IMG/VR virus record: IMGVR_UViG_3300011934_000017
Coordinates: 156,238 to 220,237 of that record
Length of the DNA stretch: 64,000 nt
Reading direction: 5' to 3' (one strand)
The position numbers and the translations under genes are program-made. Below the pieces are notes generated by a model that had not been told where the DNA came from, did no database searches, and saw only the letters and a program-made list of their open reading frames with translations. This document shows, piece after piece, positions 1 to 64,000 of the stretch. Position 1 is the first letter of the stretch, and the number at the start of each line of letters is the position of its first letter.

Positions 1-377
1 AGAAAGTTTTGGACATTGTTCACATACTGAGGAACAGTAGGGAGCTTAGCTACCTGTAAAAACGCTCTCACATGTTGAGGCTCAATAGGCACATCGACGC
101 CAACAGTACCCTTGTCACTCCATACGACTTTTTGAAAACGTTTCCAGATAACGTCTCGGAAGAATTGATGTACCATAGCTTGAAAGCGTTTATCTTTGGC
201 CACCAAGCTGTATGTACGTCCTATAAAGTCGAGCACATCAGGCGCTTGCTTGGGCTTTATGGTGCCGTTTCTAAGATCGAGGAGGGTATCTTTATCTTTT
301 GCGGAGGAACACTCTGCAATAAAGTCAAGGGAGCCGTCAATATTGTTGCTCGCCTGAATTGTTCTAGTTTTAGCCAT
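1..377 (-). CDS. Hypothetical protein, truncated at window edge (MAKTRTIQASNNIDGSLDF...)
   Basis: Manual translation: ATG at 377, frame open to the left edge, starts 7 nt after the stop of the acidic gene. Not in the ORF track. Confidence 0.75.
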   Translation of the reverse strand, partial: MAKTRTIQASNNIDGSLDFIAECSSAKDKDTLLDLRNGTIKPKQAPDVLDFIGRTYSLVAKDKRFQAMVHQFFRDVIWKRFQKVVWSDKGTVGVDVPIEPQHVRAFLQVAKLPTVPQYVNNVQNF

Positions 378-384
378 GCTAAGT

Positions 385-888
385 TCAATCTGCATCTTCT
401 TCTCCTTCGTCTTCTGAGTCTTCTTCTAGGTCTGCATCCTCGTCTTCCTCTTCTCCTAGGTCTGCATCCTCGTCAGCATCTTCGTCTGGCTCGTCATCAT
501 CTGCATCGTCATCTGACTCGCCATCATCGTCCCCATCATTGGCATCGCCGCCATCAGCATCATCGGCATCATCGTCGGCATCATCATCACCAGCATCGTC
601 ATCACCTTTTTCTTTGGAATCATCGTCATCAAGATCAAGACCTTTAGTAAGATCGTCACCTTCTTCTTCGGGCTTCTCTTCACCATCTTTCTTTTCTTCA
701 CCTTTTTCTTTTTGCTCTTTCTTAGCTTCTTCTTTCTTCTGCTCTCGGTCTTCTTTCTTTTCTTCTGCCTCTTCTTCTTCGGAAGGCTCAGTTTGAATAG
801 CCGTTCCAGGATCGGTAGGTCCATAAGAAGCTAACACTTCGCGCATGGAGTTTTCATCAAATGATATGGAAATAAACATGTTCTTCAC
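385..888 (-). CDS. Highly acidic low-complexity protein (about 50% D+E)
   Basis: 83 D/E of 167 aa by count; start GTG 888 or ATG 879 (AGGTG upstream); lies between co-oriented genes. Confidence 0.85.
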   Translation of the reverse strand: MKNMFISISFDENSMREVLASYGPTDPGTAIQTEPSEEEEAEEKKEDREQKKEEAKKEQKEKGEEKKDGEEKPEEEGDDLTKGLDLDDDDSKEKGDDDAGDDDADDDADDADGGDANDGDDDGESDDDADDDEPDEDADEDADLGEEEDEDADLEEDSEDEGEEDAD

Positions 889-891
889 CTG

Positions 892-1929
892 CTATTCGAT
901 ATTTATGGCTGAAATAAGCTCTTGCTTATCTTCCTCGTCGGAAGGGTGTTCAGACATAAAATCTTTGAGTGTTTTTCGGAGTTTCTTATCGTTAAAGCAG
1001 ACACCTAACATAGGACATTCCTTATAGTAGGCAATCTCTTTCTCATAAAACGCCAACGTCTTGCAAGGTTTATGCTTTATTGCCTTATCTGGATTTTGTT
1101 GTTTGAAGCTTTCTACTCCAGCCTTAAACTTCAATCTTTCGTTCTTTATGAGCGCCGCGCATTCTTCGTCCCACTTGTCTGTCCAGGTTTCTGAGTATTC
1201 GAAGAAATTAAACGGGTTGTCGCGGCTAAAATAAATCAGACTAAATCCTGCAATATCCATGTTGTACTTCTTCTTCAGAACCCAACAGTATGTAGGAAGC
1301 TGCTTTAAGTGACCTCTCTGAGGAAGCTTACCGCTGTCCATTTTATTCTTGGTGGTAGTCTTATAATCCGCTACCCAGTATCTTCCATCTTGCATCTTTA
1401 TGATACAGTCAATATGACCCTTTAAACCGCGGTAATTGATTTCTTTCTCAACGTACTCCATACCGCTTTTGCATATAGGGCACTTATTATTTGTACTATT
1501 CTTCCGTGTGAGCTTTCCTTTACGCACTATTTGACCGTGTTTGTCGTAAAGATCGAGTCCTCTGGCACCTTTTTTGCATTTATGATTAATGCACTTCCAG
1601 TCACCAAAAATCTTTCCAGAAAAACCCATGTGAAATTGAATGTTCTCGTGGGCTTTTGTGCCTATAGAGGTGAAGTAGTCCCCTGAGGCGGAACACTCGC
1701 TCTCGAAATAACCTATAGAGGCTCCTTTTGTAAGCTTCATGAAAACTAATATGCTACACAAAGGAAAAGCAGAGGGTCTATACTCAGGTCTTCTTCCTTC
1801 TTTTGTAGAGTATACGTTTTCCATAGCGTTCTCGTAGAGCTTGCCCGCTATAGATGTGGCTTTTGATCGTCTCGGAGGAAAACCACCTTTGGTAAACGTT
1901 TTCTTCTTAGGGATACGTGAATTAAACAC
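892..1929 (-). CDS. Cas4/RecB-like PD-(D/E)XK exonuclease with Cys cluster and inserted zinc ribbon
   Basis: RPSAFPLC, GTKAHE, GHID...DYKT, QLPTY, C-terminal PC...CPMLGVC; extra CxxxxC...CPIC; GAGG RBS before GTG. Confidence 0.8.
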   Translation of the reverse strand: MFNSRIPKKKTFTKGGFPPRRSKATSIAGKLYENAMENVYSTKEGRRPEYRPSAFPLCSILVFMKLTKGASIGYFESECSASGDYFTSIGTKAHENIQFHMGFSGKIFGDWKCINHKCKKGARGLDLYDKHGQIVRKGKLTRKNSTNNKCPICKSGMEYVEKEINYRGLKGHIDCIIKMQDGRYWVADYKTTTKNKMDSGKLPQRGHLKQLPTYCWVLKKKYNMDIAGFSLIYFSRDNPFNFFEYSETWTDKWDEECAALIKNERLKFKAGVESFKQQNPDKAIKHKPCKTLAFYEKEIAYYKECPMLGVCFNDKKLRKTLKDFMSEHPSDEEDKQELISAINIE

Positions 1930-1941
1930 AAGTGAATCCTC

Positions 1942-1991
1942 GTGTAAATATAGTCATTATTTACACATAAATGTAAATAGCATCTATATAA
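1942..1991. promoter_or_regulatory. Divergent promoter region with three TGTAAATA copies
   Basis: GTGTAAATA-N7-TATTTACAC perfect inverted repeat at 1942-1966, plus TGTAAATA 1972-1979 followed by TATATAA, between divergent nuclease and primase genes. Confidence 0.7.
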
Positions 1992-2012
1992 ATTACAGCT
2001 TGGGATGTTTGC

Positions 2013-2993
2013 ATGAGCGATGCCCGTCAAATAATATTCGATGAAATAACGTCCAAGATAGGTGGTAGCAAAAAGCTGGCTGGCGACACCTATATGATAT
2101 GTTGCCCTTACCACAGCGACAGCACACCGTCTGGAGGTATCAACCTGGCGGTAGAGTCGAACATACCACTAGGCTACTATCACTGCTTTGGTTGTGGAGA
2201 GAAACGTCATTGGAACTCATTGGCTGAGACGCTAGGTCTTCACCAGTTCAAAGATTGGGAATTGTCTTTCAAAGGAAATGGAGGCACAGAAAAGAGAAAA
2301 TCAAAGACGGTAACCTATGAGACACATAAACAAGAATTGCGTCGGTCACTCAACACGTATGAAAGCATCGACTGGCCTGCGAATATGTCATGGCGAGGCT
2401 ATAACGGTACCCTACTGCGTAAGCTTGGTGGCGTCTTTTATAATGATCCGATGACAGATCAAGTAATGCTGTTCTTTCCTGTGTACATAAATAAAAAGTA
2501 CAAAGGTGGCGTAAGAGCTTACCTAGAAAAACAAACAAACGGCCTTAGCTATCTGACAACGAAAGGAGAGTGGGTAAAAGACTACGGTCTTCTTGGTTAC
2601 GAGTACATAAAACGTATTATGCGAAAGCGACAGTATACTGCGGTCGTGCTTGTTGAAGGACCAAGAGATATGCTTCGACTGATAGACAACAAGATACCTG
2701 CATTGGCTGTACTAGGTTCCGAAAACTTCTCAGAGAAAAAGCTTTTACGTGTGCTGGCGCTTAATTCTTATATAGAAACAATATACGTGATGCCAGATAA
2801 CGATAAAGCAGGAACCAAGATGTACTCAATCGTTAAACGAGTAGCCAAAGATATGGTAAAAGTGAAAAGACTGAAGCTGCCTCGTGAGAAAGACATGGAA
2901 GGCAATCTGATTAAAATGGATCCAGATGATGCACCGATCGGTCTTATTCAGCAAGTGAAAAAGATTATAGAAGCAAGCCGAAAAGCCGCGTAA
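2013..2993 (+). CDS. dnaG: DnaG-type DNA primase (zinc finger + TOPRIM)
   Basis: CPYH...CFGC zinc finger, VLVEGPRD and PDNDKAG TOPRIM motifs. Confidence 0.9.
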   Translation: MSDARQIIFDEITSKIGGSKKLAGDTYMICCPYHSDSTPSGGINLAVESNIPLGYYHCFGCGEKRHWNSLAETLGLHQFKDWELSFKGNGGTEKRKSKTVTYETHKQELRRSLNTYESIDWPANMSWRGYNGTLLRKLGGVFYNDPMTDQVMLFFPVYINKKYKGGVRAYLEKQTNGLSYLTTKGEWVKDYGLLGYEYIKRIMRKRQYTAVVLVEGPRDMLRLIDNKIPALAVLGSENFSEKKLLRVLALNSYIETIYVMPDNDKAGTKMYSIVKRVAKDMVKVKRLKLPREKDMEGNLIKMDPDDAPIGLIQQVKKIIEASRKAA

Positions 2994-3009
2994 TAAAAAC
3001 ACACAGTTC

Positions 3010-3049
3010 AGACACAAAAAAGGCCGCATTTGCGGCCTTTTTTGTGTCT
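3010..3049. terminator. Bidirectional rho-independent terminator
   Basis: Perfect 19-bp inverted repeat AGACACAAAAAAGGCCGCA-TT-TGCGGCCTTTTTTGTGTCT between convergent genes. Confidence 0.9.
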
Positions 3050-3069
3050 ATGGTAAATGCTTAGAAGAT

Positions 3070-3672
3070 TTATTCGTCTTCCATTACATCCATAGCTTCG
3101 ACACACCATGCTTTCAGCTCGGCACTGGATGTGTTATCCATGAGGTACTGGACGTCTTTTGCGTTCATTGTATCAAGCTTAGTCTCAAGCTCTACAATCA
3201 AGTCCTCAACGCCTTCTTCTGAAGCGCGTAGCAGAATGTTTTGTACAAACTGGCTAACGTCATCTTTGGCTTTCGGAGGCTCTGCGTTAACGCTTTCTTC
3301 GACAGGTGCTTGGAAGCTCAGGTCGTTGTCTTCTTGCAGAACGTCGAAGATGCGGTCGTATTCTTTCTGGGCACGAGGATCTTGTAGAAATTCCTCTGCG
3401 CTTTCGCTGCTAACGATATGTACGAAACCGCGAGCAACCAAACGACGGAAGTTAGGGTTGCGAAGAACGTCTTCTTTGGTAGCAAAGGTAGATAGATCGA
3501 CCGGAATGAAAGTAACCGGTACCTGTACAGAAATTTTCTGTTGACCAGAATCTACCACAACAAAGTTTACGTTGCCGCGCGGATTGCTTTTGTTCAGCAC
3601 GTAAATTTGTGAAGAGTCAGACTTTTCAGCCTGTGCTACGTTTTGACGATCCATTTTTACTTTAATAGGCAT
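3070..3672 (-). CDS. Hypothetical protein
   Basis: Long ORF; ATG 3672 preceded by GAGGAG, preferred over TTG 3690. Confidence 0.8.
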   Translation of the reverse strand: MPIKVKMDRQNVAQAEKSDSSQIYVLNKSNPRGNVNFVVVDSGQQKISVQVPVTFIPVDLSTFATKEDVLRNPNFRRLVARGFVHIVSSESAEEFLQDPRAQKEYDRIFDVLQEDNDLSFQAPVEESVNAEPPKAKDDVSQFVQNILLRASEEGVEDLIVELETKLDTMNAKDVQYLMDNTSSAELKAWCVEAMDVMEDE

Positions 3673-3682
3673 TATTGTCTCC

Positions 3683-4237
3683 TCAGACAACGTTATTGAA
3701 AAGGGTGTTTCCAGAGTCCAGAATCTTCAAAGCTTTTTGTGCAGCTAGAAAATCCTTATTGCTAAGTTGAAGGGCGTCTTTGAGTTTGAATTTGGCTCCT
3801 ACTATTGAGGTTGTAAGGCTTTCATCAAATATCAGAGTAAGCATCCAAGTTTCGAAATGAAGCTTTTTCAGAGTCAAAGGTTCAGAGGTTATCAGGTCGT
3901 CGATTATATTGGATTTGCCTTCTACATAATTGAAACCATCTGTCTCTGTTTTTGTTTCAGTCAGAACAGAAATAATCCGCTGTAACATAATCAAATGTTT
4001 AACCTGCTCAACAGCCCTTTTTCTCAGTTTAGTAACGTCTTTTACCGAAAGCTCCTTGTGCGGAAACTTGTAGTGTAAGAGTTCATGGTCCGAAAAAGGC
4101 TTGTCTTCAGAACTAAACGTTATGTCTAGCCCTAAACAGTTATTCCGTGTTCGTGTTGAGTGGAACTTGCACGTAGTAACGCAACACTTGGTCTTAAACT
4201 TGTAACCTGAATGCAAAGGGCACGTCTTTATTTCCAT
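3683..4237 (-). CDS. Hypothetical protein with N-terminal Cys/His cluster
   Basis: GGAGG RBS, upstream TGTAAATA (4270-4263); CPLH...CCVTTCKFH...C. Confidence 0.8.
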   Translation of the reverse strand: MEIKTCPLHSGYKFKTKCCVTTCKFHSTRTRNNCLGLDITFSSEDKPFSDHELLHYKFPHKELSVKDVTKLRKRAVEQVKHLIMLQRIISVLTETKTETDGFNYVEGKSNIIDDLITSEPLTLKKLHFETWMLTLIFDESLTTSIVGAKFKLKDALQLSNKDFLAAQKALKILDSGNTLFNNVV

Positions 4238-4265
4238 GAAACCTCCAGTCCGCGTAGTAGTGTAT

Positions 4266-4850
4266 TTACAACTTTGGACTAGATTCGAAGTGGTTTAGGA
4301 AAGAGTTTAGTCTGTTAGGTCCTTCCAAACATTCAAATGGTTCTAAGTCAAAATGCTTGCAAGCATGATAGATTCCCATAAGCGAACAGTCCAGTTCGTG
4401 CACCGTTTTTCTTTCAGCTTTTGGCAGAGGTTTTACCAGCTCTTTGAGTTCATCGTAAAGCTCATTCAGAGGTTTAACGTCTTCCTCTTTGAACCTTCGG
4501 TTGAAGCTGTTCTTCCAGGTCGATGCGGTGTACAGATGGAGTTGCGGGTACAAAGTCACAAGAATACCGAGCATCATGTTGATGGACTCTATGGTAATTC
4601 CTTTGAGACCTCTTGATTGAAAGCGTTCAGCAACAACCAAATCAAAAGGACCGAACTCGCTTTCCAGACTAAGAATTTCTGCCATGAAGCTGCGATACTC
4701 GTTACGAATCGTAGCAGGGTTTTTAATCGTGTCGTAAACAAGCTTGGTTCCCATAACGCGAATTTTTAAGCGGGAGCTTGATGCGAGTTTAATAACGGAT
4801 GCGGCGTAGTTTGTGGTGCCGGGGTCCATTGAGAGTACAGTTATTGTCAT
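4266..4850 (-). CDS. ruvC: RuvC-like Holliday junction resolvase
   Basis: LSMDPGTTNYA, VVAERFQ, E-SINM and HELD acidic motifs; ATG 4850 with GGAGG RBS. Confidence 0.8.
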   Translation of the reverse strand: MTITVLSMDPGTTNYAASVIKLASSSRLKIRVMGTKLVYDTIKNPATIRNEYRSFMAEILSLESEFGPFDLVVAERFQSRGLKGITIESINMMLGILVTLYPQLHLYTASTWKNSFNRRFKEEDVKPLNELYDELKELVKPLPKAERKTVHELDCSLMGIYHACKHFDLEPFECLEGPNRLNSFLNHFESSPKL

Positions 4851-4935
4851 GGGGACCCTCCATAGGTATATAGCGCAAATTACTAAACGAAGGTCTGATA
4901 ATTTCAATTACATGCTAGAGTCTCAGGAGAATGAC

Positions 4936-6090
4936 ATGGCTAGAATACGCAGAGGTACGGGAGGCAAGCTCCGTAAAAATGCAAAGAACTTTACGCACAA
5001 ACAAGCGCAAGCACGTTTGCAAGAAACGGTAGCACCCTTTAACAAACAGGTAGATAACTCGCTACGAGTAAATGCTGTAGAGATTGATTATTACCAGACA
5101 CAAAACAAAATAGGCAGACCATGTACTTGCGACAAGATACAAATATATGATGAACAAAAGACGCGAGACGGTGGCAGCAATTCAAATCATATAGAACCAG
5201 TTGTACCTACCGTAGACGAAGACAGTAGCTCAAGATTAGATATTGAGCTTCAGGACGACAATCTGTTTGGTGATGGGCCTGCTGAAAAGCTGTACGGTGA
5301 AAACGTATATGATGTTAGTGGTTCCGACAATCTGAAAGACGACGATATTCCTGACGAAATATATCGAAACATGTTGGCAGGCGAAGGCGACGTAGCCATG
5401 TCTGAAACCTCCATGTTCGGTTCAAATGCTAACTGTGGAATATGCTATCGTGTAGGTTTCCAGCCGGGGTACAAGTCATACGGCAAACAGCGTACATTGT
5501 TGACCACGTGGGACATTAAAGACATAAGCAGTTATAATGTTGTCACGACCGAGACACCTAATAAGATGCGGCGTCAAGGCCCCAAAACAGACTACACGTT
5601 TGTTGAGTTCACCTTGTTCGTTCCGAAGTATTTCAAGTCTTGTATTTTCAGCATTCGAAACAACACACAGATTCTACAAGGTGAGCGGATTCGAGCGTTT
5701 AACCAACCGCTGACTTTGAAAACGTTGAAAGACAATGCAGGCAAAGAAATTGTGGTTCGAGTGGATGCGTTGGAGTTCACGCATATTGTTGTCGAGTTTG
5801 ATCTAGGTGTTCAAAAGACATATGCCAATCTAGGACCAGAAAGCCAAGCGCTTGACTATTCCAAGATGGATGCGCTTTCAAACTTTCCTTTAGTTCTTCC
5901 TCCTTCTATTCACGAGGTCAATACAGGTGATGTTATAGTCATCAAAGACCGAAAACTGGTACTAAAAATCATAGACCTGGAGAGAAAGATAACAGCAGAT
6001 AAGAGGCAATTAGAATGGACAGTTCAAACTCGACTAATCCAAAAAACAGAACCCTTGAGAGACATTGCGAAGGGCATGAAGATTCTGTAG
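4936..6090 (+). CDS. Putative virion structural protein with CxC...CxxC motif (possibly head closure/neck type)
   Basis: AGGAGA RBS before ATG 4936; PCTC and CGICYRVGFQPGY. The function is inference. Confidence 0.55.
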   Translation: MARIRRGTGGKLRKNAKNFTHKQAQARLQETVAPFNKQVDNSLRVNAVEIDYYQTQNKIGRPCTCDKIQIYDEQKTRDGGSNSNHIEPVVPTVDEDSSSRLDIELQDDNLFGDGPAEKLYGENVYDVSGSDNLKDDDIPDEIYRNMLAGEGDVAMSETSMFGSNANCGICYRVGFQPGYKSYGKQRTLLTTWDIKDISSYNVVTTETPNKMRRQGPKTDYTFVEFTLFVPKYFKSCIFSIRNNTQILQGERIRAFNQPLTLKTLKDNAGKEIVVRVDALEFTHIVVEFDLGVQKTYANLGPESQALDYSKMDALSNFPLVLPPSIHEVNTGDVIVIKDRKLVLKIIDLERKITADKRQLEWTVQTRLIQKTEPLRDIAKGMKIL

Positions 6091-7505
6091 GAAGAAAGAA
6101 TTACATTGTCACCGTAAAAAGAAATGTCGTCAAAGAAGACGTGCTGGATGAATTACAGCGCCCAGAATGCGGATGCGTCCATCGAAGCGTCGAAGTAACC
6201 GACTTCCAATCGTTGAGCAGAAGGAATTTCACAGTAGCTTTGACTGTGGAAGAGCGGGATATCCTGAGAGAAAGCGACAATGTGGTTGATGTTGTTTTGG
6301 AAGAAGGCTTCAATAGAATGAAGCCTGTGCTTGAAGAGCAACTGATTAATCCTGCTTTTGAGAATAGCGCTTCAAGCACCCACGACAACTGGGCTCTGGA
6401 TCATTGTGCGTTTCGAAACGGATACAAGTACATTTACTCGCACACCGGAAAGAACGTAGACATAATCTTCATTGACTCAGGTGTGGACCCTAATCACTCT
6501 GAGTTCGAACAGAACGGTGTATCCAGAGTCCGCGTTATTGAATGGGAAGCTGGACAGTTCAGCACTAAGCCAGATCAATACGTAGACACGGAGGGTCATG
6601 GGACTGGTGTGTCTAGCTGTGGTGTAGGCAAAAGACAAGGCTTCGCAAAAGACAGTGACATATATAGCATAAAGATTTTTGATAATGATGCCTACAGCCC
6701 GTTAAAAGCGTTGCAGCTTGCGCGTACTTGGCACAATCAAAAGACGAACGGTCGTCCTACCATAGTGAACAATAGCTGGGGATATTCAGCGGAGTATCCA
6801 CCTGGGCATCCTAAAGCAGGACAAAAGCATCCTGTTCAAGTAGCTGTGATAGATGCTGAAATCGAATCCATGATAGACGCGGGCATTATAGTAGTAAGCG
6901 CAGCAGGAAATGAAAATCACCACGTAGCCGCAGAAGGCACTGCCGAATACGATGATTTTTACTACACAGACAGCAGCGGTAACTACACCGAAATTATGGA
7001 GGATGCTGCATACTTTGATAGGAACAATCGATACACGCCGGGCGGTTCTGCCGAGACGATATGCGTTGGTTCAATAGGTGAGTTCTATCCTACTTCCAGA
7101 TTCATAAGGTCATGGTTTTCTAATTTTGGAAGTAGGGTAGACATATTTGCTCCAGGACGTGTGATTCAGTGTGCTCAGTCCTTAACAACAAACGATCTAA
7201 AGAAAACCAATGGTACTTCTTTTTCTTCCGGCATTCTGAGCGGTATAATTGCGCTTTGGTTAGAGATAAACCCGACTGCGAATCAAATGGATGTTAGAAA
7301 ATGGCTGAGTAGGCATGCCTTTTCAAGCGAGGTCGTAGGCAGTTTAGAAGGTGCAGAAAATCAAACAGCCAGAGTATTGTTCAACGGTGTCAGAGCAGCT
7401 AAAGACACTCCTCATACAATACTGTTGAAGCAAGGTAATCAATGGTATCCAGTACAACATATAACCAGCAATAAACGAGCCGTATATGGCAGGAGAATTT
7501 CATGA
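6015..7505 (+). CDS. Subtilisin-family (S8) serine protease with I9-like prodomain
   Basis: Triad motifs FIDSGV, EGHGTGV, NGTSFS; oxyanion AAGNE; NNSWG, FSNFGSRVDIFAPG. Start uncertain (76-nt overlap with the upstream gene). Confidence 0.9.
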   Translation: MDSSNSTNPKNRTLERHCEGHEDSVGRKNYIVTVKRNVVKEDVLDELQRPECGCVHRSVEVTDFQSLSRRNFTVALTVEERDILRESDNVVDVVLEEGFNRMKPVLEEQLINPAFENSASSTHDNWALDHCAFRNGYKYIYSHTGKNVDIIFIDSGVDPNHSEFEQNGVSRVRVIEWEAGQFSTKPDQYVDTEGHGTGVSSCGVGKRQGFAKDSDIYSIKIFDNDAYSPLKALQLARTWHNQKTNGRPTIVNNSWGYSAEYPPGHPKAGQKHPVQVAVIDAEIESMIDAGIIVVSAAGNENHHVAAEGTAEYDDFYYTDSSGNYTEIMEDAAYFDRNNRYTPGGSAETICVGSIGEFYPTSRFIRSWFSNFGSRVDIFAPGRVIQCAQSLTTNDLKKTNGTSFSSGILSGIIALWLEINPTANQMDVRKWLSRHAFSSEVVGSLEGAENQTARVLFNGVRAAKDTPHTILLKQGNQWYPVQHITSNKRAVYGRRIS

Positions 7506-8119
7506 ACGACAAGAGCCTAGAAATTTCAAAGAACATGGTAGTATTAGCACGTCGTCGCAAAGGTAAAGGAAAGAAGCGTGGTTCAGCGCGTAGCCAGATG
7601 CTAAAGATGGTCATGCCTATGCTTTCCCGTGAACATGGAGAGAAACTAGCAGAAGCTATCGAACACAATAACGTAAGTCTGCTACGCCGCACATGGGATT
7701 CAATTAAACATGATCTATCGGAAAAGCTGGCGAATGAAGCTACTGCCAGCGACTTTGCTTCTGAAGTCCAAGAAATCTTTGATAAAGTCTTTAAAGACCT
7801 TGAAGAAGAGTTTCTTTCACAATCAGCGTCTAAGAACAGAGGACGTTTGTTAACAGGCACCGCGCGTATTCCCTCTTTGACTCGTGATCTAATTGCAGAT
7901 GGTTATGTTGAATTTACCGATGCAAAAAATAACGTCTATACTGTGACTATCACGCAGCTTGGTGTTAAGAAAGTTGGAAATCCTCAACCAATAATCTATG
8001 CAGGCGCTTTAATTACCTCTGATTCCGGAATGAAAGAAGGTATATCTGCTTCTGGAATTTATGCTGACGTTTGTTCGGAGATTATTATTTCTGCTATGTC
8101 GCTGTCAGAAAACGATTAA
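7502..8119 (+). CDS. Hypothetical protein
   Basis: ATGA overlap with the protease stop; followed by a terminator. Confidence 0.8.
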   Translation: MNDKSLEISKNMVVLARRRKGKGKKRGSARSQMLKMVMPMLSREHGEKLAEAIEHNNVSLLRRTWDSIKHDLSEKLANEATASDFASEVQEIFDKVFKDLEEEFLSQSASKNRGRLLTGTARIPSLTRDLIADGYVEFTDAKNNVYTVTITQLGVKKVGNPQPIIYAGALITSDSGMKEGISASGIYADVCSEIIISAMSLSEND

Positions 8120-8135
8120 ACCTACCGAAACCTCT

Positions 8136-8163
8136 AAAAAGGGCGGCAAATGCTGCCTTTTTT
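8136..8163 (+). terminator. Rho-independent terminator
   Basis: AAGGGCGGCA-AA-TGCTGCCTTT stem followed by T run. Confidence 0.8.
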
Positions 8164-9130
8164 CGTGTCTGAAGCGTGACGCTGAAACATCAAATGTAAC
8201 AGAGTGTTAACCATGCAAAAGCACTCTACAGGGCTGTTTGAAAGCATTGGGGGCGTCATCCATGCAAAACCAATGCTTTTGCATGTCTGTAAGCAAAATA
8301 CCTTGTTACAATTCGTTACAAAAAAGTTTTGTGTGGAAGAAATGCGTTTTTAGACCGTTTGGAGCCTCTGTCCTGTTAAAAAACGTCAAAATATCAACCT
8401 TGTTTTTTAGACGCCTTAAAATCAGGCTAAAAATCACTCATTTTTAACGATTTCCTCAAAACCAAAAAGTGTCAATACGCAGTATTGGCGCAGATTGCGT
8501 TGAGCAGCAAAGCGTGAAGAGCTAAGCGAGGCGCAGCCGAGCATTAGCGATGATGCTTGAGTAATGCCTCAGCAAACAAGAGACGCTAGGCGGCGCGAAC
8601 ACTTAGAGCCCGTCTCGTCCAGAAGCGTTGAGCGCAGCGAATAAGCGAAGGGGTTCCAAGCGAAGCGTTAAGCGTTCCAAGCGCTGCGAGGCAGCGCGAT
8701 AGCAACGAGCGTAGCGAGTTGCTTAAAAGAACCTATCCTACGCGATCCTACGACTGATTCATTTAAAGAACGTTAAGCAATTAAAAATTGCATTCTTTTG
8801 GATCATGTTAAAACAGGCCGAACTCTGTCTTTGCTAAGACCATAGCAGACCTTAAAACAAGGTGAATTAATAGGACGTGTGGAATTAAATGAGCCAGTCG
8901 TAGGACTGCGTAGTGTTGTATAATGTTAAAGGTCCAACTCGCTACGCTCGTCGTCCCTAACGCTGCTTCGCAGCGTTTCTCTAATCCTTTCCGCTTCGCG
9001 GTACCGCGGGCTAACGCCCGCTCTCGCTCACTTCGTTCGCTCACCTTAAAAAACCTAATTTGTCAGTTCAAAAATCAAAGTCTTTTCAAGACAAACTTTT
9101 TAAATGAAAAACTTTTGTTGCGCGCTTTAA
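8164..9130. other. Non-coding dyad-symmetric region; candidate replication origin
   Basis: Largest gene-free gap; 17-bp perfect IR 8705-8721/8935-8951, nested 15/17 IR 8738-8754/8897-8913, AT-rich core, strand-specific hairpins, flanking A/T tracts. Confidence 0.55.
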
Positions 9131-9131
9131 G

Positions 9132-9139
9132 TGTAAATA
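9132..9139 (+). promoter_or_regulatory. TGTAAATA promoter motif upstream of the modification operon
   Basis: Exact motif copy ending 34 nt before ATG 9173. Confidence 0.65.
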
Positions 9140-9172
9140 TTGAACAGATTATATGGAAAACCGGAGATTACG

Positions 9173-10648
9173 ATGGGAAAACAGTTACCCGAAGAGCTAA
9201 GGTATCAGCTTCTTGTTTTCGACTATAAGAAAGCTAACAAGGCACGCAAGCTCTGGAAAAAACGTAAAGGAGATAAGGATAAAGAAGCCCATAAAAAGTT
9301 TTGCTATGGATTAGGAGCAAAGCTAGACGTTTCTCCGAAAGTAGTTAGCTTCATCGTCAAAAACAATAAATGGGCAGATCAAAAGCCCGCAGAGCATGTA
9401 AAATCATTACCAACAGGCCTTCAAGAATACGATAAACCTTCTTTGAAGCCTGAAGCCTTAGTCAGAGGAAGAGAATTATACATATCTCCTAAAAACTGGC
9501 GCAGGCTCAACGAGCATTACACCAAAGGAAAAATAAAGAAAGCTATTGTTCGCGCTGTTAGAAAGCTAGATTTACCTGCACCTGTTCAACCTATAAGCCA
9601 AGAGCAAGCAGATGATAGCTTTCGAGCACTGAAAAAGTTGCGTTCTGACAGCATGATAAAACGTATGCCTACCTGCACACGGTGGGATTATAAATACGGT
9701 ATTTCCGACGTTGTTATTGACGCACCTCGAACAGGAAACGAATGCTCAAACTTTTATCATCAGGAGTCACGTTGGTGGTGCGACTATCAGAGTATTCCGT
9801 CACCGATGAAAGTATGGAATTCTGATCTTCACATGTATTCCATGATGAATGCTTTATGGACGTTGAAGTTTAAGAAGATTACAGGACCAGAGCTTCGCAC
9901 AGCTATAAGTGTCCGTAAATATGTGGCTAGTCAGTTTAAACCTTCTGCCGCCAAAGCGTTTTACGAGCTATTTGACTGCAAGCACGTTTACGATCCTTCC
10001 AGTGGCTGGGGAGACCGTCTAGCAGGCTTCATGGCAGCTAAATGCACCAAGTCCTATTGCTCTACGGATCCCAACAGCAGACTGTACGACGACTATGAAT
10101 TGCAGAAAAATCGGTACGGTGGAAAGAAAGAAATAAACATGTACTGTCACGGTAGTGAAATCAAAGGTGGTGTTCGCAAGATGTACGGACACAGAGTTGA
10201 TACTGTCTTTACTTCGCCTCCTTATTTCAATGCCGAACGCTACAGCGAAGACGAAGGCCAAAGCTTTAGGCAGTTTGATGAAATAAGTGCGTGGCGTGAA
10301 AATTTCCTGTTTCCTTCTTTGAAAAATGCGTGGAATGCTTTGACTTCAGAAGGTGAACGCGGTGGCATTCTAGCAATCAATATTTCGGACATATACAACT
10401 CTTCGGATAAAACTCGCGGTGAGATATGCGACCCTATGAACGATTACATATCTTCGCTGAAAGGTGCTCGATACATCGGTTGTATTGGTTTGCGTCTAGC
10501 TAAACGTCCTGAGAGCGGTGCACTTGAAGGTAAACAAGGTGCAAGTATCGAACCTATCTGGGTCTGGGCTAAAGGTGGCTCTTGGGAGCTAGACGATTAT
10601 ATAGATAACGGATTTAAGACTAAGAAAGTAAAAGGTCTTTGGGGATAA
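9173..10648 (+). CDS. SAM-dependent amino (N4-C/N6-A type) DNA methyltransferase
   Basis: Motif I YDPSSGWGDR and motif IV FTSPPYF; long basic N-terminal extension; GGAG RBS before ATG 9173. Confidence 0.85.
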   Translation: MGKQLPEELRYQLLVFDYKKANKARKLWKKRKGDKDKEAHKKFCYGLGAKLDVSPKVVSFIVKNNKWADQKPAEHVKSLPTGLQEYDKPSLKPEALVRGRELYISPKNWRRLNEHYTKGKIKKAIVRAVRKLDLPAPVQPISQEQADDSFRALKKLRSDSMIKRMPTCTRWDYKYGISDVVIDAPRTGNECSNFYHQESRWWCDYQSIPSPMKVWNSDLHMYSMMNALWTLKFKKITGPELRTAISVRKYVASQFKPSAAKAFYELFDCKHVYDPSSGWGDRLAGFMAAKCTKSYCSTDPNSRLYDDYELQKNRYGGKKEINMYCHGSEIKGGVRKMYGHRVDTVFTSPPYFNAERYSEDEGQSFRQFDEISAWRENFLFPSLKNAWNALTSEGERGGILAINISDIYNSSDKTRGEICDPMNDYISSLKGARYIGCIGLRLAKRPESGALEGKQGASIEPIWVWAKGGSWELDDYIDNGFKTKKVKGLWG

Positions 10649-10649
10649 T

Positions 10650-11360
10650 ATGGCACATATCATTGAAGCAAACAGTATCGACAGTCTTTGGTATCGTACT
10701 ATGAATACCTTACTGACTGAAGGCGATAAGATTAGCGGTATTCAAGAAATTCCTAATCTGATCTTGGTTCTTAAAAAGAATTTTCGATCCTCTGAGTTTT
10801 TCGATAAAGAGTTTCGTCGTATTTTTGGAGACGAACGAATAGACTTTGCATCTTCTGTAACGTTTGTTCCTCCGAAAGAAGGCATGGTAAGTCCTTCATA
10901 CGAACAGAATGAGCCCAAAGCTAAGTGGACGAAAACTTACTGGGGTCGTATGATCAGTTTTGACGGAAGTGTTAATCAGATTGAGGAAGCAATCAAAAAG
11001 CTTTCTAAAGGTAAGAATACCAAGATGATTTCTATAGGTATTTATGCGCCTTCTTCCGATCATCGCAAAGTCATGGGTGGTGTGCCTTGTATGACTGCTA
11101 TCGATATAAAGCCTAGAAATGGAAAGATTGATCTATCTGTTTTCATGAGGTCTATGCGATTCTCTAAGTCGGGTTATGGAGACGTTCATGCCTTGTGTGA
11201 ACTAGGTAAATATATCTGTGAGCGCTCTAACATGGAAATGAACAGCCTCACCATGTTTGCGACCTCTGGACACACTTTTTACTCTGGTGAAGAGTTTACA
11301 AACTGTAAAGCTCTTATGGAATCAATGAAAGAACGCAAAGCAGAGAAGGTAAGAATATGA
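10650..11360 (+). CDS. Atypical thymidylate-synthase-fold protein (dCMP-hydroxymethylase-like Asp)
   Basis: YWGR...NQ, PC147, RS167-168, D178 at the E. coli N177 position, H208; R170 replaces the conserved D169. Confidence 0.8.
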   Translation: MAHIIEANSIDSLWYRTMNTLLTEGDKISGIQEIPNLILVLKKNFRSSEFFDKEFRRIFGDERIDFASSVTFVPPKEGMVSPSYEQNEPKAKWTKTYWGRMISFDGSVNQIEEAIKKLSKGKNTKMISIGIYAPSSDHRKVMGGVPCMTAIDIKPRNGKIDLSVFMRSMRFSKSGYGDVHALCELGKYICERSNMEMNSLTMFATSGHTFYSGEEFTNCKALMESMKERKAEKVRI

Positions 11361-12172
11361 AGCTCAGCCTTAATAATCCAGTTGAAACCCATCGTATTGG
11401 CAAATACGAAGTCTTTGTCAAGCGTGATGATATGATGGGTGATAATAAAATTCTTCCACCTTGGGGAAAGATGGACGCCATTGATAGTATTCTTCAAAGA
11501 ATGGATCTTAGCGTACCTCTTATACAACTGAATGTCTTTGGTTCTTGGAGTGGTTGGGCACTCGCACGTCTCGCTAAAAAGTATGATTGCGAAGTACATG
11601 TGGTTCATCCTAAGACGAAGAAAATCACTGACGACTATATAGGTGTGATGGAAGAAGCAGGTGCTATCATTCATCCTATTCGACATAATATGATGCGCGT
11701 TTTGTACGCTCAGACGAACAACAGGGCGAAAGAAGAAGGTATGAGAATGCTGCCGTATGCATTCAACACACCGAAATATCTAAACGCTATGGCAAGACGT
11801 TTACGCGCTACTTTAGAAGAGCTGGGTCCCATAGATAACTTGGTGGTAAGCTCTGGTAGTGGTGTGACTGTTACGGGACTGTCTAAACCTTTTCTTGATC
11901 TAAATCCTAAAGGTCAAGTCTACACTGTTTGCGTTTCGTCCGAAAATTCGATTCGTAAAACGTTTAACAGTCGTGAAGTCAGCACTGATCCTGTTCACAT
12001 TATCAAGTCACCGTATGAGTTTGGTGATACGATGCCTAAAGTTGAAGTTCCTTTCTCTTGTAATCAGTTTTGGGATAAGAAAGCTTGGCATTGGTTGACG
12101 GAGAACAAGAGCATTCTTAAAGGTAAGCGTACACTGTTCTGGAATCTAGGTGGTGAGTATACATTTTTGTGA
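11357..12172 (+). CDS. PLP-dependent fold-type II enzyme (ACC deaminase/D-cysteine desulfhydrase-like)
   Basis: VKRDD, PPWGK (putative PLP Lys), SSGSGVT phosphate loop, LFWNLGG; ATGA overlap with the upstream gene. Confidence 0.85.
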   Translation: MKLSLNNPVETHRIGKYEVFVKRDDMMGDNKILPPWGKMDAIDSILQRMDLSVPLIQLNVFGSWSGWALARLAKKYDCEVHVVHPKTKKITDDYIGVMEEAGAIIHPIRHNMMRVLYAQTNNRAKEEGMRMLPYAFNTPKYLNAMARRLRATLEELGPIDNLVVSSGSGVTVTGLSKPFLDLNPKGQVYTVCVSSENSIRKTFNSREVSTDPVHIIKSPYEFGDTMPKVEVPFSCNQFWDKKAWHWLTENKSILKGKRTLFWNLGGEYTFL

Positions 12173-12183
12173 GGATTGAATAA

Positions 12184-13026
12184 ATGGGCAAGCCGAAAGT
12201 TAAAGAATGTTTGATACGTAACCTGGAAAGATATGACGGACCTTTTGCTGTTCTTCTGTCGGGTGGTGCAGACAGTCACGCTAATCTTTTCGCATTACTT
12301 GAGATGGGCGCAGACGTACACGTATATAGCTGCACCTTAGAAGACAGGGAAAGCAGGGATTTTATTTGTGCTCGCAGGACTGCTGAAATCTTTGATCTAC
12401 CTTTCACACCTGTTATTTTACCTACAGACCTCGACCAGCTCCTTGTAGATATTCGAGAGAACATGAGTCTTATCGGAACAAAAGGCAAGGTAGAGGTAGA
12501 AGCTTTATGGGCGTTTCGTAAAGCCGTTGATATTATAACAGAACCTAGTATCGTCAGCGGTCTGTCAGCAGGTATGTATTTTTGTTTGACCAAGAAAGGC
12601 AGCATACACTACGCACATACAGGAAGAATCGACGAATATCGTAGAGAGACATTTAAAAGAGCCTCTAATCCTAATAATCAAGGGGCCAAGATGAAACGAT
12701 ATTCGAAAAGCGTTGGAAAGAAGTGGATAAATCCTTGGATAACCCGAGGAATGCTAAAGACGTTCTTAGGAACTACATGGGAAGATGTAAATAAACCACG
12801 ACAAAAAGAAGCGATCCGCGCAGACTTTGAAAAATACTTTGCAAAAACCAAAGTGTTTAATCAACGAGACATGCACAAAGGTGATAGCGGTATGTCTGAG
12901 CTATTCGCTAAATTGTTGGAAGACCCTAAGGTAAATGTTAGGAATCATAAATCTGTTGTTGGTATCTACAATATGATACGAGCAGAAGAGCTGGCCAGAG
13001 TAAATAAAGGCCCTGGCTTGTTCTAG
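12184..13026 (+). CDS. Asparagine-synthetase-like PP-loop amide ligase without glutaminase domain
   Basis: LLSGGADS PP-loop, IVSGLSAGMYF, INPW, KEAIR, KGDSG; 280 aa with no N-terminal Ntn domain. Confidence 0.75.
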   Translation: MGKPKVKECLIRNLERYDGPFAVLLSGGADSHANLFALLEMGADVHVYSCTLEDRESRDFICARRTAEIFDLPFTPVILPTDLDQLLVDIRENMSLIGTKGKVEVEALWAFRKAVDIITEPSIVSGLSAGMYFCLTKKGSIHYAHTGRIDEYRRETFKRASNPNNQGAKMKRYSKSVGKKWINPWITRGMLKTFLGTTWEDVNKPRQKEAIRADFEKYFAKTKVFNQRDMHKGDSGMSELFAKLLEDPKVNVRNHKSVVGIYNMIRAEELARVNKGPGLF

Positions 13027-13038
13027 TCGGAGAATGCA

Positions 13039-13701
13039 ATGCTTACTTTCCAACATTTAGATAAACTCACCATAAACGAATTTTTTGAAAGCGACTTGTT
13101 TTTTGAGTTGCACTCTCTGTCTGGTATGAGCATATTTAGCGGTAGTACGGAAACAGTAAAAGAGAAATTGCTAGATTCTGTACACAACCAACAAGAAAAG
13201 GTTTCACACAACCTCGTATGTTCGAATGGAAAACCTGTTGGTTTCTTTTCTTTGAAGACGCACAGTACCTACTTTTACTACGACACCTTTACAGATACAG
13301 TAGAAGACTTAGGTAATGCGGTAGAGTTTTCTAGTTGGTTTGTTTCTAGTAGCTATAAAAATCTAGTTTCTCCTACCGCCGCTATAATGAGAAAAAGCTT
13401 AGAAATGGCAAGTGACATTGGACGCATTGCTGTGTTTGGTGTGCGAGCACAGTATTACGAAGACGGTACTCCAATGTTTCTTTCTGCGAATAGAGATTGT
13501 TGGAGTCACGAACCGCGACCAGACTACAATATATCTAATGGGCCTAAAAACTTGTCTGTGACGCATCCTTCTTTTCATCCTGATTCTTTTGGTATTTTAA
13601 AAGCTGCTCACCTGTTTGGCTTTAATATGTTTGGTTTAGATGCTTACGACGGGAGTCCTAAATATCGCAAGTTTCTTTCTTCAATGAAATCTGTTGAATG
13701 A
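13039..13701 (+). CDS. Putative GNAT-fold acyltransferase
   Basis: LVCSNGKPVGFFSL strands, EFSSWFVSSSYKN motif-A-like segment, AIMRKSLEMA helix; GGAGA RBS. Confidence 0.5.
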   Translation: MLTFQHLDKLTINEFFESDLFFELHSLSGMSIFSGSTETVKEKLLDSVHNQQEKVSHNLVCSNGKPVGFFSLKTHSTYFYYDTFTDTVEDLGNAVEFSSWFVSSSYKNLVSPTAAIMRKSLEMASDIGRIAVFGVRAQYYEDGTPMFLSANRDCWSHEPRPDYNISNGPKNLSVTHPSFHPDSFGILKAAHLFGFNMFGLDAYDGSPKYRKFLSSMKSVE

Positions 13702-13745
13702 GATTCTGCAATATCCACTATGTAATGGTTTGATGAGGATAAATA

Positions 13746-14726
13746 ATGTCGATTACCGTAGAAAAAGACGATTATATAATCGTTCGTTACCGCAACAAGT
13801 CCGTTCTTTGTTTTGTGTTGAATGGAAAAAGCTGTAGAGGCGTTATAGAAAAAACGCTTCATACCGATGATCCTGAGAATATCACTTACGAAAGTGAAAA
13901 CGTTCTCTGTAATCTGGGTCCCAACCCACAAAATGGCAAAATCTACGGCATTGATGTTACACCGTATCGAAGCACCATAGATACAAAGACGTTTGGCCCC
14001 ATTCATCTATTCCGTGACGTTCCTAAAAAGGAGCTTAAAGCGCTTCGTTCTGCAATGAAGACGGTGCACAAGAAATTTGAGAAAGAGGCGAGCACTGCCT
14101 TTCTACCTTTGTATCAAATGCACATTCTACCGAAGAAGGGCAAGTATGCAGGGTCATATCTAGCCAAGTCTAAAGGCAGTGAAGTATGGGACCAGATTAA
14201 ACTGCATCCCGACACATTCGTTGATCCTATCTATAACGAATACCTGATTGCCCACGAGTTTGCACACGGCCTCTGGTACCGCTGTGTGCCTATGGATATC
14301 CGAGCTAAGTGGATCAATCTATATCAAAAGCGTCGTAAGCTAAACTCTATTAATCAAAAGCATCTGGACGAGCTTTACCAAGAGCTTATGCGTTATGAAG
14401 GTGGTATTCGTGATTACATCAAAGAAGTAGCCGACGATGAAGAAAAACTGGTAATCAAGGAAGTGTTGAACTACTTCAAGCGTTACCAGAGTATGTCTTC
14501 AGATGATGTGGAGCTCTTGTTGTTACATGATAGTGGCAAGCTTGCTGATATGTGGCCGAGCCGTGCTCTACTATCAGAGACCAGTCCCGACATTTCCACC
14601 TATTCTATGGTCAAGGTAGAAGAATTTTTTGCAGAGGCTGTGGCTTATCATTTTACAGGAAGAACGTTACCTAAAGATGTTCAGAAAGGCATTTCTATCA
14701 CCTTCAAAAAGTGCAAACAAGCTTAA
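13746..14726 (+). CDS. Zincin-like metallopeptidase domain protein
   Basis: IAHEFAHGLW (HExxH) and distal EEFFAEAVA. Confidence 0.65.
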   Translation: MSITVEKDDYIIVRYRNKSVLCFVLNGKSCRGVIEKTLHTDDPENITYESENVLCNLGPNPQNGKIYGIDVTPYRSTIDTKTFGPIHLFRDVPKKELKALRSAMKTVHKKFEKEASTAFLPLYQMHILPKKGKYAGSYLAKSKGSEVWDQIKLHPDTFVDPIYNEYLIAHEFAHGLWYRCVPMDIRAKWINLYQKRRKLNSINQKHLDELYQELMRYEGGIRDYIKEVADDEEKLVIKEVLNYFKRYQSMSSDDVELLLLHDSGKLADMWPSRALLSETSPDISTYSMVKVEEFFAEAVAYHFTGRTLPKDVQKGISITFKKCKQA

Positions 14727-14733
14727 TTCTAGC

Positions 14734-14760
14734 AGGGAAGCTTTTTAGCTTCCCTTTTTT
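14734..14760 (+). terminator. Rho-independent terminator closing the 9173-14726 operon
   Basis: AGGGAAGCT-TTTT-AGCTTCCCT-TTTTT. Confidence 0.85.
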
Positions 14761-14815
14761 AGGTTCAAATAGTGTAAATATTACTCAATATAACGCTATA
14801 CTTAAGGCAATACTC

Positions 14816-15529
14816 ATGAACCTAACTAAAATCATGGAAAACAATTCAAGGCTGTTCTCTCACGTTATAATCCCTAGACGAAGCGCTCCTACAAAAATTC
14901 GTCCCATTTTACCTCTCAAGATTAAGTTTCTAACAAAACCTAATTCTAAGCAAATCCTTTATTCTGGTTTGTACTTTTGCATTCCAGATAATCTTCTGTT
15001 TTACGAAATGGACTTACTAGAAAAGGCAATTATAAGCAGGTTGCCTGACATTTCTCAACCTTTGAACATACCGTATAGTCTGGTTACGAAACTAGATCCG
15101 TCATTTTATGGATACATAAATGGATTTCACGTCGAAGACAATAAGGCTTATATAGAATCTGCGAATTGTCTTTTTGTTAATCCTGACTCACCTTTATTAC
15201 CTACGTCGCTCGAAGACCCTGCTTATGGTGTACTGCTTCCCCTTTATGAGGCGTCTGCTTGCTTATCTTATCTGTTAGCTTCCATATCCCTATATAGAGC
15301 TGGTGACTTTGATACTCTACCTACGATGCTAGAGAAGACTTGGAGTAAAGTAGAAAAAGCTTCAGGTGTAAATATGACTAAAGCATCTTTCATCGACGGT
15401 ATGTTTAGAATCGGTCCTGACTTATTTGGTAACTCTATAGAAGATGATTGTGTGGCTCCCGGACTTGCGCATCTTCTAGGTAGCTTTTTGTCTTTAGATA
15501 CTGACGTGTCGAAACATTTGGAGTGGTAA
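14816..15529 (+). CDS. Hypothetical protein
   Basis: ATG 14816 downstream of TGTAAATA (14773-14780). Confidence 0.7.
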   Translation: MNLTKIMENNSRLFSHVIIPRRSAPTKIRPILPLKIKFLTKPNSKQILYSGLYFCIPDNLLFYEMDLLEKAIISRLPDISQPLNIPYSLVTKLDPSFYGYINGFHVEDNKAYIESANCLFVNPDSPLLPTSLEDPAYGVLLPLYEASACLSYLLASISLYRAGDFDTLPTMLEKTWSKVEKASGVNMTKASFIDGMFRIGPDLFGNSIEDDCVAPGLAHLLGSFLSLDTDVSKHLEW

Positions 15530-15531
15530 TC

Positions 15532-16677
15532 ATGGCTAAGAAAGCAAAAGCAGCACCAATTGAGACAACTACTAGCGGTGCACTGGCTGTAAAATACAGA
15601 CCTGCAAAACTGAAAGACTTGTCTGGTCAACCACATATCACTACTCAGCTAAAAGGCATGTTCAAGTCTCGAAAAGTACCTGGCGCTTTTTTGATTGAAG
15701 GTCAAACAGGCGGCGGTAAGACGACTCTAGCGCGTATCATTCATAGGTACTTGAACTGCGAGAAAGGTACGGCTTGCGGTAAATGTGAGTCATGCCGTAT
15801 TGACCCTAAGAACCATCCTGATCTTGTTGCTATAAACGCAGGTACTGATGGTAAAGTAGACGACATTCGAAAGCTTGTCAAAGGTGCGCGTGTTGCTCCT
15901 TACCACAACAAACGTATTATCCTGATCGACGAGGCACATAAGCTAACAGGTGCTGCGGCAGAAGCTTTGCTGGTACCTTTGGAAGAACCAAGTCGTGATA
16001 CCATCTGGATTTTGTGTACAACGAATCCTGAAAAGATGCTACCTACGATGATCAATCGTTGTGTGCATTTCACAATGAAGCCAGTCGAGCACCAAGATAT
16101 CGTTAGTCGCCTTACTTTCATTGCAGAGAAAGAGAAAGTAGATTTAAGCGGGGAAGACGGTCAAGAAGCTTTGAGCCTGATCGCTGACTTTTCCAACGGC
16201 AGTATGCGTCATGCTGTAGCGCTTCTGGAGTCTGTGCTTTATGCTGTCGCTGGCGGTGCAGATATCAGTAACAAAGAGGTACTGTCGGCGTTTATTCAAA
16301 ACTCCGAAGTTGATTTAGACAAGGCTGCCGTCAGTCTAGTCGCTGCACTAATGAATAATGATCTTAAAGGTGCTATTCGCTTTGTACGTAAAGCAGGTAA
16401 CACACGCGGTCTTGTAAGCAAGTCACGTTGGTTAATTGACTACTGTATAGGCGCTAAGACTAAGACAGCCAAGTTCAAGCCGTACTCCGGTCGATTGTTT
16501 GAGAAGCTGGTCTCCGACAAAGGTATTGACGTTCGATTGGATGCTTTGCTGTTGCTTCAGATGACCATTGTCGATGCTGAAATGAAGATGAATAGCACGT
16601 CCATCGATGAATCCGTTATTCTCCAAACAGCTATCGCCAAATACGCCTTCGATAATGTTGAGGAAGAGGAAGAGTAA
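15532..16677 (+). CDS. dnaX: Clamp loader ATPase, DNA polymerase III gamma/tau-like
   Basis: AVKYRP, Walker A GQTGGGKTT, Zn module CEKGTACGKCESC, Walker B LIDEAH, LEEP, NRC. Confidence 0.9.
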   Translation: MAKKAKAAPIETTTSGALAVKYRPAKLKDLSGQPHITTQLKGMFKSRKVPGAFLIEGQTGGGKTTLARIIHRYLNCEKGTACGKCESCRIDPKNHPDLVAINAGTDGKVDDIRKLVKGARVAPYHNKRIILIDEAHKLTGAAAEALLVPLEEPSRDTIWILCTTNPEKMLPTMINRCVHFTMKPVEHQDIVSRLTFIAEKEKVDLSGEDGQEALSLIADFSNGSMRHAVALLESVLYAVAGGADISNKEVLSAFIQNSEVDLDKAAVSLVAALMNNDLKGAIRFVRKAGNTRGLVSKSRWLIDYCIGAKTKTAKFKPYSGRLFEKLVSDKGIDVRLDALLLLQMTIVDAEMKMNSTSIDESVILQTAIAKYAFDNVEEEEE

Positions 16678-19055
16678 TGATAGAAGTCGATTCCTTTATT
16701 CTCCGAAATATCGTCTACTTCAACGAAGCCAAAGTTCCTGTACGTAAGAATAATGGTTTCGTTATCATTTCTGGTCTAAACAAAGACAGTCGTATTGCAG
16801 AAGATCAAAACAACGGTGCAGGTAAGTCATTGCTTTGGTCGGCGTTTCCTAACGCATTGTACGCGGCTGCTCCTTCTAGCACAGCTAAGAACACAAAGAA
16901 GGACATGCTGGACAGTTCTAAGTCTGAGATTGAAATACGTTTTAAGAACAACAGGCAGCAGAAGGTAAAGGTAGTTCAAAAGCCTTCTAAGTGGCTAGTG
17001 TACGAAGAAGAACCTGATGGTTCCCTGAAAGATATCAAGTCACACCGCGTATCTAATCAGCAAGAAAAAATAGCAGAACACTTTCCTCTTTCACAGGACG
17101 AGTTCTATGCTTACACATACCTATCCAGTATTCAAGGCCAGCGCCTGCACTTTCAAGTAGAAAAGCCTGCTGAACGCCTTAAGTTTATCACTTCTATTTT
17201 TCAGTTAGATGCTTATGACAAGCTGAAGAAATATTTTACCAACATGCTTGGTAGAATCAAGGATGAACAGACTAGGTTCTCCGTTCTTGAGTCGAAGCTT
17301 TTAAACGCTAACGTCCAGCTTGAAAGAATCCAATGGACTGAAGAATCAGTAGAGAAAGCCAAGAGAGCCAAGGAAAGCTTTGCTGATCTAAAAGTGAGGC
17401 GTGATAGTATAGCAAGAAGCGTTTCTAAAGGTGAGACACGAGTAGGTCAAATAAAGTCTTTGGTTCGTCTGCTAGAAAAGAAAGAAGCGTTAGGTATTCC
17501 AGAAGATACCGATGTTGACGATATGAAAGCCAAGCTTTGTGTACGGATGAAAATCATTCGAGACTATGAAGCTTACCTCAAGGAGCTAAAATCGTACCAA
17601 AAGCGTGTGTCTAAAATCGAAGAGGCTTTGGAAGAACTCAACACCAAAGACTTGACCGATAAAAAGACGTTGAACAAAAAGCTTCCTAAGCTTCACAGTA
17701 AAGCAGAAGATTTGGTTGCTGATATTGAAAGGGCGCGGGAAAGCGAACGTAAAAGAAGCAGGCTTGCCGATAAAGTAAAAGAGTGCCGTAAAGAACTCAA
17801 AAGCTTAGGCTTCTCCTCTGCTGATGACGTTGATACAGATACCGATTTGGACGATGATATTTCTATCTGTCGTACCACACTCCAGTTAAAGAAGCTTTTA
17901 GACTCCAGCTCCGACTCTACTTGTCCTACCTGTATGCAGTCAGTAGACCTGAAGTCCATCAAGACCAGTGTTAAGAAAGCAGAAAAGCGTCTGAAGAAAC
18001 TGGAGACATTGAACAAGGCACGGCGTGTTCTTACCGAGCTGCAAGACTTTGAAACAGAGCTAGAGTCTGTGGAGAAAGTTGATTCTGTCGATAGTCTAAA
18101 AGAAACATTGAATGATACCAAATCGAAAATTCAAGCTGCCGAGAAAGAACTCAAATTGCACGGTCGCTTGCAAGAATTAAAAGAACAGCTTGCGGAAGAG
18201 GAAGAACCTAAGGCACCTAAAAAGACGCCACCTAAAAACGCCTCCATAGATGACATAGATGAAAAGCTGGCGCTGTTGAATGAGTTTGCCAAGATCGACC
18301 ATTCTATCGAAGTGTTGATCGACGGTAGTAGCTTTTTGCTAAAGGCTTCCAAGAGTCCTGAGAAAGCATTGTCTAAGACCAAGATACAGTTAGATGATCT
18401 TTCGGCACAACTGGCTAAGCTTGATGCCGCCTATAAGATGGTGTCTAAACTTGTTAGTGAGTACGACCTGCGTCTCGGCGAATACAGGGTTCTTTCAAAA
18501 CAGAAGATTGAGCTGGAAGCCGAGTTAGAAGAGATTAAACCTATTCTTGAAAAGAGGGACCTGTACAAAGCACTAGAAAAAGCGTATAGCGCAAAAGGCT
18601 TGAAAGTATCTAAGGCTAATGAGATTGTACGTCTATTGGAAGCCAACCTGAATCGTTACTCTAATCTGATCTTTGCAGAACCATTTACGTTCAAAGTATA
18701 CGCGACTGAGCAAGGTGTCTTTTGCGACGTAGACCGAAACTCTGGTAAAGATTCTGATGTGCGCCTGCTTTCCGGCTCCGAGTCTGATAGTTTCCGTCTG
18801 CTGTTTATGCTAAGTCTATTACTTATGGTTCCGTCAGATCGCCGTACAAACTTCGTGGTGTTAGATGAACCTGAGTCACACATGGATCCCAGAACGCGCA
18901 ATCTGTTTGCAGAGCGTTACATTCCTTTTCTACGCGAAGTAGTTCCACACCTATTCTTGATTACTCCACAAGACCATCATATCTATAGTGACTTTGATCA
19001 TTGGACTGTCGAGAAAGCTAACGGTGTTTCTACTCTCAAAATCAATTCACTGTAA
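16677..19055 (+). CDS. sbcC: SbcC/Rad50-like SMC ATPase
   Basis: NNGAGKS, coiled coils with central CPTC hook, LSGSES signature, LDEPESHMD. Confidence 0.9.
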   Translation: MIEVDSFILRNIVYFNEAKVPVRKNNGFVIISGLNKDSRIAEDQNNGAGKSLLWSAFPNALYAAAPSSTAKNTKKDMLDSSKSEIEIRFKNNRQQKVKVVQKPSKWLVYEEEPDGSLKDIKSHRVSNQQEKIAEHFPLSQDEFYAYTYLSSIQGQRLHFQVEKPAERLKFITSIFQLDAYDKLKKYFTNMLGRIKDEQTRFSVLESKLLNANVQLERIQWTEESVEKAKRAKESFADLKVRRDSIARSVSKGETRVGQIKSLVRLLEKKEALGIPEDTDVDDMKAKLCVRMKIIRDYEAYLKELKSYQKRVSKIEEALEELNTKDLTDKKTLNKKLPKLHSKAEDLVADIERARESERKRSRLADKVKECRKELKSLGFSSADDVDTDTDLDDDISICRTTLQLKKLLDSSSDSTCPTCMQSVDLKSIKTSVKKAEKRLKKLETLNKARRVLTELQDFETELESVEKVDSVDSLKETLNDTKSKIQAAEKELKLHGRLQELKEQLAEEEEPKAPKKTPPKNASIDDIDEKLALLNEFAKIDHSIEVLIDGSSFLLKASKSPEKALSKTKIQLDDLSAQLAKLDAAYKMVSKLVSEYDLRLGEYRVLSKQKIELEAELEEIKPILEKRDLYKALEKAYSAKGLKVSKANEIVRLLEANLNRYSNLIFAEPFTFKVYATEQGVFCDVDRNSGKDSDVRLLSGSESDSFRLLFMLSLLLMVPSDRRTNFVVLDEPESHMDPRTRNLFAERYIPFLREVVPHLFLITPQDHHIYSDFDHWTVEKANGVSTLKINSL

Positions 19056-19065
19056 GGGTACCACC

Positions 19066-19398
19066 ATGTTCCGTCAGCGATTTTCTTGTCTGAATCTTCC
19101 TCAGCACCAGTTCAACGATACGTTTCGACTTTGGTTATCGGACTTGGATATCGCTAGACCCTTTTTGTTGGATGCTGATTGTGAAGAGTATTTTGTAATA
19201 GGTCAAAACGCTTTCAGCTTCATTGTACGTATGGAAGATCGAAGCTACCATTCTGTGCCTGCACAAGGATTAGATAATTATCTAGGCTTGCTAAACAATG
19301 TAAAAGTCTACGGTAACGCATTAAGCAAATCCGATAATAAAAAAGCTTTTGACCTACACGACAACGACATTGAATATAGGATAGAATACAAATGTTAG
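19066..19398 (+). CDS. Hypothetical protein
   Basis: ATG 19066 after AAGGG; overlaps the next start. Confidence 0.7.
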   Translation: MFRQRFSCLNLPQHQFNDTFRLWLSDLDIARPFLLDADCEEYFVIGQNAFSFIVRMEDRSYHSVPAQGLDNYLGLLNNVKVYGNALSKSDNKKAFDLHDNDIEYRIEYKC

Positions 19399-20150
19399 TT
19401 CTTGGTTCCGCTAACCACTCTCCCGATTTTATTTTGGTTTACCTGAAAAAGAAACTCAAAGCAGAAGAAAACAGAATAGCGCTGATAGCCTCCGAGACAC
19501 GTATAGTAAACAAACGAAAGCCTTTCGACTTCTATATTTTTCTGAATCCTAAGGCGTTGCGTCGGAACCTGAAAATCGTGAATAAATTGGACAGTGTAGG
19601 TATTGTTTGCGGTCCACCTATTGAGCTAAACAACTTCGAAAATTTAATGCCTTTAGATCACGAAGAGTCTGACTCTCCACATCTGGAGGCTTTTTTGTTG
19701 GACACAATAGATAGAAACTCCTTTAAGCCGAAACAGTCACAACCTATTGTGTATCGTTCTATTGACTATGCTATGGTTGTGCAGGACAAAGTGGAGTCTT
19801 TTACAGGTATCCTCACGTCTTTTATGACGTTTGTTTATACGATGCCTAGCTCTTCGCACCAGAAACCCGTTAAAGAATTGGCGTGTAAATGGTTGGTCAG
19901 CGGAGCGTCTTTGGAGCAGCTAGAGAAAAAGCTCCAAGAGCTAACGAAAGACGTATACCTTACAGATAAGCAGAAGGCCCGATTCCTTTCGTTGTTGAGT
20001 TCTGAATCGGCATTGGCATACAAGGACGCCTTACAAGAAGCTAAACAATACTCCATAGACAGCATAGATTTCCGCAATATTGCAGACAAGCATTCCGTGT
20101 CAGCTTACGAAATGCGCTATATGCTGTCCGTTGTAAAAGCTCTGAAGTAG
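19392..20150 (+). CDS. Hypothetical protein
   Basis: 252-aa ORF coupled within the replication operon. Confidence 0.75.
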   Translation: MLVLGSANHSPDFILVYLKKKLKAEENRIALIASETRIVNKRKPFDFYIFLNPKALRRNLKIVNKLDSVGIVCGPPIELNNFENLMPLDHEESDSPHLEAFLLDTIDRNSFKPKQSQPIVYRSIDYAMVVQDKVESFTGILTSFMTFVYTMPSSSHQKPVKELACKWLVSGASLEQLEKKLQELTKDVYLTDKQKARFLSLLSSESALAYKDALQEAKQYSIDSIDFRNIADKHSVSAYEMRYMLSVVKALK

Positions 20151-20181
20151 TGTAAATAGTTTCTACACAAGGAGATTAATA

Positions 20182-20367
20182 ATGCCTAAAAATTGCTGTA
20201 ACGAATCGCTTGCTCTTGTATCGGTATACGATGCTCCTGAATCGGGCTATGCGTATAATCTGTTTGTCTGCCAGTCTTGCGGCACCATAATCAAAGAAGA
20301 TGTTTGGAGCAATTCAGGCACCTTGACAGTAAAGACAAACGGTGAGGTAGTACATGAGCGTTCTTGA
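20182..20367 (+). CDS. Small putative zinc-binding protein
   Basis: CC...CQSC; GGAG RBS; TGTAAATA at 20151-20158; overlaps the sbcD start. Confidence 0.7.
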   Translation: MPKNCCNESLALVSVYDAPESGYAYNLFVCQSCGTIIKEDVWSNSGTLTVKTNGEVVHERS

Positions 20368-21418
20368 GGGTATTGCAACTGCGGACTGGCATTTTGGTGG
20401 ACTAGCTAAGCACTTTCCAGATCACGTTCAACGGACCATATACGAAATAGACAAGGTATATCGGTACGCTATAGAGAACGGTATTCAACACGTATTTATG
20501 CCGGGTGATGTTAGCGATACACCACACATGCCTTACGAAGTGTATATCGCGCTTGTCCTGTTCCTTAAGAAATACGACGGTCTGATTAATACCTATTACA
20601 TTCCTGGCAATCACGATTTTTCAGACGTTAAGAAAACAAGCATGGACCTTCTTAACGTTCTTTACCAAAATCAGTTCTTCGAGACATTCCATCTACATCT
20701 ACAGTACAAAGAAGATGAAATTGATGGGGTGCCTATTAATTTCCTTCCTTATCCTATGAAAGAAGCGCCTGCTTCTAATATTCCTCACCTAAATTTCTCT
20801 CACATAACATATAACGGCGCCATTGGTGATAACGGACGCAAGCTTAGGGTAAACGACGAGTTTATACAGAATCCCGGTGATTTTAATATAAGTGGGCATA
20901 TTCACCAGTACCAGTATATGAAGTCTAAGCGAGCCGTTTATTGTGGTAATCCATTTCAGAAAAACTTTGGAGAGAAACTGCCAAAAGGCTCCATTCATTT
21001 CAAAGCTTCTGGTGGAAAAGAGAAGATTGGATTTAAGCACAAATTTGTAGACAACAAACCTGACTTCAAGCTTCTTAACATCAAGATAGAAAGCAGGGAT
21101 GACTTTGCAAAACTATCTACATCCGATGCTTATCGCTACAAACTATGGATAGCTCCGGGTATCGAACTTCCCAAAGACTTGCGTGTTCGCTTCCCTAACA
21201 TAACAGGTGGCATTTTCGATCTTGAGTCCAAGGTAAAAACAAAAGAGATTGAAGCCGCTAGAGATTTGGCTACGGGTTCTGTTTCGAACAGAGTAGACCT
21301 TACTTCTGGTCTTAAAACTTATATGAAGAAATCTGGCTTCAAAAAGAGAGAATACCAAGAAGCCAAGTCTATAGTCAAGCAAGCCGCCAACGAACTCGGT
21401 TTAGATTTAGGAGAATGA
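20354..21418 (+). CDS. sbcD: SbcD/Mre11-like metallophosphoesterase nuclease
   Basis: ADWHFG, PGDVSD, PGNHD, SHI, SGHIH. Confidence 0.9.
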   Translation: MSVLEGIATADWHFGGLAKHFPDHVQRTIYEIDKVYRYAIENGIQHVFMPGDVSDTPHMPYEVYIALVLFLKKYDGLINTYYIPGNHDFSDVKKTSMDLLNVLYQNQFFETFHLHLQYKEDEIDGVPINFLPYPMKEAPASNIPHLNFSHITYNGAIGDNGRKLRVNDEFIQNPGDFNISGHIHQYQYMKSKRAVYCGNPFQKNFGEKLPKGSIHFKASGGKEKIGFKHKFVDNKPDFKLLNIKIESRDDFAKLSTSDAYRYKLWIAPGIELPKDLRVRFPNITGGIFDLESKVKTKEIEAARDLATGSVSNRVDLTSGLKTYMKKSGFKKREYQEAKSIVKQAANELGLDLGE

Positions 21419-21419
21419 A

Positions 21420-21767
21420 ATGCCAAAACGTCTTTATTATATCTGCGATCCTAATTTACCCGTAGCGACTCCTAAACGTATTCAGCTTTCGGGTCGTTGT
21501 CTTCATTTTTTCGATCTGAAGGACCTAACGTACATAGGACAATCTTATGGAGCTTTAGCTCTATCGCATAGAGGTATTTCTATCTGTGTAGGTCTTGAAA
21601 TGGCTAAGAAACTTTCCAGCCGGAACAAAGATTACGTGTACGTGTTTGACACATTAAATATAGAAGTAAGCGATACTGAAGCCTTTTGTCGATCCATAAT
21701 AGAAATGTTACGTGATAGAATGGAGGCGACTTGGTATCCGCCTGCAGGATTTGAAAGAGGAGTCTGA
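21420..21767 (+). CDS. Hypothetical protein
   Basis: GGAGA RBS, 1 nt after the sbcD stop. Confidence 0.7.
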   Translation: MPKRLYYICDPNLPVATPKRIQLSGRCLHFFDLKDLTYIGQSYGALALSHRGISICVGLEMAKKLSSRNKDYVYVFDTLNIEVSDTEAFCRSIIEMLRDRMEATWYPPAGFERGV

Positions 21768-21953
21768 TTTATATAAATGTAGGAGTTTCTTTGGTTTTGT
21801 AATTTATCTATGAAAAGTCGCTATATACTTTTCCTACTTTATCCGACAAATAGTAATTTGTTAATGTCACTGAAGCATAGAGTGACCCGGGCGCAAGCTC
21901 TATGTTTCAGAAGCATTGCTCATTGATAAGTTTCAAAAACTGGAGGCTCCAAC

Positions 21954-22847
21954 ATGGCCACTCGTAATAAAGTAAAAGATCCGCTTGACAAGAAAAAGCG
22001 GAAAAAGGTAGACAATAGTCCTGAAGCCAAAAAGCGTCGTAAAGACGCGAAAAAGGACTACAACAAAAACAAGAACAAGGCCAAGCAATCGCGTAAGAAA
22101 GCTGAAGCCAAAATGACGCCTAAGCAGGAACGTCTGAAGAAAGAACGTGGTTACGTCCTACGTCTTCGGAATAAAGGCGTCAGTGAAGCTGAAGTTAAGC
22201 GCAAGCTGAAAGATTACCGTGCCAAGCTGAAAGGCGAGCCTACTTCTGCGGCCAAACGCAAAGCAGCTACAAAAGCTCTACGTGAAAAATTCGGCGCAGC
22301 CCGTAAAAAGATCATTTCCGATCGTCGGGAAGCTCGCGGTATTTACAAGAAAGCTCGTGAAGCCAACAAGAAGTTGGAGTCACCGGCCAAGCGTAAAGCC
22401 GCTAACTTGAAAGCTAAAGGTAAGTTCCAGAAAAAGCTTGCTGCTCTGACTAAGCGCCGTACTAAGCTTATCGAGTCTCGCAAGAAAGCTTCTGAGAATA
22501 TTAAGGCCAAGTATCCTCGTGCCCCTCGTGCAACGGGCGGTAAGAAGCCTACTCCTACGAAGCCGAAGCCGGGACGCAAGCCTGGCAGTCGCAAGCCTGC
22601 TGATAAACTTCCGCCGAAGAAAGATGGCCGTAAAAAGCCGAAAACCGGTGATAAGAAGCCAAAAGCTGGAGGCACAGGCAAGAAAGGCGGAGACCGTAAG
22701 CCAAAAGCTGGAGGCAAGAAGCCAACTTTGAAGACTGATGGACCGAAGCCCGGCGGCAAGAAGCCGAAAGCTGGAGGCACAGGCAAGAAAGGTGGAGATC
22801 GTAAGCCGAAAGCTGGCGCTAAAGTACCACGTCGCGCCAAGAAGTAA
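21954..22847 (+). CDS. Lys/Arg-rich histone H1-like DNA-binding protein
   Basis: 115 K+R of 297 aa by count; GGAGG RBS; PKAGG repeats; own leader and terminator. Confidence 0.8.
   Translation: MATRNKVKDPLDKKKRKKVDNSPEAKKRRKDAKKDYNKNKNKAKQSRKKAEAKMTPKQERLKKERGYVLRLRNKGVSEAEVKRKLKDYRAKLKGEPTSAAKRKAATKALREKFGAARKKIISDRREARGIYKKAREANKKLESPAKRKAANLKAKGKFQKKLAALTKRRTKLIESRKKASENIKAKYPRAPRATGGKKPTPTKPKPGRKPGSRKPADKLPPKKDGRKKPKTGDKKPKAGGTGKKGGDRKPKAGGKKPTLKTDGPKPGGKKPKAGGTGKKGGDRKPKAGAKVPRRAKK
22653..22816 (+). repeat. Two 59-nt coding direct repeats (KKPKAGGTGKKGGDRKPKAG)
   Basis: 22653-22711 and 22758-22816, differing only at synonymous positions. Confidence 0.85.
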
Positions 22848-22885
22848 AACGCTATCAAGCTTAGTTAAGTACGGCTAATGCCGTG

Positions 22886-22925
22886 AAACGCGCAATAAGG
22901 CCGAGCCCTGTTGCGCGTTTTTTTT
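22886..22925 (+). terminator. Rho-independent terminator
   Basis: AAACGCGCAA...TTGCGCGTTT stem followed by T run. Confidence 0.8.
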
Positions 22926-22943
22926 GTTTCCAAGGAATTTTTT

Positions 22944-24044
22944 ATGAGCACACCACTAAAAATTGCAGACCAGAGTCAGAATATGGAAGACCTGCGCAAT
23001 GCCCGTTCTTATAATGATATTGTGGTTGTTTTAACTCGCATAATGACAGCATCAAATTCTATTCGCTCTAAAGTATCCAAATATCTGCTAAAAGTTTCCA
23101 ATACTGATCTTGATATTGATTCTGGTGAAATTCAATTTGATAGAGGTGATCTACGTAAGGTACATGCGGATCTAACTACACTCGAAGTGGCTGTTTATGA
23201 AGTGCGTTATGCCCGATCTATAGTCCACATTGTACCTTCCGACGAAAAGCTAAGTAAGCTGGAAACTTTATTCACTCGACTAGACAATCAGTTGGTTCGT
23301 TCGAAAAACACTTGCTTTAAATACTTGGACGAGGTAGGTAAACGTTTAGAGCCTGAAAAACTTCAAGATTTCTATACCTTTGTTACCAAGGTTCTGTCTC
23401 GCAGTCTTCCTCAAGTACGTATTTCTACGTTTTTGATTCCTACACCTGATGATAAGACTTCCATCGTTCGTTACATAGTTCTCAGAGGCTTGACCACAAA
23501 AGGCGGTTATACTGTCCCAGAGTTTCTGATAGCGCTTCATGCCCAAAACAATTTTGATGACTCTTATTCCTATCTCATTTCTTTTCCTGTTCGTCCGCTA
23601 GATACGGAGAACAAGGTATCGATAGCTTCGAAAGGTAAACTGGAAAGTCTGTTGAGAGATAAGATATCTAACCTATTTCAGGTGAAAAAAGTAAAGTCTA
23701 TCTCCATTAAGACTCGCAGACCTATTGAATTGTTGTCCAGTGTACGTTCTGTGGAAGTTGACAGAGGGGAAGTAAGAGTGAACCTCGAATCAGGCTCAAC
23801 AGGTTCTGACATAAACCAGATTCTAAGTCGTTGCCTGCCTTTACTTCATGCTGCCTTTGAGACAAAAGACCCTAGAATTGACATTCTACACAGGGTAGAG
23901 GCCAAGTCTGACGGTTCAAAACTGATCACATTTCTTGTGGCTAATCGTAATTTTCATGATAAGAAGGCTCTTGATGCGTTTCGAGACGTTTTGAATCTTG
24001 GAAACGAATCTTACACCAATCTACTCAATTCACTGGACGACTAA
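22944..24044 (+). CDS. Hypothetical protein (putative virion)
   Basis: ATG 22944 with AAGGA RBS. Confidence 0.75.
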   Translation: MSTPLKIADQSQNMEDLRNARSYNDIVVVLTRIMTASNSIRSKVSKYLLKVSNTDLDIDSGEIQFDRGDLRKVHADLTTLEVAVYEVRYARSIVHIVPSDEKLSKLETLFTRLDNQLVRSKNTCFKYLDEVGKRLEPEKLQDFYTFVTKVLSRSLPQVRISTFLIPTPDDKTSIVRYIVLRGLTTKGGYTVPEFLIALHAQNNFDDSYSYLISFPVRPLDTENKVSIASKGKLESLLRDKISNLFQVKKVKSISIKTRRPIELLSSVRSVEVDRGEVRVNLESGSTGSDINQILSRCLPLLHAAFETKDPRIDILHRVEAKSDGSKLITFLVANRNFHDKKALDAFRDVLNLGNESYTNLLNSLDD

Positions 24045-24045
24045 T

Positions 24046-25233
24046 ATGCTACCCAATTTCATGAAAAAATTGCGGTCTTTCCGCGATGTTTTGAACTTCA
24101 TTCGCACGGCTCCTGCTGCTGCTATAATGCGTCTTTTTACTTCGCGTAAAAGCAAATATGATGAACTAATGCGCAAGGTAGATGGATTCGTTACTATCCT
24201 TGAGGCCAGCGACAACGTAACTACTCTCGATGTGTCTGGAGGACCTGTAAAGAAAGGCGGAAAGACTGTAAGCTTTAAAGACCGTGCTGCCGTACCTATC
24301 GACAACTTCAAGGTACCGAATCGGAGTAAGCTTGCCGAAGACGTTCAACTGTTTGAAGGATTGGAGCAGTCCCTCGAAGAGCTTGAAGCAATGATGCTTG
24401 GTATCAGAAACCGAAAAGATCCTGCATCCCGCAAGTTTATGAAAGAAATGAAAGAATATCACGTTAACATGACCAAACAACGGGATAAACTTCACGATGC
24501 TATGGATGACCTGTCCAATAAGCATCTTCCGCCTGAAATGAAAAAGCTGATTGCGGCACTGCTTCGACACGTCGATGCCACTATTCCTAAGGATTCTTAC
24601 GAAGGCATGAGTCGTGACGTGTATGTTACCTCTCACAATTCTTTAGGTAACGACAAAGACAACGAGCCTATAGAGTTTACCTGTTATCTGTATATAGAAG
24701 GTCTGATGGAAGATGCTTTTAGAACAAAAGAGTTGATTTTGGTACTTACAGGTACTGTTCATGAAGACGTATCGAAAGCAGGTTCTTCCTTCTATCTGAC
24801 ATTCAACCTCACTGCTCTGACACGTTTTGCTAATCCAGGTGCTTTCAAAGAAGGCAAAGATTTAGCAGGTACCAATCTATCTAGTCTGATCAAGTCTATG
24901 GAGAAAGAAGCTACTCGCCTTATTTCTATGAACTCTATGATGCCGCATATTGGACGTAGAAAGCTGAAAGCAACACCTCAGCAGATTCAATACAGCGGCA
25001 TTATGGACGTTGACGGTGTACTGGACGTTGGTGTTGAAGAGGACAATGTTGTTATCAAAGTCATCGATATGGACGACGATGTTATCAACGAAGATCTGTG
25101 GCCCGAAATCATCGTCTATCTGCGCAAGGTACTTCGTGCGCCTCGCAAGTCCTCTTTCGTATACACAATAGAGAAAGCAAAAGGCGTTAAGTATATTCGG
25201 GTATCCAGCGTAAACAACCCAGCGAGTGTTTAA
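24046..25233 (+). CDS. Hypothetical protein (putative virion)
   Basis: ATG 24046, 1 nt after the upstream stop. Confidence 0.75.
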   Translation: MLPNFMKKLRSFRDVLNFIRTAPAAAIMRLFTSRKSKYDELMRKVDGFVTILEASDNVTTLDVSGGPVKKGGKTVSFKDRAAVPIDNFKVPNRSKLAEDVQLFEGLEQSLEELEAMMLGIRNRKDPASRKFMKEMKEYHVNMTKQRDKLHDAMDDLSNKHLPPEMKKLIAALLRHVDATIPKDSYEGMSRDVYVTSHNSLGNDKDNEPIEFTCYLYIEGLMEDAFRTKELILVLTGTVHEDVSKAGSSFYLTFNLTALTRFANPGAFKEGKDLAGTNLSSLIKSMEKEATRLISMNSMMPHIGRRKLKATPQQIQYSGIMDVDGVLDVGVEEDNVVIKVIDMDDDVINEDLWPEIIVYLRKVLRAPRKSSFVYTIEKAKGVKYIRVSSVNNPASV

Positions 25234-25256
25234 GTCACCGCTCAGGAGGTGACATA

Positions 25257-26261
25257 ATGTATATTCATCAAAGAGCTGGGTTCATCCATCAAAGAACTGG
25301 CTCAAACTTTCGAGTAACACCTTGGCCGACTTCTGGCGCAGGGCATTTTCGACTATTTAACAAACCTAAGCTAAGCACCGATCTATCTGTTATTGCGGAG
25401 TATATAGCGGAAGCCCTTTTCAATACTAACAGAGCGTTCGTTAGGCATTCCACTTTCACACTGGTCAATGTTGTGTCACCTATCGCTAATCTCAGCTATG
25501 GGTACAACAAAGAACCGTATGAATCCATACGTCGTTTTCATCCCCTGTCATTTACGTTCGCGTTTACTCGACGTGATACTTACAACGGTGTGTATCGCCC
25601 TCGTTTTATGCTGCGTCCGTATCCTCAAACTACATTCTGGGGATTCACGTTATTAGGAAATTCTGACTTTCTCACAGTCAATATTCCTAAGCGTGTTATG
25701 AGAGAAGCGGGACTACTCATTCCCAACATGCGTGAAATGGAATGGCTGTACATGGCGATAGGAGCTTTCTCTAAAGGCTTTGCACGACAGTTTGATTTCT
25801 ATACGACGAAAGGAATGTTTCGACAGAAGCCTATTTCCGTAGAAGTAGCTAAAAGTAGATTCTATCACGCTCGCTTTCAAGCCATGTTAAAGCGGGTGCC
25901 TTATAACTACTGGGGCTACAACAGGGATATGTGGCAGCTTGCTCCCAACTTCATTAGTCCTCGTGCTGCAAACGAAGACTTTCTGGACTTCTACTGCCGC
26001 TATCTGTCGGAAGAGTTTTACGAACAGTACAAGACCAACAATGTTAAACGCATTGAACGTGCAGCCCGTGATTACCTGAAGCCAGGTGTACAGCAAGCGA
26101 TTAATGCTGTTAACGCACAGTCGATTCCTGATAACCCTAGTAGAAATTTCTTGACCGTTCAACACATGCTAGACAACAATATCAGCAGTCTAGGCAGAAA
26201 AACTGGTGTGGATAACATCGTTCAAGATTTACTATCCAACAACTTTGGAGAAGATTCATGA
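25257..26261 (+). CDS. Hypothetical protein, aromatic/Arg-rich
   Basis: AGGAGG RBS; 334-aa ORF. Confidence 0.75.
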   Translation: MYIHQRAGFIHQRTGSNFRVTPWPTSGAGHFRLFNKPKLSTDLSVIAEYIAEALFNTNRAFVRHSTFTLVNVVSPIANLSYGYNKEPYESIRRFHPLSFTFAFTRRDTYNGVYRPRFMLRPYPQTTFWGFTLLGNSDFLTVNIPKRVMREAGLLIPNMREMEWLYMAIGAFSKGFARQFDFYTTKGMFRQKPISVEVAKSRFYHARFQAMLKRVPYNYWGYNRDMWQLAPNFISPRAANEDFLDFYCRYLSEEFYEQYKTNNVKRIERAARDYLKPGVQQAINAVNAQSIPDNPSRNFLTVQHMLDNNISSLGRKTGVDNIVQDLLSNNFGEDS

Positions 26262-27493
26262 GTAACGTTGTTTCCGTACTAGAAGGTGATACGTGTACGC
26301 TTGTTGAGCAGTTTGTGGATGACTTTGAGGATCCACTGTCGCTTGCCAACACTGAAGCGGGTCCAATGATTCGGGTGTACGATGATGATCATGACTTGAT
26401 TGTAGAGCAGATTGCTGTACCAGATCATAAAGGTCAACCTGGTGATTGGTCTGTTGATATCACAATTCCTCAGATCGGTCTGACTGAAAAGAAACAGTTC
26501 ACTGTCATTTGGACGTTCAAGACTTCAGACAATGAGGTGCACCGCTCCAAGCAAGCCATCTTTGTTGAACCCGATAGCGAAACCCGTGAGTCGGATATAA
26601 TCGTTGTGGTAGGGCGTGATCGTATCATGCAGGTAGCACTGCCTGTAGACTTCACACCAACCGTAGTTGAGACACCTGGTGATCCTGCAACAAAGACTCC
26701 TGCTGTTCGAGGTGTAGAAGGTGACACTCTTCGATTCTCATTATTCCGCAACAATATTCCTTTGTTCGGCGAAGAGGGTCTTATTTATGGCGCCAAAGAC
26801 TCGGGTATTAAGCTTACGCAGCATATAGGTAAGACCGTTGCTACGCTGCCTGCTTCAGTAGGAAAAGCTAAGCTTGAACCTCTGATTTTGATGGTAGACT
26901 ATTCAAAGCCCGGCATGATCATACCCACTACGTTGACGTACAAGGTGTGGCCTATAACGCCTCAAGTTTTGATTGCTGCTTCTCAGATGGAAGACTTCAT
27001 CAACAAGGCGCGTATTCAAAACGTCATTCCAGAGCTTGATTACACTCAGCCTGATTTGATTCAATACCTGTATCGAGGTCTAGCGTTACTTAATTCGTTT
27101 CCTCCTCACACAACGAATTTTACTGGTACCAACATGCAGGGTATTTTGTTGGATGCTTGGTTGCAGTGTAGTTCTTACTACGCATTAGCCTCACAGCTTC
27201 AGGCAGAAGGCGCAATGGCTTTTGACTTCTCAGGTCAAACCGTAAGCCTTAACATTGACCGTACTCCTGCTATCGAAAGTGCGTTAGGTCGGGTAGAGAC
27301 CGCATTAGATCAAAACGTTAAACCACTTAAAAAGCTACTTGCTAAAGCAGGCGTTCTTGATGGTGACGGTTCAGCAGGCGGTCAAGCTATAAACGGTGCG
27401 CATCATCTGGGTACTTTGGGCGTTATGAATGCTCCTACTACACGTCTTCCACATGCTGGGCACAAAGGTTCCTGGTTCCGTCCATTCTATTAA
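26258..27493 (+). CDS. Putative head-tail connector/neck-type virion protein
   Basis: N-terminal beta-rich domain and C-terminal helical ELDYTQ...AFDFSGQTVSLNIDRT. The neck call is from recall of large-phage proteins. Confidence 0.5.
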   Translation: MSNVVSVLEGDTCTLVEQFVDDFEDPLSLANTEAGPMIRVYDDDHDLIVEQIAVPDHKGQPGDWSVDITIPQIGLTEKKQFTVIWTFKTSDNEVHRSKQAIFVEPDSETRESDIIVVVGRDRIMQVALPVDFTPTVVETPGDPATKTPAVRGVEGDTLRFSLFRNNIPLFGEEGLIYGAKDSGIKLTQHIGKTVATLPASVGKAKLEPLILMVDYSKPGMIIPTTLTYKVWPITPQVLIAASQMEDFINKARIQNVIPELDYTQPDLIQYLYRGLALLNSFPPHTTNFTGTNMQGILLDAWLQCSSYYALASQLQAEGAMAFDFSGQTVSLNIDRTPAIESALGRVETALDQNVKPLKKLLAKAGVLDGDGSAGGQAINGAHHLGTLGVMNAPTTRLPHAGHKGSWFRPFY

Positions 27494-27505
27494 TAGGTAT
27501 TTACT

Positions 27506-28840
27506 ATGATTATTCATCACGATAACACTGTCCTCGCTGCTGCCAATAAGGATCCGCGCAATTATGGTTGGTACGAACTCACGGGCGCAAAAGCTACCTT
27601 CGAACATGCTCACAAGACACATGAGCTAATTCTATCTCGCGGTGAGAAATATGGCCTTAAGGAGTACCGAGGTAAAGTATTTCTAGTAGACGGCAGTGAT
27701 TTGAGTATTCAATTCAGTCTTACACTGGATGAAGCTACTAAGCTTGTTAAGAAGTCTAAGCCTTGGTCAGGAAAGATCAGTCGCTACAAAGTAAATGCTG
27801 GCGCTCCTAAGCTGTCTGGACCTAAAGCTTCTGGACCTAAAACGATTGTTACAACGCCTAGTTCTGCTCCCAGCGATTCGCTAAAAGGCTTAGACATTCT
27901 AAAAGCATTAGGCAAAAGTAAACCAGAAAGTGACAAAGAAAACGGTATTTCGTTTAAGCGCGTTGTCGCTTCTGGTACTCCATCTACTGTAATGCGTAAG
28001 CTCACTAAGATGGGTTTGGCTAAAGCGCAAAAACATAATGAGGAGCCTTTTGTTGAGTGCGATGACGGTGTTCTGCTCGTCAAACGTCACGAGTTGAAAG
28101 AATCGCTTATCATGTTCTTCAAGCCTACGACATGGAAAAAGTATAAGAACCTAGAAGCACAGCCTGTTAAGACTCCGAAGACGCCTAAGACTCCTAAAGA
28201 GCCCGTGTCCGCTCGTCCTCCAAAGCCACCTAAGACTACAACTACTAATTCAGGTCAAAAGGTACAGCACACACCTCGTACGGAAGCTGTCAAACTGATG
28301 GATTCTGTTAACGGAGCACCTCTAAGTGCAACGTCTATGCCTGTAGAGCTAAAAGACCCTGAAGTTTATGCAGCGTCCTTGTACGGTCGTGAAGTTAGCA
28401 CAGGGCGTCGAACATCTCCTAGATCCGTGACTACTGTAGGTTATGCTCACATCAAAGGCAAATTCTGTCTTGTCGGAGTCTCCACCAGTATGAAAGGTGT
28501 CAATATTGTAGGCTTTCCCCTCACTGATGTAGAGAAACATGCTACAAAACGACTTCAGGATCCTCAGCTTTCTTATAAAGATTTCTTGTATATGAGGAAT
28601 TTAGCTTCAAATGAAATAAACAACATTCATGAGCGCAGAGCCAACACCAAAGAGGAATCCCACGAGAAGTTTGAACGTATGAATCCGCAACCGGGTATGC
28701 GAGCCACTATTAAGTTTTCCAACGGAACGCAGTCTACGACTATCGTAGATGTACGACGTTCTGACGCTACTATTGGAATTAAGGGAAGTGGCAAGAAGCT
28801 TCGTTGGATTCCAATGAGCATGGTAAAGTTTGTTGAATAA
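27506..28840 (+). CDS. Low-complexity virion-like protein, paralog family A member 1
   Basis: N-terminal DP-x-Y-x-W-Y...L-S-x-GEK[YF]G[LI]K domain shared with 28856 and 42686; PK repeats. Confidence 0.75.
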   Translation: MIIHHDNTVLAAANKDPRNYGWYELTGAKATFEHAHKTHELILSRGEKYGLKEYRGKVFLVDGSDLSIQFSLTLDEATKLVKKSKPWSGKISRYKVNAGAPKLSGPKASGPKTIVTTPSSAPSDSLKGLDILKALGKSKPESDKENGISFKRVVASGTPSTVMRKLTKMGLAKAQKHNEEPFVECDDGVLLVKRHELKESLIMFFKPTTWKKYKNLEAQPVKTPKTPKTPKEPVSARPPKPPKTTTTNSGQKVQHTPRTEAVKLMDSVNGAPLSATSMPVELKDPEVYAASLYGREVSTGRRTSPRSVTTVGYAHIKGKFCLVGVSTSMKGVNIVGFPLTDVEKHATKRLQDPQLSYKDFLYMRNLASNEINNIHERRANTKEESHEKFERMNPQPGMRATIKFSNGTQSTTIVDVRRSDATIGIKGSGKKLRWIPMSMVKFVE

Positions 28841-28855
28841 CTCTGGGATTCCATT

Positions 28856-30484
28856 ATGATAACGCAAATGTATAGAGAGGTTCTTTCTGCTTCTAATCGA
28901 GATCCTCTACAGTATGATTGGTACAAGGTAGTTTCTGACACAAAGACCAAGATTGATCTTGGCACTGTCGTCATGGAGCTATCTAAGGGTGAGAAGTTTG
29001 GCATCAAGAAGACACGCGGCTCATTCTTCATTATTGACGAAGACAACCTCGCTAAGCAGTATAAGGTAGAAGAACGTCACGTCAACCGTATTTTGAAACG
29101 TTCGAATTCTTTCCGAGGTAAAATCGACGGAATTAAGGTGGGCGGAGCTTCGAGTTCTGCTAAAGAGCCTCGTGCTCCGAAGCAACCCAAAGAGCCTGTA
29201 ACACCTAAAGCACCTAGTGCCCCGAAGCGACCTAAAGAGTCTGCAACACCTAAAGCACCTAGAGAGACTTCAGGTATAATACGAAGAAGGCCCAAACAGC
29301 CTAAACAACCTGAATCTTCTGATGGACCTAAGGCACCTAAACAACCTAACGCACCGAAGCAGCCTCGTGCTCCTAAGCAGCCCAAAGAACCTAAGCAGCC
29401 CAAAGAACCTAAGTCGTCTACTATAACACGTAGAGCACCTAAAGAGCCTGTTATCGACGACGAGCTGGATACGGACATTGATGACGAGCTGGACGAAGAC
29501 TGGGAAGAAGAAGACCTCGATCTTGAAGGGGATGAGGACTTAGAGGATGAGGACTTAGAGGATGAGGACTTAGAGGAAACTGTTAACGCAAAGCCTGATA
29601 TCAACGACGATGACGACGCTTTGTTAGCAGCTTTTCCTAAAGCTAGAGGGCGTATAAGAAAGAAAACTCCTTATCAGAAAATGTTAGAAGAGGACGCAGC
29701 AGAAGAACAAGCGGCCCGTGAGGTTAGGAAAGAAGAAGTCAAGCCGTCTCCTGTATATGATGCTCCCGCACCTGTGAAGCGCGATATATCGAAGATTAAA
29801 GTTCCTTCTGTTTCCGAACTTCCACAACCTATTGACGATGCCGATTTTAAAAGGCTCGCAAAGGCCGCGCAAGCCCTTTCTATTGCATTGTCTCGTAAAG
29901 AAAATTCTTTGCCGAAAGAGTCTCAAGAAGTTTTAACTTGGCTCAACGCTTTGACTTCCAATATCTCTCCGCTTGAAGAGGAATTTGCAGTCAAATTCCC
30001 TAAGAGAAGCATGTGGCCTTCCATCGAAGAGTTTAGAAACTTCCTTAACGACTGTCTGCAAAACGCCTTAAATCGCACAGTGTCTTTGGCTGTGGGTAAC
30101 ATTGAAAACGAAGTTGACCTTCTTTTGGGCGAGTATGCTGAGCATAAATTCCAAGAAAGCGCTTGGCGAGCCAACATCACCAAGACAGAGTACCATATCG
30201 AAGATGTGCTAAGCAATCTAGGCTTTGAACAGAAAGACGACTCTGCCGTTCTAACTTTGGATTCGTCCTCTTTTATTCAAGCAGCGTATAACCCAGAAGG
30301 CAAAGGCATCAAATTAGAGGTTCAGAAACACAGCTTGCAGCAGGTAGAGACTCAACCCGATGATGAAGGTCTTGTTAAGAAAACCGAGAAGATTTTACCT
30401 GACGGTCCAGCTAAAAAGCTTCTAATTCCTTTCTCAAAAACTGCTAAAGCCAATATAGAGCGCCTAGTAAACGCTGTTCGGTAA
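28856..30484 (+). CDS. Low-complexity virion-like protein, paralog family A member 2
   Basis: Same N-terminal domain; PKQPK repeats followed by an acidic tract. Confidence 0.75.
   Translation: MITQMYREVLSASNRDPLQYDWYKVVSDTKTKIDLGTVVMELSKGEKFGIKKTRGSFFIIDEDNLAKQYKVEERHVNRILKRSNSFRGKIDGIKVGGASSSAKEPRAPKQPKEPVTPKAPSAPKRPKESATPKAPRETSGIIRRRPKQPKQPESSDGPKAPKQPNAPKQPRAPKQPKEPKQPKEPKSSTITRRAPKEPVIDDELDTDIDDELDEDWEEEDLDLEGDEDLEDEDLEDEDLEETVNAKPDINDDDDALLAAFPKARGRIRKKTPYQKMLEEDAAEEQAAREVRKEEVKPSPVYDAPAPVKRDISKIKVPSVSELPQPIDDADFKRLAKAAQALSIALSRKENSLPKESQEVLTWLNALTSNISPLEEEFAVKFPKRSMWPSIEEFRNFLNDCLQNALNRTVSLAVGNIENEVDLLLGEYAEHKFQESAWRANITKTEYHIEDVLSNLGFEQKDDSAVLTLDSSSFIQAAYNPEGKGIKLEVQKHSLQQVETQPDDEGLVKKTEKILPDGPAKKLLIPFSKTAKANIERLVNAVR
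29531..29575 (+). repeat. 3 x 15-nt exact tandem repeat (GATGAGGACTTAGAG, DEDLE)
   Basis: Read directly from the sequence. Confidence 0.9.
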
Positions 30485-30577
30485 TCCTGCCCTATGTTGT
30501 GCTGTTGAAAACCTGTCCAATATCGTAATTTAACTTGCTATAGCAAGCATTTACCTTCCTATGTAGGAGAATCAAAA

Positions 30578-31456
30578 ATGAGTAACCACTCACGTTCCGT
30601 TGTGAACACCATGGTATCCGAACTCAATCGCAGCAAGAAGCCGCGTATCAATATTGTTGATGTTCAGCGTACCGCAAACGAAGGCTACGCTCGAATCACC
30701 GCCTCCGTTACCCACACTACTGCCAGCCGAAACGACCACGATCTGGTCATGCAGGCTATCAGTGATGTTGCTGGCGCTAAAGTTCGTCCAGTCGAAGGGT
30801 CTTTTCACGCACTGGCCTCCAGCGATGTTGGTGACACCATTACAGGTATCGTTACGTCAAATCCTGAGACTGTTGCATACGATGAAGCCGACTCGCAATT
30901 CAAGGCTGTATCAAGCAACATGTTTATGGATGAAGAAGAACAGCTTTGGGCACTTCGTACTACCGAAGCTGGTGATCTGCTGGTCAAGAGTCGCGGCAAA
31001 GAAGACGCTGATATCATTGCAGACCTAATGACCAGCCTTTCAAGCTCCGATGTTGGCACTCTGGCGTTCGAAGCAACCGCTTCTGCTAACCGTGACAAGG
31101 GTGTACGTAACAGTGTAGAAGGCGGTGACTTTCTTTCATTCGTTAATCCGCAGACTGAGCAAGTTGAGTTCGGTGCTGTTGTTGCATCCGTGTTAGATTA
31201 TAACGGCTCTGAAATGAATCAACTGGTTGTCCAATCTTCGAACGGATCCTCTCCTGTTCAGATTGACCGTGCTTTGGCTCTTGGTGTGTTCGACGACGTA
31301 GACTACGATGATTCTGGTCTGATCGACGAAAATAGTGTCGAGGCTTCTGCTCACACGTTGGACTTCATTGCGTCTTACTACCAGAAAGTCTTTCAGCGCG
31401 ATCCTTCGTACTTCGATAAGTTCATGGAACGTTGGATGAACCACAAGTTCTGCTAA
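30578..31456 (+). CDS. Putative abundant structural protein
   Basis: AGGAG RBS, upstream GTAATTT motif, own terminator. Confidence 0.7.
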   Translation: MSNHSRSVVNTMVSELNRSKKPRINIVDVQRTANEGYARITASVTHTTASRNDHDLVMQAISDVAGAKVRPVEGSFHALASSDVGDTITGIVTSNPETVAYDEADSQFKAVSSNMFMDEEEQLWALRTTEAGDLLVKSRGKEDADIIADLMTSLSSSDVGTLAFEATASANRDKGVRNSVEGGDFLSFVNPQTEQVEFGAVVASVLDYNGSEMNQLVVQSSNGSSPVQIDRALALGVFDDVDYDDSGLIDENSVEASAHTLDFIASYYQKVFQRDPSYFDKFMERWMNHKFC

Positions 31457-31463
31457 GTCTACT

Positions 31464-31490
31464 GGGGGAACTTTTCGTTCCCCCTCTTTT
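31464..31490 (+). terminator. Rho-independent terminator
   Basis: GGGGGAAC-TTTTC-GTTCCCCC-TCTTTT. Confidence 0.8.
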
Positions 31491-31505
31491 GGAGGTTAGT
31501 CGCCT

Positions 31506-32462
31506 ATGGCTCGCAAAAAAGGAGCAACTGAGATAGATGTATCAGGCAGTGGGTTTATTGATGATCGAGGTCGTCATGTTAACACTGATATACCTGAAGA
31601 CGCGCGCCGTTCTAGCTCTGGTAAATCCAACTCGAAGCAACGCTTAAAGGATAAGCAAAGCAAGGCGGCTAAACGCAAAAAGGAGATTGAAGAGGAGAAC
31701 GAGCAAGCTAAAGCACCTTCACAGCGTAAGAAGAAAAAGAAGAAAGAAGACACGTATTCCTTAGATCCAGAGAAAGAAAAAGCACGAAAGCGCAAGAAGA
31801 AAGACTCAGATACTAAGAAGAAAGAAAAAGAGGCTGAAAAAGCCGACGGGAAGAAAAAGAAGAGAAAGAAGAAAACAGTAGGCCAACTGTTGAAAGAAGG
31901 TAAAACCGAGCAGGCTAGAAAGAAAGCCAGCAAGCTATCTTCAAAAGCTTTGACCGTTGCAAATGAAAGTGAAAGCGGTGAGTTAATTCAAGCGGAATCT
32001 GCGGGAGATTTAATGCCTTCTGCTTTAAACTCCGAAGCTGAATTTCTCCAAGAATACTATCACATATATGGTACACTAGGTTCCATTATTCGTAACCTAG
32101 AAAAGCGCATGACTGAACCTAACAGTCAGGTTAACAGTAAAGACGTTTATGCGCTAATGACCATGTATAGCCAGATGCGTGAAACAATCGCGGATCTACG
32201 TTCTATTAAGGATATGAATGAACAAGCGGAAGAGCTTGCGAAGCATGTTTTTGATCCTGCTGCTAAAAGCGCGGGTGAGTCACTTGTAGGGCTTTACTTT
32301 AAAGTGTCCTCCTCTATACGTCAAAGTGTTAACGATCCTGCCGTTGTCGAAGCCTTGATTGAGTCGTTAAAAGGTGATGTAGGAGAGCAAGCCTCTAACT
32401 TACAGGATCAGTTCGACGTTGCTCGAAGCCGCATTGTTGACATTCTAAACGGCGGTGCCTAG
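31506..32462 (+). CDS. Hypothetical protein with Lys-rich N-terminus and helical C-terminus
   Basis: GGAGG RBS; poly-K tracts. Confidence 0.75.
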   Translation: MARKKGATEIDVSGSGFIDDRGRHVNTDIPEDARRSSSGKSNSKQRLKDKQSKAAKRKKEIEEENEQAKAPSQRKKKKKKEDTYSLDPEKEKARKRKKKDSDTKKKEKEAEKADGKKKKRKKKTVGQLLKEGKTEQARKKASKLSSKALTVANESESGELIQAESAGDLMPSALNSEAEFLQEYYHIYGTLGSIIRNLEKRMTEPNSQVNSKDVYALMTMYSQMRETIADLRSIKDMNEQAEELAKHVFDPAAKSAGESLVGLYFKVSSSIRQSVNDPAVVEALIESLKGDVGEQASNLQDQFDVARSRIVDILNGGA

Positions 32463-32470
32463 GAGTCAAC

Positions 32471-32797
32471 ATGGGAAAGAAAGTCAGAGTAGGACCACCT
32501 AGAGTGGGACCTAAGATTGTATCTAAGATAAGACGCACTCAAAAGCAGGCTTATGGTACGTTAAAAGAATGGTCTGTTATCACAGCGGCAGTTAAGCGCA
32601 GAGACAACCACAGATGCAGGAAGTGCAATTCTACGTCCTATCTCCAGGTCGACCACATAGTACCAGTGTCTCGCGGTGGACGGTCTGTAATGTCTAATCT
32701 TTGGACGCTTTGCGATTACTGCCACTCAAAAAGACCAGGACACAAAAACGCAAAGTCACTAATAATGCACCGGAGAAGAAAGGAGACTAAAAAATGA
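32471..32797 (+). CDS. HNH endonuclease
   Basis: RDNHRCRKC...VDHIVPVSRGG...NLWTLCDYCH. Confidence 0.9.
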   Translation: MGKKVRVGPPRVGPKIVSKIRRTQKQAYGTLKEWSVITAAVKRRDNHRCRKCNSTSYLQVDHIVPVSRGGRSVMSNLWTLCDYCHSKRPGHKNAKSLIMHRRRKETKK

Positions 32798-33576
32798 TGC
32801 TTTCTATTTCCGGTAAAATGAGGACACTTCTAAAGAAACTGAAGTCCAAACCCTCTTTACGTATCGAAGACTGCTTTCCACATTGTCTGTCTGATCAATT
32901 TCGAGAAGTGTGGAATGAGTTTCTATCTTCGTTAATGGTCAAGAATATTCTATCGAGGCATGGTACCAATATAATAGGTCAGTATTATGTTGTCGCCTTG
33001 TTTCTATCGTACATGTCACGATTTACTAAGGTACCCAGTAATCTAGGTGCTTTTGATCTGTATGAGCCGTCTCCTATTTATAAGAGAATGACAACAGAAA
33101 TAAATCACTTAAAGCTTTTAAGCAAGCTGAACCTGACATTCCATTCGCATTCGTTCAAACTTCAAGCGGAAGATGTAGCATGGGCAAGATGCTTGATTGA
33201 CGTGCGGTGCACAGGTATTCTTACGTACAAACTAAATGGCAGAACGCCTTTAGAAGCCTACCTGTCTTCCCTCAGCCCTTCTGTCTTCAAGACTTTGCCT
33301 AAAGAGCTTTATTCGGACAAATCTAAAGACAAGAAAAAGCGAAGAGACCAAAAGCTTGTGACGCCAGAACAGCAAATAAACTCTTCCTATGGTTGGGTGC
33401 CGTTATTTTCGAATAACGAAGTCCGCGTTGAAGTGGCTCGTGCTCGATACAGTACCATAATTTTAAGGTACTTTTTCACAATTCCCGGATTCTTTTGTTA
33501 CGGCAGTGGTGACCCAGCACGGTTTTCAAGGCAATTACGTACAAAGCACGAGGCCAGTGCTTTTATTCCCAAATAA
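32794..33576 (+). CDS. Hypothetical protein
   Basis: Overlaps the HNH stop; AAGGAG RBS. Confidence 0.7.
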   Translation: MMLSISGKMRTLLKKLKSKPSLRIEDCFPHCLSDQFREVWNEFLSSLMVKNILSRHGTNIIGQYYVVALFLSYMSRFTKVPSNLGAFDLYEPSPIYKRMTTEINHLKLLSKLNLTFHSHSFKLQAEDVAWARCLIDVRCTGILTYKLNGRTPLEAYLSSLSPSVFKTLPKELYSDKSKDKKKRRDQKLVTPEQQINSSYGWVPLFSNNEVRVEVARARYSTIILRYFFTIPGFFCYGSGDPARFSRQLRTKHEASAFIPK

Positions 33577-33610
33577 TGTAAATAGTGTTATATGAATAGA
33601 GAGGTATGAT

Positions 33611-34120
33611 ATGGATCTTATTGATGCGTTACACAGCGTATCGGGCAAATCGTCTTTGGCCGACTACATAATCAAAAATAGGTTCGGAGATATGGTGTCC
33701 GAGTCTTCTTCTTCTGACATTGCGCTAATTTTGGATGAAGACGAAAGGCAAGATATCATCGAAGCTGTAACCCGAGCAACCTACAATAAAACTGGTGATA
33801 AAGCAGTTCAGGAGCTTTCTGCTGTTATTCTGGCGTTGTTGGACCAATTGGCAATGTCTTACGATGCAAACTCCTCTAAAGAAGAGGATAACGAAGACGA
33901 CGCAGAAGCAACTAACACTCAGATGGAGCTTTTTCGAGCATCCTTGGTAGGTGCCAGAGTGTGGGACTTGAAGCATTACTATACACCTGAGCGTCTGAAG
34001 TCGATGAAACAAGAAACTCGTGCTTTGGTAGCCATAGAGCTTGTTAATTATTCTATAGAGAACAGCAAGGAGCCCGCGTATATTTGGGCGCTTCTGGCTC
34101 AAAACAACGGTCAAATGTAG
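33611..34120 (+). CDS. Hypothetical protein
   Basis: TGTAAATA at 33577-33584 and GAGG RBS. Confidence 0.75.
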   Translation: MDLIDALHSVSGKSSLADYIIKNRFGDMVSESSSSDIALILDEDERQDIIEAVTRATYNKTGDKAVQELSAVILALLDQLAMSYDANSSKEEDNEDDAEATNTQMELFRASLVGARVWDLKHYYTPERLKSMKQETRALVAIELVNYSIENSKEPAYIWALLAQNNGQM

Positions 34121-34129
34121 GAGACCCAA

Positions 34130-37100
34130 ATGACACTTTCTTTTGAAGACGGACTCAAGCAACTGCATAAAATCTTGCAGGAAAGCAATAGTAGTTCCGA
34201 AGATCAAGATGATCAAAACCCCGATACTTTGCCTGTGAATTATGGACTGGCGTACCCTTTTTCTTCTTTGTCTGCCAGTAAAGATGATTCCGATTCTATT
34301 ATCTCGCAACAGCTAACCTCTGTTCGCCTCGATAAGGATCGAGCCGCAGAGTACAATAAAACCTTTTATCCTAAAGGCTCTGAAGCTTTTCAACCTATTA
34401 TCGAAGAGCTTGTTAAGGTTTCTGCTCAAGTTAACGGCATGTTTTCGCTGTTGCGCTATTGCCTTGCGTCCTCTCGTCGGCTGTCTTTGATGGGCCCTAT
34501 GGAACGCGCTGATGCAATCAACCGCGAAGCCGAACGTATTTTACGCAATGTTTCTGGAGGCGACCGCTCTGAAATCATTGACAACTTCCTTAGCTCAACC
34601 AACTCCGGTAAGAATCACGTAATCAAACCCTCTACTCGCTATGAAGGTGGTTACGATATTCGATTTATTGGTTCTCCTGCTTCTCCAAGTTCTTCTGTAG
34701 AAGCTAGTCTTCCTTCTATCCATGTTCCTTACGGCGAAAACTCCGTAATTGATATTGCACCAGGCGGAAAAAGCAATAGCCCTCATTATCAGCGTGAATA
34801 TTTAGAAGCCTATGCTACCGAGTTTGCTCAGAATGCTGTGGCAGCGGGTGAAGAAATTCTGCAAATGTTGGTAGGCGAGAAAGCGTCTGATTACGGAAGT
34901 GCGGCTCAACGACTGGTTCGCACAGTACCTTTTGACTTTGATTTTCGTTCCGCTAACGAGATTTTCTTCAAGCATACTGGTATTGTTCTTACCGTAGATA
35001 TGATGGAAGATATTGATAAGAGTATCGTTCAGAAATACGGAGAGTTCTTTAGCGCTTGTGTTATTCGGACACCAAAAAGCTCCTTGATCAATCTTGTTTA
35101 CCGTAAGATGGAAAAAGACCGGGCTGAAGCTCAAGAGGGTGCTGAAGCTCCGCCTGTATCTGCTTCATATATTGAAGACTATGTTACAAAAGAAGGCATG
35201 GCGCTTTCTCAAGTAGTTTCTCTGTCTTTTGCTATTACGCTTCCAGCCGACATTACTCGGTACATCACTCAAACAGAAACCAGTGAGCGTGTACCTATCG
35301 CATCGCTGCATAACTGGGCATCTATCTGGACTCGCGTCTTCATTCGTAAGAAAGGCGCGAAAATGTCTGGTGGACGTATTCGTAACCGCGAAATTCCTCG
35401 TTTCGTTCCGCCTCTGTCGAAGACTCAGAATATTACGAATCTACGTGCTCAAAATGGTTTTCACGTAGAGCCTGGTAAGGGCGATGACAACGGAATTTTT
35501 ATTGCACCTGACGGTACGTTGCAGTACGGTCTTCCTACAGAAGCAAAAGCGGACATTAACGAAAACCTAATCAATTACGAGCGTGACCTAGATACATATC
35601 TCGCTTTTTGTTTTGATCATGATATTCCGCCTCAGAGCACTATGGCTTTGCCTAATGAGGTTCAAGTAGGCTCTGCTGATCCAAACGTTAATGAACAATA
35701 CAAGAAGCTCTTTAATAATGTCCGTAAGTATAGTGGTAAGCTGTTGTCCTATGATTGGGACTACAACAATATCATCACAGCACATGTTACGGACCCTACG
35801 AGCATTGTACCTCGCGATCTGGTAGGTGCAGCTAAAGTCGATAGTTTGGCTATTGCGGATTACTTGGGTTACAACTTCGCAGACGAAGGCGAAAGTCCGA
35901 TTCGTAAAGGCTTTGCAGACGCAATGGTCTTGATGACACAGCCAAACTCGGAAGATTCCGACATTGCTCTTTCTCGTGTGTCATCCAGTTCGAATCCTGC
36001 TGCCTTCATGGAGCCTGGAGGTGTATCGCCTTCTCTGTTGGAGTTCTATGCCTTTCAAATGATGAAAGAGCGTGTACCTGACGGTGAAAAGCTGTTTGAA
36101 ATGGCGAAAAGCGAGCTTGGTATCACCGAGCTATCCGAATATGACCAGTATATCTATCCCAATCTGTTTCTTAACGGATATCCCGATCCTGACGGCTCAA
36201 TTAGAAGTTCGCGCGGGACTGTAAACTTTCTGCTGTCGTGCGTAAGCCACACGATGCGCCATTGTAATCGTGGTCCTATTTTACGTCAGATGGTCGCTAA
36301 TGAGAACCCTGGTATCTCCCCAGGTGACTTGGCTGAAGAGGTAGAGAATCATCCTCACTTCTTCAATCCGTCTTCTTCTCCCGCTGCTGACTTTGGGCGT
36401 CTGTACAACTACATCGGTGGTATGATTTTCCGTATCGCTATGGAAAGTCTGACCAAAGTTGCACGAAAAGACCTATTCAGCGTAGAAGAGCCGATTCCTG
36501 TAGGCGGGTACGGCAATGCGCTGTTGCACAAGTCCAACCATAGCCAGGTATCTCGTACTATATTGCCTCTTGCTATCATGTTTTCGAAGTATATTCCGAA
36601 TAAAGATTTATACTTCCGTGAGGCCGAAGAGCTGGTTGAGTCGAACAAAGGTGATCCTTCTGTTGACGAATCGGATATTCAAATAGCAGGTTCTGTAGAC
36701 GGTGCGCAGATGTTCCCGCACCAGGTACGTGCTCACGGTAGCCTACGTAAGCGTCCTGCTTTCTCAATTCTTGACATTGCTCCAGGTGGCGGTAAGACTA
36801 CTCTAGGTGTTACTGACATTGCATCTATGGTCACGGAGTTAAATGAACTCGGTCAAGACAAAATCAAGCCCATCATCTTATGCCCAGACGGTCTCATTAA
36901 GAACTGGGTAGACGATATGAAGATTTTCACAGGCAACAACTGGAACATGCTTCCTGTGAACAGTACGATTTTGTCACGTTGGGGATACGAAAAGCTTGAA
37001 GAGACTATTCGAAATGCTCCGCCTAATACCATAGTAGTTTGTGGCTTCCAGTTCCTTAACAACAAGAAAGAAACTATTGTTGTGGGAACACACTCAGTTA

Positions 37101-40100
37101 ATATCTCCAATAACCTGGAGTTTATGAAACGTTTCGGCTTCGATTATATCTGTATTGATGAATCGCACAAGCTGAAAAAGAAAAGCTCGCAGCGCCACAA
37201 AAACATTAAGCAGTTTACCACAGGTTCACACGTTCGCTTCTTGCGTCTGGCCACAGGTACTTTGATTAGTGACCGTGTCAGCGATATTGTAGGGCAAGCA
37301 AGTCTCTATAATGGACACATTTTCCGTGACGGTGAAGTATCAAGAACAGCCGTCTCTGATGTGTCTCCCAGCGTGAGTGTTAACGGCGATGAAGTCCCGT
37401 TGTGGCAAGTAGATAGCCCTCAACGTGCTCGCCAGAAGCTTGGTCGTTATGCGTCTGTTATCACAATGAAGAAAAAGGAATGGGCATTCATGCTGCCCAG
37501 TCCTATTGAAACCTTCATTGCAGTACCTATGGTACCGGATAACGAAGGTGCTACCGCCGCTGAGCGTGAAGCCGTTGAGCTGGGTGAAATGCACAAGCAG
37601 CTTTATGATGCTGTACTTCAGGAGTCTGTCGAAGAGCTGGAAGAGCTTTTAAAGAAAGCCAAAGGTCGAGGTGCAGGCGAAGGTGATGACGACGAGGAAG
37701 AAGAAGCAGATAGCGATGGTTCGCCTGAAGGTGCTGATGTTGATCTGGACGATGCGGATGATTTAGCGGCACTAGGCGCTACCGCCCTTCATCCTTATCT
37801 GGCACGTATCGAGCGTTTGGTCACTAACCCTATGGCAGACCCGCTTGCTCCTCAAATCTTCGGTGCTGCGGGTGTTGAACACTACCATAGTACCAAAGCG
37901 CTTTACGTTGCTAAGCGAATCGACGACCACTTCAATCCTACGAAGTGGGAGAAAGACAAAATCTACAAGGAATACACACTTGTAGATTTTGAAGGTCGTT
38001 TATTCTTGAGTCGCAAGAAAGACAAGGGTTCTCCTACTCCAACAGTTCTTCCAGAGACTACTCGCGGTGTTACGCCTCTGGACGATACAGATACTTGGAA
38101 AGAAGAGCCGGAAGGTAAGATCGTTATTTTCTGTCGCTATACTAACAGCGTAAACGGTATTTATAACGCTTTGCCTTCTGAGTACAAGAAAATCGCTGTT
38201 AAGTTTACTGGTCAAGAACAAGACAAGTGGGCAAATCTTGATGGTTTCATGAACGATCCTAAAATCAAGATTCTGGTCGCTAACGAAATGGGTATTGCGG
38301 AAGGCCATAACATGCAGTTGGCTTCTCGTATTATTCGTATCGAGAGTCCTTGGGCGCCGGGTGATCTTGACCAAGCATCTTCACGTATCTTCCGTCCTGA
38401 TCCGAAAGCTCAGAAAGACATGGTTAAATCAGGTAAGCCTGGCGAGCTTGCGCGTGAAGCTATCTTCCTTGACTGGATTCTTTGCGATAACACAATGGAG
38501 GTTGCTAAGCAGGCACGTTTGATTTCCAAGATTTTCAACAAGGCACGTTTTGACGAAGCCGAAAACGCGACCTACGATGACGTGTTGAATGAGTACGACC
38601 TTGATGAAATTCGAATGAGTCTGGACACGCTTCGGTCTCGTGCGTCTCTGAGTGAATATACCGATTACGTTGAAGCTTATGCTGCGCTTAACGGTATTCA
38701 GCGTGAAGAGTTCCACGAAATGCGGGCTACCATGGATCACACCATGAAGAGCCTTGAAGTTACTCCGCCTACTCCTGGTTTTGCCAAGATTCAAACTCCT
38801 TTTGTTGCGAATCAAAAGCCCGACGATAGCGAGGGTCTAAATCTTGTTACGCTTCGGAACATGTTGCGCAGCGACGAGTACAGGAAGTTTAAAGATGATC
38901 CTTCTTTATTGAAAGGCATGCCCATTGTAACAGATATGGGTAAAGGACGCATCGCTTCTGTTCGAGTTCGCTACTTAAATCAAACAGTGTTGGATGAAGA
39001 AGGTAATCCTGTTCGTAACAAGCCTACTAGGGCTAATCCTTTAGGTACAATCAAGAAAGAACCTGTTCTTGACTCTCAAGGCCGCAAAGTTATCGACCCT
39101 GACAAGCCTATTAGTAGTATGAAAGTGAAGCTTTCTGGCTCGAATGATGTTATTGATATTAAGGGAACTGGCGATGTGTTTATGCCTACCACTCTTGATT
39201 CGAAAACAGCTAAGAAAGACTTCAAGGTTAACAATCTGAATACTACAGCGACACAGGAGCGTAAAACAGCCCGAGAAGAGGAGCGCATTCGCCAAGAGGA
39301 AGAGGAAGAGCGTAAGCAGAAGGAGAAAGAGGAAGAGAAAGCATTGCTCAGAGAAGAGCGACGTCGGAAGAGGGAAGCACAGCAAGCCAAAGAACGTGCT
39401 GCCGCTGCTGAAGACGGTAAGAAGCGTGAAGAAAACATCAAAGACGGCAAGCCAATCAACACAGGTATTCGCCCGAAGGACAATGTTCCTCCGATTAAGC
39501 GTGGTCGCATTCAAGACGAAGATGGTGACAAGGTAGTTACCGTATCTCCTGCTTACTTCCACGGCTATCTAACGCTCGAAATGGACAGCGACGATACTGA
39601 TCCTAAACTAGCCAAGAAGCTTGGGTTCAAGACTTCAGGACCCTATGCTTACGTTACTGCGGATCGTTACAATCGTTTCGATAAGGTTCTGGATTACCTC
39701 GAAAGTAACTTCTATCTATCGGATGCAAGTGCTCGCCGCTTGGAAGAAGTTCAAGATGCTTTCGATACAGGTCCGAAAGAAATCTATCGTATGGAGCTGC
39801 TGCCAAACACTTCTCTTCCGATGTTCTTCGCTGTTAGCAAGCGCAAGGTCACCAAGCGTAATGAGATTCGTCCATACCCAATCATTATGCCGGATGCTTT
39901 GCATATTGCTGTTGATAAGCTGACAAGTCCTGCCATTGTTAAGCACATCAATAAAGCGATTCCGGGTGCCGTGACCAAATGGAAAGAGCATCCTGGACAC
40001 TACCTGTTCTTTGCAACAACGAAAGCAGAACTTCGCAACAAAATTCGTGAACTGAAAAAGGCAGGACTCACTATAGCAAATGAGGCCGAAGCTAAAGCGG

Positions 40101-40144
40101 AAATCACCAACATCAAATTCCGTGCTGCTAAAGGCAAGAAGTAA
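34130..40144 (+). CDS. Giant (2004 aa) SNF2/SWI2-family ATPase-domain protein
   Basis: MFPHQ, APGGGKTT, IDESH, LATGT, VIFCRY, EGHNMQ, ESPWAPGDLDQASSRIFR; AGGAG RBS. Confidence 0.85.
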   Translation: MTLSFEDGLKQLHKILQESNSSSEDQDDQNPDTLPVNYGLAYPFSSLSASKDDSDSIISQQLTSVRLDKDRAAEYNKTFYPKGSEAFQPIIEELVKVSAQVNGMFSLLRYCLASSRRLSLMGPMERADAINREAERILRNVSGGDRSEIIDNFLSSTNSGKNHVIKPSTRYEGGYDIRFIGSPASPSSSVEASLPSIHVPYGENSVIDIAPGGKSNSPHYQREYLEAYATEFAQNAVAAGEEILQMLVGEKASDYGSAAQRLVRTVPFDFDFRSANEIFFKHTGIVLTVDMMEDIDKSIVQKYGEFFSACVIRTPKSSLINLVYRKMEKDRAEAQEGAEAPPVSASYIEDYVTKEGMALSQVVSLSFAITLPADITRYITQTETSERVPIASLHNWASIWTRVFIRKKGAKMSGGRIRNREIPRFVPPLSKTQNITNLRAQNGFHVEPGKGDDNGIFIAPDGTLQYGLPTEAKADINENLINYERDLDTYLAFCFDHDIPPQSTMALPNEVQVGSADPNVNEQYKKLFNNVRKYSGKLLSYDWDYNNIITAHVTDPTSIVPRDLVGAAKVDSLAIADYLGYNFADEGESPIRKGFADAMVLMTQPNSEDSDIALSRVSSSSNPAAFMEPGGVSPSLLEFYAFQMMKERVPDGEKLFEMAKSELGITELSEYDQYIYPNLFLNGYPDPDGSIRSSRGTVNFLLSCVSHTMRHCNRGPILRQMVANENPGISPGDLAEEVENHPHFFNPSSSPAADFGRLYNYIGGMIFRIAMESLTKVARKDLFSVEEPIPVGGYGNALLHKSNHSQVSRTILPLAIMFSKYIPNKDLYFREAEELVESNKGDPSVDESDIQIAGSVDGAQMFPHQVRAHGSLRKRPAFSILDIAPGGGKTTLGVTDIASMVTELNELGQDKIKPIILCPDGLIKNWVDDMKIFTGNNWNMLPVNSTILSRWGYEKLEETIRNAPPNTIVVCGFQFLNNKKETIVVGTHSVNISNNLEFMKRFGFDYICIDESHKLKKKSSQRHKNIKQFTTGSHVRFLRLATGTLISDRVSDIVGQASLYNGHIFRDGEVSRTAVSDVSPSVSVNGDEVPLWQVDSPQRARQKLGRYASVITMKKKEWAFMLPSPIETFIAVPMVPDNEGATAAEREAVELGEMHKQLYDAVLQESVEELEELLKKAKGRGAGEGDDDEEEEADSDGSPEGADVDLDDADDLAALGATALHPYLARIERLVTNPMADPLAPQIFGAAGVEHYHSTKALYVAKRIDDHFNPTKWEKDKIYKEYTLVDFEGRLFLSRKKDKGSPTPTVLPETTRGVTPLDDTDTWKEEPEGKIVIFCRYTNSVNGIYNALPSEYKKIAVKFTGQEQDKWANLDGFMNDPKIKILVANEMGIAEGHNMQLASRIIRIESPWAPGDLDQASSRIFRPDPKAQKDMVKSGKPGELAREAIFLDWILCDNTMEVAKQARLISKIFNKARFDEAENATYDDVLNEYDLDEIRMSLDTLRSRASLSEYTDYVEAYAALNGIQREEFHEMRATMDHTMKSLEVTPPTPGFAKIQTPFVANQKPDDSEGLNLVTLRNMLRSDEYRKFKDDPSLLKGMPIVTDMGKGRIASVRVRYLNQTVLDEEGNPVRNKPTRANPLGTIKKEPVLDSQGRKVIDPDKPISSMKVKLSGSNDVIDIKGTGDVFMPTTLDSKTAKKDFKVNNLNTTATQERKTAREEERIRQEEEEERKQKEKEEEKALLREERRRKREAQQAKERAAAAEDGKKREENIKDGKPINTGIRPKDNVPPIKRGRIQDEDGDKVVTVSPAYFHGYLTLEMDSDDTDPKLAKKLGFKTSGPYAYVTADRYNRFDKVLDYLESNFYLSDASARRLEEVQDAFDTGPKEIYRMELLPNTSLPMFFAVSKRKVTKRNEIRPYPIIMPDALHIAVDKLTSPAIVKHINKAIPGAVTKWKEHPGHYLFFATTKAELRNKIRELKKAGLTIANEAEAKAEITNIKFRAAKGKK

Positions 40145-40185
40145 GTAATCTATCGGACAGGGACGTCCTTTTAGGAGTTAAGCTC

Positions 40186-40791
40186 ATGATTATAGTAGTG
40201 ACAGGACCAGCATTTAGCGGTCGCATGGAGATGGCTGAAAAGCTTCTATTGCATTTACCGGAAGCTGAACCATTTCCCTTAATAACACACTCTAAAAAGC
40301 TTTTTGCTTGGGACAAAGAATCAATGTTGTCCTACTCTACAAAAGCCGATTTTGAAGCTATGTCCGAAAACTCGGAATTCCTTTATGAGTTTGAAAGTGG
40401 TGGTACATCGTTTGGTATTTCCAGAGACTTAGTTAGTGATCCGAAGAAAATCTACATAGTTACTTGCGATCCAGATGTGGCTCTGATGGTTTCTAAGCTA
40501 TTTCAAGAACTGGATGTGGTTTCCCTGTGTGTATACATGCATTGCTCTCTAAGAACCCTGATGTTTCGACGTTCCGGTGAAGTAAGAGCTTCCGCCTCCA
40601 GCGATCTTCACTTTATTCAGGACATATATGGAGATCATTCCTTGAAGTTTGGTCAGCTTTTAGCAGACACCGAGAAAGGTCGTGGATTCAATAAGATCAT
40701 TCCTGTTAACTCTGATCGCCTAGCTTCAAGCTCATATTGGAACGAAGTAGTTAAACCACTTACATCCCGATTAATTTCAGAAGCCGTTTAA
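40186..40791 (+). CDS. Guanylate-kinase-like NMP kinase fold, degenerate P-loop
   Basis: IIVVTGPAFSGR; YS-T-x-x-D-FE-x-M...EFLYE...GGTSFGISR, resembling the GMK nucleotide-binding domain. Confidence 0.6.
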   Translation: MIIVVTGPAFSGRMEMAEKLLLHLPEAEPFPLITHSKKLFAWDKESMLSYSTKADFEAMSENSEFLYEFESGGTSFGISRDLVSDPKKIYIVTCDPDVALMVSKLFQELDVVSLCVYMHCSLRTLMFRRSGEVRASASSDLHFIQDIYGDHSLKFGQLLADTEKGRGFNKIIPVNSDRLASSSYWNEVVKPLTSRLISEAV

Positions 40792-40800
40792 GGAATCAGT

Positions 40801-41238
40801 ATGCAAATCAAAAAGACCCAACTTCAACGACAGCAAGTTATTATGTCGAAGCTCGGTTTCTATAAGAGTGCCTGTGAAGGTATCTGGGGACCCGAAGCCA
40901 TCGCAGCTAAGAGCGCATGGGAGCGTGATCCGTCTTTCATTCCAGGACTGCCTACTAACGGTCTCCCTCTAGGTGATCGAGATCCGCTTCCTCAAGGTGT
41001 TTCGTTTGATAAAGCCACACGCTTGTTTCGTCTCGAAGGTATGACAGACGAGGAGATGGATAAGTACGTAGAAAAAGCTTCTCCTAAGCCTGAGAAAGAG
41101 AATCCACCTCAAGAGACGGTAGATTCTGAAACAGTTACAGAAGCCGAAAATGAACCTACTGTATATTCACCAGAGCAAAAGAACGAGCACACCAACTCCA
41201 ATCAGAGTTTTGGTAAACACAATAAAAAGAAACGATAG
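40801..41238 (+). CDS. Hypothetical protein
   Basis: AAGGA RBS. Confidence 0.75.
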   Translation: MQIKKTQLQRQQVIMSKLGFYKSACEGIWGPEAIAAKSAWERDPSFIPGLPTNGLPLGDRDPLPQGVSFDKATRLFRLEGMTDEEMDKYVEKASPKPEKENPPQETVDSETVTEAENEPTVYSPEQKNEHTNSNQSFGKHNKKKR

Positions 41239-41246
41239 GAGGTTGT

Positions 41247-41999
41247 ATGCTTGATTTAAAGCTATCTACCTTATATCTAAAATCTTCTCGATTCCAAGAC
41301 TCCTTTTTGATTGCACATCTGGAGAAGCCCGAAGAATTTGTACCAGGTTCTTATATGTCCGATCTACTTGGCTACTTTGGAATCGGTGCTGGAATCTATC
41401 GACGCGATATAAAGAGTCCTCCAGATTGGGCATATCGTTATCGATTCTCTCAATTTCCCGACGTGCTTAAAAGGCTAAACGAGCTAGAAAGCAGAATAGG
41501 AGTGGAAAAGGCGAAGATTATTGTCTTTTCAGATATTGTTAAATGGTTTCAAGGCCTTCTAGGTTTCTACGCATATCACGGTATTCATTTTGCTATTCCT
41601 GATCTGCGCATGTTCATAGATATGACCGCTTCCTACTTAAACATACCTGTTTCTCCTGATCTACGACTACAGCTTATAGGACCTGACGCTCCTCCAGATA
41701 AACCTGTAGTAGAAAGCGTTATTCTTTTTGAAGTTACGGAAGACAAGGATGTGCTGTTAGGTTTTGGAGCGCCAGCTTTTGAACCGAAGCTTGATTCTAC
41801 TTATGAGTTCTTTGACCTGAGCATAGATAACCATCGGTTTGATTGGGAGCATAGCTCGCAGCTTGGAACACCTTCGAATCTTGTGGGAACTCTGCTGAGT
41901 CTAAAGCACTACAATTTTTCAGCTTCGCCCAAGGAAGAGCAAGAAGAAGAGCTGGATTTCCACATAGAGCATTTAAATAAGATTAGGAGAGCAGTATGA
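41247..41999 (+). CDS. Hypothetical protein
   Basis: AGGAGG RBS. Confidence 0.75.
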   Translation: MLDLKLSTLYLKSSRFQDSFLIAHLEKPEEFVPGSYMSDLLGYFGIGAGIYRRDIKSPPDWAYRYRFSQFPDVLKRLNELESRIGVEKAKIIVFSDIVKWFQGLLGFYAYHGIHFAIPDLRMFIDMTASYLNIPVSPDLRLQLIGPDAPPDKPVVESVILFEVTEDKDVLLGFGAPAFEPKLDSTYEFFDLSIDNHRFDWEHSSQLGTPSNLVGTLLSLKHYNFSASPKEEQEEELDFHIEHLNKIRRAV

Positions 42000-42358
42000 C
42001 ACCTATTGTTCATGGTGCGATGGAATTACCGCAAGGCGTAGGTACAAAAGCAAAGCTTCAGGATTTAAAGGGTCCTATACGTGCTGTTATTCATCCTGAA
42101 GATGATTCGTATCACGTATTTGCCTTGCCTTGGACATTCGCTTGGAATACAATCAGTATTGCACCGGAAGGTACAGCTACTATCTACTTCACCATCAGTT
42201 CACCCGAGTCTATTCGAAGCGATACTGCTATCTGGCATGAATGGGGTCAAGGCACTATTTCTGAACCTTCTTGGCACGAGTGGGAAAATCCTTGGTTAGC
42301 CATGCGTGTTGACTGCGACGCTACCACAATCGTTGAAATTGCAGGCAAATACGGATAA
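41996..42358 (+). CDS. Hypothetical Trp-rich small protein
   Basis: ATGA overlap and AGGAG RBS. Confidence 0.7.
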   Translation: MTPIVHGAMELPQGVGTKAKLQDLKGPIRAVIHPEDDSYHVFALPWTFAWNTISIAPEGTATIYFTISSPESIRSDTAIWHEWGQGTISEPSWHEWENPWLAMRVDCDATTIVEIAGKYG

Positions 42359-42361
42359 TTT

Positions 42362-42682
42362 ATGTCAAACATCATCGAAGTAACAGACGACACTTTTTCA
42401 GGTGCTCTAATGTCTAACGCTAAAGCTGCTGTACTGTTCCATGCACCTTGGAGTGGACACTCTCAGCTAATGCATCCTATCATGGAGAGCGTGGCAGAAG
42501 ACTCCACTGTTACCGTTTGTTTTGCTCAAGCAGAATTGAACACGTCGTTCATAGCTAAATTTGGTATTCGCACAGTTCCAACCTTAGCGCTGTTTGAAAA
42601 CGGAAAACTGCAAGGCGTTCGTATCGGGCGACAAACCCGAGAAGACGTTTTATCCTTTTTAGAAAGCTCTTCCCAGGAATAA
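42362..42682 (+). CDS. Thioredoxin-fold protein lacking CxxC
   Basis: VLFHAPWSGHSQ in place of WCGPC; cis-Pro motif TVPT; LFENGK. Confidence 0.85.
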   Translation: MSNIIEVTDDTFSGALMSNAKAAVLFHAPWSGHSQLMHPIMESVAEDSTVTVCFAQAELNTSFIAKFGIRTVPTLALFENGKLQGVRIGRQTREDVLSFLESSSQE

Positions 42683-42685
42683 ATC

Positions 42686-44617
42686 ATGACTATAAAATTT
42701 TCTCCGCAAACGTCTTTGTCAGCAGGACGCAAAAGCGATCCCACCAAATTCAAATGGTTCGAGGTCTCTAAAGGTAAAATTCTTTTAGATAATCACCATA
42801 AAGAGTTCGAAGTCGAGCTTAAAAAAGGTGAGAAATTCGGTATCAAAAAAGGTCGGGGAAAATTCATTCTTGTCGATGAAGACGACCTTTCTCTGACCTT
42901 CTCTCTGACTTTGGATGACGTTTCTGCTATTCTGTCGAAGGCTAAAAGCTTTTCTGGTATGATAGATGGTAAGAAAGTGATGCCTGGTAGTCCTAAAGAC
43001 TTTGCAGGCGCGAAGTCTGCACCGTCTGCTTCAAGACGTGTGCCTCCGGAAATGTCCCTGACATACTACAGAGCCTTAGAAAATGTTTTTGGGGTTCTAT
43101 GGCGACCTTTTGCAGGCTACATAAATAAAGGTGAAGGTAAGGGTAAGCCTGCAAAAGGAATGCTTAACAGAATGCTTAAAAGCGCCTACAAGAGTGCTCA
43201 GGAGATTAAGTCTTACGGAGGCAAACTTCCTAAATACCAACATTCTTACCTGGAAAAGTATTACGACTTCTACAATAACACGTTAGCAGAAGTTCTCAAA
43301 AAGCCTGTTCCCGACATTTTGGAGATTAGCGCGCCAGCACGAAGTACCTATAAATTCACTGTTAAAGAATACCGTGAAGATATCAAGTATTTCGCAGACA
43401 TTTTTCTGCTGGATGAAGAGAAATCAACAAAACAAACCCAGAAAATTTTAGCGCAGAAAAAGAACGATGCCGCTCATGGTGTAAAAATGCTTAAATTCCT
43501 GGGAGAGAAACTGCCTTCCACTAAAAAGCATCAGCGTGTTATCGAGGAAGTCCTTGAACCTGCTACGAAAAGTCGTGCTTCGAAAACGCCATCTAATACA
43601 ACTAAGCCACATCCCGGTTTAGAAGTAAAGCAAGGTGCTACACCCAAGCAAGATCGTTCAGGTGAAGCAGCCAAGCGCATCACAGATAAGAACGTCGTTA
43701 CTGCTTTGAAGCGTATGGGTGTAGAGCTTGAGAAGGATCCTTCCGATAAGGCATATCGCGGTGAGGTGACTCCGAAGCTTACTCGTGAGATTAAAAGCGC
43801 TTTTGAAAATGCAGGTTGGGATACCAGCTATCGTAAAGGCGGTTCTAACACTAGAAAGCGAGGGTCGTTTACCGTTCTTTATATGGAGCTGCCTGGCGGA
43901 AAGCGTCATGTTACCATAGCGACTACAGGACGTTCTAAAGGTCGCGTAACAGTAATGCCTCCTACTACCAAAGCTGCGCCTAAAGCTGCTGCGCCTAAAG
44001 CTGCTGCGCCTAAAGCTGCTCCTGCTAAAAAATCGGCTTCTAGTGTTACAAACTACAATGACTATGTAGCTCTTCTGGAACGTAATAGTGACGAACTGGA
44101 TCAAAACGGTATTGATCCTGCGGAAGTAGCACCAGACTTTTTGCGTAATATTAAAGGCTTGCGTTCCTTTATGAATAAAAAGTTTGGTTTAAAGGGCGAA
44201 GATGCTGCTAGAGCCTTAGCCGACGATATCTATATGGGCAGACCTGCTAATCTGCGCCGGGACGAAGGTGTTTCCGACGCGATAGATAATTACGAAGAGG
44301 AAATAGAAGCCACATTCATTCAGGACGTCGCCCGTAACCTGAGACACATGAAAAAGCACAGTAAAGCGATAACCGAAATAAAGCAGAAAGAGATAATAGA
44401 AGGGATGGCGTCGTTCACCTGTAAGTTCGAAGGAACGCCCTTCCAGATAGATGTTGTCTTCCAAGACGTTGTGAAAGGTAAGATATCTGCTCGTGTGTCT
44501 ATCTCCAGTTCCACAATGCGCGGTAGTGTGAGCAAGCGGGCGTTAGGCGCAAAAGCAGAACCTGAAGCTTTGGTTAAGCGCATTGTGAACTTCTTTGAGA
44601 CAGGTGGCAAGTGGTAG
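42686..44617 (+). CDS. Multidomain virion-like protein, paralog family A member 3
   Basis: DPTKFKWFE...LKKGEKFGIKK N-terminal domain; AAPK repeats. Confidence 0.75.
   Translation: MTIKFSPQTSLSAGRKSDPTKFKWFEVSKGKILLDNHHKEFEVELKKGEKFGIKKGRGKFILVDEDDLSLTFSLTLDDVSAILSKAKSFSGMIDGKKVMPGSPKDFAGAKSAPSASRRVPPEMSLTYYRALENVFGVLWRPFAGYINKGEGKGKPAKGMLNRMLKSAYKSAQEIKSYGGKLPKYQHSYLEKYYDFYNNTLAEVLKKPVPDILEISAPARSTYKFTVKEYREDIKYFADIFLLDEEKSTKQTQKILAQKKNDAAHGVKMLKFLGEKLPSTKKHQRVIEEVLEPATKSRASKTPSNTTKPHPGLEVKQGATPKQDRSGEAAKRITDKNVVTALKRMGVELEKDPSDKAYRGEVTPKLTREIKSAFENAGWDTSYRKGGSNTRKRGSFTVLYMELPGGKRHVTIATTGRSKGRVTVMPPTTKAAPKAAAPKAAAPKAAPAKKSASSVTNYNDYVALLERNSDELDQNGIDPAEVAPDFLRNIKGLRSFMNKKFGLKGEDAARALADDIYMGRPANLRRDEGVSDAIDNYEEEIEATFIQDVARNLRHMKKHSKAITEIKQKEIIEGMASFTCKFEGTPFQIDVVFQDVVKGKISARVSISSSTMRGSVSKRALGAKAEPEALVKRIVNFFETGGKW
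43976..44020 (+). repeat. 3 x 15-nt exact tandem repeat (GCGCCTAAAGCTGCT, APKAA)
   Basis: Read directly from the sequence. Confidence 0.9.
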
Positions 44618-44660
44618 TAAACTGTAAATATGAAGCATCAATCATGTCTATAGGTGCTTC

Positions 44661-44828
44661 ATGTTCGACAACTCTGTGATACAACCTCCTGTTCTTGATA
44701 AGCCTCATATTGTTCTCATTGACCGATACTGGCGTGTTAGCAAGCTTAAAAAGCCGTATAGGCAGCGTGAAAGATTTAAACTTGCTCATGACTTCGTAAC
44801 AAGGTTAAATCGTGATCTACATTACTGA
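44661..44828 (+). CDS. Small basic 55-aa protein (MFDNSVIQPPVLDKPHIVLIDRYWRVSKLKKPYRQRERFKLAHDFVTRLNRDLHY)
   Basis: Manual translation; AGGTG RBS, TGTAAATA at 44623-44630, terminator at 44837-44869. Below the ORF-track cutoff. Confidence 0.7.
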   Translation: MFDNSVIQPPVLDKPHIVLIDRYWRVSKLKKPYRQRERFKLAHDFVTRLNRDLHY

Positions 44829-44836
44829 CGACTTGG

Positions 44837-44869
44837 ACCCTGAAAGCCTAATCGGTTTTCGGGGTTTTT
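44837..44869 (+). terminator. Rho-independent terminator
   Basis: CCCTGAAAGCC-TAATC-GGTTTTCGGGG stem (2 G-U pairs) followed by TTTTT. Confidence 0.7.
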
Positions 44870-44925
44870 CGGTTTCTAAAACTGTAAATAGTGATTATAG
44901 AACGTTATTCTAGTTTGAGGTCATC

Positions 44926-47900
44926 ATGGGTAAACCGAAACACGTTAGTCTTCCTTACAAGTATTCACCTTCTTATAGAGACGTACAAAATGACTTCGGA
45001 TATGTTCAATTAGCCAAACACCAAACCAAGAAGACCGATAAGAAGATTCTAATCGTATTAGACTATGTGCCTACAGAAGACCTGGCTTCAGGTAGATTGC
45101 TTTCTGGTGCTACAGGTTCCTTACTGAAAAGAATCGATCAAGTCACTTCCCAGTACTATGGAAGCAAGTATAAGATCAATGATCATAATTGGCTCGCTGT
45201 TACGTTCCATACGTTTAAGACAATAGGTCAGTCGGATGCTTTTCGTGAAGGTGCAAAGAAAGAGTTTAAAAATAGGCTTCAGCACATCATTTTAAAGTAC
45301 AAGCCGGATGTTGTACTTACGTTTGGTCCTGATCCTTACAAAGCTTTGAATGCAAGCAAGATAAGCAAATACAACGGAAAGATGCAGCATTTGTTTGGTG
45401 TGCCTATTCCTACAAAGATTAAAAGTAAAAACAAAGAACACAAGTTTAAGCACGTTCCTTCACTGAGTCTGAACACTCTGGTAAACGATCAAGGCAAAGG
45501 CAGCGAGATGGCTTTGACCGGCTACGTTGCACGTAATCTGCTAACGGCTGTAGAAGGCGATCTTCGATATAGAATACCAAAGCGTCCTGAGTATAGCACC
45601 GTTCTTGTTGATACCGTAGAAAAATTCGACAAGATGCTAAAACTCATGGCTCGATCCAAGTATGTTGCTATTGATACAGAGACCGAGAATCTAAATCGTC
45701 GCGCCAACAAAATGCTTACGCTCCAGTTTGCAGCCAGTACCAAGCGCGCCTTTGTATTACCGTTTTTGCATAAAGACAGTCCATTTACAGCAAAAGAGCT
45801 TCAGTACATACGAAAAAAGCTCCGCAAGTATTTTGAGTCAAAGAACAACAACACGTACCAAATATATGCCAACGCCACTTTCGATCTAACCGTACTGCGT
45901 AACGCCTTAGACATTCGTTTCTTCAAAGCAAGTATCTGGGACCTGTTCGCTGCCGAATTTGCCTTAGATGAAAACATGAAGTTTCTTAGCGGTGTCACAG
46001 GTCACTATTACTACAGCCTGTTGAACCTGAGTATGCAATACGGTTGTACGGCATACTATGAGGCAGAGTTTGGTAAAGAGAATCGTAAGACCATTTCGAC
46101 GGCAGACCTGAACGATGCCTTGCTTGAATACTGTTCGCTAGACGTTGTGATTCCTCTCCATATTATGAGAGAACAGATGCAACGTGCCGTTGACATAGGC
46201 TATGATAAGTTTGAGTCTGTGGTTGCCGAACAAATAAGTGATATGCTCCACACGTTCTCCACACTTGAGTACAACGGTGCATACACTGACATTGACTACC
46301 TGTTCTACTTGATGACAAAAGACAGTCCGATCCATGGTGAGATTTTGAAGATCATGGATCGCCTGAAAGAGACGAAAGGCGTTAAGAAAGCCAATCAGTT
46401 ATTGAGCAAAAGCAAAGGCGTACCTACTGTCGGTCTTTGGGGTAAGTCCGATGTTGATATGTTTAATATTAGCAAGCAAGACCATCAGCGTCTTTTGTTC
46501 TTTGATGTGTTGAAACTGAAACCTATTCAAGTAGGTAAAGCAGGTCATGGTAAGATAGATAAGACGTTCCAAGCTAAGTATAGCGACGTAGAAGAGGTAA
46601 AGCTATACACAGAACTTCAGAAAGCCAAGAAGCTTTTCAACGCCTATGTTAAGTCCTTCATTAAGAACTGGGGTGTGGATGAAGATATGCGTTTCGATAG
46701 ACGCATTCGTCCTCACTTTAAGTTTCTTGACGTTGTAACAGGTCGTACTTCAGCACAAAAACCTTCGCTTCACCAGATACCTTCACGTTCCGAGCTTGGT
46801 AAGCACATTAAGCGCCTCTTCATAACAGAAGAAGGCCGCATAATGATCAAGGTCGATTACTCTGCTCACGAGGTTCGCTGTTGGAGTCTGTTCACAGGCG
46901 ATAAAGATGTAGCAGGTCTTTTCGATAATGGTCGCCAGTTGCGTAGTGACTTCAAGCTCGCTCCTGATGCTGATCTTCTCAAAAGAGTAGAACTTGAAGG
47001 TGACGTTCACAAGATAAATGCCAGCTACTTCTTCGGTGTTCCCATCGATCAAGTAGACAAGAAAACACGTAACGCCGTAAAGACAGTAATATTCGGTTTG
47101 ATTTATCAGCAAGGTATCAAAGGTCTTGCAAAATCTACAGGTCAGACCATAGAAGCAATGGAAAAACTGACTAAAGAGTTCAAGAAGAAATATCCTGTAG
47201 GTGTTTCTTGGTTCGACGACATTAAGCAGTTTGCTCGTGAGCACCTGTATGTTGAATCGCCACTTGGTCGTCGTCGTCATGTTTGGGGCCTGTTGATTCC
47301 TGATGATGCTAAAAACGCCGACTCCTGTATTGCACGTAATGAACGTCAAAGCGTTAACAGTCCCATTCAAGGCATGGGTTCTGACTTCTTGATTAATGGA
47401 AGCCGCCAGATTGAACGTCTGAAGTATGATCACTTCGAAGCATCAGGTCACTATCCTGATTTCTACCAAGCAAACTCAGTGCATGACTCCATCATCTTCA
47501 GTTGCGCTAAGGAAGATTTATGGCTTGCTATTCGCATCATTGAAGAGGGACTCACCTCTGCCGTTAGCGATGTATCCAAGAAACGTCATGATATGGACTT
47601 TGTTGTGCCTCTTGAGATTGATTTTGAAATTGGTAGTAACGAGCGAGACGTTGAAGGTTGGGACTATAGCATCGAAAGCCTTGAGCGTATCATGCGAGGT
47701 ACGTTAAAGACACAGAAAGAATGGGGTCACAATGTCGATGTTGAAAAAGACTTACATAGCTCGGTATTCGGACATTATGAAGATATGCCAGAGTGGGCAC
47801 AAAAGCAAGCTTGGAACTACAAGCTCAAGCTCAGAGGCATGAAGAAAGATCCTAGAAGTAAGAAAGAAAAGCGCCTTGCTGTGCCTGAGCATTCTGATAG

Positions 47901-47928
47901 CTTTTCTTCCGTTAAACGTGTCGCTTAG
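44926..47928 (+). CDS. polA: Family A DNA polymerase with N-terminal UDG-like domain and 3'-5' exonuclease
   Basis: Exo motifs IDTET, NATFD, YCSLD; Pol motifs TGR, DYSAHEVR, RNAVKTVIFGLIY, VHDS; N-terminal ILIVLD...LLSGATG...PDVVLTFG resembling UDG family 4; TGTAAATA at 44883-44890. Confidence 0.92.
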   Translation: MGKPKHVSLPYKYSPSYRDVQNDFGYVQLAKHQTKKTDKKILIVLDYVPTEDLASGRLLSGATGSLLKRIDQVTSQYYGSKYKINDHNWLAVTFHTFKTIGQSDAFREGAKKEFKNRLQHIILKYKPDVVLTFGPDPYKALNASKISKYNGKMQHLFGVPIPTKIKSKNKEHKFKHVPSLSLNTLVNDQGKGSEMALTGYVARNLLTAVEGDLRYRIPKRPEYSTVLVDTVEKFDKMLKLMARSKYVAIDTETENLNRRANKMLTLQFAASTKRAFVLPFLHKDSPFTAKELQYIRKKLRKYFESKNNNTYQIYANATFDLTVLRNALDIRFFKASIWDLFAAEFALDENMKFLSGVTGHYYYSLLNLSMQYGCTAYYEAEFGKENRKTISTADLNDALLEYCSLDVVIPLHIMREQMQRAVDIGYDKFESVVAEQISDMLHTFSTLEYNGAYTDIDYLFYLMTKDSPIHGEILKIMDRLKETKGVKKANQLLSKSKGVPTVGLWGKSDVDMFNISKQDHQRLLFFDVLKLKPIQVGKAGHGKIDKTFQAKYSDVEEVKLYTELQKAKKLFNAYVKSFIKNWGVDEDMRFDRRIRPHFKFLDVVTGRTSAQKPSLHQIPSRSELGKHIKRLFITEEGRIMIKVDYSAHEVRCWSLFTGDKDVAGLFDNGRQLRSDFKLAPDADLLKRVELEGDVHKINASYFFGVPIDQVDKKTRNAVKTVIFGLIYQQGIKGLAKSTGQTIEAMEKLTKEFKKKYPVGVSWFDDIKQFAREHLYVESPLGRRRHVWGLLIPDDAKNADSCIARNERQSVNSPIQGMGSDFLINGSRQIERLKYDHFEASGHYPDFYQANSVHDSIIFSCAKEDLWLAIRIIEEGLTSAVSDVSKKRHDMDFVVPLEIDFEIGSNERDVEGWDYSIESLERIMRGTLKTQKEWGHNVDVEKDLHSSVFGHYEDMPEWAQKQAWNYKLKLRGMKKDPRSKKEKRLAVPEHSDSFSSVKRVA

Positions 47929-47939
47929 GAGGAGCCACT

Positions 47940-48323
47940 ATGTCAGGTATAAAATTCGAACTGATCGTAAACGCAGAGCTAGATAGGCAATTAAAAGGAA
48001 CCGATGTTTATGAATCCGAGCTTTACGATGTACTGACTGCAATCCCTAGGGATTGTTTGGAAGAATGCGCGTATAGTATGCCAGATGACGTTCCTGTGCT
48101 GGACCTTTTGCTGCTAGAGAAATTTTTATACACGTTGGAAAACACTGTAAATAAACTTCTAAGAGAGAGTGATTTGAATACGAGAGCCTTGGTTCTTTGC
48201 TTTCACTTACCACAATCTTCTCCCCCTGTTTTAAGCTTCTTTTTGTTCCCATTTATTTCGGAACAAATGATTTCTGAGACCCGAGTTATCTGTCCCTTCA
48301 GCAACCAAACTGTATATCATTAA
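47940..48323 (+). CDS. Hypothetical protein
   Basis: AGGAGG RBS, between polymerase and clamp. Confidence 0.7.
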   Translation: MSGIKFELIVNAELDRQLKGTDVYESELYDVLTAIPRDCLEECAYSMPDDVPVLDLLLLEKFLYTLENTVNKLLRESDLNTRALVLCFHLPQSSPPVLSFFLFPFISEQMISETRVICPFSNQTVYH

Positions 48324-48332
48324 GGATTCGCA

Positions 48333-49523
48333 ATGTTTCACAATATTAATATTGAAACCCAGACCTCATTTTCCTTTTCTTGCGACTCTAAGTCCTTAAT
48401 GAGCGCTGTTAATAAAGCCACTACTGTTTCTGCATTTTCAAACAGCGGTGAAGCAGAAAAGCACCACTTTATAATCGCTTCTTCTGGTAACCTTTTCGTT
48501 GTAGGTTATTCAACTGAGACATTTATCTGTCTTAAGGTATCTAACGTAGAAGTAGATGGTAATGGCTCTATTGGCTTTGTACCTACAATTCTACTAGGTC
48601 TTATCAAGAACAGAAAAGAATTGTCTTTTGAGTTTGATAGTGGTGTGCTGTCTATTTCGGCTGTTCAAGGCAAGTATAACGCTCGCATGAATACAATGGC
48701 TGTAACAGATGATCATACACCTCATATTGATCGCATGTTGAGAGCCAAGTCTAAAGGTGAAGGCAGCTCCATGTCCGGTACCTTGCTAGAAGAGATACGA
48801 AAGGGTGTCAAGCTCGCCGATCTTAAAGACTACTACAATGATGAACAGATTCTTTGTGCTATCCGTGTTAAGTCCGGTATGTTGGACGTTTCATCGCACG
48901 ATAACTTCCACATGGCTTACTATAAAGCCAAGGTGCCTTCAAAAGACACGTTCGAGCTGGCTATTCCTGTTACTACGTTCAAGCTACTTGACCGTTTCAT
49001 TACAGACGAAGGTGAAGATGCTGATTTCTTCCTTGACAGTAAGCATTTCCGTATTGTTGGTGCTACTTATATGGTCAGCTTGCCTCCAGTACAGGTAGAT
49101 GAAGACTACTTCGACCGCGTTCCAGGCTACGTTAAGTCTCTGAAGAATCCTATGGTAGAACTCAAGTTTGAAGGTTCTGCTATTCAAACCGTAGATAACA
49201 TGTTTACAATTTCCGACGATGACACGCGACTGTCATTGTCTGTTTCCGACAAAGGTAATGTAGGTATTTCACTGTCTACAGATAACGGTAAGATCAGCGA
49301 CGGTTTTAAATCTAAGTCTGTGAAGATTGACGGTGCCAAGAAAGTAGATTTCATGATTGATCCTCGCATCTTCGCCGACCTGTTTAGCAAGGTGCGTGAT
49401 AGAAAAGAAGTGCCTATGCGTTTGTTCAGTAAGCGAAACAAAGGCGTTAGTTCTTGCTTTATGATTTCCGCATCTTCTGGAGACTCTAAGGCTTTCCTTG
49501 TAGGTACGTACTATGAAGAGTAA
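48333..49523 (+). CDS. dnaN: DNA polymerase III beta-type sliding clamp
   Basis: 396 aa with three repeated alpha/beta domains; SHDNFHMA equivalent to ATDgHRL; DFMIDPRIFADL; clamp loader in the same window. Confidence 0.75.
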   Translation: MFHNINIETQTSFSFSCDSKSLMSAVNKATTVSAFSNSGEAEKHHFIIASSGNLFVVGYSTETFICLKVSNVEVDGNGSIGFVPTILLGLIKNRKELSFEFDSGVLSISAVQGKYNARMNTMAVTDDHTPHIDRMLRAKSKGEGSSMSGTLLEEIRKGVKLADLKDYYNDEQILCAIRVKSGMLDVSSHDNFHMAYYKAKVPSKDTFELAIPVTTFKLLDRFITDEGEDADFFLDSKHFRIVGATYMVSLPPVQVDEDYFDRVPGYVKSLKNPMVELKFEGSAIQTVDNMFTISDDDTRLSLSVSDKGNVGISLSTDNGKISDGFKSKSVKIDGAKKVDFMIDPRIFADLFSKVRDRKEVPMRLFSKRNKGVSSCFMISASSGDSKAFLVGTYYEE

Positions 49524-49956
49524 AGAAGACATTAGCTGTATACATTCTTTAGCTTCACCGTTCGAGTACAATCCCAAGTCGTTAGGTAGATTCGAATGCT
49601 TAGGACACGGTTCTCAAGGTGATTATCATATAGCCGTGTTCTTTCGAAACATTGTAGACTCTATTCTGTCCGTTAACACCAAAGTACCTATACTGACAAC
49701 AAAGCGTTCTGCAATCTATGAGCTTACGGGCGCTAAGGGTTCTGTTTATGGTATTCTAATGGTCATTGATAAGGATGCTTATTCTCTCAAAGAAACCCAT
49801 TTGACCGTTCAAGGAGACGCACCTTCTACAGGTGATTTTTCTATGCTGCCTGTGAGCGTAGATCGTTACTCCATACAAATCTATATCGACAGCGTGGATA
49901 CCCTTTTAATAAACAAGGGTACCTTAAATTCTAAACTCGTTGTGGTGGATGAATAA
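49513..49956 (+). CDS. Hypothetical protein
   Basis: Overlaps both neighbours. Confidence 0.7.
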   Translation: MKSKEDISCIHSLASPFEYNPKSLGRFECLGHGSQGDYHIAVFFRNIVDSILSVNTKVPILTTKRSAIYELTGAKGSVYGILMVIDKDAYSLKETHLTVQGDAPSTGDFSMLPVSVDRYSIQIYIDSVDTLLINKGTLNSKLVVVDE

Positions 49957-50498
49957 TGCCAGATAAACACGACTTACTTAAAATCAAGCGTATCATTGCC
50001 AAGGATAAGCGAGTAGGAAAACTGGACGATGCGTTTCAGGAGCTTTCGGAGTTCAATCTCCCTATTCGGGATATGTACGAAGAGATTGAGCGTATCCACA
50101 TGACTAGGAAGACAAGGCATTTGGATAAATCAAGCGACACGTTCGTTCAAGACGTAATTGAAGGTATGCTTAACGATCAGGCTAATCGTTCGAGGCTTAC
50201 CGAGATTCTGATGACCTGTCTTCATGCTAAACGTAATCTATCTTCTTCCTTGGAAAGCCTCCAAGGTTACATAATGATTGAATACTCGGCGCAGCTTAGC
50301 ACCATCAGGACAAAAGGCGAAAGAGTTAATTTCATTGAACATCATGTTTTTAGTAAATACCACAAATACATCGACCGCGTTACTCGCATCAAAGAAGCGG
50401 CAGAGCTGGTAACCACTGATATTGATAAAGCTGGTTACATGTACAAAGGTCTTATTGAGGCCGTCAAGCTTGCTGCGGGTCGTCGTGAGGTAATGTAA
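49956..50498 (+). CDS. Helical protein, possibly UvsY-like recombination mediator
   Basis: All-helical; C-terminal DIDKAGYMYKGLIEAVKL resembles the UvsY end; close to an SF2 helicase. Confidence 0.45.
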   Translation: MPDKHDLLKIKRIIAKDKRVGKLDDAFQELSEFNLPIRDMYEEIERIHMTRKTRHLDKSSDTFVQDVIEGMLNDQANRSRLTEILMTCLHAKRNLSSSLESLQGYIMIEYSAQLSTIRTKGERVNFIEHHVFSKYHKYIDRVTRIKEAAELVTTDIDKAGYMYKGLIEAVKLAAGRREVM

Positions 50499-50516
50499 TC
50501 AAAAGAGGATTTAGTA

Positions 50517-50765
50517 ATGCTTTCCGTTATTCCTGTTGAAAAATTTGAGGAAACCTATTTCTCCTTAGTTTACGAAGGTCTTGAGAACTACCTAACCTTC
50601 GACTCTTCTGGTCTTATCATTGATATACCTTCAAACGAATTTGATTTCTTGGACTTCACAAACAAGCTACGCAGAAGAAACCTAAAGCCTTTCAATATAT
50701 CGTATAGACAAGACTCTGTACGTGGTTACCTATGCTTTGCTGATACTGTAAATGATTCAGCGTAG
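50517..50765 (+). CDS. Hypothetical protein
   Basis: GAGGA RBS; 82 aa. Confidence 0.65.
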   Translation: MLSVIPVEKFEETYFSLVYEGLENYLTFDSSGLIIDIPSNEFDFLDFTNKLRRRNLKPFNISYRQDSVRGYLCFADTVNDSA

Positions 50766-50784
50766 AATACTCTAGGAGTCTAAA

Positions 50785-52452
50785 GTGGCTAAGCCTAAGT
50801 ACGACGAGTCCACTATCGTGGTCCGTGATAAGCTATACATTCCTGCTGAGACCATCGACGTTGAACATGTGAGCGATACCTACACGCATTACATGTATGA
50901 AAATAACGTTTGCGCTCGGTGTCCTAATCGACCTATGCGCCACAATTTTGAATGTGACCAGTGTGAGGCATTTAAGGGAGCAATCAGTACCAGCAGTACC
51001 GTGTATAAAAACGGAATCGAATACGTAGGTTTGCCTCTCGGTGACAGGCTGAATTTCGAAAAGAAAATCGGTTTTGATCTTGATGAATACGATATTATAG
51101 ACAAGCGCGTTAAAAAGAAGTTCGATTATCCTATTAAGATGAAGAAAAGCTTTAAACTGCGTGATTACCAAGAAGAGGCGGTAGAAAGCTGGTGGGATTA
51201 CAAACACGGCCTTATAATTGCCCCACCTCGTTCTGGTAAGACACCTACATTGCTCCATCTGTTCATTCGCATTGGCTTCAGAGCTATACTGTTGGCGAAT
51301 CAGCATGAATTTCTTCAACAGTTTGTTGATCACATCGAAGAGCTTACCAATCTTCCTGAGCTTGAAAAGAAAACAGGTAAAAAGCTATACGGCTTCCCTA
51401 AGAAAGACGAAGACTTTGACACGCTTCAGATAGCCGTTTGTACTTATCAGCAATTCACCAGCGCTACACGAGGTAGTGAACGTTATAAGCGAGCAACTAA
51501 AAACTTCGGTACTGTAGGTGTTGATGAAGCCCATCGATCTGCATCTAATGAGTTTGCCCGCGTCTTAAACCGATGGCCTTCTCGTGTAAAAGTCGGTGTG
51601 ACAGGTACTGACAAGCGCAAAGACGGTCGCCACAAGATCCTTTATGAGATTGTAGGTCCTGCACACACTAGGGTCGAAATTGATCAGCTTCAACCAAAAG
51701 TCACTGTCCACATTTGTGACTATGTTAAGTCACGCGCCGCTTATCGTGGACCTGCTGGTTTTGTATACGCCTGTAAGTTCTTGGCTAATCATAAGAAGCG
51801 TATGGATGACATTCTCACTTTCGTCCTCAAGGATTTAGAAAAAGGCCATAGTATTGTTATTCCTGTGCATTTTCGTGATCATGTTTGGGACTTAGTGAAA
51901 CGTATCAACGATCTTGCTGGCAGTAATGTCGCTGAAGGTTTCGTGGGCGGAAACGGTAAGAAAAACAAAGAGCAACGTGAAGGTATACTAGAAAGAGCCA
52001 AGAACGGTAAGACCCGTGTCGTAGTAGGTATTCGAAGCATAATACAGCTTGGCCTAAACATTCCTCGTTGGTCTTGCTTGTATTACATAATGCCTATGAA
52101 CAACGAGTCCAACTGGAAACAAGAATCATCACGTATTCTTACACCGATGGAAGGTAAGAGACAGCCTTTGATTCGCATGTTTGTCGATCCTAACATCGGA
52201 CTATCACTTGGTTGTTTCGTAGGCACGTATAGAACGTCCATGAAATTTAAGCACTCTCCTACTGAGATTGCTAGAGAACGTGCAGGTGAAATGTTTGAGC
52301 TTCAAGGTGCAGGAAGACGCTCTGCCGAAGATCATGGAATAGACATAGACTATGAGGCAGATGACAACTATAGTGCCAAACCTAAGAAGACAAAGAAAGC
52401 CGAATCGCGCTTGAAGAACGATAAGGCACCTAAGGGATTGTTTGGTAAGTGA
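50785..52452 (+). CDS. Superfamily 2 DNA helicase (UvsW/XPB-like) with N-terminal Cys cluster
   Basis: LRDYQ, APPRSGKT, VDEAH, TGT, GLNIP; CARC...CDQC; AGGAG RBS before GTG. Confidence 0.9.
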   Translation: MAKPKYDESTIVVRDKLYIPAETIDVEHVSDTYTHYMYENNVCARCPNRPMRHNFECDQCEAFKGAISTSSTVYKNGIEYVGLPLGDRLNFEKKIGFDLDEYDIIDKRVKKKFDYPIKMKKSFKLRDYQEEAVESWWDYKHGLIIAPPRSGKTPTLLHLFIRIGFRAILLANQHEFLQQFVDHIEELTNLPELEKKTGKKLYGFPKKDEDFDTLQIAVCTYQQFTSATRGSERYKRATKNFGTVGVDEAHRSASNEFARVLNRWPSRVKVGVTGTDKRKDGRHKILYEIVGPAHTRVEIDQLQPKVTVHICDYVKSRAAYRGPAGFVYACKFLANHKKRMDDILTFVLKDLEKGHSIVIPVHFRDHVWDLVKRINDLAGSNVAEGFVGGNGKKNKEQREGILERAKNGKTRVVVGIRSIIQLGLNIPRWSCLYYIMPMNNESNWKQESSRILTPMEGKRQPLIRMFVDPNIGLSLGCFVGTYRTSMKFKHSPTEIARERAGEMFELQGAGRRSAEDHGIDIDYEADDNYSAKPKKTKKAESRLKNDKAPKGLFGK

Positions 52453-52513
52453 TTTTACTACCAATATCGCCTCTTTAACTGTAAATACACTGTATATTTT
52501 AATCGAGGCGCGT

Positions 52514-53173
52514 ATGGCTCCAAAAGCTTTAGATACTCCAGCATTACGATTTAAGTTTGAAGGTAAACGTCAACGTATTATGAAGTCGCGTGGTGCTGAC
52601 GGTGTACTATTTTCAGGAAGTAGAAATTCATTCGAGTTTGATGTTGCGGCAGTAAGAATTAAGCCTGATATTCCGGGTATCGTTGTTCGAGGCATATCTG
52701 TTAAAAAGCAAGCACGTCATTTAGCTACCTTGTTTCGAAATCCTTTACGTGGTCATCCTATTATTGGTATTGGTAGCTTTCCTTCTGACTTACGTGCAAG
52801 AATGTTGGCCTTAAATATCATGGAACGTGCAATAGCAGTGCAAGATATGGCCAAGAGAGGTCGTTTAGCGATTCGTGACTATCCTCTTTGGCACAAAGTA
52901 TACGGTGGTCTCGGTGATCCTCTTCGTGACAAAGGACTGCCTGATAACCCAAGTATGCTAATTATATCCAACGTCGATATAGACAGCACTGCTTTCAAGA
53001 TAGAAAAAGTCCGCGACATTCTTGAAAAGAACACTCACATACCTAGGGTCGTTGTTGTAAGTGGCAGCGATCCGATGACCTTCTTTGCTCGCAAGCTTCA
53101 TCTTCCTATGGACTATGGGTTTTATATTGGCGCAGACAATAGAGAAGGTAAATCAAATATCCTAGACATATAA
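52514..53173 (+). CDS. Degenerate P-loop protein, possibly DnaC/IstB-like helicase loader
   Basis: MLIISNVD...STAFKIEKVRDILE...PRVVVVSG fits the DnaC-like C-terminal half, with no intact Walker A; TGTAAATA at 52480-52487, GAGG RBS. Confidence 0.45.
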   Translation: MAPKALDTPALRFKFEGKRQRIMKSRGADGVLFSGSRNSFEFDVAAVRIKPDIPGIVVRGISVKKQARHLATLFRNPLRGHPIIGIGSFPSDLRARMLALNIMERAIAVQDMAKRGRLAIRDYPLWHKVYGGLGDPLRDKGLPDNPSMLIISNVDIDSTAFKIEKVRDILEKNTHIPRVVVVSGSDPMTFFARKLHLPMDYGFYIGADNREGKSNILDI

Positions 53174-53182
53174 GGCAGTACC

Positions 53183-53722
53183 ATGAATCCTCTACGACAA
53201 TTAATTAACTCTCTATTACCAAAGTCAAAAGCTTATAGAAATTCAGGAATTGAATCTTTAGACAAAGCTACAGCTCAGGCAGTTGTGTCTATCCTGCACA
53301 GTCTGGAAAGTGACACACTCCAACTTTTAAGCGAACACTGGATTTCTAATCAGTCTCGAATTATTTCTCCGCACAACAGTGATATTAAATTCTTCCACCT
53401 AAGTTATGAAAGACCTTCAGGGTTTAACGCCGTTTTTAGCGCCCATCTGCGCTTAACTCTGATATGCAAAAAAGATGGAGTTGTTGATGACGCTCTTCAT
53501 AGTTGGATAAAAAAGTTTTTCTCTGTACAACAAAACCTTTCTAATCCTGCCTATCTTCAGGAGCTGAAGCTGTCTTCCGATCGCCTGATCGGTGTGTTTC
53601 CAGAGAGCAGGCAAGTTGACACTTTGACCGTTCATTCTGATCTTGAAGGACATTTAGTTACACGACCTACCGGAATCGTCACGTGGAGCCTTTTATGCGA
53701 TCTAGTGAAGACACACAGATAG
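53183..53722 (+). CDS. Hypothetical protein
   Basis: AAGG RBS; 179 aa. Confidence 0.65.
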   Translation: MNPLRQLINSLLPKSKAYRNSGIESLDKATAQAVVSILHSLESDTLQLLSEHWISNQSRIISPHNSDIKFFHLSYERPSGFNAVFSAHLRLTLICKKDGVVDDALHSWIKKFFSVQQNLSNPAYLQELKLSSDRLIGVFPESRQVDTLTVHSDLEGHLVTRPTGIVTWSLLCDLVKTHR

Positions 53723-54120
53723 ACTGTTTAGCTATAATAGGTTCCCGTTCTTTGGATCCTAAATCTAACGTTCAAAGCGACCAAGCTAAACGCAACAAGA
53801 AGAGAGCATTCAAACTGCTGGACAACATTCACGCACGGCGTCCTGTGTTGAGCGTAGTCTCAGGAGGCGGGCAAGGACCAGACCAGTGGGGAGAAGAGTG
53901 GGCTAATCTCAATTCTATTCCTTGTTGGGTTATCTATCCTGAATGGGACAAGTACGGAAGAGCAGCAGGTTTTATTCGAAACAGTGATATCATAAATGCC
54001 GGTACTAGAGTTATTGCTTTTTGGGATGGGACTTCTAAAGGTACGTCCGATTCTTTATCAAAAGCAAGGCAATTAAAGCTGCCTAGAAAGGTCATTATAA
54101 TGCAAGCACCACTAAACTAA
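53695..54120 (+). CDS. SLOG-superfamily (YspA/DUF2493-like) protein
   Basis: AIIGSR, VVSGGGQGPD, WDKYGRAAGFIRN, AFWDGTSKGT. Confidence 0.85.
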   Translation: MRSSEDTQIDCLAIIGSRSLDPKSNVQSDQAKRNKKRAFKLLDNIHARRPVLSVVSGGGQGPDQWGEEWANLNSIPCWVIYPEWDKYGRAAGFIRNSDIINAGTRVIAFWDGTSKGTSDSLSKARQLKLPRKVIIMQAPLN

Positions 54121-54132
54121 GGAAGCTACACG

Positions 54133-54909
54133 ATGAACACTTCTCTTGCTGTAATTGATGATTATAATCCTGAAACGGAAATTCATCTTTCATTTAAGCT
54201 AAGTGAAGCCACACGTCAAGAAAAGGAGTTGAAAGAGAGAGTCGATACTCTGCATCAAGGCATGGAAAAGGTAGGTACTTCGTATCGTTCTTATTTTCCG
54301 AATATGTTACACATACTATTCGAGTTGGACGAGGCTATTCGGGAAACAGAAGCCCAGCTATTCGACTTAAATTCCGATGAAAATGAGTCTGAAGAGCAAC
54401 CGTTCAGTTCCGAGCTTCCTGAGCCAGACAAGAAAACTAAAAAGCAAACAGGCAAAGCCATTAGAGAGTCTTACGGTAAGATAAGTAAGCTATGTCATCC
54501 AGATAAAACTTCGAACCGAAGTGAAAGTATGAGGATACGATTGAAAGACCTTTTTATCGCGGCTCGACAAGCTTACAAGGATAAAGACATAGACACCTTG
54601 CTCGATATTGAAGCTACAGTGACGTTGCTTTTAAGTGGAAGAACGGAGCAGCAGGTTAAAGTCGATAAGAAGAAAAGGCTGGAGCACCTACAAAGTCGCA
54701 TAAACTCTTTGTACTTCCAACTTGAAGACGTAAAAACCTCTCCTATTTATTTCGTGTATGATTTTGATAGAAAAGGAGATAAGTTGAATGCAAAGTCCAT
54801 TTATGCACAAGTGTTGGAATTTAACATTCAACAAAAACGTAGAGCGCTTCATGATCTAAAAGGTCGCATACACTCCAAGCAAAATGACCAATACTGGTCA
54901 ACAATCTAA
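54133..54909 (+). CDS. J-domain (DnaJ-like) coiled-coil protein
   Basis: IRESYGKISKLCHPDK...LFIAARQAY with HPD motif. Confidence 0.8.
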   Translation: MNTSLAVIDDYNPETEIHLSFKLSEATRQEKELKERVDTLHQGMEKVGTSYRSYFPNMLHILFELDEAIRETEAQLFDLNSDENESEEQPFSSELPEPDKKTKKQTGKAIRESYGKISKLCHPDKTSNRSESMRIRLKDLFIAARQAYKDKDIDTLLDIEATVTLLLSGRTEQQVKVDKKKRLEHLQSRINSLYFQLEDVKTSPIYFVYDFDRKGDKLNAKSIYAQVLEFNIQQKRRALHDLKGRIHSKQNDQYWSTI

Positions 54910-54919
54910 AGAGGACAAC

Positions 54920-55867
54920 ATGTCTAAGAAAAAAGTGAAACTTCCTACAAAAAAGCTCGTCACACTGTACGAATCTGTAGGACTGTATGATGCCTTCTAT
55001 AATCGCAGTTTAGGTTACAAAGTAGGTGAAGCGGGTGCATTTTCTCGTATTCTGGAAGCCGAAGAAAAGCGGCCTACTAGCATTCTTGAACTGTTTGCTA
55101 ACACTGGTTCTCGCCATAAAAATTTCTTCGAGCTACAGTACAACTACATCAACGAAATCCAAACATATAAAGGACTTGACGGCTTAGCGCCTCCAAGTCC
55201 TGATGTTATCAGTGCCGATGCTGGTCGTGGTGATTTCGGTGAGAAATTCGATGCCGTATTCGCCTATTATTATTCCGTCTCTTCTGCTATTGATCTTGAA
55301 AGTGAGACAGGTAATATTACTTGGGAATACATGCGCAAGATTTTCGAAAACGTGCGTAAGCACCTAAATCCTGGAGGTATCTTCGTCATTGATAGTGCTA
55401 TCGATGGTTACCGTCTTAGCCTAGGTTCTGTTGTTGACAGGGAAGACGACACAGACACCACTACTACCGCCATCCCACTCGGTCATTCTTTACGTGCAGA
55501 GCTAAAAGCTGAAGGAATTAAGATCGAAGATAAAGACGAAGTGGAAGCCAAGTACAAACATACGACGATCTATAAACGTCTGACAGGCAATACGGAAGAC
55601 TGGGTTGATCACGTTAAAATTTACGTTAATGAAAAGCCTGTCTTCAAATACATGGTAAAGCAACCTTTCTGCCAGCGCTACTTTTCTGAACCTGAAGTTG
55701 TTCGCATGTTACAGGAAGCAGGCTTCGACGATATTGATTTTTGGTCATGCGATTACTCTGACGGTGACGCAGATAAGCTAACTCAAAGCGTCCAACCTTC
55801 TGATTGTCCCAATGAAGAAGAAGAAATGATCATGGCTAATGTGTTTGTGGCTCGCGTTAAGGAATGA
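54920..55867 (+). CDS. Class I SAM-dependent methyltransferase (small-molecule type)
   Basis: ILELFANTG, GLD, ADA...FDAV, HLNPGGIFVID, LQEAGF; GAGG RBS before ATG 54920. Confidence 0.8.
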   Translation: MSKKKVKLPTKKLVTLYESVGLYDAFYNRSLGYKVGEAGAFSRILEAEEKRPTSILELFANTGSRHKNFFELQYNYINEIQTYKGLDGLAPPSPDVISADAGRGDFGEKFDAVFAYYYSVSSAIDLESETGNITWEYMRKIFENVRKHLNPGGIFVIDSAIDGYRLSLGSVVDREDDTDTTTTAIPLGHSLRAELKAEGIKIEDKDEVEAKYKHTTIYKRLTGNTEDWVDHVKIYVNEKPVFKYMVKQPFCQRYFSEPEVVRMLQEAGFDDIDFWSCDYSDGDADKLTQSVQPSDCPNEEEEMIMANVFVARVKE

Positions 55868-56439
55868 CTATGGACTTCGCTTTAGACTTAGAAACGTTAG
55901 GCTTAAAACAAAACAGCGTTATTGTGAACGTAGGAATTACCTACTTCGATCCTGCAAAAGTGGATTCTTTTGACACTCTACTTAAAAGGTCAAAGATATT
56001 TACTTTGGATAGAAGCGTACAGAAGCTTCTAGGTAGAATCGAATATGCTGCTACTTTAGAGTGGTGGAAAAAGCAAGGTGAAGAAGCGAAACGACAACTG
56101 GACGTTGCAGGGAATCCTCCTGATGTTGTTGCACGTTATTTAAAGGACTACCTACGATCTTACGGGGATAAACGTTCTCGAATTTATTGCCGTGGCACCC
56201 ACTTTGATATTGCTTTGCTTGAAAGCCTGTTTCTTCAGTTCAATGTCGATCATCCTTGGCATTACCGAAAACCTCGTTGTTCTCGCACTGTTTTGGATGA
56301 GTGGGGAATTACGGACGATATGCTAGTTGAGCGTCCTGAAAACATGGTAGCACACAACTCCGCTGCGGATGCTGCTTTCGAAGCTTACATGCTACAGCGT
56401 GTGCGTAACGGCGTAGAACTTCCAATAAGAACCAAATGA
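55864..56439 (+). CDS. DEDDh 3'-5' exonuclease
   Basis: LDLET, RGTHFD, HNSAADA. Confidence 0.9.
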   Translation: MTMDFALDLETLGLKQNSVIVNVGITYFDPAKVDSFDTLLKRSKIFTLDRSVQKLLGRIEYAATLEWWKKQGEEAKRQLDVAGNPPDVVARYLKDYLRSYGDKRSRIYCRGTHFDIALLESLFLQFNVDHPWHYRKPRCSRTVLDEWGITDDMLVERPENMVAHNSAADAAFEAYMLQRVRNGVELPIRTK

Positions 56440-56446
56440 TACGTAC

Positions 56447-56479
56447 AGGGTACTTCCTTTATTAGGAGTACCCTTTTTT
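56447..56479 (+). terminator. Rho-independent terminator
   Basis: AGGGTACTTCCT-TTATT-AGGAGTACCCT followed by TTTTT. Confidence 0.8.
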
Positions 56480-56580
56480 CGTTCTTACTCTTCTAGCCTA
56501 TATAATTTATGTAGTGGGAAAGCGAAACTGGCCGAGTTTCGATAACGACCATATAAGAAACGCTAGAAGGAGTTTCGATA

Positions 56581-58212
56581 ATGAAATCAGTACATCCAAG
56601 TGCGGGTGTTTACGCGAATGAGATTGATCTTTCTCAGCGCGTAGCTTCCGCTTCTACCAGCATCGGTGCAGTTATCGGTGCAGCACAAAAAGGTCCTGTG
56701 GGCGAACGTACCTTAGTTACAGATAATACGGAGTTACGTCAGAAGTTTGGTAATCCAGACGCTCGTAAATATCAGTACATGATGTATAGTGCTGATGCAT
56801 TTATTCAACGCAGTAGCCAGCTTTATGTTACCCGTTTGGTTAACGGTGCTTTGACTGCAGGTGCTTATCTGACAGTGGATGATCCGCAAGCTAATACACC
56901 TATTCTGTCTCTTCGCAACTTCGACGACGGGAATAATTATCCGAAAGGTGTTGATGCGCCTATGGACAATCTGTACTTTAATCTTGGCGATCAAGGCTTA
57001 GATAGTACAATGTTCTTTGTCGCTGCACACAATCCAGGTGAGTGGAATAACCGTATTGCTGTTCGCATTACGCCGTCTACACCTAAAGGTCTTCCAGTAG
57101 GTCAAGGTCACGATACAAAACACTTTATCATCGAAGTCTACTACGACTACACGGGCCCTGCAAACATGCCTGTGGAGAAGTTCGTTGTTGGTCGTAAAAT
57201 TGGTGAAGTTGACGGTAATGGTAAGCCTCTGTTTATCGAGGACGTTATCAATCGCAACTCTGCTTACATTCAAGTGCGTAATAATCCTCATTGCCCCGAG
57301 TATCCTGTTCTTAATCCTGTATTTGAGTTCTTGAATGGTGGTACTGATGGTAATCGCGTTACAGACGATCAGGTCGCAGAAGCTTGGTCTTTGTATGACG
57401 ATCCAGAAGAAATCGACGTTAATATCCTGATCAACGGTGGTTACGCTACTCCCTTTGTTCAACGGGCTATGGTTGTTTTGGCTGAGAGTCGTCAAGATGC
57501 TACAGCGATTCTGGACGTTCCTGATGAAGACTACGAAGTAGCTAACGCTGTTAACTACCGCCGTAATACTTTGAACGTTAATTCTAGTTATGGTGCTATT
57601 TACGGTCCGTGGGTTCAGATTCGTGACACGTACAACAACAAGAAGATTTTCGTTCCACCGAGTGGTCTTGTTGCTGGCGCTTATTCTGCTACAGACTCCG
57701 ATCGTGCTCTTTGGTTCGCACCTGCTGGCTTGAATCGCGGTGGCCTAAACATTCTGGCTGTTCGCAAGAAGTACAATCAAGGCGCGCGGGATGCTTTGGA
57801 TCGTGCTCAGATCAACGCTATTCGCTTTCTGCCGGGTCGTGGTTATGTGGTTTGGGGTCAAGAGACAATGCAAGCGCATTCCAGCTCCCTGTCCAACGTC
57901 AACGTTCGCCGTCTTATCAACTTCATTAAGAAGTCTATCAGCACATCGGCAAATACTGGCGTGTTCGATCCGAACGATACGTTCTTGCGCCTGAAGCTAA
58001 GCTCCATGGCTTCTGGTTTCCTTGAGCCTATTAAGAATGGTCGTGGTCTATACGAATATGATGTTGTCTGTGACGAACGCAACAATCCGCCCGAATCCAT
58101 TGCTAACGGCATTCTGGTGCTTGATGTTTATGCTGATCCTGTTATTCCGGCTAAACGTATTCACTTAACTGCTCACATTCAACCGACCGGTTCTTACTTT
58201 GATGAAGGATAA
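56581..58212 (+). CDS. Contractile tail sheath protein
   Basis: HPSAGVYANEID, GAAQKGP, YGAIYGPW, VPPSG, WFAPAGLNRG, VWGQET, NVRRL, VCDERNNP. Confidence 0.95.
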   Translation: MKSVHPSAGVYANEIDLSQRVASASTSIGAVIGAAQKGPVGERTLVTDNTELRQKFGNPDARKYQYMMYSADAFIQRSSQLYVTRLVNGALTAGAYLTVDDPQANTPILSLRNFDDGNNYPKGVDAPMDNLYFNLGDQGLDSTMFFVAAHNPGEWNNRIAVRITPSTPKGLPVGQGHDTKHFIIEVYYDYTGPANMPVEKFVVGRKIGEVDGNGKPLFIEDVINRNSAYIQVRNNPHCPEYPVLNPVFEFLNGGTDGNRVTDDQVAEAWSLYDDPEEIDVNILINGGYATPFVQRAMVVLAESRQDATAILDVPDEDYEVANAVNYRRNTLNVNSSYGAIYGPWVQIRDTYNNKKIFVPPSGLVAGAYSATDSDRALWFAPAGLNRGGLNILAVRKKYNQGARDALDRAQINAIRFLPGRGYVVWGQETMQAHSSSLSNVNVRRLINFIKKSISTSANTGVFDPNDTFLRLKLSSMASGFLEPIKNGRGLYEYDVVCDERNNPPESIANGILVLDVYADPVIPAKRIHLTAHIQPTGSYFDEG

Positions 58213-58318
58213 TCAACAGTTACTTGAGCGGGCTTTGGTTATCGCTCGCAACGTAAACACCCTTCTCGACAAAGCCTATGCGGCCCACGTCGAAGCCGTC
58301 CAAACACGAGGTTAAATC

Positions 58319-58957
58319 ATGGAACGTCGTCTACAGCAACTCATTGAGGACTTCGAGCGCGTCTCAAACGTCCGTAATCTTGATTCTAATAACCCTATTG
58401 TTATGCGAATCAGTCATCCCACAAACGCCAGTGTTCACGTTATTGTCTGTGCGCTAGAAGAACCTACAACTCTGGTACTTCCGCTTAATGTCACTTGGTT
58501 CGTTTACGATCCTATGAGCGCGGACTACCGCCAGGCTCTTCGTCGTGAAAGCAAAAACGATGATCCTTCTGGTATCTACGAGCAAGAATGGATTACCGTA
58601 TCTACGTATGATGAAGTCTTTGTTGACCAGTTCTACGATGAAGCGGATACAGAGCTTCTTAGCGACAATTCAGGTCCTTCACCTGCTCAGACCGACGCTT
58701 TGGGTATTGCACGTCTGTCTTATCCTGCTGAAGTGAAATCAAACCCCGTTGTAGTTGTTGAGGGTGATCCACGTCTGTCTGATGCACGAGTTCCTTTGGC
58801 GCATACGCACCCTGAGCGTCCTGCACGACAGCTAAAGACTTCGGAAGGTGTTGTCACTATCGAAGGTTCTGATGCTCCTACTTCTGGATCAGTGTTGGTA
58901 GCCACCTCTGCTACTACAGCCGAATGGCGTAAACTGCGCACTTCTGACATTCGTTAA
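58319..58957 (+). CDS. Tail-associated protein, paralog of the N-terminus of the Ig-repeat protein
   Basis: Shares NPI...LPLNVTW...DP...Y..ALRR and DPR.S..R.PL.HTHP with the 58973 protein. Confidence 0.75.
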   Translation: MERRLQQLIEDFERVSNVRNLDSNNPIVMRISHPTNASVHVIVCALEEPTTLVLPLNVTWFVYDPMSADYRQALRRESKNDDPSGIYEQEWITVSTYDEVFVDQFYDEADTELLSDNSGPSPAQTDALGIARLSYPAEVKSNPVVVVEGDPRLSDARVPLAHTHPERPARQLKTSEGVVTIEGSDAPTSGSVLVATSATTAEWRKLRTSDIR

Positions 58958-58972
58958 TTGAGGAGCCCTGCT

Positions 58973-61900
58973 ATGACAAGGCTTGAACAATTTATCGACC
59001 GCGTAGTGACTGTGGCAGAACGGCGCAATCTTGCTCCTGAAAACCCTATCACTATCATGATCGATGTAGGAAACTCGCAGTATTATACTGTGGTTTCACA
59101 CGGTGAACCTAATCACGTTACGCTTCCACTTAACGTCACTTGGGTAGTAGCCGATCCTGATAGCCCTCATTACATGAAAGCTTTGCGCCGTGCTTCTGCA
59201 TTGCCTTTTGATGGTTATCGAAACACATGGGCAGAGCTTCGTACCTACGAAGACTTTGAAGACGAACCACAATTCTGGGATTTGAGTGCTACGTTCCAGT
59301 TCGGTGAGGTTCAAGTAGCAGGTGTTCAGCCTGCTACTGATACGATGCGCGGTGTGTTCATGCTTAATCGTGAACCTGCCGATCCTGCTGATCCGATTAT
59401 CGTGTCTAGCGATGATCCGCGCATGAGCAACGAGCGTCAGCCACTTCCGCATACGCATCCTCTTTTACCTTCGACAATGCTACAAGGCAGTCAAGGTACT
59501 CATGAGTTCTTTGTGCATATCGGAAACAATCGCAGTCCTAAAGCAGGTGAGCTTCTTGCTCTTACTCGTCCTGCGACAGAACCTGGCGAATGGCACGGCG
59601 AATGGCGTTACGTTGAAGAAACCGATCTGGTATATGACGGCCCTGTCGTAACAGATATGGTGATCAACGGTCCTGTGGGAGATACCGTTGACGAAGGAAC
59701 ACCTGTTCCCTTCACTGTCGATGTTACGTTCTCTGACAGTTCTACAATGACGTCCGTTCCTGCTACTTGGGAAGTCATTGCTAACACTGCGGCAGGTACG
59801 ATTCGCACGAGCACAGGTGTGTTCACATCAAACGATGTGTCTGGCGATCAGGTAGTTCGAGTTAAAGCAACTTGGCGTCACGCTGAAGCAAATGCTGAGC
59901 ATTCCGCTACCTATGATCTGACTGTTGTTGATAACACCGTTACCGCTGTTCTGGATCGTATTGAAATCTCAGGTCCTTCTACTATCACTGAAGGCGGTTT
60001 GAGCGAAGTATATTCTGTCACAGCTTTTTATGATGATGGAAGTTCACGCGGTGTTACGCCGACCACTTTCACTTCTAGCAACGTAGCCGCAGGTACGCTC
60101 AACGCTTCTACCGGTATTTTCACATCTTCCGTTAACGTCGTCAATAACCAGACCACAACGCTTGCTGCTTCTTACACTGAAGCTGGTGTCACTCGCACGG
60201 ATTCGTTGGATCTTACAGTTCAAGATACCACCGTCTATCCTGTTAGTGCTACTATCGTTGGTCCTGATACGGTTAATGAGAATACCGAAATCACGTATGC
60301 ACTGAGTGTTACGTTCTCTGACCTGTCTACCAGCGAAGTTGGTGTGTCTGATTGGGCAACTACCAATCTCGATGCCGGTACTATTGATTCAACGTCTGGT
60401 GTGTTCACAGCACCTATTGACTTGAATGAAAACAAGGTAACCGATATTTCGGCTTCGTTTACATCGAACGGTCGAACAGTCTCCGCAACCAAGACGCTTA
60501 CTGTGTCTGATGCAACTGTTTATCCGCTGAGTGCAGTGATCGAAGGTCCCGATCAGGTTAACGAGTCTGAAGTTGGTAACTATAGCTTCCGTGTTTCGTT
60601 CTCTGATTCTACCAACTCTGTTGTTTCAGTCGATGACTGGGCTATCAGCGACGGTGCTCTTGGTGTTATCGGAAATAACAGCGGTGAGTTTACCGCCGCA
60701 GCCGATATTCCCACCAACTTGACCGGTACAATCTCTGCTTCTTATACACAAGCGGGCGAGACTGTTACGGCGTCTAAGGTTGTATCTATTATCGATACGA
60801 CTAACTACCCTGTCAGCGCAGCTATTGTTGGTTCTCCGACAATGGGCGAAGGGCAGAGTCAAGACCTTGTACTTGAAGTTACCTATCAAGACGGTACTAC
60901 TGAGCCACGCACTGCTTTCGAGTGGGCAAGCTCTAACACCGCCGTAGCTACTGTGAATGCTTCCGGCAAAGTGCAGGCAGTTAACAATCTGCTGTCCAAT
61001 CGTACTCTTATCATTTCAGCCGAGTACAAAGAAAACGGTAAGACGGTAACTGCCAATCTGTCCCTGACTGTGACTGACGACACGAACTATCCTGTGAGTG
61101 CTGCTATCAAAGGTCCTGAAACAGTTAACGAAGATACTACCGTTACGTACACCCTTGAAGTTACCTTCCAAGATAGCTCTAAGGCCGTGCAGCCTGTATC
61201 GTCGTTTACTGTCTCTGACTCAGCGCTTGGTACTATCACAAGCGATGGTCGCCTGACAGCGCCAGCTACAGTTTCTTCCAATGTTACTGGTCAAGTTCTT
61301 GCTGACTACACGCTAGATGGCACCACTGTTTCGGCTGTTCTGGATATCACTGTTACAGACATTACGGTTTATCCTGCGTCTGCTAACATCATCGGTCCGT
61401 CTAACGTCGATGAAGAGTCTTCAACGACCTACATGTTAGAAGTCACCTTCAGCGATGCTACCAAGCGTAACGTAACGGTCTCTGATTGGGCAAGCAGCGA
61501 TAACACAGTCGGTGTTATTGGTGCCTCTACAGGTGTTCTGAATACCCTGACAATCAGCGACGATTCTGCAATTTCGATTTCTGCAAGCTTCACAGAAAAC
61601 GGCGTCACGGTGTCCGATAGCAAGAACATCATTGTTTCGGACACCACGAACTATCCAGTTAGCGCTGTTGTTCAAGGCAACAATGTTCTAACAGAAGGTG
61701 GGGGTGCAGTTACCTACAGCTTGAACGTTAGCTTTAGTGACGGGCAGTCTCAGATAATGCCTGCTGCGTGGACTCAGACCAACACAAACGCAGGTACGCT
61801 AGACGCTTCGACAGGTTCGTTTATTCCCGCTTCCAACATTGTAGGCGGCGATAAGACAACCAAGATCGAAGGCACGTATACGCTGAACGGACAGACCGTG

Positions 61901-63478
61901 AAAGCTTCTGTCAACGTTACTGTTGAAGATTTGACAGCTTATCCGACTAGCGCTACAATCGTTGGGCCTACAAGTGTAGATGAAGAAACAACGGTTACAT
62001 ACGAACTGCGTGTGGACTTTGATGATTCTTCTACATTGACCGTTCCAGCTACCGACTTCACTTCCAGTAATCCTGCTGCGGGTACAATCGACTCTGCTAC
62101 AGGTGAGTTTGTCGCTGCTGTTAACGATACCGGCAGCAACGTATCGACGACGATTTCCGCATCATGGGAAGTTGATGGTGTTGTTCAGACAGGTACGCTG
62201 AACGTTGGTGTTGTTGATACCACAGTGTACGTTGCTTCTACTCAGATCATTGGCCCAACAACACTCAATGAAGGTGAGTCAGCTACATACACCTTTGAAC
62301 TAACCTACGATGATGGTATTTCCGCTATTGTTGTAGTTCGTGATTGGGCTGTAGACAACACTACTGCGGCGACCATTACACAAGATGGTGAGCTTACCGT
62401 AAATAGCATCACTTCTGATCGTAACGTAACGATTACAGCTTCTTATACGGACGATAAGGGTGTGCCGCACGGACAGTCTTTGATCGTTGACCTGAAAGAC
62501 ACGATCCTACGTCCTGTGTCGTTGCAAATCAACGGTCCTGCGACTTTGCTTGAAGGTAGTCCAGGCACGTACTCTTCCGTCGTTACTTACGACAACGGAA
62601 GCACTGCTGGTGCCACTGTGACAGACTGGGCAATCACGCCCACAAGTCTGGGCAACTTCATTGGAAATGACCTTACTTCCAACGATATTGATGCAGACGA
62701 AAGCGGTACTATCACATGTTCCTATACTGAAAATGGAAGCACTGTATTTGGAACCAAGCCTATCACCGTGGAGCATATCTATCCCGATGGTGCTACGGTA
62801 ACAGGCGTTGCTACTGTTAGTTCAGATGAGGTACAGACTTACAAGCTGTCTGTTTCACGTAGTGACGGTTCTAACACAGATGAAGTCGCCGCTTGGTCTA
62901 TCAATTCTCAGATCGACGTTGATGGAAATCCTGTAGTAGCGCCAGCCACCATTGACAGTGCTGGAGTCTTAACTGTTGGTACCGTTACAGAGGACGTTAC
63001 GATTACCATCGAAGGCACATACGTTGAGAACGGTGTTACCGTTTCAAACACTCTTGACGTTGCTTTGGTAGTTAGCTTAGTTTCTGCTACCGCTGTGCCT
63101 AAGTGGGGCTTTGCAGGTTATGTGACGCCTGACTTTAACGTTGGCTTCTCTGGTCCACAAGCTTTCATTGACTCTCTTGTTAATGAAATGCCTGATCGTG
63201 AAAGCGGTCACACAATCACCTATCAGCTTGCTGCTGACGAGTATGCGTATTATGCTTGCCCGAAAGACATGGGTGAACCTACGTTTGTAGACATGGCAAG
63301 CAGCTTCAGCGGTGGTTGGGATGGGGCTTCGTGGTTAGATGATTATTCTAATCTGGATAATAAAGGTCCTGTAGAAGTAATGTACGATGCAGGAAATGGA
63401 CCCGAACCATGGCTTATTTATCGTACCGATTGGACGGGTCCGAATAGCAGTCCCGTCAATTTTCGAATTGACTTTTAA
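58973..63478 (+). CDS. Large virion fibre/decoration protein with about 12 Ig-like repeats
   Basis: Repeating YPxSAxIxGPxxVxE...Y.L.V.F.D units about 95-100 aa apart; GAGGAG RBS before ATG 58973. Confidence 0.85.
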   Translation: MTRLEQFIDRVVTVAERRNLAPENPITIMIDVGNSQYYTVVSHGEPNHVTLPLNVTWVVADPDSPHYMKALRRASALPFDGYRNTWAELRTYEDFEDEPQFWDLSATFQFGEVQVAGVQPATDTMRGVFMLNREPADPADPIIVSSDDPRMSNERQPLPHTHPLLPSTMLQGSQGTHEFFVHIGNNRSPKAGELLALTRPATEPGEWHGEWRYVEETDLVYDGPVVTDMVINGPVGDTVDEGTPVPFTVDVTFSDSSTMTSVPATWEVIANTAAGTIRTSTGVFTSNDVSGDQVVRVKATWRHAEANAEHSATYDLTVVDNTVTAVLDRIEISGPSTITEGGLSEVYSVTAFYDDGSSRGVTPTTFTSSNVAAGTLNASTGIFTSSVNVVNNQTTTLAASYTEAGVTRTDSLDLTVQDTTVYPVSATIVGPDTVNENTEITYALSVTFSDLSTSEVGVSDWATTNLDAGTIDSTSGVFTAPIDLNENKVTDISASFTSNGRTVSATKTLTVSDATVYPLSAVIEGPDQVNESEVGNYSFRVSFSDSTNSVVSVDDWAISDGALGVIGNNSGEFTAAADIPTNLTGTISASYTQAGETVTASKVVSIIDTTNYPVSAAIVGSPTMGEGQSQDLVLEVTYQDGTTEPRTAFEWASSNTAVATVNASGKVQAVNNLLSNRTLIISAEYKENGKTVTANLSLTVTDDTNYPVSAAIKGPETVNEDTTVTYTLEVTFQDSSKAVQPVSSFTVSDSALGTITSDGRLTAPATVSSNVTGQVLADYTLDGTTVSAVLDITVTDITVYPASANIIGPSNVDEESSTTYMLEVTFSDATKRNVTVSDWASSDNTVGVIGASTGVLNTLTISDDSAISISASFTENGVTVSDSKNIIVSDTTNYPVSAVVQGNNVLTEGGGAVTYSLNVSFSDGQSQIMPAAWTQTNTNAGTLDASTGSFIPASNIVGGDKTTKIEGTYTLNGQTVKASVNVTVEDLTAYPTSATIVGPTSVDEETTVTYELRVDFDDSSTLTVPATDFTSSNPAAGTIDSATGEFVAAVNDTGSNVSTTISASWEVDGVVQTGTLNVGVVDTTVYVASTQIIGPTTLNEGESATYTFELTYDDGISAIVVVRDWAVDNTTAATITQDGELTVNSITSDRNVTITASYTDDKGVPHGQSLIVDLKDTILRPVSLQINGPATLLEGSPGTYSSVVTYDNGSTAGATVTDWAITPTSLGNFIGNDLTSNDIDADESGTITCSYTENGSTVFGTKPITVEHIYPDGATVTGVATVSSDEVQTYKLSVSRSDGSNTDEVAAWSINSQIDVDGNPVVAPATIDSAGVLTVGTVTEDVTITIEGTYVENGVTVSNTLDVALVVSLVSATAVPKWGFAGYVTPDFNVGFSGPQAFIDSLVNEMPDRESGHTITYQLAADEYAYYACPKDMGEPTFVDMASSFSGGWDGASWLDDYSNLDNKGPVEVMYDAGNGPEPWLIYRTDWTGPNSSPVNFRIDF

Positions 63479-63488
63479 TCAGTAACCT

Positions 63489-63512
63489 AAGGGCGAGTAC
63501 GCTCGCCCTTTT
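63489..63512 (+). terminator. Rho-independent terminator
   Basis: AAGGGCGAG-TACG-CTCGCCCTT-TT. Confidence 0.8.
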
Positions 63513-63532
63513 ATCTCAAATGAGGTGTTAAA

Positions 63533-64000
63533 ATGGCAGTCCCACTTACGTCGTTTCTTTCGAAAGCTAGTCCGGCAATTCCGTTTCTGTTGAAAGACAC
63601 AGACTTGCGCGGGGGTTATCGCGTTGTGTCTACAGAAGCCGATCGTGACGCTATCCCTACAGGTGCGAAAGCTCCAGGTATGTTGGTGTTCGTAACAGAA
63701 AACTCTACGTTCTTCCAATGGGATGGTGCAGCATTCCAACCGTTGGACGTTACGTCTATGGTAAATACCGGTACCGGTCTTACTATGGAAGCTGACGCTA
63801 TCACTGTTGATACTGCACATCTGGATACGTTGTACGCCCCGGTGACACACGATCATGATGCCAAGTATGCTGATATCAACCACGATCATGATACCCAGTA
63901 TTCGGCGTTGACTCACGACCATGATGGTGATTATGCTCCGGCGACACACGATCATGATGCCAAGTATGCTGATATCAACCACGATCATGATACCCAGTAT
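63533..64000 (+). CDS. Tail-fibre-like protein with HDHD repeats, truncated at window edge
   Basis: Manual translation MAVPLTSFLSKASPAIPFLLKDTDLRGGYRVV...THDHDAKYADINHDHDTQY; GAGGTG RBS; frame open to the end. Confidence 0.8.
   Translation, partial: MAVPLTSFLSKASPAIPFLLKDTDLRGGYRVVSTEADRDAIPTGAKAPGMLVFVTENSTFFQWDGAAFQPLDVTSMVNTGTGLTMEADAITVDTAHLDTLYAPVTHDHDAKYADINHDHDTQYSALTHDHDGDYAPATHDHDAKYADINHDHDTQY
63844..64000 (+). repeat. Exact 58-nt direct repeat, period 99 nt, built of 33-nt HDHD units
   Basis: 63844-63901 is identical to 63943-64000. Confidence 0.9.

Follow-up and report, generated by a model that had tools for sequence, protein, structure and literature searches.

A phage PLP enzyme of the M6 gp52 family in a conserved gene cassette, probably for DNA hypermodification

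Introduction

What does a vitamin-B6 enzyme do in a large phage, and does it serve host metabolism or the making of modified DNA? The question is raised by an ORF at 11357-12172 (+) in a window of 64,000 nucleotides, positions 156,238 to 220,237 of the IMG/VR record IMGVR_UViG_3300011934_000017, from an uncultured 220-kb stromatolite phage. From the sequence alone, the initial annotation took it for an ACC-deaminase/D-cysteine-desulfhydrase-like PLP enzyme translationally coupled to a TS-fold gene. It inferred that the enzyme generates or transfers an amino-acid-derived moiety for a base modification by aminoacrylate chemistry, rather than being a metabolic auxiliary gene.

We followed this up with profile, fold and gene-context analyses. 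What was described of the ORF proved correct in every detail, whereas the interpretation was only partly supported. The role in base modification and the fold gained support, but the family label beyond the fold, the proposed chemistry and the special partnership with the TS-fold protein did not.

Results

The ORF and its motifs

The ORF encodes 271 aa, with VKRDD at residues 21-25, PPWGK at 34-38, SSGSGVT at 165-171 and LFWNLGG at 260-266. Its ATG at 11357-11359 overlaps the TGA stop of the TS-fold gene at 11358-11360, making the ATGA at 11357..11360 (+), and an AGAAGG Shine-Dalgarno-like run lies 8-14 nt upstream. The ORF is not a chance one. Pfam PALP scores 42.7 bits against a cut-off of 35 (5.8e-11), and there are 257 database relatives, at least 120 of them at 41-100% identity, and at least 142 IMG/VR loci. 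The AlphaFold2 model has a mean pLDDT of 92.4 and a pTM of 0.90.

The predicted PLP Schiff-base lysine is K38, with its codon at 11468..11470 (+), and is invariant in 22 and in 37 aligned sequences. The predicted PLP phosphate-binding loop S165-T171 at 11849..11869 (+) aligns with the A-A-G-S-G-G-T loop of the ACC-deaminase homologue 1j0a and is conserved across the family. The loop G62-S-W-S-G-W67 at 11540..11557 (+) is in place of the Ser-Asn-His substrate/cofactor loop of ACC deaminase homologues. The profile alignment puts S63-W64-S65 opposite the S-N-H of 1j0a, so the earlier remark that SNH is replaced by SWSG holds. Trp64 is nearly invariant in the family.

A fold-type II enzyme outside the ACC deaminase family

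The protein is a fold-type II (tryptophan-synthase-beta-like) PLP enzyme, with Foldseek TM of about 0.7 to TdcB, 1j0a and DcyD, and 0.69-0.75 to 1j0a, 4d8t and 1tzk. However, the ACC deaminase/D-cysteine desulfhydrase model TIGR01275 gives only 15.9 bits against a cut-off of 289.4 (E 0.0062), with no significant stretch. The resemblance is therefore at the level of fold only.

Neither ACC ring opening nor D-cysteine desulfhydrase activity was assayed here. The fold does match these enzymes, and public records name the relatives 'threonine dehydratase' or 'cysteine synthase'. Yet the protein is far below every curated family cut-off, the Ser-Asn-His loop is lost, the listed relatives with named sources come from phages or metagenomic contigs, and the linkage to DNA-modification-type genes is conserved. 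An auxiliary metabolic gene acting on host metabolites as an ACC deaminase, D-cysteine desulfhydrase or threonine dehydratase is thus very unlikely.

Homology to M6 gp52

The closest characterised relative is gp52 of Pseudomonas phage M6 (YP_001294560), shown in vitro to decarboxylate C-alpha-glycinylthymidine in DNA (PMC8989533). The ORF matches PHROG 7093 at 3.3e-25 over residues 6-265, and M6 gp52 hits the same PHROG at 2e-159. The profile of 37 relatives matches gp52 at full length by hhalign (99.8%, E 5.6e-29, 260 columns). K38 aligns with K36 of gp52, the lysine that Lee et al. proposed for the internal aldimine (PMC8989533).

A C-terminal signature at 12050..12151 (+) is shared with gp52, namely P-F-x-C-N-x-F-W-D, K-A-W-x-W-L and F-W-N-(L/I)-G. 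The columns P232, F233, C235, N236, D240, K242, W244, W246, F261, W262, N263 and G265 are invariant in the alignment that includes M6 and MP1412 gp52. However, the identity to gp52 is only about 25% and gp52 has H-S-K-A-G-W at the replaced loop, so the reaction may have changed; decarboxylation by the present enzyme was not measured. This homology nonetheless disfavours the aminoacrylate beta-elimination or beta-replacement of the initial annotation, as the only characterised relative is a decarboxylase.

A nucleotide search of the cassette against cultured phages found nothing, and the protein search found only M6-like and Bordetella phages at 26% identity or less, so no cultured carrier is known. 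A BFVD search gave one unnamed 810-aa viral protein as the best hit, which was uninformative. Isoelectric points gave no hint of DNA binding. A larger representative search was not made because the family was already clear.

The conserved cassette

Across 83 metagenomic loci the PLP gene travels with three partners. The partners were counted in 39 loci with at least 5 kb on each side. The first, at 9140..10648 (+), is an SPPY amino-methyltransferase-fold protein of 502 aa, present in 38 of the 39. All 19 family members hit PF01555 weakly, and the motifs D-x-S-x-G-W-G-x-R and S-P-P-Y-F are invariant. The family profile against PDB sequences gave only a marginal hit, 2zie at E 0.18, whereas fold searches show a generic class I MTase fold with the exocyclic-amine methyltransferases TrmN, aTrm11 and METTL5 on top (VIA Z 15-16). 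Its C-terminal half is about 30% identical to phage DNA methylases. It could also be an ordinary DNA methylase merely clustered with the other genes. The PaBG and Erwinia phage methyltransferases next to the ligase are not its homologues but are CmoA-like.

The second partner, at 12184..13026 (+), is a CmoY-type PP-loop ATP-dependent amide ligase of 280 aa, present in 36 of the 39 loci. It matches Pfam Asn_synthase at 3.2e-5 and is 27% identical to Synechococcus phage S-B43 CmoY (SpCmoY; E 5.6e-22) and 39% to PaBG gp306 (E 1e-46). SpCmoY was shown to act on a carboxylate of a DNA base (PMC12783734). The ligase here lacks a glutaminase domain, but most loci carry a roughly 500-aa fusion with an M-C-G amino-terminal glutaminase.

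The third is either a divergent TS-fold protein, in 26 of the 39 loci, or a D-2-hydroxyacid dehydrogenase, following the PLP gene in the other 13. The pattern G-S-W-(S/T)-G-W of the PLP enzyme is conserved in both types. The present TS-fold protein, at 10650..11360 (+), has 236 aa and matches TIGR03283 at 2.6e-21, below its cut-off, Pfam TS at 0.001 and PHROG 5131 at 2.3e-9. Its catalytic Cys147, R167-S168 and H208 align with ThyA and T4 gp42. At the residue setting uracil or cytosine specificity (ThyA N177, T4 gp42 D179), MAFFT puts the invariant D178, but hhalign shifts the loop by three residues, and the two alignments leave the base specificity unsettled. A loss of its phosphate-binding arginines was considered but is not claimed, since it rests on the same weak alignment.

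The translational coupling to the TS-fold gene is particular to this genome. In the 83 loci, the gene just upstream of the PLP gene is the ligase in 49, with overlap, the MTase-like gene in 12 and the TS-like gene only here. Moreover, one complete genome carries the PLP gene with identical active-site motifs and has no TS-like gene at all. A special partnership with the TS-fold protein is therefore not conserved; we do not claim that the two proteins bind each other, and no complex was modelled.

Other neighbours are suggestive. A pyridoxamine-phosphate oxidase (PNPOx) gene lies beside the PLP gene in one related locus, and an HD-domain gene (weak Pfam match, E 0.0078) lies downstream in 23 loci. 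A terminator-like hairpin at 14734..14755 (+), a nine-pair stem followed by a T-run, may tentatively end the operon starting at about 9140. No comparably strong site lies on the + strand between 9140 and 14726, and one weaker hit at 12502-12524 is inside the ligase gene.

Absence of the known installing enzymes

The gp52-type context was not found. In this 100% complete genome, the Pfam models PF18748 and PF18724 are absent, and M6 gp51 (ADDT, the amino-acid:DNA transferase) and gp54 (5-hmdU DNA kinase, HMUDK) find nothing. The TS-like neighbour is a short TS type different from a dUMP hydroxymethylase. The genome also keeps a canonical thymidylate synthase and a dCMP deaminase, so a 5-hmdU-based thymidine pathway is unlikely.

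By single-sequence tblastn, the genome gave no hit to M6 gp53 (the radical-SAM isomerase) and gp55, ViI gp226/243/247, T4 beta-glucosyltransferase and gp42, PaBG gp305/307/308, the HD protein, PNPOx or an Asp/Arg-hydroxylase-like neighbour from related loci, while the positive control worked. MazG is absent. CmoA (carboxy-SAM synthase) and CmoX (C5-cytosine carboxymethyltransferase) were found neither in this genome, nor in four other genomes carrying the cassette (three complete TS-type and one complete dehydrogenase-type), nor in any of the 83 loci. No modified base has been measured, and reads were not examined for signs of modification, as public runs hold the phage only as contigs from stromatolite metagenomes. 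The cassette itself occurs in at least 142 IMG/VR loci, including complete genomes of 134-289 kb.

Discussion

Our preferred reading is that the gene encodes a gp52-family, fold-type II PLP enzyme serving as a tailoring step in a phage DNA-base hypermodification pathway. An alpha-amino-acid-type side chain on a nucleobase would displace K38 from PLP to form an external aldimine, and one bond at the alpha-carbon would then be broken. By homology this is most probably the C-COOH bond, leaving a primary amine on the base. Participation in nucleobase modification at all is quite likely, but the specific reading of a decarboxylase on a base is held only tentatively. The fold, the family membership, the conserved lysine and motifs, the cassette conservation and the absence of the known installing enzymes come directly from the analysis, whereas DNA as the substrate, the decarboxylation and the origin of the side chain are our inferences.

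The pathway around it is not the M6 or ViI one, and its constant partners are two, the SPPY enzyme and the CmoY-type ligase. In this view, the SPPY enzyme would put a SAM-derived group on an exocyclic nitrogen of a DNA base, and the CmoY-type ligase would turn a base-borne carboxylate into an amide. A 3-amino-3-carboxypropyl (acp) group is the only group transferable from unmodified SAM that would give substrates to both other enzymes. The TS-fold protein in this genome, or the dehydrogenase in other lineages, would be an accessory. However, a decarboxylase and a carboxylate-amidating ligase would compete for the single carboxylate of an acp group, so the tight ligase-PLP coupling is not explained by simple decarboxylation.

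A carboxylate would be left for the tightly coupled ligase if the PLP enzyme installs the amino-acid moiety, as initially proposed. It would make an aminoacrylate from serine, O-acetylserine or O-phosphoserine for attack by an exocyclic nitrogen or a TS-fold-activated C5 of the base, and the ligase would amidate the carboxylate of the resulting 2-amino-2-carboxyethyl group. Beta-replacement is the commonest chemistry of fold-type II enzymes, cysteine synthases are among the PDB sequence matches, the genome lacks ADDT, HMUDK, CmoA and CmoX, and the gene is coupled to the TS-fold gene in this window. Yet the loop Asn that binds the substrate carboxylate and the PLP O3' in beta-replacement enzymes is replaced by Trp, the TS-like gene is absent from a complete genome with identical PLP motifs, and the almost invariant MTase-like partner is given no role. 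With the characterised relative being a decarboxylase, this route is unlikely.

The dehydrogenase raises another possibility, as it fits a 2-oxo-acid product better than an amine. The PLP enzyme would remove the alpha-amino group by deamination or transamination, and in some lineages the dehydrogenase would reduce the 2-oxo-acid side chain before the ligase amidates the retained carboxylate. The dehydrogenase gene overlaps or abuts the PLP gene in 22 loci and is present in all 13 well-flanked loci that lack the TS-like gene, and the nearest folds, ACC deaminases, D-cysteine desulfhydrases and threonine dehydratases, all release 2-oxo acids. However, fold-type II deaminases need a beta or gamma leaving group and none is obvious, four complete genomes of the TS type including this one have no such dehydrogenase, and homology points to decarboxylation. 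This also appears unlikely.

Action on a free nucleotide or a small molecule rather than on DNA is not excluded. The enzyme may decarboxylate SAM so that the MTase-fold protein transfers an aminopropyl group, or make the amine that the ligase couples to DNA. Aminopropyl transferases share the class I MTase fold, with BpsA among the fold matches at Z 13.6, and the present ligase, without a glutaminase domain, needs an external amine. Most cassettes, however, carry a glutaminase-fused ligase with the catalytic Cys, which supplies its own ammonia, and still keep the PLP gene, and gp52 acts on DNA. A small-molecule role is thus improbable.

A bolder version of the acp scheme is unlikely but not excluded. 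The MTase-fold enzyme would transfer the acp group of SAM to N4 of cytosine or N6 of adenine in DNA, and the PLP enzyme and the ligase would convert it into aminopropyl and/or amide derivatives. This would be the first amino-acid-derived N-linked DNA base modification, made without any of the known installing enzymes, in a pathway widespread in uncultured large phages.

Phage DNA hypermodifications defeat restriction enzymes and probably other nucleic-acid-targeting defences, and their enzymes have become tools for labelling and sequencing DNA. Amino-acid-type additions are so far known from two routes, thymidine via 5-hmdU kinase and ADDT, and cytosine via carboxy-SAM. This cassette, of a make-up not described in the papers found, joins one tailoring enzyme from each route, adds an SPPY MTase-fold protein and a short TS-fold protein or a 2-hydroxyacid dehydrogenase seen in neither, and lacks both known installing steps. 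Its product would probably add a new modified base and a new way of attaching it.

Comparison with known systems

M6 gp52 is of the same length class (278 against 271 aa), is also phage-encoded and shares the lysine position and the C-terminal signature, but differs in its loop (S-K-A-G-W against S-W-S-G-W here) and in its genomic partners. Salmonella phage ViI gp226, the PLP decarboxylase of O-serinylthymidine, is likewise a fold-type II enzyme acting on an amino acid attached to a DNA base (PMC8989533). It shows only a weak, N-terminal, generic PALP similarity (hhalign 13%), is 424 aa long and belongs to a different subfamily.

With the ACC deaminase homologue PH0054 (PDB 1j0a) and Salmonella D-cysteine desulfhydrase (4d8t), our protein shares the fold, gives the best PDB sequence match (E 0.0016) and shares the K-R-D-D motif, the lysine and the glycine loop. 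It is about 15-18% identical and about 50 residues shorter, with the Ser-Asn-His loop replaced.

In microcin C synthesis, MccD, an MTase-fold acp transferase, and the MccE N-terminal domain, a PLP decarboxylase, together add an aminopropyl group. An MTase-fold enzyme is thus paired with a PLP enzyme acting on a nucleotide-linked group, which would explain the near-invariant pairing of the MTase-like and PLP genes. This is an analogy of logic only, as no sequence comparison was made and the MccE decarboxylase domain belongs to another PLP fold.

The S-B43 CmoA/CmoX/CmoY system makes 5-carboxymethylcytosine and its glycine amide (PMC12783734) and has no PLP enzyme, TS-fold protein or SPPY MTase-fold protein. 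The present cassette has the CmoY homologue next to the PLP gene but no CmoA or CmoX. In the related jumbo phage PaBG, a CmoA/CmoX/CmoY set occupies the same place upstream of the peptidase, clamp-loader and SbcC genes. The logic of a carboxyl handle followed by an amide is probably retained.

Genomic setting

The 220,237-bp viral record, whose last 64 kb were analysed here, has direct terminal repeats and is rated 100% complete. Its DNA is found only in stromatolite metagenome runs, as contigs. The gene content and order resemble those of Pseudomonas phage PaBG and the Erwinia jumbo phages, with primase, clamp loader, SbcCD and a peptidase-like gene.

The ORF at 11357-12172 (+) encodes 271 residues. 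The motifs VKRDD, PPWGK, SSGSGVT and LFWNLGG, singled out in the initial annotation, are all present at residues 21-25, 34-38, 165-171 and 260-266, respectively. Its start ATG (11357-11359) overlaps the TGA (11358-11360) of the upstream TS-fold gene, and the next gene starts 11 nt after its stop. The Pfam PALP score is above the gathering score, a word-index search gave 257 relatives and IMG/VR gave 142 confirmed loci. An AlphaFold2 model built on 37 relatives has a mean pLDDT of 92.4. The observation in the initial annotation thus holds, and the gene is real and conserved.

Just upstream of the cassette, in the ORF-free gap 8120-9139, nested inverted repeats (a 17-nt perfect pair and a 29-nt pair at 86%) form a hairpin of roughly 245 nt at 8705-8951 (+). 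Its RNA fold has an MFE of -92.3 kcal/mol and z = -7.1, with 0 of 200 shuffles folding as well. A search of Rfam gave no match. It could be a regulatory RNA, a replication or packaging signal, or a mobile-element scar.

Downstream at 13039-14755, the ligase gene is followed without a strong terminator by genes for a 220-aa protein with no family match and a 326-aa peptidase-like protein of the PaBG gp304 type (PHROG 17197, 1e-95). A strong terminator-like hairpin lies at 14734-14755, so they may be co-transcribed with the cassette. The GTG-started ORF 14711-15529 overlaps that hairpin, and its start is doubtful.

Fold and family of the PLP enzyme

A Foldseek search of the PDB with the predicted structure returns only fold-type II enzymes at TM of about 0.7, namely biodegradative threonine deaminase, CJ0600, the ACC-deaminase homologue 1j0a, D-cysteine desulfhydrase and serine racemase. 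The best PDB sequence match of the family profile is 1j0a at E 0.0016, and that alignment places S63-W64-S65 opposite the Ser-Asn-His loop. No curated cellular family claims the protein, and the D-cysteine desulfhydrase subfamily model gives 15.9 bits against a cut-off of 289. The ACC-deaminase label in the initial annotation therefore describes the fold, not the family.

The nearest characterised relative is gp52 of Pseudomonas phage M6. PHROG 7093 matches our protein over the whole length at 3.3e-25, and M6 gp52 belongs to the same PHROG at 2e-159. The profile of 37 relatives aligns with gp52 at 99.8% probability and E 5.6e-29 over 260 columns. In a joint alignment, K38 falls on gp52 K36, and a long C-terminal signature is invariant in both groups.

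The conserved cassette

We fetched 83 loci that carry a relative of the PLP gene and clustered all their ORFs. Among the 39 loci with at least 5 kb on each side, 38 have a homologue of the 502-aa protein encoded at 9140-10648, 36 have an asparagine-synthase-like gene and 26 have the TS-fold gene, while every other gene cluster occurs in 18 loci or fewer.

The 13 loci without the TS-fold gene all have a D-isomer 2-hydroxyacid dehydrogenase of 270-290 aa next to the PLP gene (Pfam 2-Hacid_dh). This short dehydrogenase, whose substrate is unknown, replaces the TS-fold gene in a third of the cassettes, lying directly beside the PLP gene in the loci L009, L015, L028, L029, L055, L062, L084 and others. 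The two accessories exclude each other in the complete genomes tested, as four TS-type genomes lack the dehydrogenase and one complete dehydrogenase-type genome lacks the TS-fold gene. The PLP active-site motifs are the same in both types.

The gene immediately upstream of the PLP gene, usually overlapping it, is the ligase in 49 loci, the MTase-like gene in 12, the dehydrogenase in 7 and the TS-fold gene only in this window. One relative has a pyridoxamine-phosphate oxidase gene right after the PLP gene, and an HD-domain gene follows it in 23 loci. An Asp/Arg beta-hydroxylase-like (cupin) gene recurs near the dehydrogenase-type cassettes in 9 loci, at 9266-10432 in L028 and also in L055, L062 and L085, and may be a further tailoring enzyme.

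Partner proteins

The 502-aa protein has invariant D-x-S-x-G-W-G-x-R and S-P-P-Y-F motifs. Every one of 19 members hits the N6/N4 DNA methylase Pfam family weakly, and its C-terminal half is about 30% identical to phage DNA methylases, one of them annotated N4-cytosine. Its AlphaFold2 model (pLDDT 77) is closest to the exocyclic-amine methyltransferases TrmN, aTrm11, Trm14 and METTL5 at Z 15-16, within a broad field of class I methyltransferases. The first 100 or so residues of this TTG-started ORF (9140-9440) have low model confidence and no counterpart in most relatives, which are 410-440 aa long, and the true start may lie downstream. Many cassettes have a second or third paralogue of the MTase-like gene (about 545 aa), preceded by a conserved 237-aa protein with no Pfam match, as at 11490-13844 of locus L006 and its equivalents in L010, L011, L046 and L061. 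This may reflect several target motifs.

The asparagine-synthase-like protein in this window has 280 aa, a PP-loop S-G-G-x-D-S and no glutaminase domain. It is 27% identical to the "putative asparagine synthase" of Synechococcus phage S-B43 and 39% identical to PaBG gp306. In most cassettes, however, the ligase is a roughly 500-aa form with an amino-terminal M-C-G glutaminase start, and it scores as glutamine-hydrolysing asparagine synthase. This corresponds to the second ligase cluster that is predicted to use ammonia (PMC12783734).

The TS-fold protein matches the short methanogen-type thymidylate synthase model at 2.6e-21, below its cut-off, and keeps the catalytic Cys, Arg-Ser and His. As to uracil or cytosine as its base, two alignment methods place the specificity residue differently, and we assign neither. 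Separately, the phage has its own canonical thymidylate synthase outside the window at G000:C1:95233-96351 of its genome (1498-2637 in the stretch L089), with the catalytic Cys, the folate-binding Asp and the uracil-specifying Asn in place. This enzyme is 379 aa long and has two large insertions relative to E. coli ThyA, one of about 30 aa and one of about 55 aa, but keeps all the catalytic motifs checked. The genome also has a dCMP deaminase.

Proposed mechanism

The constant core is the MTase-fold protein, the PLP enzyme and the ligase. The ligase family needs a carboxylate on a base, the PLP family needs a free alpha-amino group next to a carboxylate, and the MTase fold transfers groups from SAM to an amino nitrogen. 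The only group transferable from unmodified SAM that offers both features is 3-amino-3-carboxypropyl. We therefore propose that the MTase-like enzyme installs such a group on an exocyclic nitrogen of a DNA base, and that the PLP enzyme binds its alpha-amine through exchange with K38 and, by homology with gp52, removes CO2. The pair MccD and MccE in microcin C synthesis is a precedent for this logic, although no comparison with them was made here.

The weak point is that a decarboxylase and an amidating ligase would then compete for one carboxylate. In addition, a 2-hydroxyacid dehydrogenase next to the PLP gene would suit a 2-oxo-acid product better. Three readings are therefore still allowed, that the enzyme installs the amino-acid moiety by beta-replacement, that it deaminates the side chain, or that it prepares a small-molecule donor. 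An ordinary metabolic role is unlikely.

Overall, it is likely that the enzyme serves nucleobase modification, but that it is specifically a decarboxylase acting on a base-borne amino acid is only a tentative reading, somewhat less likely than not. The interpretation in the initial annotation, that of an ACC-deaminase-like enzyme generating or transferring an amino-acid-derived moiety for a base modification, is thus partly supported. While the gene and its conservation are direct findings, the substrate, the product and even the target base are inferences drawn without any experiment, sequencing reads or structure of a gp52-type enzyme. The protein is a new, divergent branch of a known phage enzyme family, placed in a cassette whose composition is not described in the papers we could find and whose pathway product is unknown. 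No cultured phage in the collection searched carries it.

Relation to known systems

M6 gp52 was purified by Lee et al., who saw the 410-425 nm PLP absorbance, proposed K36 as the aldimine lysine and showed that gp52 decarboxylates C-alpha-glycinylthymidine in DNA to 5-(2-aminoethyl)uridine (PMC8989533). ViI gp226, the other characterised decarboxylase of this kind, is only remotely similar to our protein (13%).

The context is not the M6 pathway. The M6 cluster has the amino-acid:DNA transferase gp51, the radical-SAM isomerase gp53, the kinase gp54/gp55 and the dUMP hydroxymethylase gp58. In this complete genome, neither the Pfam models ADDT and HMUDK nor the M6 proteins find anything. The absences reported here rest on profile and tblastn searches of genomes rated complete by CheckV. 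With the phage's own canonical thymidylate synthase and dCMP deaminase, a thymidine hypermodification built on 5-hmdU is therefore unlikely.

The S-B43 homologue of the ligase is CmoY, an ATP-dependent ligase that joins glycine to 5-carboxymethylcytosine in DNA, and the handle is made by CmoA (carboxy-SAM synthase) and CmoX (PMC12783734). That study mentions no PLP enzyme or thymidylate synthase. Neither CmoA nor CmoX is present in this genome, in four other genomes carrying the cassette (three complete TS-type and one complete dehydrogenase-type) or in any of the 83 loci.

In PaBG (locus L007, 1784-5747), gp310, gp309, gp308 and gp306 are ParB, CmoX, CmoA and CmoY homologues (E 1e-58, 1e-31 and 2e-35 to the S-B43 proteins), although the record names them cytosine methylase, tRNA methyltransferase and asparagine synthase. 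Together with Erwinia phage pEa_SNUABM_5 (locus L008, 4156-5849), these cultured jumbo phages probably carry 5-carboxymethylcytosine amides. PaBG thus has homologues of all three Cmo genes, plus ParB, at the place where this phage has its cassette.

Follow-up and report, generated by a model that had tools for sequence, protein, structure and literature searches.

The window analysed here, a stretch of 64,000 nucleotides from the IMG/VR virus record IMGVR_UViG_3300011934_000017 (positions 156,238 to 220,237 of that record), belongs to a PaBG-like jumbo phage and contains a string of six co-directional genes closed by a terminator-like hairpin. The second gene of the string encodes a divergent thymidylate synthase (TS)-like protein, and four of the six genes make up a cassette that recurs in other viral loci. 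The features are listed in Table 1. No tRNAs were found in the window, and a promoter scan gave fewer hits than expected from shuffled sequence.

Table 1. Features of the gene string that includes the TS-like gene; coordinates are those of the window.
Coordinates	Strand	Length	Feature
9140..10648	+	502 aa	DNA amino-methyltransferase-like protein, motif I YDPSSGWGD, motif IV TSPPY; alternative ATG start at 9173; conserved cassette partner
10650..11360	+	236 aa	Divergent enzyme of predicted TS fold, ATG start; Cys147, Arg167-Ser168, Arg170 (E. coli D169), Asp178 (E. coli N177)
11357..12172	+	271 aa	Fold-type-II (PALP) PLP enzyme; overlaps the TS-like stop by 4 bases; invariant Lys38 (PxWxK), KRDD motif, SxGSGVT phosphate loop
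12184..13026	+	280 aa	PP-loop (SGGADS) ATP-dependent amide ligase, homologue of CmoY; no glutaminase domain
13039..13701	+	220 aa	Probably GNAT-like protein; follows the ligase
13746..14726	+	326 aa	HExxH zinc metallopeptidase; last gene before the hairpin; syntenic in PaBG; membership in the pathway uncertain
14734..14765	+		Terminator-like hairpin, 9-bp stem and T-run (consensus scan only)

The assignment of the TS-like protein to the TS fold is supported by several searches. The Pfam model PF00303 gave E 1e-3 and 18.7 bits, below its gathering threshold of 24.3, and the PHROG thymidylate synthase families gave E 2e-9 and 1e-8. A single-sequence search of the PDB was not significant, but a profile of the family found MilA (1e-7, the best hit) and the HY126 dCMP hydroxylase (4e-7) among PDB sequences. 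The AF2 model has a pLDDT of 92.4 and a pTM of 0.90, and all significant Foldseek hits of the model in the PDB were TS-superfamily structures, with E down to 1.6e-12.

The residues were mapped in a MAFFT alignment with E. coli ThyA, T4 gp42 and RB69 gp48. E. coli Y94 corresponds to Y97, Q111 to Q110, P145-C146 to P146-C147, R166-S167 to R167-S168 with the 20-residue spacing kept, D169 to R170, N177 to D178, H207 to H208 and L143 to G144. R21 falls in a gap, E58 aligns to the variable K53, and W80 and W83 are not alignable, so that on sequence alignment alone no counterparts of E58 and W80 were recognised. HMMER alignments to MilA and AfhB also place D178 on their Asp without a gap, whereas a pairwise hhalign to E. 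coli ThyA inserted a 3-residue gap before D178, and this single alignment is therefore ambiguous. The hhalign comparisons of the family with ThyA (probability 52%) and with T4 gp42 (probability 0.35%) were too weak to settle the N-terminal half.

The observations of the original prediction are confirmed: the catalytic Cys and the Arg-Ser pair are retained, an Asp lies at the base-specificity position, and the folate- and phosphate-contacting residues named there are altered or not recognised. The presence of D169 and E58 equivalents in an alignment had been named beforehand as a result that would refute the claim, but the alignment placed Arg and a variable Lys, respectively, at these positions. 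Two of the claims need to be qualified. The replacement of the SRR pair by NTKM is correct, but K125 aligns to R126 and is conserved in 116 of 117 family sequences, while the R127 position is variable, and one phosphate contact may thus survive as Lys. The second concerns the Arg at the D169 position, since among the 117 distinct sequences of the family position 170 is Arg in 101, Ala in 15 and Lys in one. The family trait is therefore the lack of Asp or Asn rather than the presence of Arg, and the family fits none of the known classes, namely ThyA, the T4-type dCMP hydroxymethylases and the flavin-dependent 5-hydroxy-dCMP synthases (signature D169N). In the same set the Cys is present in 116 and Asp178 in 116, and P146-C147 and R167-S168 are conserved in at least 116. 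The lack of R21, E58 and W80 is shared with short archaeal-type TS relatives, but four of the five such relatives noted (P0068, P0071, P0076 and P0090) keep Asp169.

The family is almost confined to uncultured phages. A nucleotide search of positions 9000-15000 against 50,697 phage records found no match, and tblastn of the protein against the same records found only ordinary phage thymidylate synthases below 27% identity; no cultured representative was found. Among 1.84 billion representative proteins about 17 clusters at 50% identity score E<=1e-30. A scan of genome contigs found one true member, in an Ignavibacteria MAG contig with the same cassette, and the remaining hits were archaeal short TS proteins. 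Literature searches found papers on AfhB and 5hoC and on CmoAXY, but nothing on a TS-like/PLP/AsnB cassette, and the comparative paper on jumbo phages does not mention it.

The gene neighbourhood was compared in 79 IMG/VR loci. Within 10 kb of the TS-like gene an AsnB/CmoY-like amide ligase is found in 74 loci, a PALP enzyme in 71, an SPPY DNA amino-methyltransferase-like protein in 66 and a radical SAM enzyme in seven, all co-directional. The dominant order is methyltransferase-like, TS-like, AsnB, PALP, with adjacent or overlapping genes. No CmoA or CmoX homologue was found by tblastn in the 79 loci (E<=1e-6) or in the window (E<=1e-5). The PLP enzyme is replaced by a radical SAM enzyme in several cassettes, and three of those loci show no ligase within 10 kb; the pathway is not uniform. 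Fusions were also found. One protein (P0057) is a fusion of a TS-like and a radical SAM enzyme, and viral proteins of 720 aa combine PALP and N6_N4_Mtase, with ParB_N in 39%.

The Pfam N6_N4_Mtase hit of the 502-aa protein is weak and a PDB sequence search with it returned nothing, but its Atlas structural neighbours are viral N4-cytosine DNA methyltransferases. Homologues lie next to TS-like genes in five loci (L003, L005, L007, L010 and L011), and all 57 ORFs extracted from the IMG/VR loci carry SPPY. The PLP enzyme gave Pfam PALP at 5.8e-11 (42.7 bits against a cut-off of 35), PHROG 7093 (threonine dehydratase) at 3e-25 and an AF2 pLDDT of 93. Its best Foldseek hits are serine racemase, TdcB threonine deaminase, D-cysteine desulfhydrase and an ACC-deaminase homologue, with E about 1e-12 for serine racemase, TdcB and DcyD. 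With K38 invariant and the phosphate loop conserved in the alignment it looks catalytically intact and resembles aminoacrylate-forming eliminases. The 220-aa protein has no direct family hit, but is 28% identical (E 5.5e-13) to a 212-aa protein of L003 annotated with Pfam Acetyltransf_1. The metallopeptidase matches PHROG 17197 (peptidase) at 1e-95 and is 42% identical to PaBG gp182.

The ligase gave Pfam Asn_synthase at 3e-5 and PHROG 26038 at 5e-53, and no hit in a PDB sequence search. It is 27% identical over its full length (E 2e-25) to SpCmoY of Synechococcus phage S-B43, which has been shown experimentally to ligate glycine to DNA 5-carboxymethylcytosine (PMC12783734), and 39% identical (E 1e-52) to PaBG gp180. 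Of 71 ligases from the loci, 50 keep the Ntn-glutaminase start MCG, all 50 with SGGxDS, and 67 carry SGGxDS. In PaBG the position of the present cassette is occupied by CmoX (35% identity to SpCmoX) and CmoA (29%), before the same ligase, Zn peptidase, clamp loader and SbcC.

The interpretation given in the original prediction, that the enzyme activates C5 of cytosine through the Cys and couples it to a non-folate electrophile, perhaps supplied by the adjacent PLP enzyme, is partly supported. Cytosine specificity is a reasonable call, because Asp178 is almost invariant and the characterised cytosine-specific relatives T4 gp42, RB69 gp48, MilA and AfhB all carry Asp there. A changed co-substrate site is likely, as position 170 is never Asp or Asn in the family, and the proposed partnership with the PLP enzyme gains strong independent support from the neighbourhood, in which PALP is always on the same strand. 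The alternative of a substrate other than a free dNMP is less favoured, because R167, S168, K125 and H208, which are nucleotide phosphate and 3'-OH contacts in TS, are conserved. The ligase as the most constant neighbour, the TS-radical SAM fusions and the replacement of CmoA/CmoX in PaBG-like synteny had not been noticed; the last points to a carboxyl-bearing C5 group.

The explanation preferred here, although tentatively, is that the TS-like protein is the pyrimidine-C5-activating enzyme of a conserved, mobile phage cassette for cytosine hypermodification, comprising the SPPY methyltransferase-like protein, the TS-like enzyme, a PALP or a radical SAM enzyme, and the AsnB/CmoY-like ligase. 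In this model the enzyme would bind dCMP, with Asp178 reading N3/N4 of cytosine, Arg167, Ser168 and Lys125 holding the phosphate and His208 contacting the 3'-OH. Cys147 would add to C6 and make C5 a carbanion/enamine, as in all TS-fold enzymes. In place of the N5-iminium of methylene-tetrahydrofolate, C5 would attack a carboxylate-bearing electrophile held by a family-specific basic, polar pocket (R56, R63, R170, K173 and Y176). The most likely source would be an amino acid processed by the adjacent beta-eliminating PLP enzyme, giving 2-aminoacrylate/2-iminopropanoate, the corresponding 2-oxo acid or the PLP-bound aminoacrylate. Elimination of the Cys would leave a 5-substituted dCMP carrying a carboxyl group. 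After phosphorylation and incorporation into DNA the ligase would adenylate the carboxylate and form an amide, in most cassettes with ammonia from its own glutaminase domain and in the present phage with an external amine or ammonia. The GNAT-like and the methyltransferase-like proteins may decorate the base further. That the PLP enzyme merely supplies ammonia to the glutaminase-less ligase of the window was considered and rejected as its sole role, because 50 ligases with an intact MCG glutaminase were found among loci where PALP is almost always present.

What the analysis itself establishes is the fold, the conservation of the residues and of the cassette, the fusions, the homology of the ligase to a characterised enzyme and the exchange with CmoX/CmoA in the syntenic position, while dCMP as the substrate, independence from folate, the identity of the electrophile and the order of the steps are inferred in the absence of biochemical data. 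Folate use is not excluded, since the related short archaeal-type TS proteins also lack R21, E58 and W80 and some receive their pterin from a fused PterinBD domain; missing canonical contacts therefore do not prove a non-pterin donor. The AsnB-type ligase of marine cassettes passes the NCBIfam asparagine-synthase cut-off (295 against 267 bits) and could in principle act on a free amino acid. Coupling of a TS-fold carbanion to a PLP-derived electrophile has no precedent, and the role of the methyltransferase-like protein is unexplained.

TS-fold enzymes were long thought to be strictly folate-dependent, until the flavin-dependent 5-hydroxy-dCMP synthases, with structures released in 2025 and described in a 2026 paper, broke that rule. 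The present family would be a third cofactor or co-substrate class. Its fixed association with ligases of the newly described CmoY type predicts an undescribed cytosine hypermodification and a modular logic of handle plus ligase, in which the handle-installing genes can be swapped between CmoA/CmoX and methyltransferase-like/TS-like/PLP. Confirmation would add new enzymes for DNA functionalisation and new phage countermeasures against restriction. In its most far-reaching form, which is possible but unlikely, the enzyme has given up pterin chemistry and forges a C-C bond between the Cys-activated C5 of dCMP and an amino-acid-derived electrophile made by a dedicated PLP eliminase or, in sister cassettes, by a fused radical SAM enzyme. 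The amino-acid- or carboxyl-bearing cytosine would be diversified into amides by the ligases, giving a second, SAM-independent route to a carboxyl handle on phage DNA, widespread in marine T4-like and PaBG-like jumbo phages.

Of the alternatives, the one that survives best, although it is considered unlikely, is a conventional pterin-dependent dCMP methylase or hydroxymethylase of the short archaeal-type TS clade. It would use methylene-THF, bound differently or presented by a partner, to make 5-methyl- or 5-hydroxymethyl-dCMP, and the PLP enzyme, ligase and methyltransferase-like protein would then elaborate that group in DNA, for example by beta-replacement of serine onto the 5-hydroxymethyl oxygen followed by amidation. 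The closest named model is the methanogen-type thymidylate synthase TIGR03283, Tyr97 and Gln110 are conserved, and 5-hydroxymethylpyrimidines are the usual handle for phage hypermodification. However, the TIGR03283 score is far below its cut-off, Asp is never found at position 170, and the L143 position (G, S or K in the family) is not the Asp or Glu seen in T4 gp42 and RB69 gp48 and described for hydroxymethylases. No kinase or pyrophosphorylase of the known 5-hm pathways was detected in the gene tables of the 14 loci examined, and no pterin or DHFR gene among the Pfam annotations there.

A flavin- and O2-dependent dCMP 5-hydroxylase like HY126 AfhB, RB69 gp48 or DLP3 gp80 is improbable. In this case the 5-hydroxyl would be alkylated by the PLP enzyme in place of glycosylation, flavin binding and hydroxylation being inferred by analogy only. 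The two best Foldseek hits are the AfhB structures 9iqc and 9iqu (E about 2e-12), but the TM-scores of 0.65-0.72 are no better than to MilA. The diagnostic D169N substitution (PMC13326640) occurs in none of the 117 sequences, on which ground membership was rejected, L143E is absent, and no glycosyltransferase or NDP-sugar genes lie in the cassette.

Equally improbable is that the cassette modifies an exocyclic amine through the SPPY methyltransferase-like protein, using a SAM-derived or PLP-made donor, while the TS-like protein only supplies or depletes a nucleotide pool, for example as a dCMP-consuming enzyme. The PALP-N6_N4_Mtase(-ParB) fusions are common in viruses, the SPPY motif is kept in all 57 partner proteins, and CmoA/CmoX show that a donor synthase plus a DNA transferase plus a ligase is a working design. 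The TS-like gene is, however, the anchor of the cassette and is fused to the radical SAM partner, and the methyltransferase-like gene is the least constant member and often several kb away. The least likely alternative is direct carboxylation of C5 with CO2 or bicarbonate to 5-carboxy-dCMP and conversion by the Gln-dependent AsnB-type ligase to 5-carboxamido-dC, with a separate role for the PLP enzyme: TS-like and ligase are the most constant pair and usually adjacent, the basic pocket residues are invariant apart from the variation at position 170, and Cys-C6 adduct chemistry in C5-methyltransferases can break the C5-COOH bond of 5-carboxylcytosine, which makes the reverse mechanistically conceivable, but the reaction is thermodynamically uphill and unprecedented for the fold, and it leaves the near-universal PLP partner and the TS-radical SAM fusion unexplained.

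Compared with known systems, the flavin-dependent 5-hydroxy-dCMP synthases are the best structural matches, being short (about 235 aa) phage TS-fold enzymes with the catalytic Cys, Arg-Ser, Asp at the N177 position, an altered D169 position and a non-folate co-substrate. Their signature is D169N plus L143E, sequence identity is only 16-17%, and their clusters carry sugar-nucleotide and glycosyltransferase genes where the present one carries a PLP enzyme, an amide ligase and a methyltransferase-like gene. The CMP 5-hydroxymethylase MilA (PDB 5b6d, 5jnh) and the T4 gp42 dCMP hydroxymethylase share the TS fold, the Cys nucleophile and the Asp conferring cytosine specificity, but both keep Asp169 and use methylene-THF. 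Of the T4-type residues Asp177, Asp169, Glu58 and an acidic residue at the L143 position only the first is present here, and profile similarity to T4 gp42 is negligible. ThyA is matched in fold, Pro-Cys and Arg-Ser, but not in Asn177. The methanogen-type short thymidylate synthases (TIGR03283, E 2.6e-21, residues 4-210) and related short archaeal TS-like proteins have the same compact architecture without the R21 loop, the E58 helix motif or the long C-terminus, but the score (76.1 bits against 174.55) is below half of the cut-off. Other distant short TS-like proteins are fused to MtrA/PterinBD, while the phage family pairs with PLP or radical SAM enzymes and amide ligases. The CmoA/CmoX/CmoY 5-carboxymethylcytosine pathway of S-B43, with homologues in PaBG, shows the same logic and the same last enzyme, in that a C5-of-cytosine activating enzyme using Cys-C6 chemistry is combined with a donor-making enzyme and a CmoY/AsnB-type ATP-dependent amide ligase. 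It differs in using the Cx-SAM synthase CmoA and the SPPC C5-DNA-methyltransferase homologue CmoX, whereas in the present cassette activation would be by a TS-fold enzyme, expected to act on the mononucleotide before replication, and the donor enzyme would be PLP- or radical-SAM-dependent.

The gene under study lies in a tight, co-directional string of genes, closed by a terminator-like hairpin. Taken alone, the protein barely matches Pfam Thymidylat_synt (E 1e-3, below the gathering score), although it does match two PHROG families labelled thymidylate synthase. A database search gave 48 homologues with 35-88% identity, many of them on contigs of 150-280 kb. The alignment of these gave significant profile hits in the PDB to MilA (1e-7) and to the dCMP hydroxylase of phage HY126 (4e-7), and a confident AF2 model (pLDDT 92.4). 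The Foldseek hits are all members of the TS superfamily, led by the AfhB structures 9iqc and 9iqu and followed by MilA. The BFVD viral library gave only TS-like hits, at 20% identity or less.

Features of the window and of compared loci mentioned in the text
Sequence	Coordinates	Strand	Feature
Window	892-1929	-	345-aa ORF (GTG start; scanned without its stop as 344 aa), PHROG match 'CRISPR/Cas system associated' (Cas4-like PD-(D/E)xK exonuclease), E 1.4e-35; next to the primase and a Holliday-junction resolvase
Window	6015-7505		496-aa subtilisin-like S8 protease (Pfam 5.7e-27)
Window	8120-9140		About 1 kb upstream of the cassette, with only short, unconvincing ORFs
Window	9140-10648	+	502-aa SPPY methyltransferase-like (MT-like) protein
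Window	10650-11360	+	236-aa TS-like protein (target)
Window	11357-12172	+	PALP enzyme, overlapping the target by 4 bases
Window	12184-13026	+	PP-loop protein (SGGADS motif), CmoY-like ligase
Window	13039-13701	+	220-aa protein following the ligase
Window	13746-14726	+	326-aa HExxH zinc metallopeptidase
Window	14734-14755		Terminator-like hairpin
Window	26258-27493		Head-tail connector gene
Window	34130-40144		ORF of 2004 aa
Window	44926-47928		ORF of 1000 aa
Window	58958-63478		ORF of 1506 aa
PaBG (L002)	4593-7747		Region compared with the window ligase
S-B43 (L017)	3252-5874		Region compared with the window ligase
'Hodarchaeales MAG' contig (L008)	8678-10014		Radical SAM gene next to the TS-like gene, split into 80-aa and 364-aa ORFs
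Sister contig (L010)	2838-4145		Radical SAM gene, intact (435 aa)

The family was aligned with E. coli ThyA, T4 gp42 and RB69 gp48, all taken from annotated records, with short TS relatives serving as bridges. The original prediction, that this is a TS-fold protein with the Asp of dCMP specificity but without folate- and phosphate-contact residues, holds at the residue level, and the alignment reproduces its mapping: Y94=Y97, C146=C147, R166/S167=R167/S168, D169=R170, N177=D178 and H207=H208. R21 falls in a gap, E58 lies opposite a variable residue and the SRR pair corresponds to T-K125-M. Among 117 distinct family sequences Cys147, Asp178 and K125 are each present in 116, while R100, K173, G175 and Y176 are present in all 117. 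Position 170 is Arg in 101, Ala in 15 and Lys in 1, and never Asp or Asn. The changes are therefore a family trait, with two nuances. One phosphate contact probably survives as Lys125, and the absence of R21, E58 and W80 is shared with the short archaeal-type TS clade, which still keeps Asp169.

An exhaustive profile search of 1.84 billion representative proteins showed a sharp boundary of the family, with only 17 clusters scoring E<=1e-30. Below that limit come short TS-like proteins of another kind, some of them (P0077, P0084, P0133 and P0193, and also P0088, P0096 and P0102) fused to MtrA, the corrinoid-binding subunit, plus a PterinBD-DUF4346 domain, or to NUDIX, Ham1 or SAM-methyltransferase domains. 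This suggests that the compact TS core often receives its one-carbon donor from a separate domain. The family is uncharacterised and virus-restricted. The one hit in cellular genome representatives is an Ignavibacteria MAG contig with MT-like, TS-like, ligase and radical SAM genes in a row, and no cultured phage was found to have the family.

The window is the last 64 kb of the 220,237 bp IMG/VR contig 3300011934_000017, a jumbo phage related to Pseudomonas phage PaBG. The Zn peptidase, clamp loader and SbcC follow in the same order as gp182-186 of PaBG. The zinc metallopeptidase is conserved in PaBG (gp182) and in another TS-like locus (L003), and together with the subtilisin-like protease it lies among the replication genes. 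The three very long ORFs downstream of the head-tail connector gene are presumably virion or tail proteins. No tRNA and no strong sigma-70-like promoter were found in the 1 kb upstream of the cassette. PaBG has tRNA genes some kb upstream of its equivalent cluster, but none were found anywhere in the window.

Eight TS-like loci were inspected first, DNA being obtained for six of them, and this was followed by a systematic tblastn survey of 79 IMG/VR loci. Within 10 kb of the TS-like gene, and always on the same strand, an AsnB/CmoY-like ligase was found in 74 loci, a PALP enzyme in 71, an MT-like protein in 66, a radical SAM enzyme in 7 and CmoA or CmoX in 0. The commonest order is MT-like, TS-like, AsnB-like (about 500 aa) and PALP, with adjacent or overlapping genes, and it occurs on T4-like marine phage contigs as well as on jumbo phages. 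Of 71 ligases, 50 start with MCG, the catalytic Cys of the Ntn glutaminase domain, and nearly all carry SGGxDS. All 57 MT-like proteins carry SPPY. Two kinds of gene fusion tie the parts together: a metagenomic 676-aa protein (P0057) is TS-like plus radical SAM, and the protein atlas contains viral 720-aa proteins combining PALP, N6_N4_Mtase and often ParB_N. Both are candidates for showing how the cassette enzymes cooperate.

The PALP protein has an invariant Lys38 in a PxWxK motif, a KRDD motif reminiscent of the ACC-deaminase/D-cysteine-desulfhydrase family and an SxGSGVT phosphate loop. Its model (pLDDT 93) is closest to serine racemase/dehydratase, TdcB threonine deaminase, D-cysteine desulfhydrase and an ACC-deaminase homologue, enzymes that form a PLP-aminoacrylate and release a 2-imino or 2-oxo acid. 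The radical SAM partners weakly match class-B-type and ArsL/PhpK/HpnR-like models. The radical SAM gene that is split in the 'Hodarchaeales MAG' contig is intact in a 100%-identical sister contig, which indicates a frameshift or an assembly error, and the contig looks viral (helicase, primase) rather than archaeal chromosomal. The 220-aa protein after the ligase is distantly related to an L003 protein with GNAT Pfam hits.

In the TS fold the Cys thiolate adds to C6, C5 becomes nucleophilic, and Asn or Asp at position 177 selects uracil or cytosine. The analysis shows by sequence alignment that this machinery and the nucleotide phosphate and 3'-OH contacts are conserved, that the pterin-anchoring Asp is replaced, and that a set of invariant basic and polar residues (R56, R63, K173 and Y176, with R170 usually Arg) appears. 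From the gene context, the product must feed an ATP-dependent amide ligase of the CmoY/AsnB kind and must depend on a PLP eliminase or a radical SAM enzyme. What is inferred from this, catalysis included, is that the enzyme alkylates C5 of dCMP with a carboxyl-bearing, amino-acid-derived electrophile before replication, and that the ligase then amidates the handle. Candidate electrophiles are 2-aminoacrylate/2-iminopropanoate (a Mannich-type addition analogous to the folate iminium), a 2-oxo acid or glyoxylate (an aldol-type addition analogous to hydroxymethylation), the PLP-bound aminoacrylate in a complex, or CO2. That the protein is a catalytically active C5-pyrimidine-modifying enzyme initiating a DNA hypermodification cassette appears likely, whereas the non-folate, carboxyl-handle mechanism as a whole is tentative, and the more radical reading of PLP- or radical-SAM-coupled C5 alkylation is doubtful. 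The interpretation in the original prediction, that the Cys-activated C5 is coupled to a non-folate electrophile perhaps supplied by the adjacent PLP enzyme, is supported in part and much better motivated by comparative genomics, but remains unproven in the absence of an isolate and of biochemical data.

Of the alternatives, a pterin-dependent methylase or hydroxymethylase of the short TS clade, with downstream elaboration, survives best but is considered unlikely. A flavin-dependent 5-hydroxylase, or a pathway centred on the SPPY methyltransferase-like protein with the TS-like enzyme in a supporting role, are both improbable. A direct carboxylase is the least probable.

In PaBG the slot upstream of the 'asparagine synthase' gp180 holds gp177 and gp178, which are 35% and 29% identical to SpCmoX and SpCmoA of Synechococcus phage S-B43. 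In S-B43 it has been established that CmoA makes carboxy-SAM, that CmoX makes 5-carboxymethylcytosine in DNA and that CmoY, the Asn-synthetase homologue, ligates glycine to that carboxyl group with ATP. PaBG gp177, gp178 and gp180 are homologues of the recently characterised CmoX, CmoA and CmoY. PaBG itself, and Erwinia jumbo phages with the same ligase plus a CmoA-like methyltransferase, are therefore predicted to carry 5-carboxymethylcytosine-derived amides, although the records still annotate these genes as 'tRNA (cmo5U34)-methyltransferase' and 'asparagine synthase'. The PP-loop protein of the window is 39% identical to PaBG gp180 and 27% identical, over its full length, to SpCmoY. CmoX and CmoA are absent from the window, and in their place stand the SPPY methyltransferase-like protein, the TS-like protein and the PALP enzyme. 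In the inferred mechanism the TS-like enzyme would be a functional analogue of CmoA plus CmoX.

The closest named model, the methanogen-type TS TIGR03283, scores 76 bits against a cut-off of 174.55, so that the protein is not a member of it. Nor is it a ThyA, from which it differs by Asp instead of Asn177, by the lack of Asp169 and by a score below the Pfam threshold. It is not a T4-type hydroxymethylase either, from which it differs by the lack of Asp169 and of the acidic L143 residue, and hhalign to T4 gp42 gives a probability of 0.35%. The flavin/O2-dependent 5-hydroxy-dCMP synthases are reported to have N177D, L143E and a diagnostic D169N (PMC13326640), and by this published signature the protein is not one of them, as no member of the family has Asn at that position. 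The family is distinct from the three known functional classes of TS-fold pyrimidine-modifying enzymes.

Follow-up and report, generated by a model that had tools for sequence, protein, structure and literature searches.

The window, a 64,000-nucleotide stretch of IMG/VR virus record IMGVR_UViG_3300011934_000017, comes from a complete 220,237-bp jumbo-phage genome and contains a 4.6-kb cassette of five genes (9140-13701, + strand). The features of the cassette are as follows.

9140..10648 (+): SPPY-motif amino-methyltransferase-like protein (502 aa as the longest ORF; the database form starts 11 codons later, 491 aa), with an approximately 100-aa N-terminal extension and a C-terminal WxLxDYIxxGF tail
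10650..11360 (+): small (236 aa) thymidylate-synthase-superfamily (TS-like) protein, predicted to be cytosine-directed
11357..12172 (+): fold-type II PLP enzyme of the M6 gp52 / ViI gp226 family, overlapping the TS-like gene by 4 nt
12171..12175 (+): Shine-Dalgarno sequence GAGGA of the ligase gene, overlapping the PLP stop codon (12170-12172)
12184..13026 (+): glutaminase-less AsnB-type protein of the CmoY clade (280 aa), predicted to be an ATP-dependent amide ligase
12259..12276 (+): PP-loop SGGADS (residues 26-31 of the ligase), the ATP pyrophosphate-binding motif
12880..12891 (+): GDSG loop (residues 233-236 of the ligase), invariant in the family
13039..13701 (+): divergent GNAT-fold acyltransferase (220 aa), 12 nt downstream of the ligase
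14734..14755 (+): first clean intrinsic-terminator-like hairpin with a T run on the + strand downstream of the cassette, after the peptidase gene 13746-14726

The genes form a tight operon, with a 4-nt overlap, gaps of 11-12 nt and a Shine-Dalgarno sequence over the upstream stop codon. No + strand terminator was found before 14734 apart from one weak hairpin match inside the ligase ORF (12502-12524).

We first ascertained whether the ligase is a stand-alone asparagine-synthetase-like domain with no glutaminase and no QueC zinc motif, as a sequence-only reading had proposed. This is confirmed. The ORF has an ATG start with the GAGGA sequence 8 nt upstream, and residues 24-31 read LLSGGADS. Pfam Asn_synthase matches residues 16-77 only (E 3.2e-5, above the curated cut-off). 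The N terminus reads MGKPK, so there is no Cys2 Ntn nucleophile, 280 aa leaves no room for a glutaminase domain, and there is no GATase_6 or GATase_7 hit. QueC is rejected, with PF06508 scoring 18.8 against a cut-off of 22 bits and TIGR00364 scoring 15.8 against 150; the only cysteines (C9, C50, C62 and C134) form no CxxC cluster. Megablast of the region against the phage collection found no match, and single-sequence searches for related loci and against PDB chains (phmmer) found nothing. The family match is far beyond chance: phrog_26038 gives E 5e-53, tblastn finds 58 phage records and there are 54 homolog clusters with E down to 1e-114.

The predicted structure of the ligase (mean pLDDT 95.4) best matches beta-lactam synthetase (1mc1), AsnB (1ct9), human ASNS (6gq3) and carbapenam synthetase CarA (1q19), at TMq 0.67-0.73, against below 0.4 for the non-ligase PP-loop enzymes TtuA, LarE and NadE. 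The family profile likewise hits ASNS, CarA (over nearly the full length), beta-lactam synthetase and AsnB. Hence the outcome that would have spoken against the sequence-only reading, a best match to a non-ligase PP-loop family, was not observed. S26, G28 and S31 of the PP-loop are invariant and D30 is conserved in at least 90% of 45 homologs. Core residues are intact (S26, G28, D30, S31, S57, D59, K102, E106, G126, N203, P205, Q207, K208, G233, D234, S235 and N263).

We next placed the protein among its homologs. A tblastn hit in Synechococcus phage S-B43 (147831-148544) lies within cmoY (147774-148589), at 27.5% identity over 86% of the length (E 7e-18). SpCmoY ligates glycine to 5-carboxymethylcytosine (5cxmC) in DNA in an ATP-dependent reaction (PMC12783734). 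The target is nested inside the short-ligase clade that contains SpCmoY (support 100), separated from long AsnB-type ligases, and is sister to a ligase from a CmoX/CmoA locus (L015; ligase loci are numbered with L) at 48.5% identity (support 96-97). However, SpCmoY is the only member of this clade for which there is biochemistry, and it is only about 27% identical. Several residues that are near-invariant in ligases of CmoA/CmoX loci (type I) are changed in the sub-lineage of the window (F50C, C107A, P110A, D130G, H227Q, N229D and Q231H). Here the motif preceding the GDSG loop, HTNxQ(L/F/Y), becomes QRDMHK, with Met230 at the position that changes convergently. The substrates of the protein may therefore differ more than the tree suggests. 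Since the AsnB, beta-lactam synthetase and CarA relatives all act on small molecules, and no DNA-binding feature was demonstrated, the protein could instead be a small-molecule amide synthetase, for example an auxiliary ammonia-dependent asparagine-synthetase-like enzyme or one making a cofactor or precursor for its neighbours. We consider this unlikely, because members of the CmoY clade are almost always flanked by DNA-modifying enzymes, and the gene sits in the replication-gene region in an operon with a DNA-methyltransferase-like gene and a gp52-like PLP gene.

The enzymes known to make the carboxyl group for CmoY are absent. TIGR00740 (CmoA, the Cx-SAM synthase) and PF00145 (C5-methyltransferase, C5MT; CmoX) give no hit in the complete genome, and phage-specific CmoA and C5MT HMMs give none among its ORFs, an absence that the sequence-only reading could not have known. 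Instead, the SPPY, TS-like and PLP genes occur with the ligase in the window and in L009, L010/L011, L012, L017, L019 and L021, seven genomes in total (IIa loci), and never with CmoA or C5MT. Conversely, about 68 other ligase loci have CmoA and/or C5MT and never TS-like or PLP. About 45 further viral contigs carry a sister cassette (IIb/IIc) with a full-length AsnB, in which the glutaminase domain is intact and, in IIc, TS-like is replaced by a 2-hydroxyacid dehydrogenase. L027 shares flanking backbone genes with the window (68%, 44% and 33% identity) but carries C5MT-CmoA-ligase in the same slot.

The IIa ligases fall at three separate places inside the CmoY tree. A single origin is rejected (delta lnL 198, p-AU 1e-4), although the group tested was defined only after the first tree had been seen. 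L019 and PaBG are 60% identical, and L017 and L027 are 55.5% identical. Such swapping raises the possibility that the ligase is a relic left behind when CmoA/CmoX were replaced, and has no substrate. This is very unlikely, since all family-invariant catalytic residues are retained and the gene is kept in seven genomes at 33-66% pairwise identity to the target, always in the same cassette, an arrangement that arose at least three times independently. Moreover, the gene has a strong Shine-Dalgarno sequence and is translationally coupled to the upstream gene.

The SPPY protein gives only a weak Pfam N6_N4_Mtase match at the SPPY region. It has 885 homologs, many carrying PF01555, Atlas structural matches to N6_N4/N4-cytosine MTase clusters (TM 0.70-0.88), and invariant motifs I (D274..G278-W-G-D-R282) and IV (S348-P-P-Y351). 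Its profile against PDB gave only weak amino-MTase matches, which say nothing about the group transferred. It is present in all seven IIa loci and in nearly all IIb/IIc loci. However, the family is very large and mostly stand-alone, and it occurs alone in the same slot in L018, so it may be an ordinary backbone methyltransferase.

An SPPY motif means alkylation of an exocyclic amine, which allows for the chemistry to be that of the CmoA/X/Y system: the SPPY enzyme would install a carboxymethyl group from host-made Cx-SAM on N4 of cytosine or N6 of adenine, and the ligase would amidate it. In favour, the ligase is close to type I ligases (48-60% identity between sister pairs), many bacteria have their own CmoA, and N4 lies next to C5 in the major groove, so we infer that a CmoY-type pocket could adapt. 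We nonetheless regard this as improbable. Phages that use Cx-SAM almost always bring their own CmoA (about 68 of about 70 type I loci), the phage enzyme is reported to be more active than that of the host, and the same study found no N6/N4 carboxymethyltransferase candidates (PMC12783734). The model also gives no role to TS-like or to the strictly co-occurring PLP enzyme, because N-carboxymethyl is a secondary amine that cannot form a PLP aldimine.

The TS-like protein matches TIGR03283 (E 2.6e-21). The best solved relative of its profile is the CMP 5-hydroxymethylase MilA (E 3.6e-6), with the catalytic Cys147 aligned. D178 is invariant (15/15) at the base-discriminating Asn/Asp position, and R170 is invariant where TS and MilA have the pterin-binding Asp. 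The genome has a separate genuine dUMP thymidylate synthase, while ThyX and DHFR are absent. The PLP enzyme matches Pfam PALP (5.8e-11) and phrog_7093 (3e-25) and aligns over its full length with MP1412 gp11; K38 matches K36 of M6 gp52, and the C-terminal PFxCNxFWDxKAWxWL motif is shared. Its model (pLDDT 88.6) has its best TM, 0.72, to the ACC-deaminase homolog 1j0a. This confirms fold type II but cannot tell a decarboxylase from a deaminase, a racemase or a beta-replacement enzyme. Prediction of a TS-like-PLP complex gave no answer (median ipSAE 0.14; runs 0.01/0.54/0.14) and is not evidence for or against binding. The 220-aa protein following the ligase gave no Pfam, PHROG or tblastn hit. 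However, blastp gives 1e-12 to 1e-13 against the Pfam-positive GNAT that follows the ligase in L010/L021 and against the 217-aa protein beside the ligase in L015, and the Atlas gives GNAT/AstA clusters (feature score 0.95, TM 0.6-0.7), identifying it as a divergent GNAT.

M6 gp52 and ViI gp226 decarboxylate amino acids already attached to DNA (PMC8989533). The alternative offered by the sequence-only reading, that the ligase uses an amine made by the PLP enzyme, is neither supported nor excluded. Decarboxylation of DNA-borne amino acids also fits a ligase of reversed polarity, which would adenylate a free acid, such as the side chain of Asp or Glu or an alpha-carboxyl, and transfer it to an amine already on the DNA, installed by the SPPY enzyme or left by PLP decarboxylation; the PLP enzyme and GNAT would then trim and cap the appended amino acid. 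AsnB adenylates free aspartate, gp52-type enzymes require a free alpha-amine, as in an amino acid attached through its side chain, a GNAT follows the ligase, and L019 adds an R2K ATP-grasp peptide-type ligase. Against this, the only characterised clade member adenylates the DNA carboxylate, and sister ligases at 55-60% identity serve 5cxmC-making cassettes, so polarity would have had to switch three times. In addition, the intact glutaminase domain of the IIb/IIc AsnB implies that ammonia attacks a carboxylate. Reversed polarity is therefore unlikely.

We conclude with reasonable, though not high, confidence that the gene encodes a CmoY-family ATP-dependent amide ligase, which probably adenylates a carboxylate on a modified base of the phage's own DNA, most likely a cytosine derivative, allowing an amine to displace AMP and form an amide. 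That the substrate is DNA-borne is inferred, as are the direction of ligation and the order of steps, and cannot be shown by sequence. The main inference of the sequence-only reading, amide formation on a carboxylated base, is supported, being what the only characterised family member does. Simple amidation is less likely for this glutaminase-less clade, because SpCmoY uses glycine and a GNAT follows the ligase here; the amine is more likely an amino acid or diamine than ammonia, and the GNAT then probably acylates a remaining free amine. Since the genome lacks CmoA and CmoX, we infer that the carboxyl handle is made by the SPPY, TS-like and PLP trio, by a route not involving Cx-SAM. None of the three has a precedent for making a carboxylate, however, and the nearest characterised relatives of the PLP enzyme are decarboxylases, which would destroy an alpha-carboxyl handle rather than create one. 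As a gp52-type enzyme needs a primary alpha-amine on its DNA-borne substrate, we favour an amino-acid-type side chain carrying both an alpha-amino and an alpha-carboxyl group. It could be installed by transfer of the 3-amino-3-carboxypropyl group of SAM to an exocyclic amine by the SPPY enzyme, or by TS-like C5 chemistry together with the PLP enzyme. Neither route explains the replacement of TS-like in IIc cassettes.

More tentatively, the cassette and its roughly 45 sister cassettes may encode a previously undescribed, Cx-SAM-independent DNA hypermodification pathway, in which such a side chain is installed on cytosine by a DNA-methyltransferase-fold enzyme, or by a thymidylate-synthase-fold enzyme that has lost its pterin-binding Asp working with a TrpB-fold PLP enzyme, then amidated by the CmoY-type ligase and N-acylated by the GNAT to give a new peptide-like base. 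CmoY was described only in December 2025 and only in the CmoA/CmoX context, whereas this locus shows its lineage repeatedly coupled to a completely different set of upstream enzymes. Literature searches for this second architecture found nothing, and none is among the 50,697 deposited phage records searched, although it is widespread in uncultured phages. If the cassette makes a new carboxyl- and amine-bearing base, it would add a third kind of handle chemistry beside hydroxymethyl and carboxymethyl. It could also reveal a new activity for a DNA-methyltransferase or thymidylate-synthase fold, and would supply enzymes for site-directed DNA functionalisation and explain resistance of these jumbo phages to restriction.

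Among known systems, the M6 gp52 / ViI gp226 decarboxylases of thymidine hypermodification share with the PLP enzyme the fold-type II family, Schiff-base lysine, C-terminal motif and best template (1j0a), at only about 25% identity. M6 and ViI use a 5-hmdU kinase and an amino-acid:DNA transferase upstream; no such genes are visible in this cassette, although they were not searched for genome-wide. MilA (5b6d) shares with the TS-like protein the catalytic Cys and the Asp at the base-discriminating position, which implies a cytosine substrate, but the TS-like protein is much smaller (236 aa against about 325), the partner-subunit Arg-Arg phosphate clamp is reduced to Thr-Lys in a weak alignment, and the pterin-binding Asp is replaced by Arg. 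The synthetase domains of AsnB and human ASNS have the fold of the ligase (TMq about 0.70), a PP-loop and ATP to AMP + PPi chemistry through an acyl-adenylate, but the ligase lacks their N-terminal Ntn glutaminase domain, shares only 15-18% identity and is not expected to use free aspartate. Beta-lactam synthetase and CarA, the best structural matches (TMq up to 0.73), show that the fold accepts bulky carboxylates and non-ammonia nitrogen nucleophiles. They keep a vestigial N-terminal domain, only the C-terminal domains align (TMt about 0.41-0.44, targets of about 500 aa), and they close a ring intramolecularly on a small molecule. SpCmoY of S-B43 (A0A514ABJ0; Yang et al., Nat Commun 2025, PMC12783734) is also a phage-encoded, glutaminase-less AsnB-type PP-loop domain of about 270-280 aa among DNA-modification genes, with a proposed mechanism of acyl-adenylate formation followed by amine attack. 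It is flanked by CmoA and CmoX and acts on 5cxmC with glycine, whereas the ligase described here is flanked by SPPY-MTase-like, TS-like, PLP and GNAT genes and is altered before the GDSG loop (N229D, Q231H, Met230).

We first confirmed that the ligase gene is real. Window 12184-13026 (+) is a 280-aa ORF with a GAGGA Shine-Dalgarno 8 nt before the ATG, overlapping the stop codon of the upstream gene. Residues 24-31 read LLSGGADS. Pfam gives Asn_synthase for residues 16-77 (E 3.2e-5, above the cut-off) and QueC below its cut-off, and PHROGs gives phrog_26038 at 5e-53. There is no Cys2 and no room for a glutaminase domain, and the four cysteines (C9, C50, C62 and C134) form no zinc cluster. The sequence-only reading, of a stand-alone asparagine-synthetase-like domain with no glutaminase and no QueC zinc motif, is thus confirmed.

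We next modelled the protein to establish its fold. An alignment of 45 homologs gave a model with mean pLDDT 95.4, which was compared with the PDB using Foldseek. The closest matches were beta-lactam synthetase 1mc1 (TMq 0.73, E 6e-9), AsnB 1ct9 (TMq 0.71), human ASNS 6gq3 (TMq 0.70) and carbapenam synthetase 1q19 (TMq 0.69), whereas non-ligase PP-loop enzymes (TtuA, NcsA, LarE, NAD/NMN synthetase and MesJ) scored below 0.4. The sequence profile gave the same order, with CarA aligned over residues 23-268. The possibility that the best match would be a non-ligase PP-loop family, which would have contradicted the sequence-only reading, is therefore not borne out.

A tblastn search of 50,697 phage records found 58 records at 24-40% identity, including the Erwinia jumbo phages, PaBG, Yersinia fHe-Yen9-02, Staphylococcus vB-SscS-F1, Salmonella Sen-NF and Synechococcus S-B05, S-B43 and RB11-B. 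In these phages the homolog lies beside a CmoA-like methyltransferase and often a C5 DNA methyltransferase. The cultured phages Erwinia pEa_SNUABM_5, Yersinia fHe-Yen9-02 and Erwinia Y3 have CmoA and the ligase but no C5-methyltransferase within about 6 kb. Sen-NF has a ligase, 77% identical to that of Y3, with an adjacent 'oxygenase' and no CmoA nearby; Y3 has the same oxygenase (63% identity). These may be further variants of the handle chemistry. The trio was characterised in S-B43, where CmoA makes carboxy-SAM, CmoX makes 5-carboxymethylcytosine (5cxmC) in DNA and CmoY, the AsnS-like protein, ligates glycine to it in a reaction that requires ATP, the enzyme and glycine (PMC12783734). The source data of that study place cmoY at 147774-148589, which contains our S-B43 hit. 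The window's ligase is therefore a homolog of a biochemically characterised DNA amide ligase, at 27.5% identity and E 7e-18.

The genomic context is nevertheless different. The window belongs to a complete 220,237-bp IMG/VR phage genome with direct terminal repeats, that of a jumbo myovirus-like phage related to PaBG, with which the clamp loader and SbcC are syntenic. Consistent with a jumbo myovirus, the rest of the window encodes a 2004-aa helicase-family protein (phrog_21391; 34130-40144), a 1000-aa DNA polymerase (44926-47928), a tail sheath protein (56581-58212) and a 1506-aa tail protein with an N-terminal HNH-like segment (58958-63478). The genome contains no C5-methyltransferase (PF00145) and no CmoA (TIGR00740), and our own phage-derived HMMs for both also found nothing. 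Instead, the ligase is the fourth gene of a tight operon:

9140-10648, amino-methyltransferase-like protein with motif I DPSSGWGDR and motif IV SPPYF (the SPPY protein, or SPPY-MT)
10650-11360, 236-aa thymidylate-synthase-superfamily protein (TS-like)
11357-12172, PLP enzyme
12184-13026 (+), the ligase
13039-13701, 220-aa protein

The 220-aa protein has no Pfam or PHROG hit. It is nevertheless homologous to the GNAT acetyltransferases that follow the ligase in loci L010/L021 and to the 217-aa protein beside the ligase in locus L015, and it matches GNAT/AstA folds in the Atlas. A peptidase at 13746-14726 (phrog_17197), 42% identical to PaBG's Zn-metalloprotease-annotated gp182, closes the operon before the terminator-like hairpin at 14734-14755, and a subtilisin/mycosin-like serine protease lies upstream at 6015-7505. 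Both look like backbone genes.

We then examined the partners of the ligase. The best solved relative of the TS-like protein is the CMP 5-hydroxymethylase MilA (E 3.6e-6), with which the catalytic Cys aligns. Asp178 is invariant at the position where dUMP enzymes have Asn, and Arg170 is invariant (in 'RSMR'/'RSNR') where both thymidylate synthase ('RSxD') and MilA ('RAND') have the pterin-binding Asp. In a weak alignment to 1tis, the TS-like protein also has Thr-Lys where thymidylate synthase has the Arg-Arg phosphate clamp. This suggests an unusual co-substrate, or a substrate that is not a 5'-monophosphate. The genome separately encodes a normal dUMP thymidylate synthase (PPCH, RSAD, PFNIS) outside the window (C1:95230-96369 of the complete genome; L013:1498-2637). 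This 379-aa protein carries an insertion of about 55-60 aa (roughly residues 206-261) between the catalytic-Cys segment and the RSAD segment. The genome also has a dCMP deaminase (C1:34969-35325) but no DHFR and no ThyX. The cassette's TS-like protein is therefore not needed to make dTMP.

The PLP enzyme aligns end to end with MP1412 gp11, the ortholog of M6 gp52. Lys38 matches the predicted Schiff-base Lys36, and the C-terminal PFxCNxFWDxKAWxWL motif is shared. Its model (pLDDT 88.6) is fold type II, with its best TM-score to 1j0a, which was also the template reported for ViI gp226; M6 gp52 and ViI gp226 decarboxylate amino acids already attached to thymine in DNA (PMC8989533). The SPPY protein belongs to a very large viral family of N6/N4-type methyltransferase homologs. 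Motif I of the whole family reads G-W-G-D-R, with the Asp-Arg invariant directly after the GxG, which is unusual for amino-methyltransferases, where Thr or a hydrophobic residue is usual.

To determine how widespread this arrangement is, we built HMMs for CmoA, the C5-methyltransferase (C5MT), SPPY-MT, TS-like, PLP and the ligase, and classified 71 IMG/VR ligase loci plus the assembly and phage loci. About 68 loci carry CmoA and/or C5MT beside the ligase (type I). Seven genomes carry SPPY-MT, TS-like, PLP and ligase (type IIa), these being the window, L009, L010/L011, L012, L017, L019 and L021. No locus mixes the two sets. L019 has an extra R2K-type ATP-grasp ligase (Pfam R2K_3/R2K_2; L019:8824-9597) between the PLP enzyme and the AsnS-like ligase, which hints at a second amide or peptide bond in that phage's modification, and L017 has an Exo_endo_phos protein after the ligase instead of a GNAT. 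L027, a jumbo-phage locus (1424-11793) on a 224,853-bp IMG/VR contig, shares the window's flanking backbone genes (68%, 44% and 33% identity) but has C5MT-CmoA-ligase in the same slot. This is direct evidence that the cassette has been exchanged in place. L018 (6001-9577) has the same backbone as L019, but its slot holds only the SPPY-MTase followed by an 85-aa and a 673-aa protein of unknown function (faint YunG match), and may be a third kind of cassette.

Searching from the PLP side found 47 further viral contigs, with sister cassettes in about 45 viral contigs. In many, SPPY-MT, TS-like and PLP accompany a full-length AsnB with GATase_7 and Asn_synthase domains (type IIb; for example, L094:3540-7819). 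In others, a D-2-hydroxyacid dehydrogenase takes the place of TS-like alongside SPPY-MTase, PLP and full-length AsnB (type IIc; for example, L100:5536-10085 and L129:4625-7840); TS-like and the dehydrogenase appear to be alternatives. Many of these loci carry two SPPY-family paralogs, and none has CmoA or C5MT. No deposited phage record among those searched carries a close homolog of the window's PLP or TS-like protein.

In a tree of 106 ligase domains, the long AsnB-type ligases form a distant clade (support 100, branch length 2.5), and the type IIa ligases sit inside the CmoY clade at three separate places. The window group is sister to L015, a type I locus (support 96); L017 groups with L027 and L055 (support 99); and L019 is sister to PaBG (support 99). 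A 47-taxon tree gives the same result. The AU test rejects a single IIa clade (delta lnL 198, p 1e-4), although the group was defined after the first tree had been seen. Sister pairs across contexts are 48-60% identical, and all family-invariant residues are retained in the window's ligase. Residue 230, next to the invariant GDSG loop, is Met or Ala in IIa but Leu, Phe or Tyr in type I, sisters included. The window's sub-lineage also changes Phe50, Cys107, Pro110, Asp130, His227, Asn229 and Gln231. We read this as the same reaction class with a handle or amine that differs somewhat from 5cxmC plus glycine.

We infer that the enzyme adenylates a carboxylate on a modified DNA base and couples it to an amine, that the GNAT then acylates a remaining amine, and that the upstream trio makes the handle. 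A gp52-type PLP enzyme needs a primary alpha-amine, so the simplest handle that serves both the PLP enzyme and the ligase is an amino-acid-type side chain. Two routes to it are possible, between which we cannot choose. In the first, the SPPY enzyme transfers the 3-amino-3-carboxypropyl group of SAM to an exocyclic amine, a logic that would parallel nicotianamine synthase and CntL, spermidine synthase, and the diphthamide pathway with its PP-loop amidase Dph6. This route is favoured by the SPPY and PLP genes being the near-universal members of types IIa, IIb and IIc, but SPPY occurs alone in L018 and in hundreds of other phages. In the second, the TS-like enzyme activates cytosine C5, by the same Cys-to-C6 chemistry that CmoX uses, and the PLP enzyme supplies a three-carbon amino-acid unit, giving the cytosine analogue of M6's C-alpha-glycinyl-thymine. 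The Asp/Arg signature of TS-like and its 4-nt overlap with the PLP gene favour this route, whereas type IIc lacks TS-like and the complex prediction gave no verdict.

The gene is a member of the CmoY protein family but not of a CmoA/X/Y system. It differs from the characterised trio in the enzymes that accompany the ligase, and marks an uncharacterised and apparently widespread phage DNA-modification cassette.
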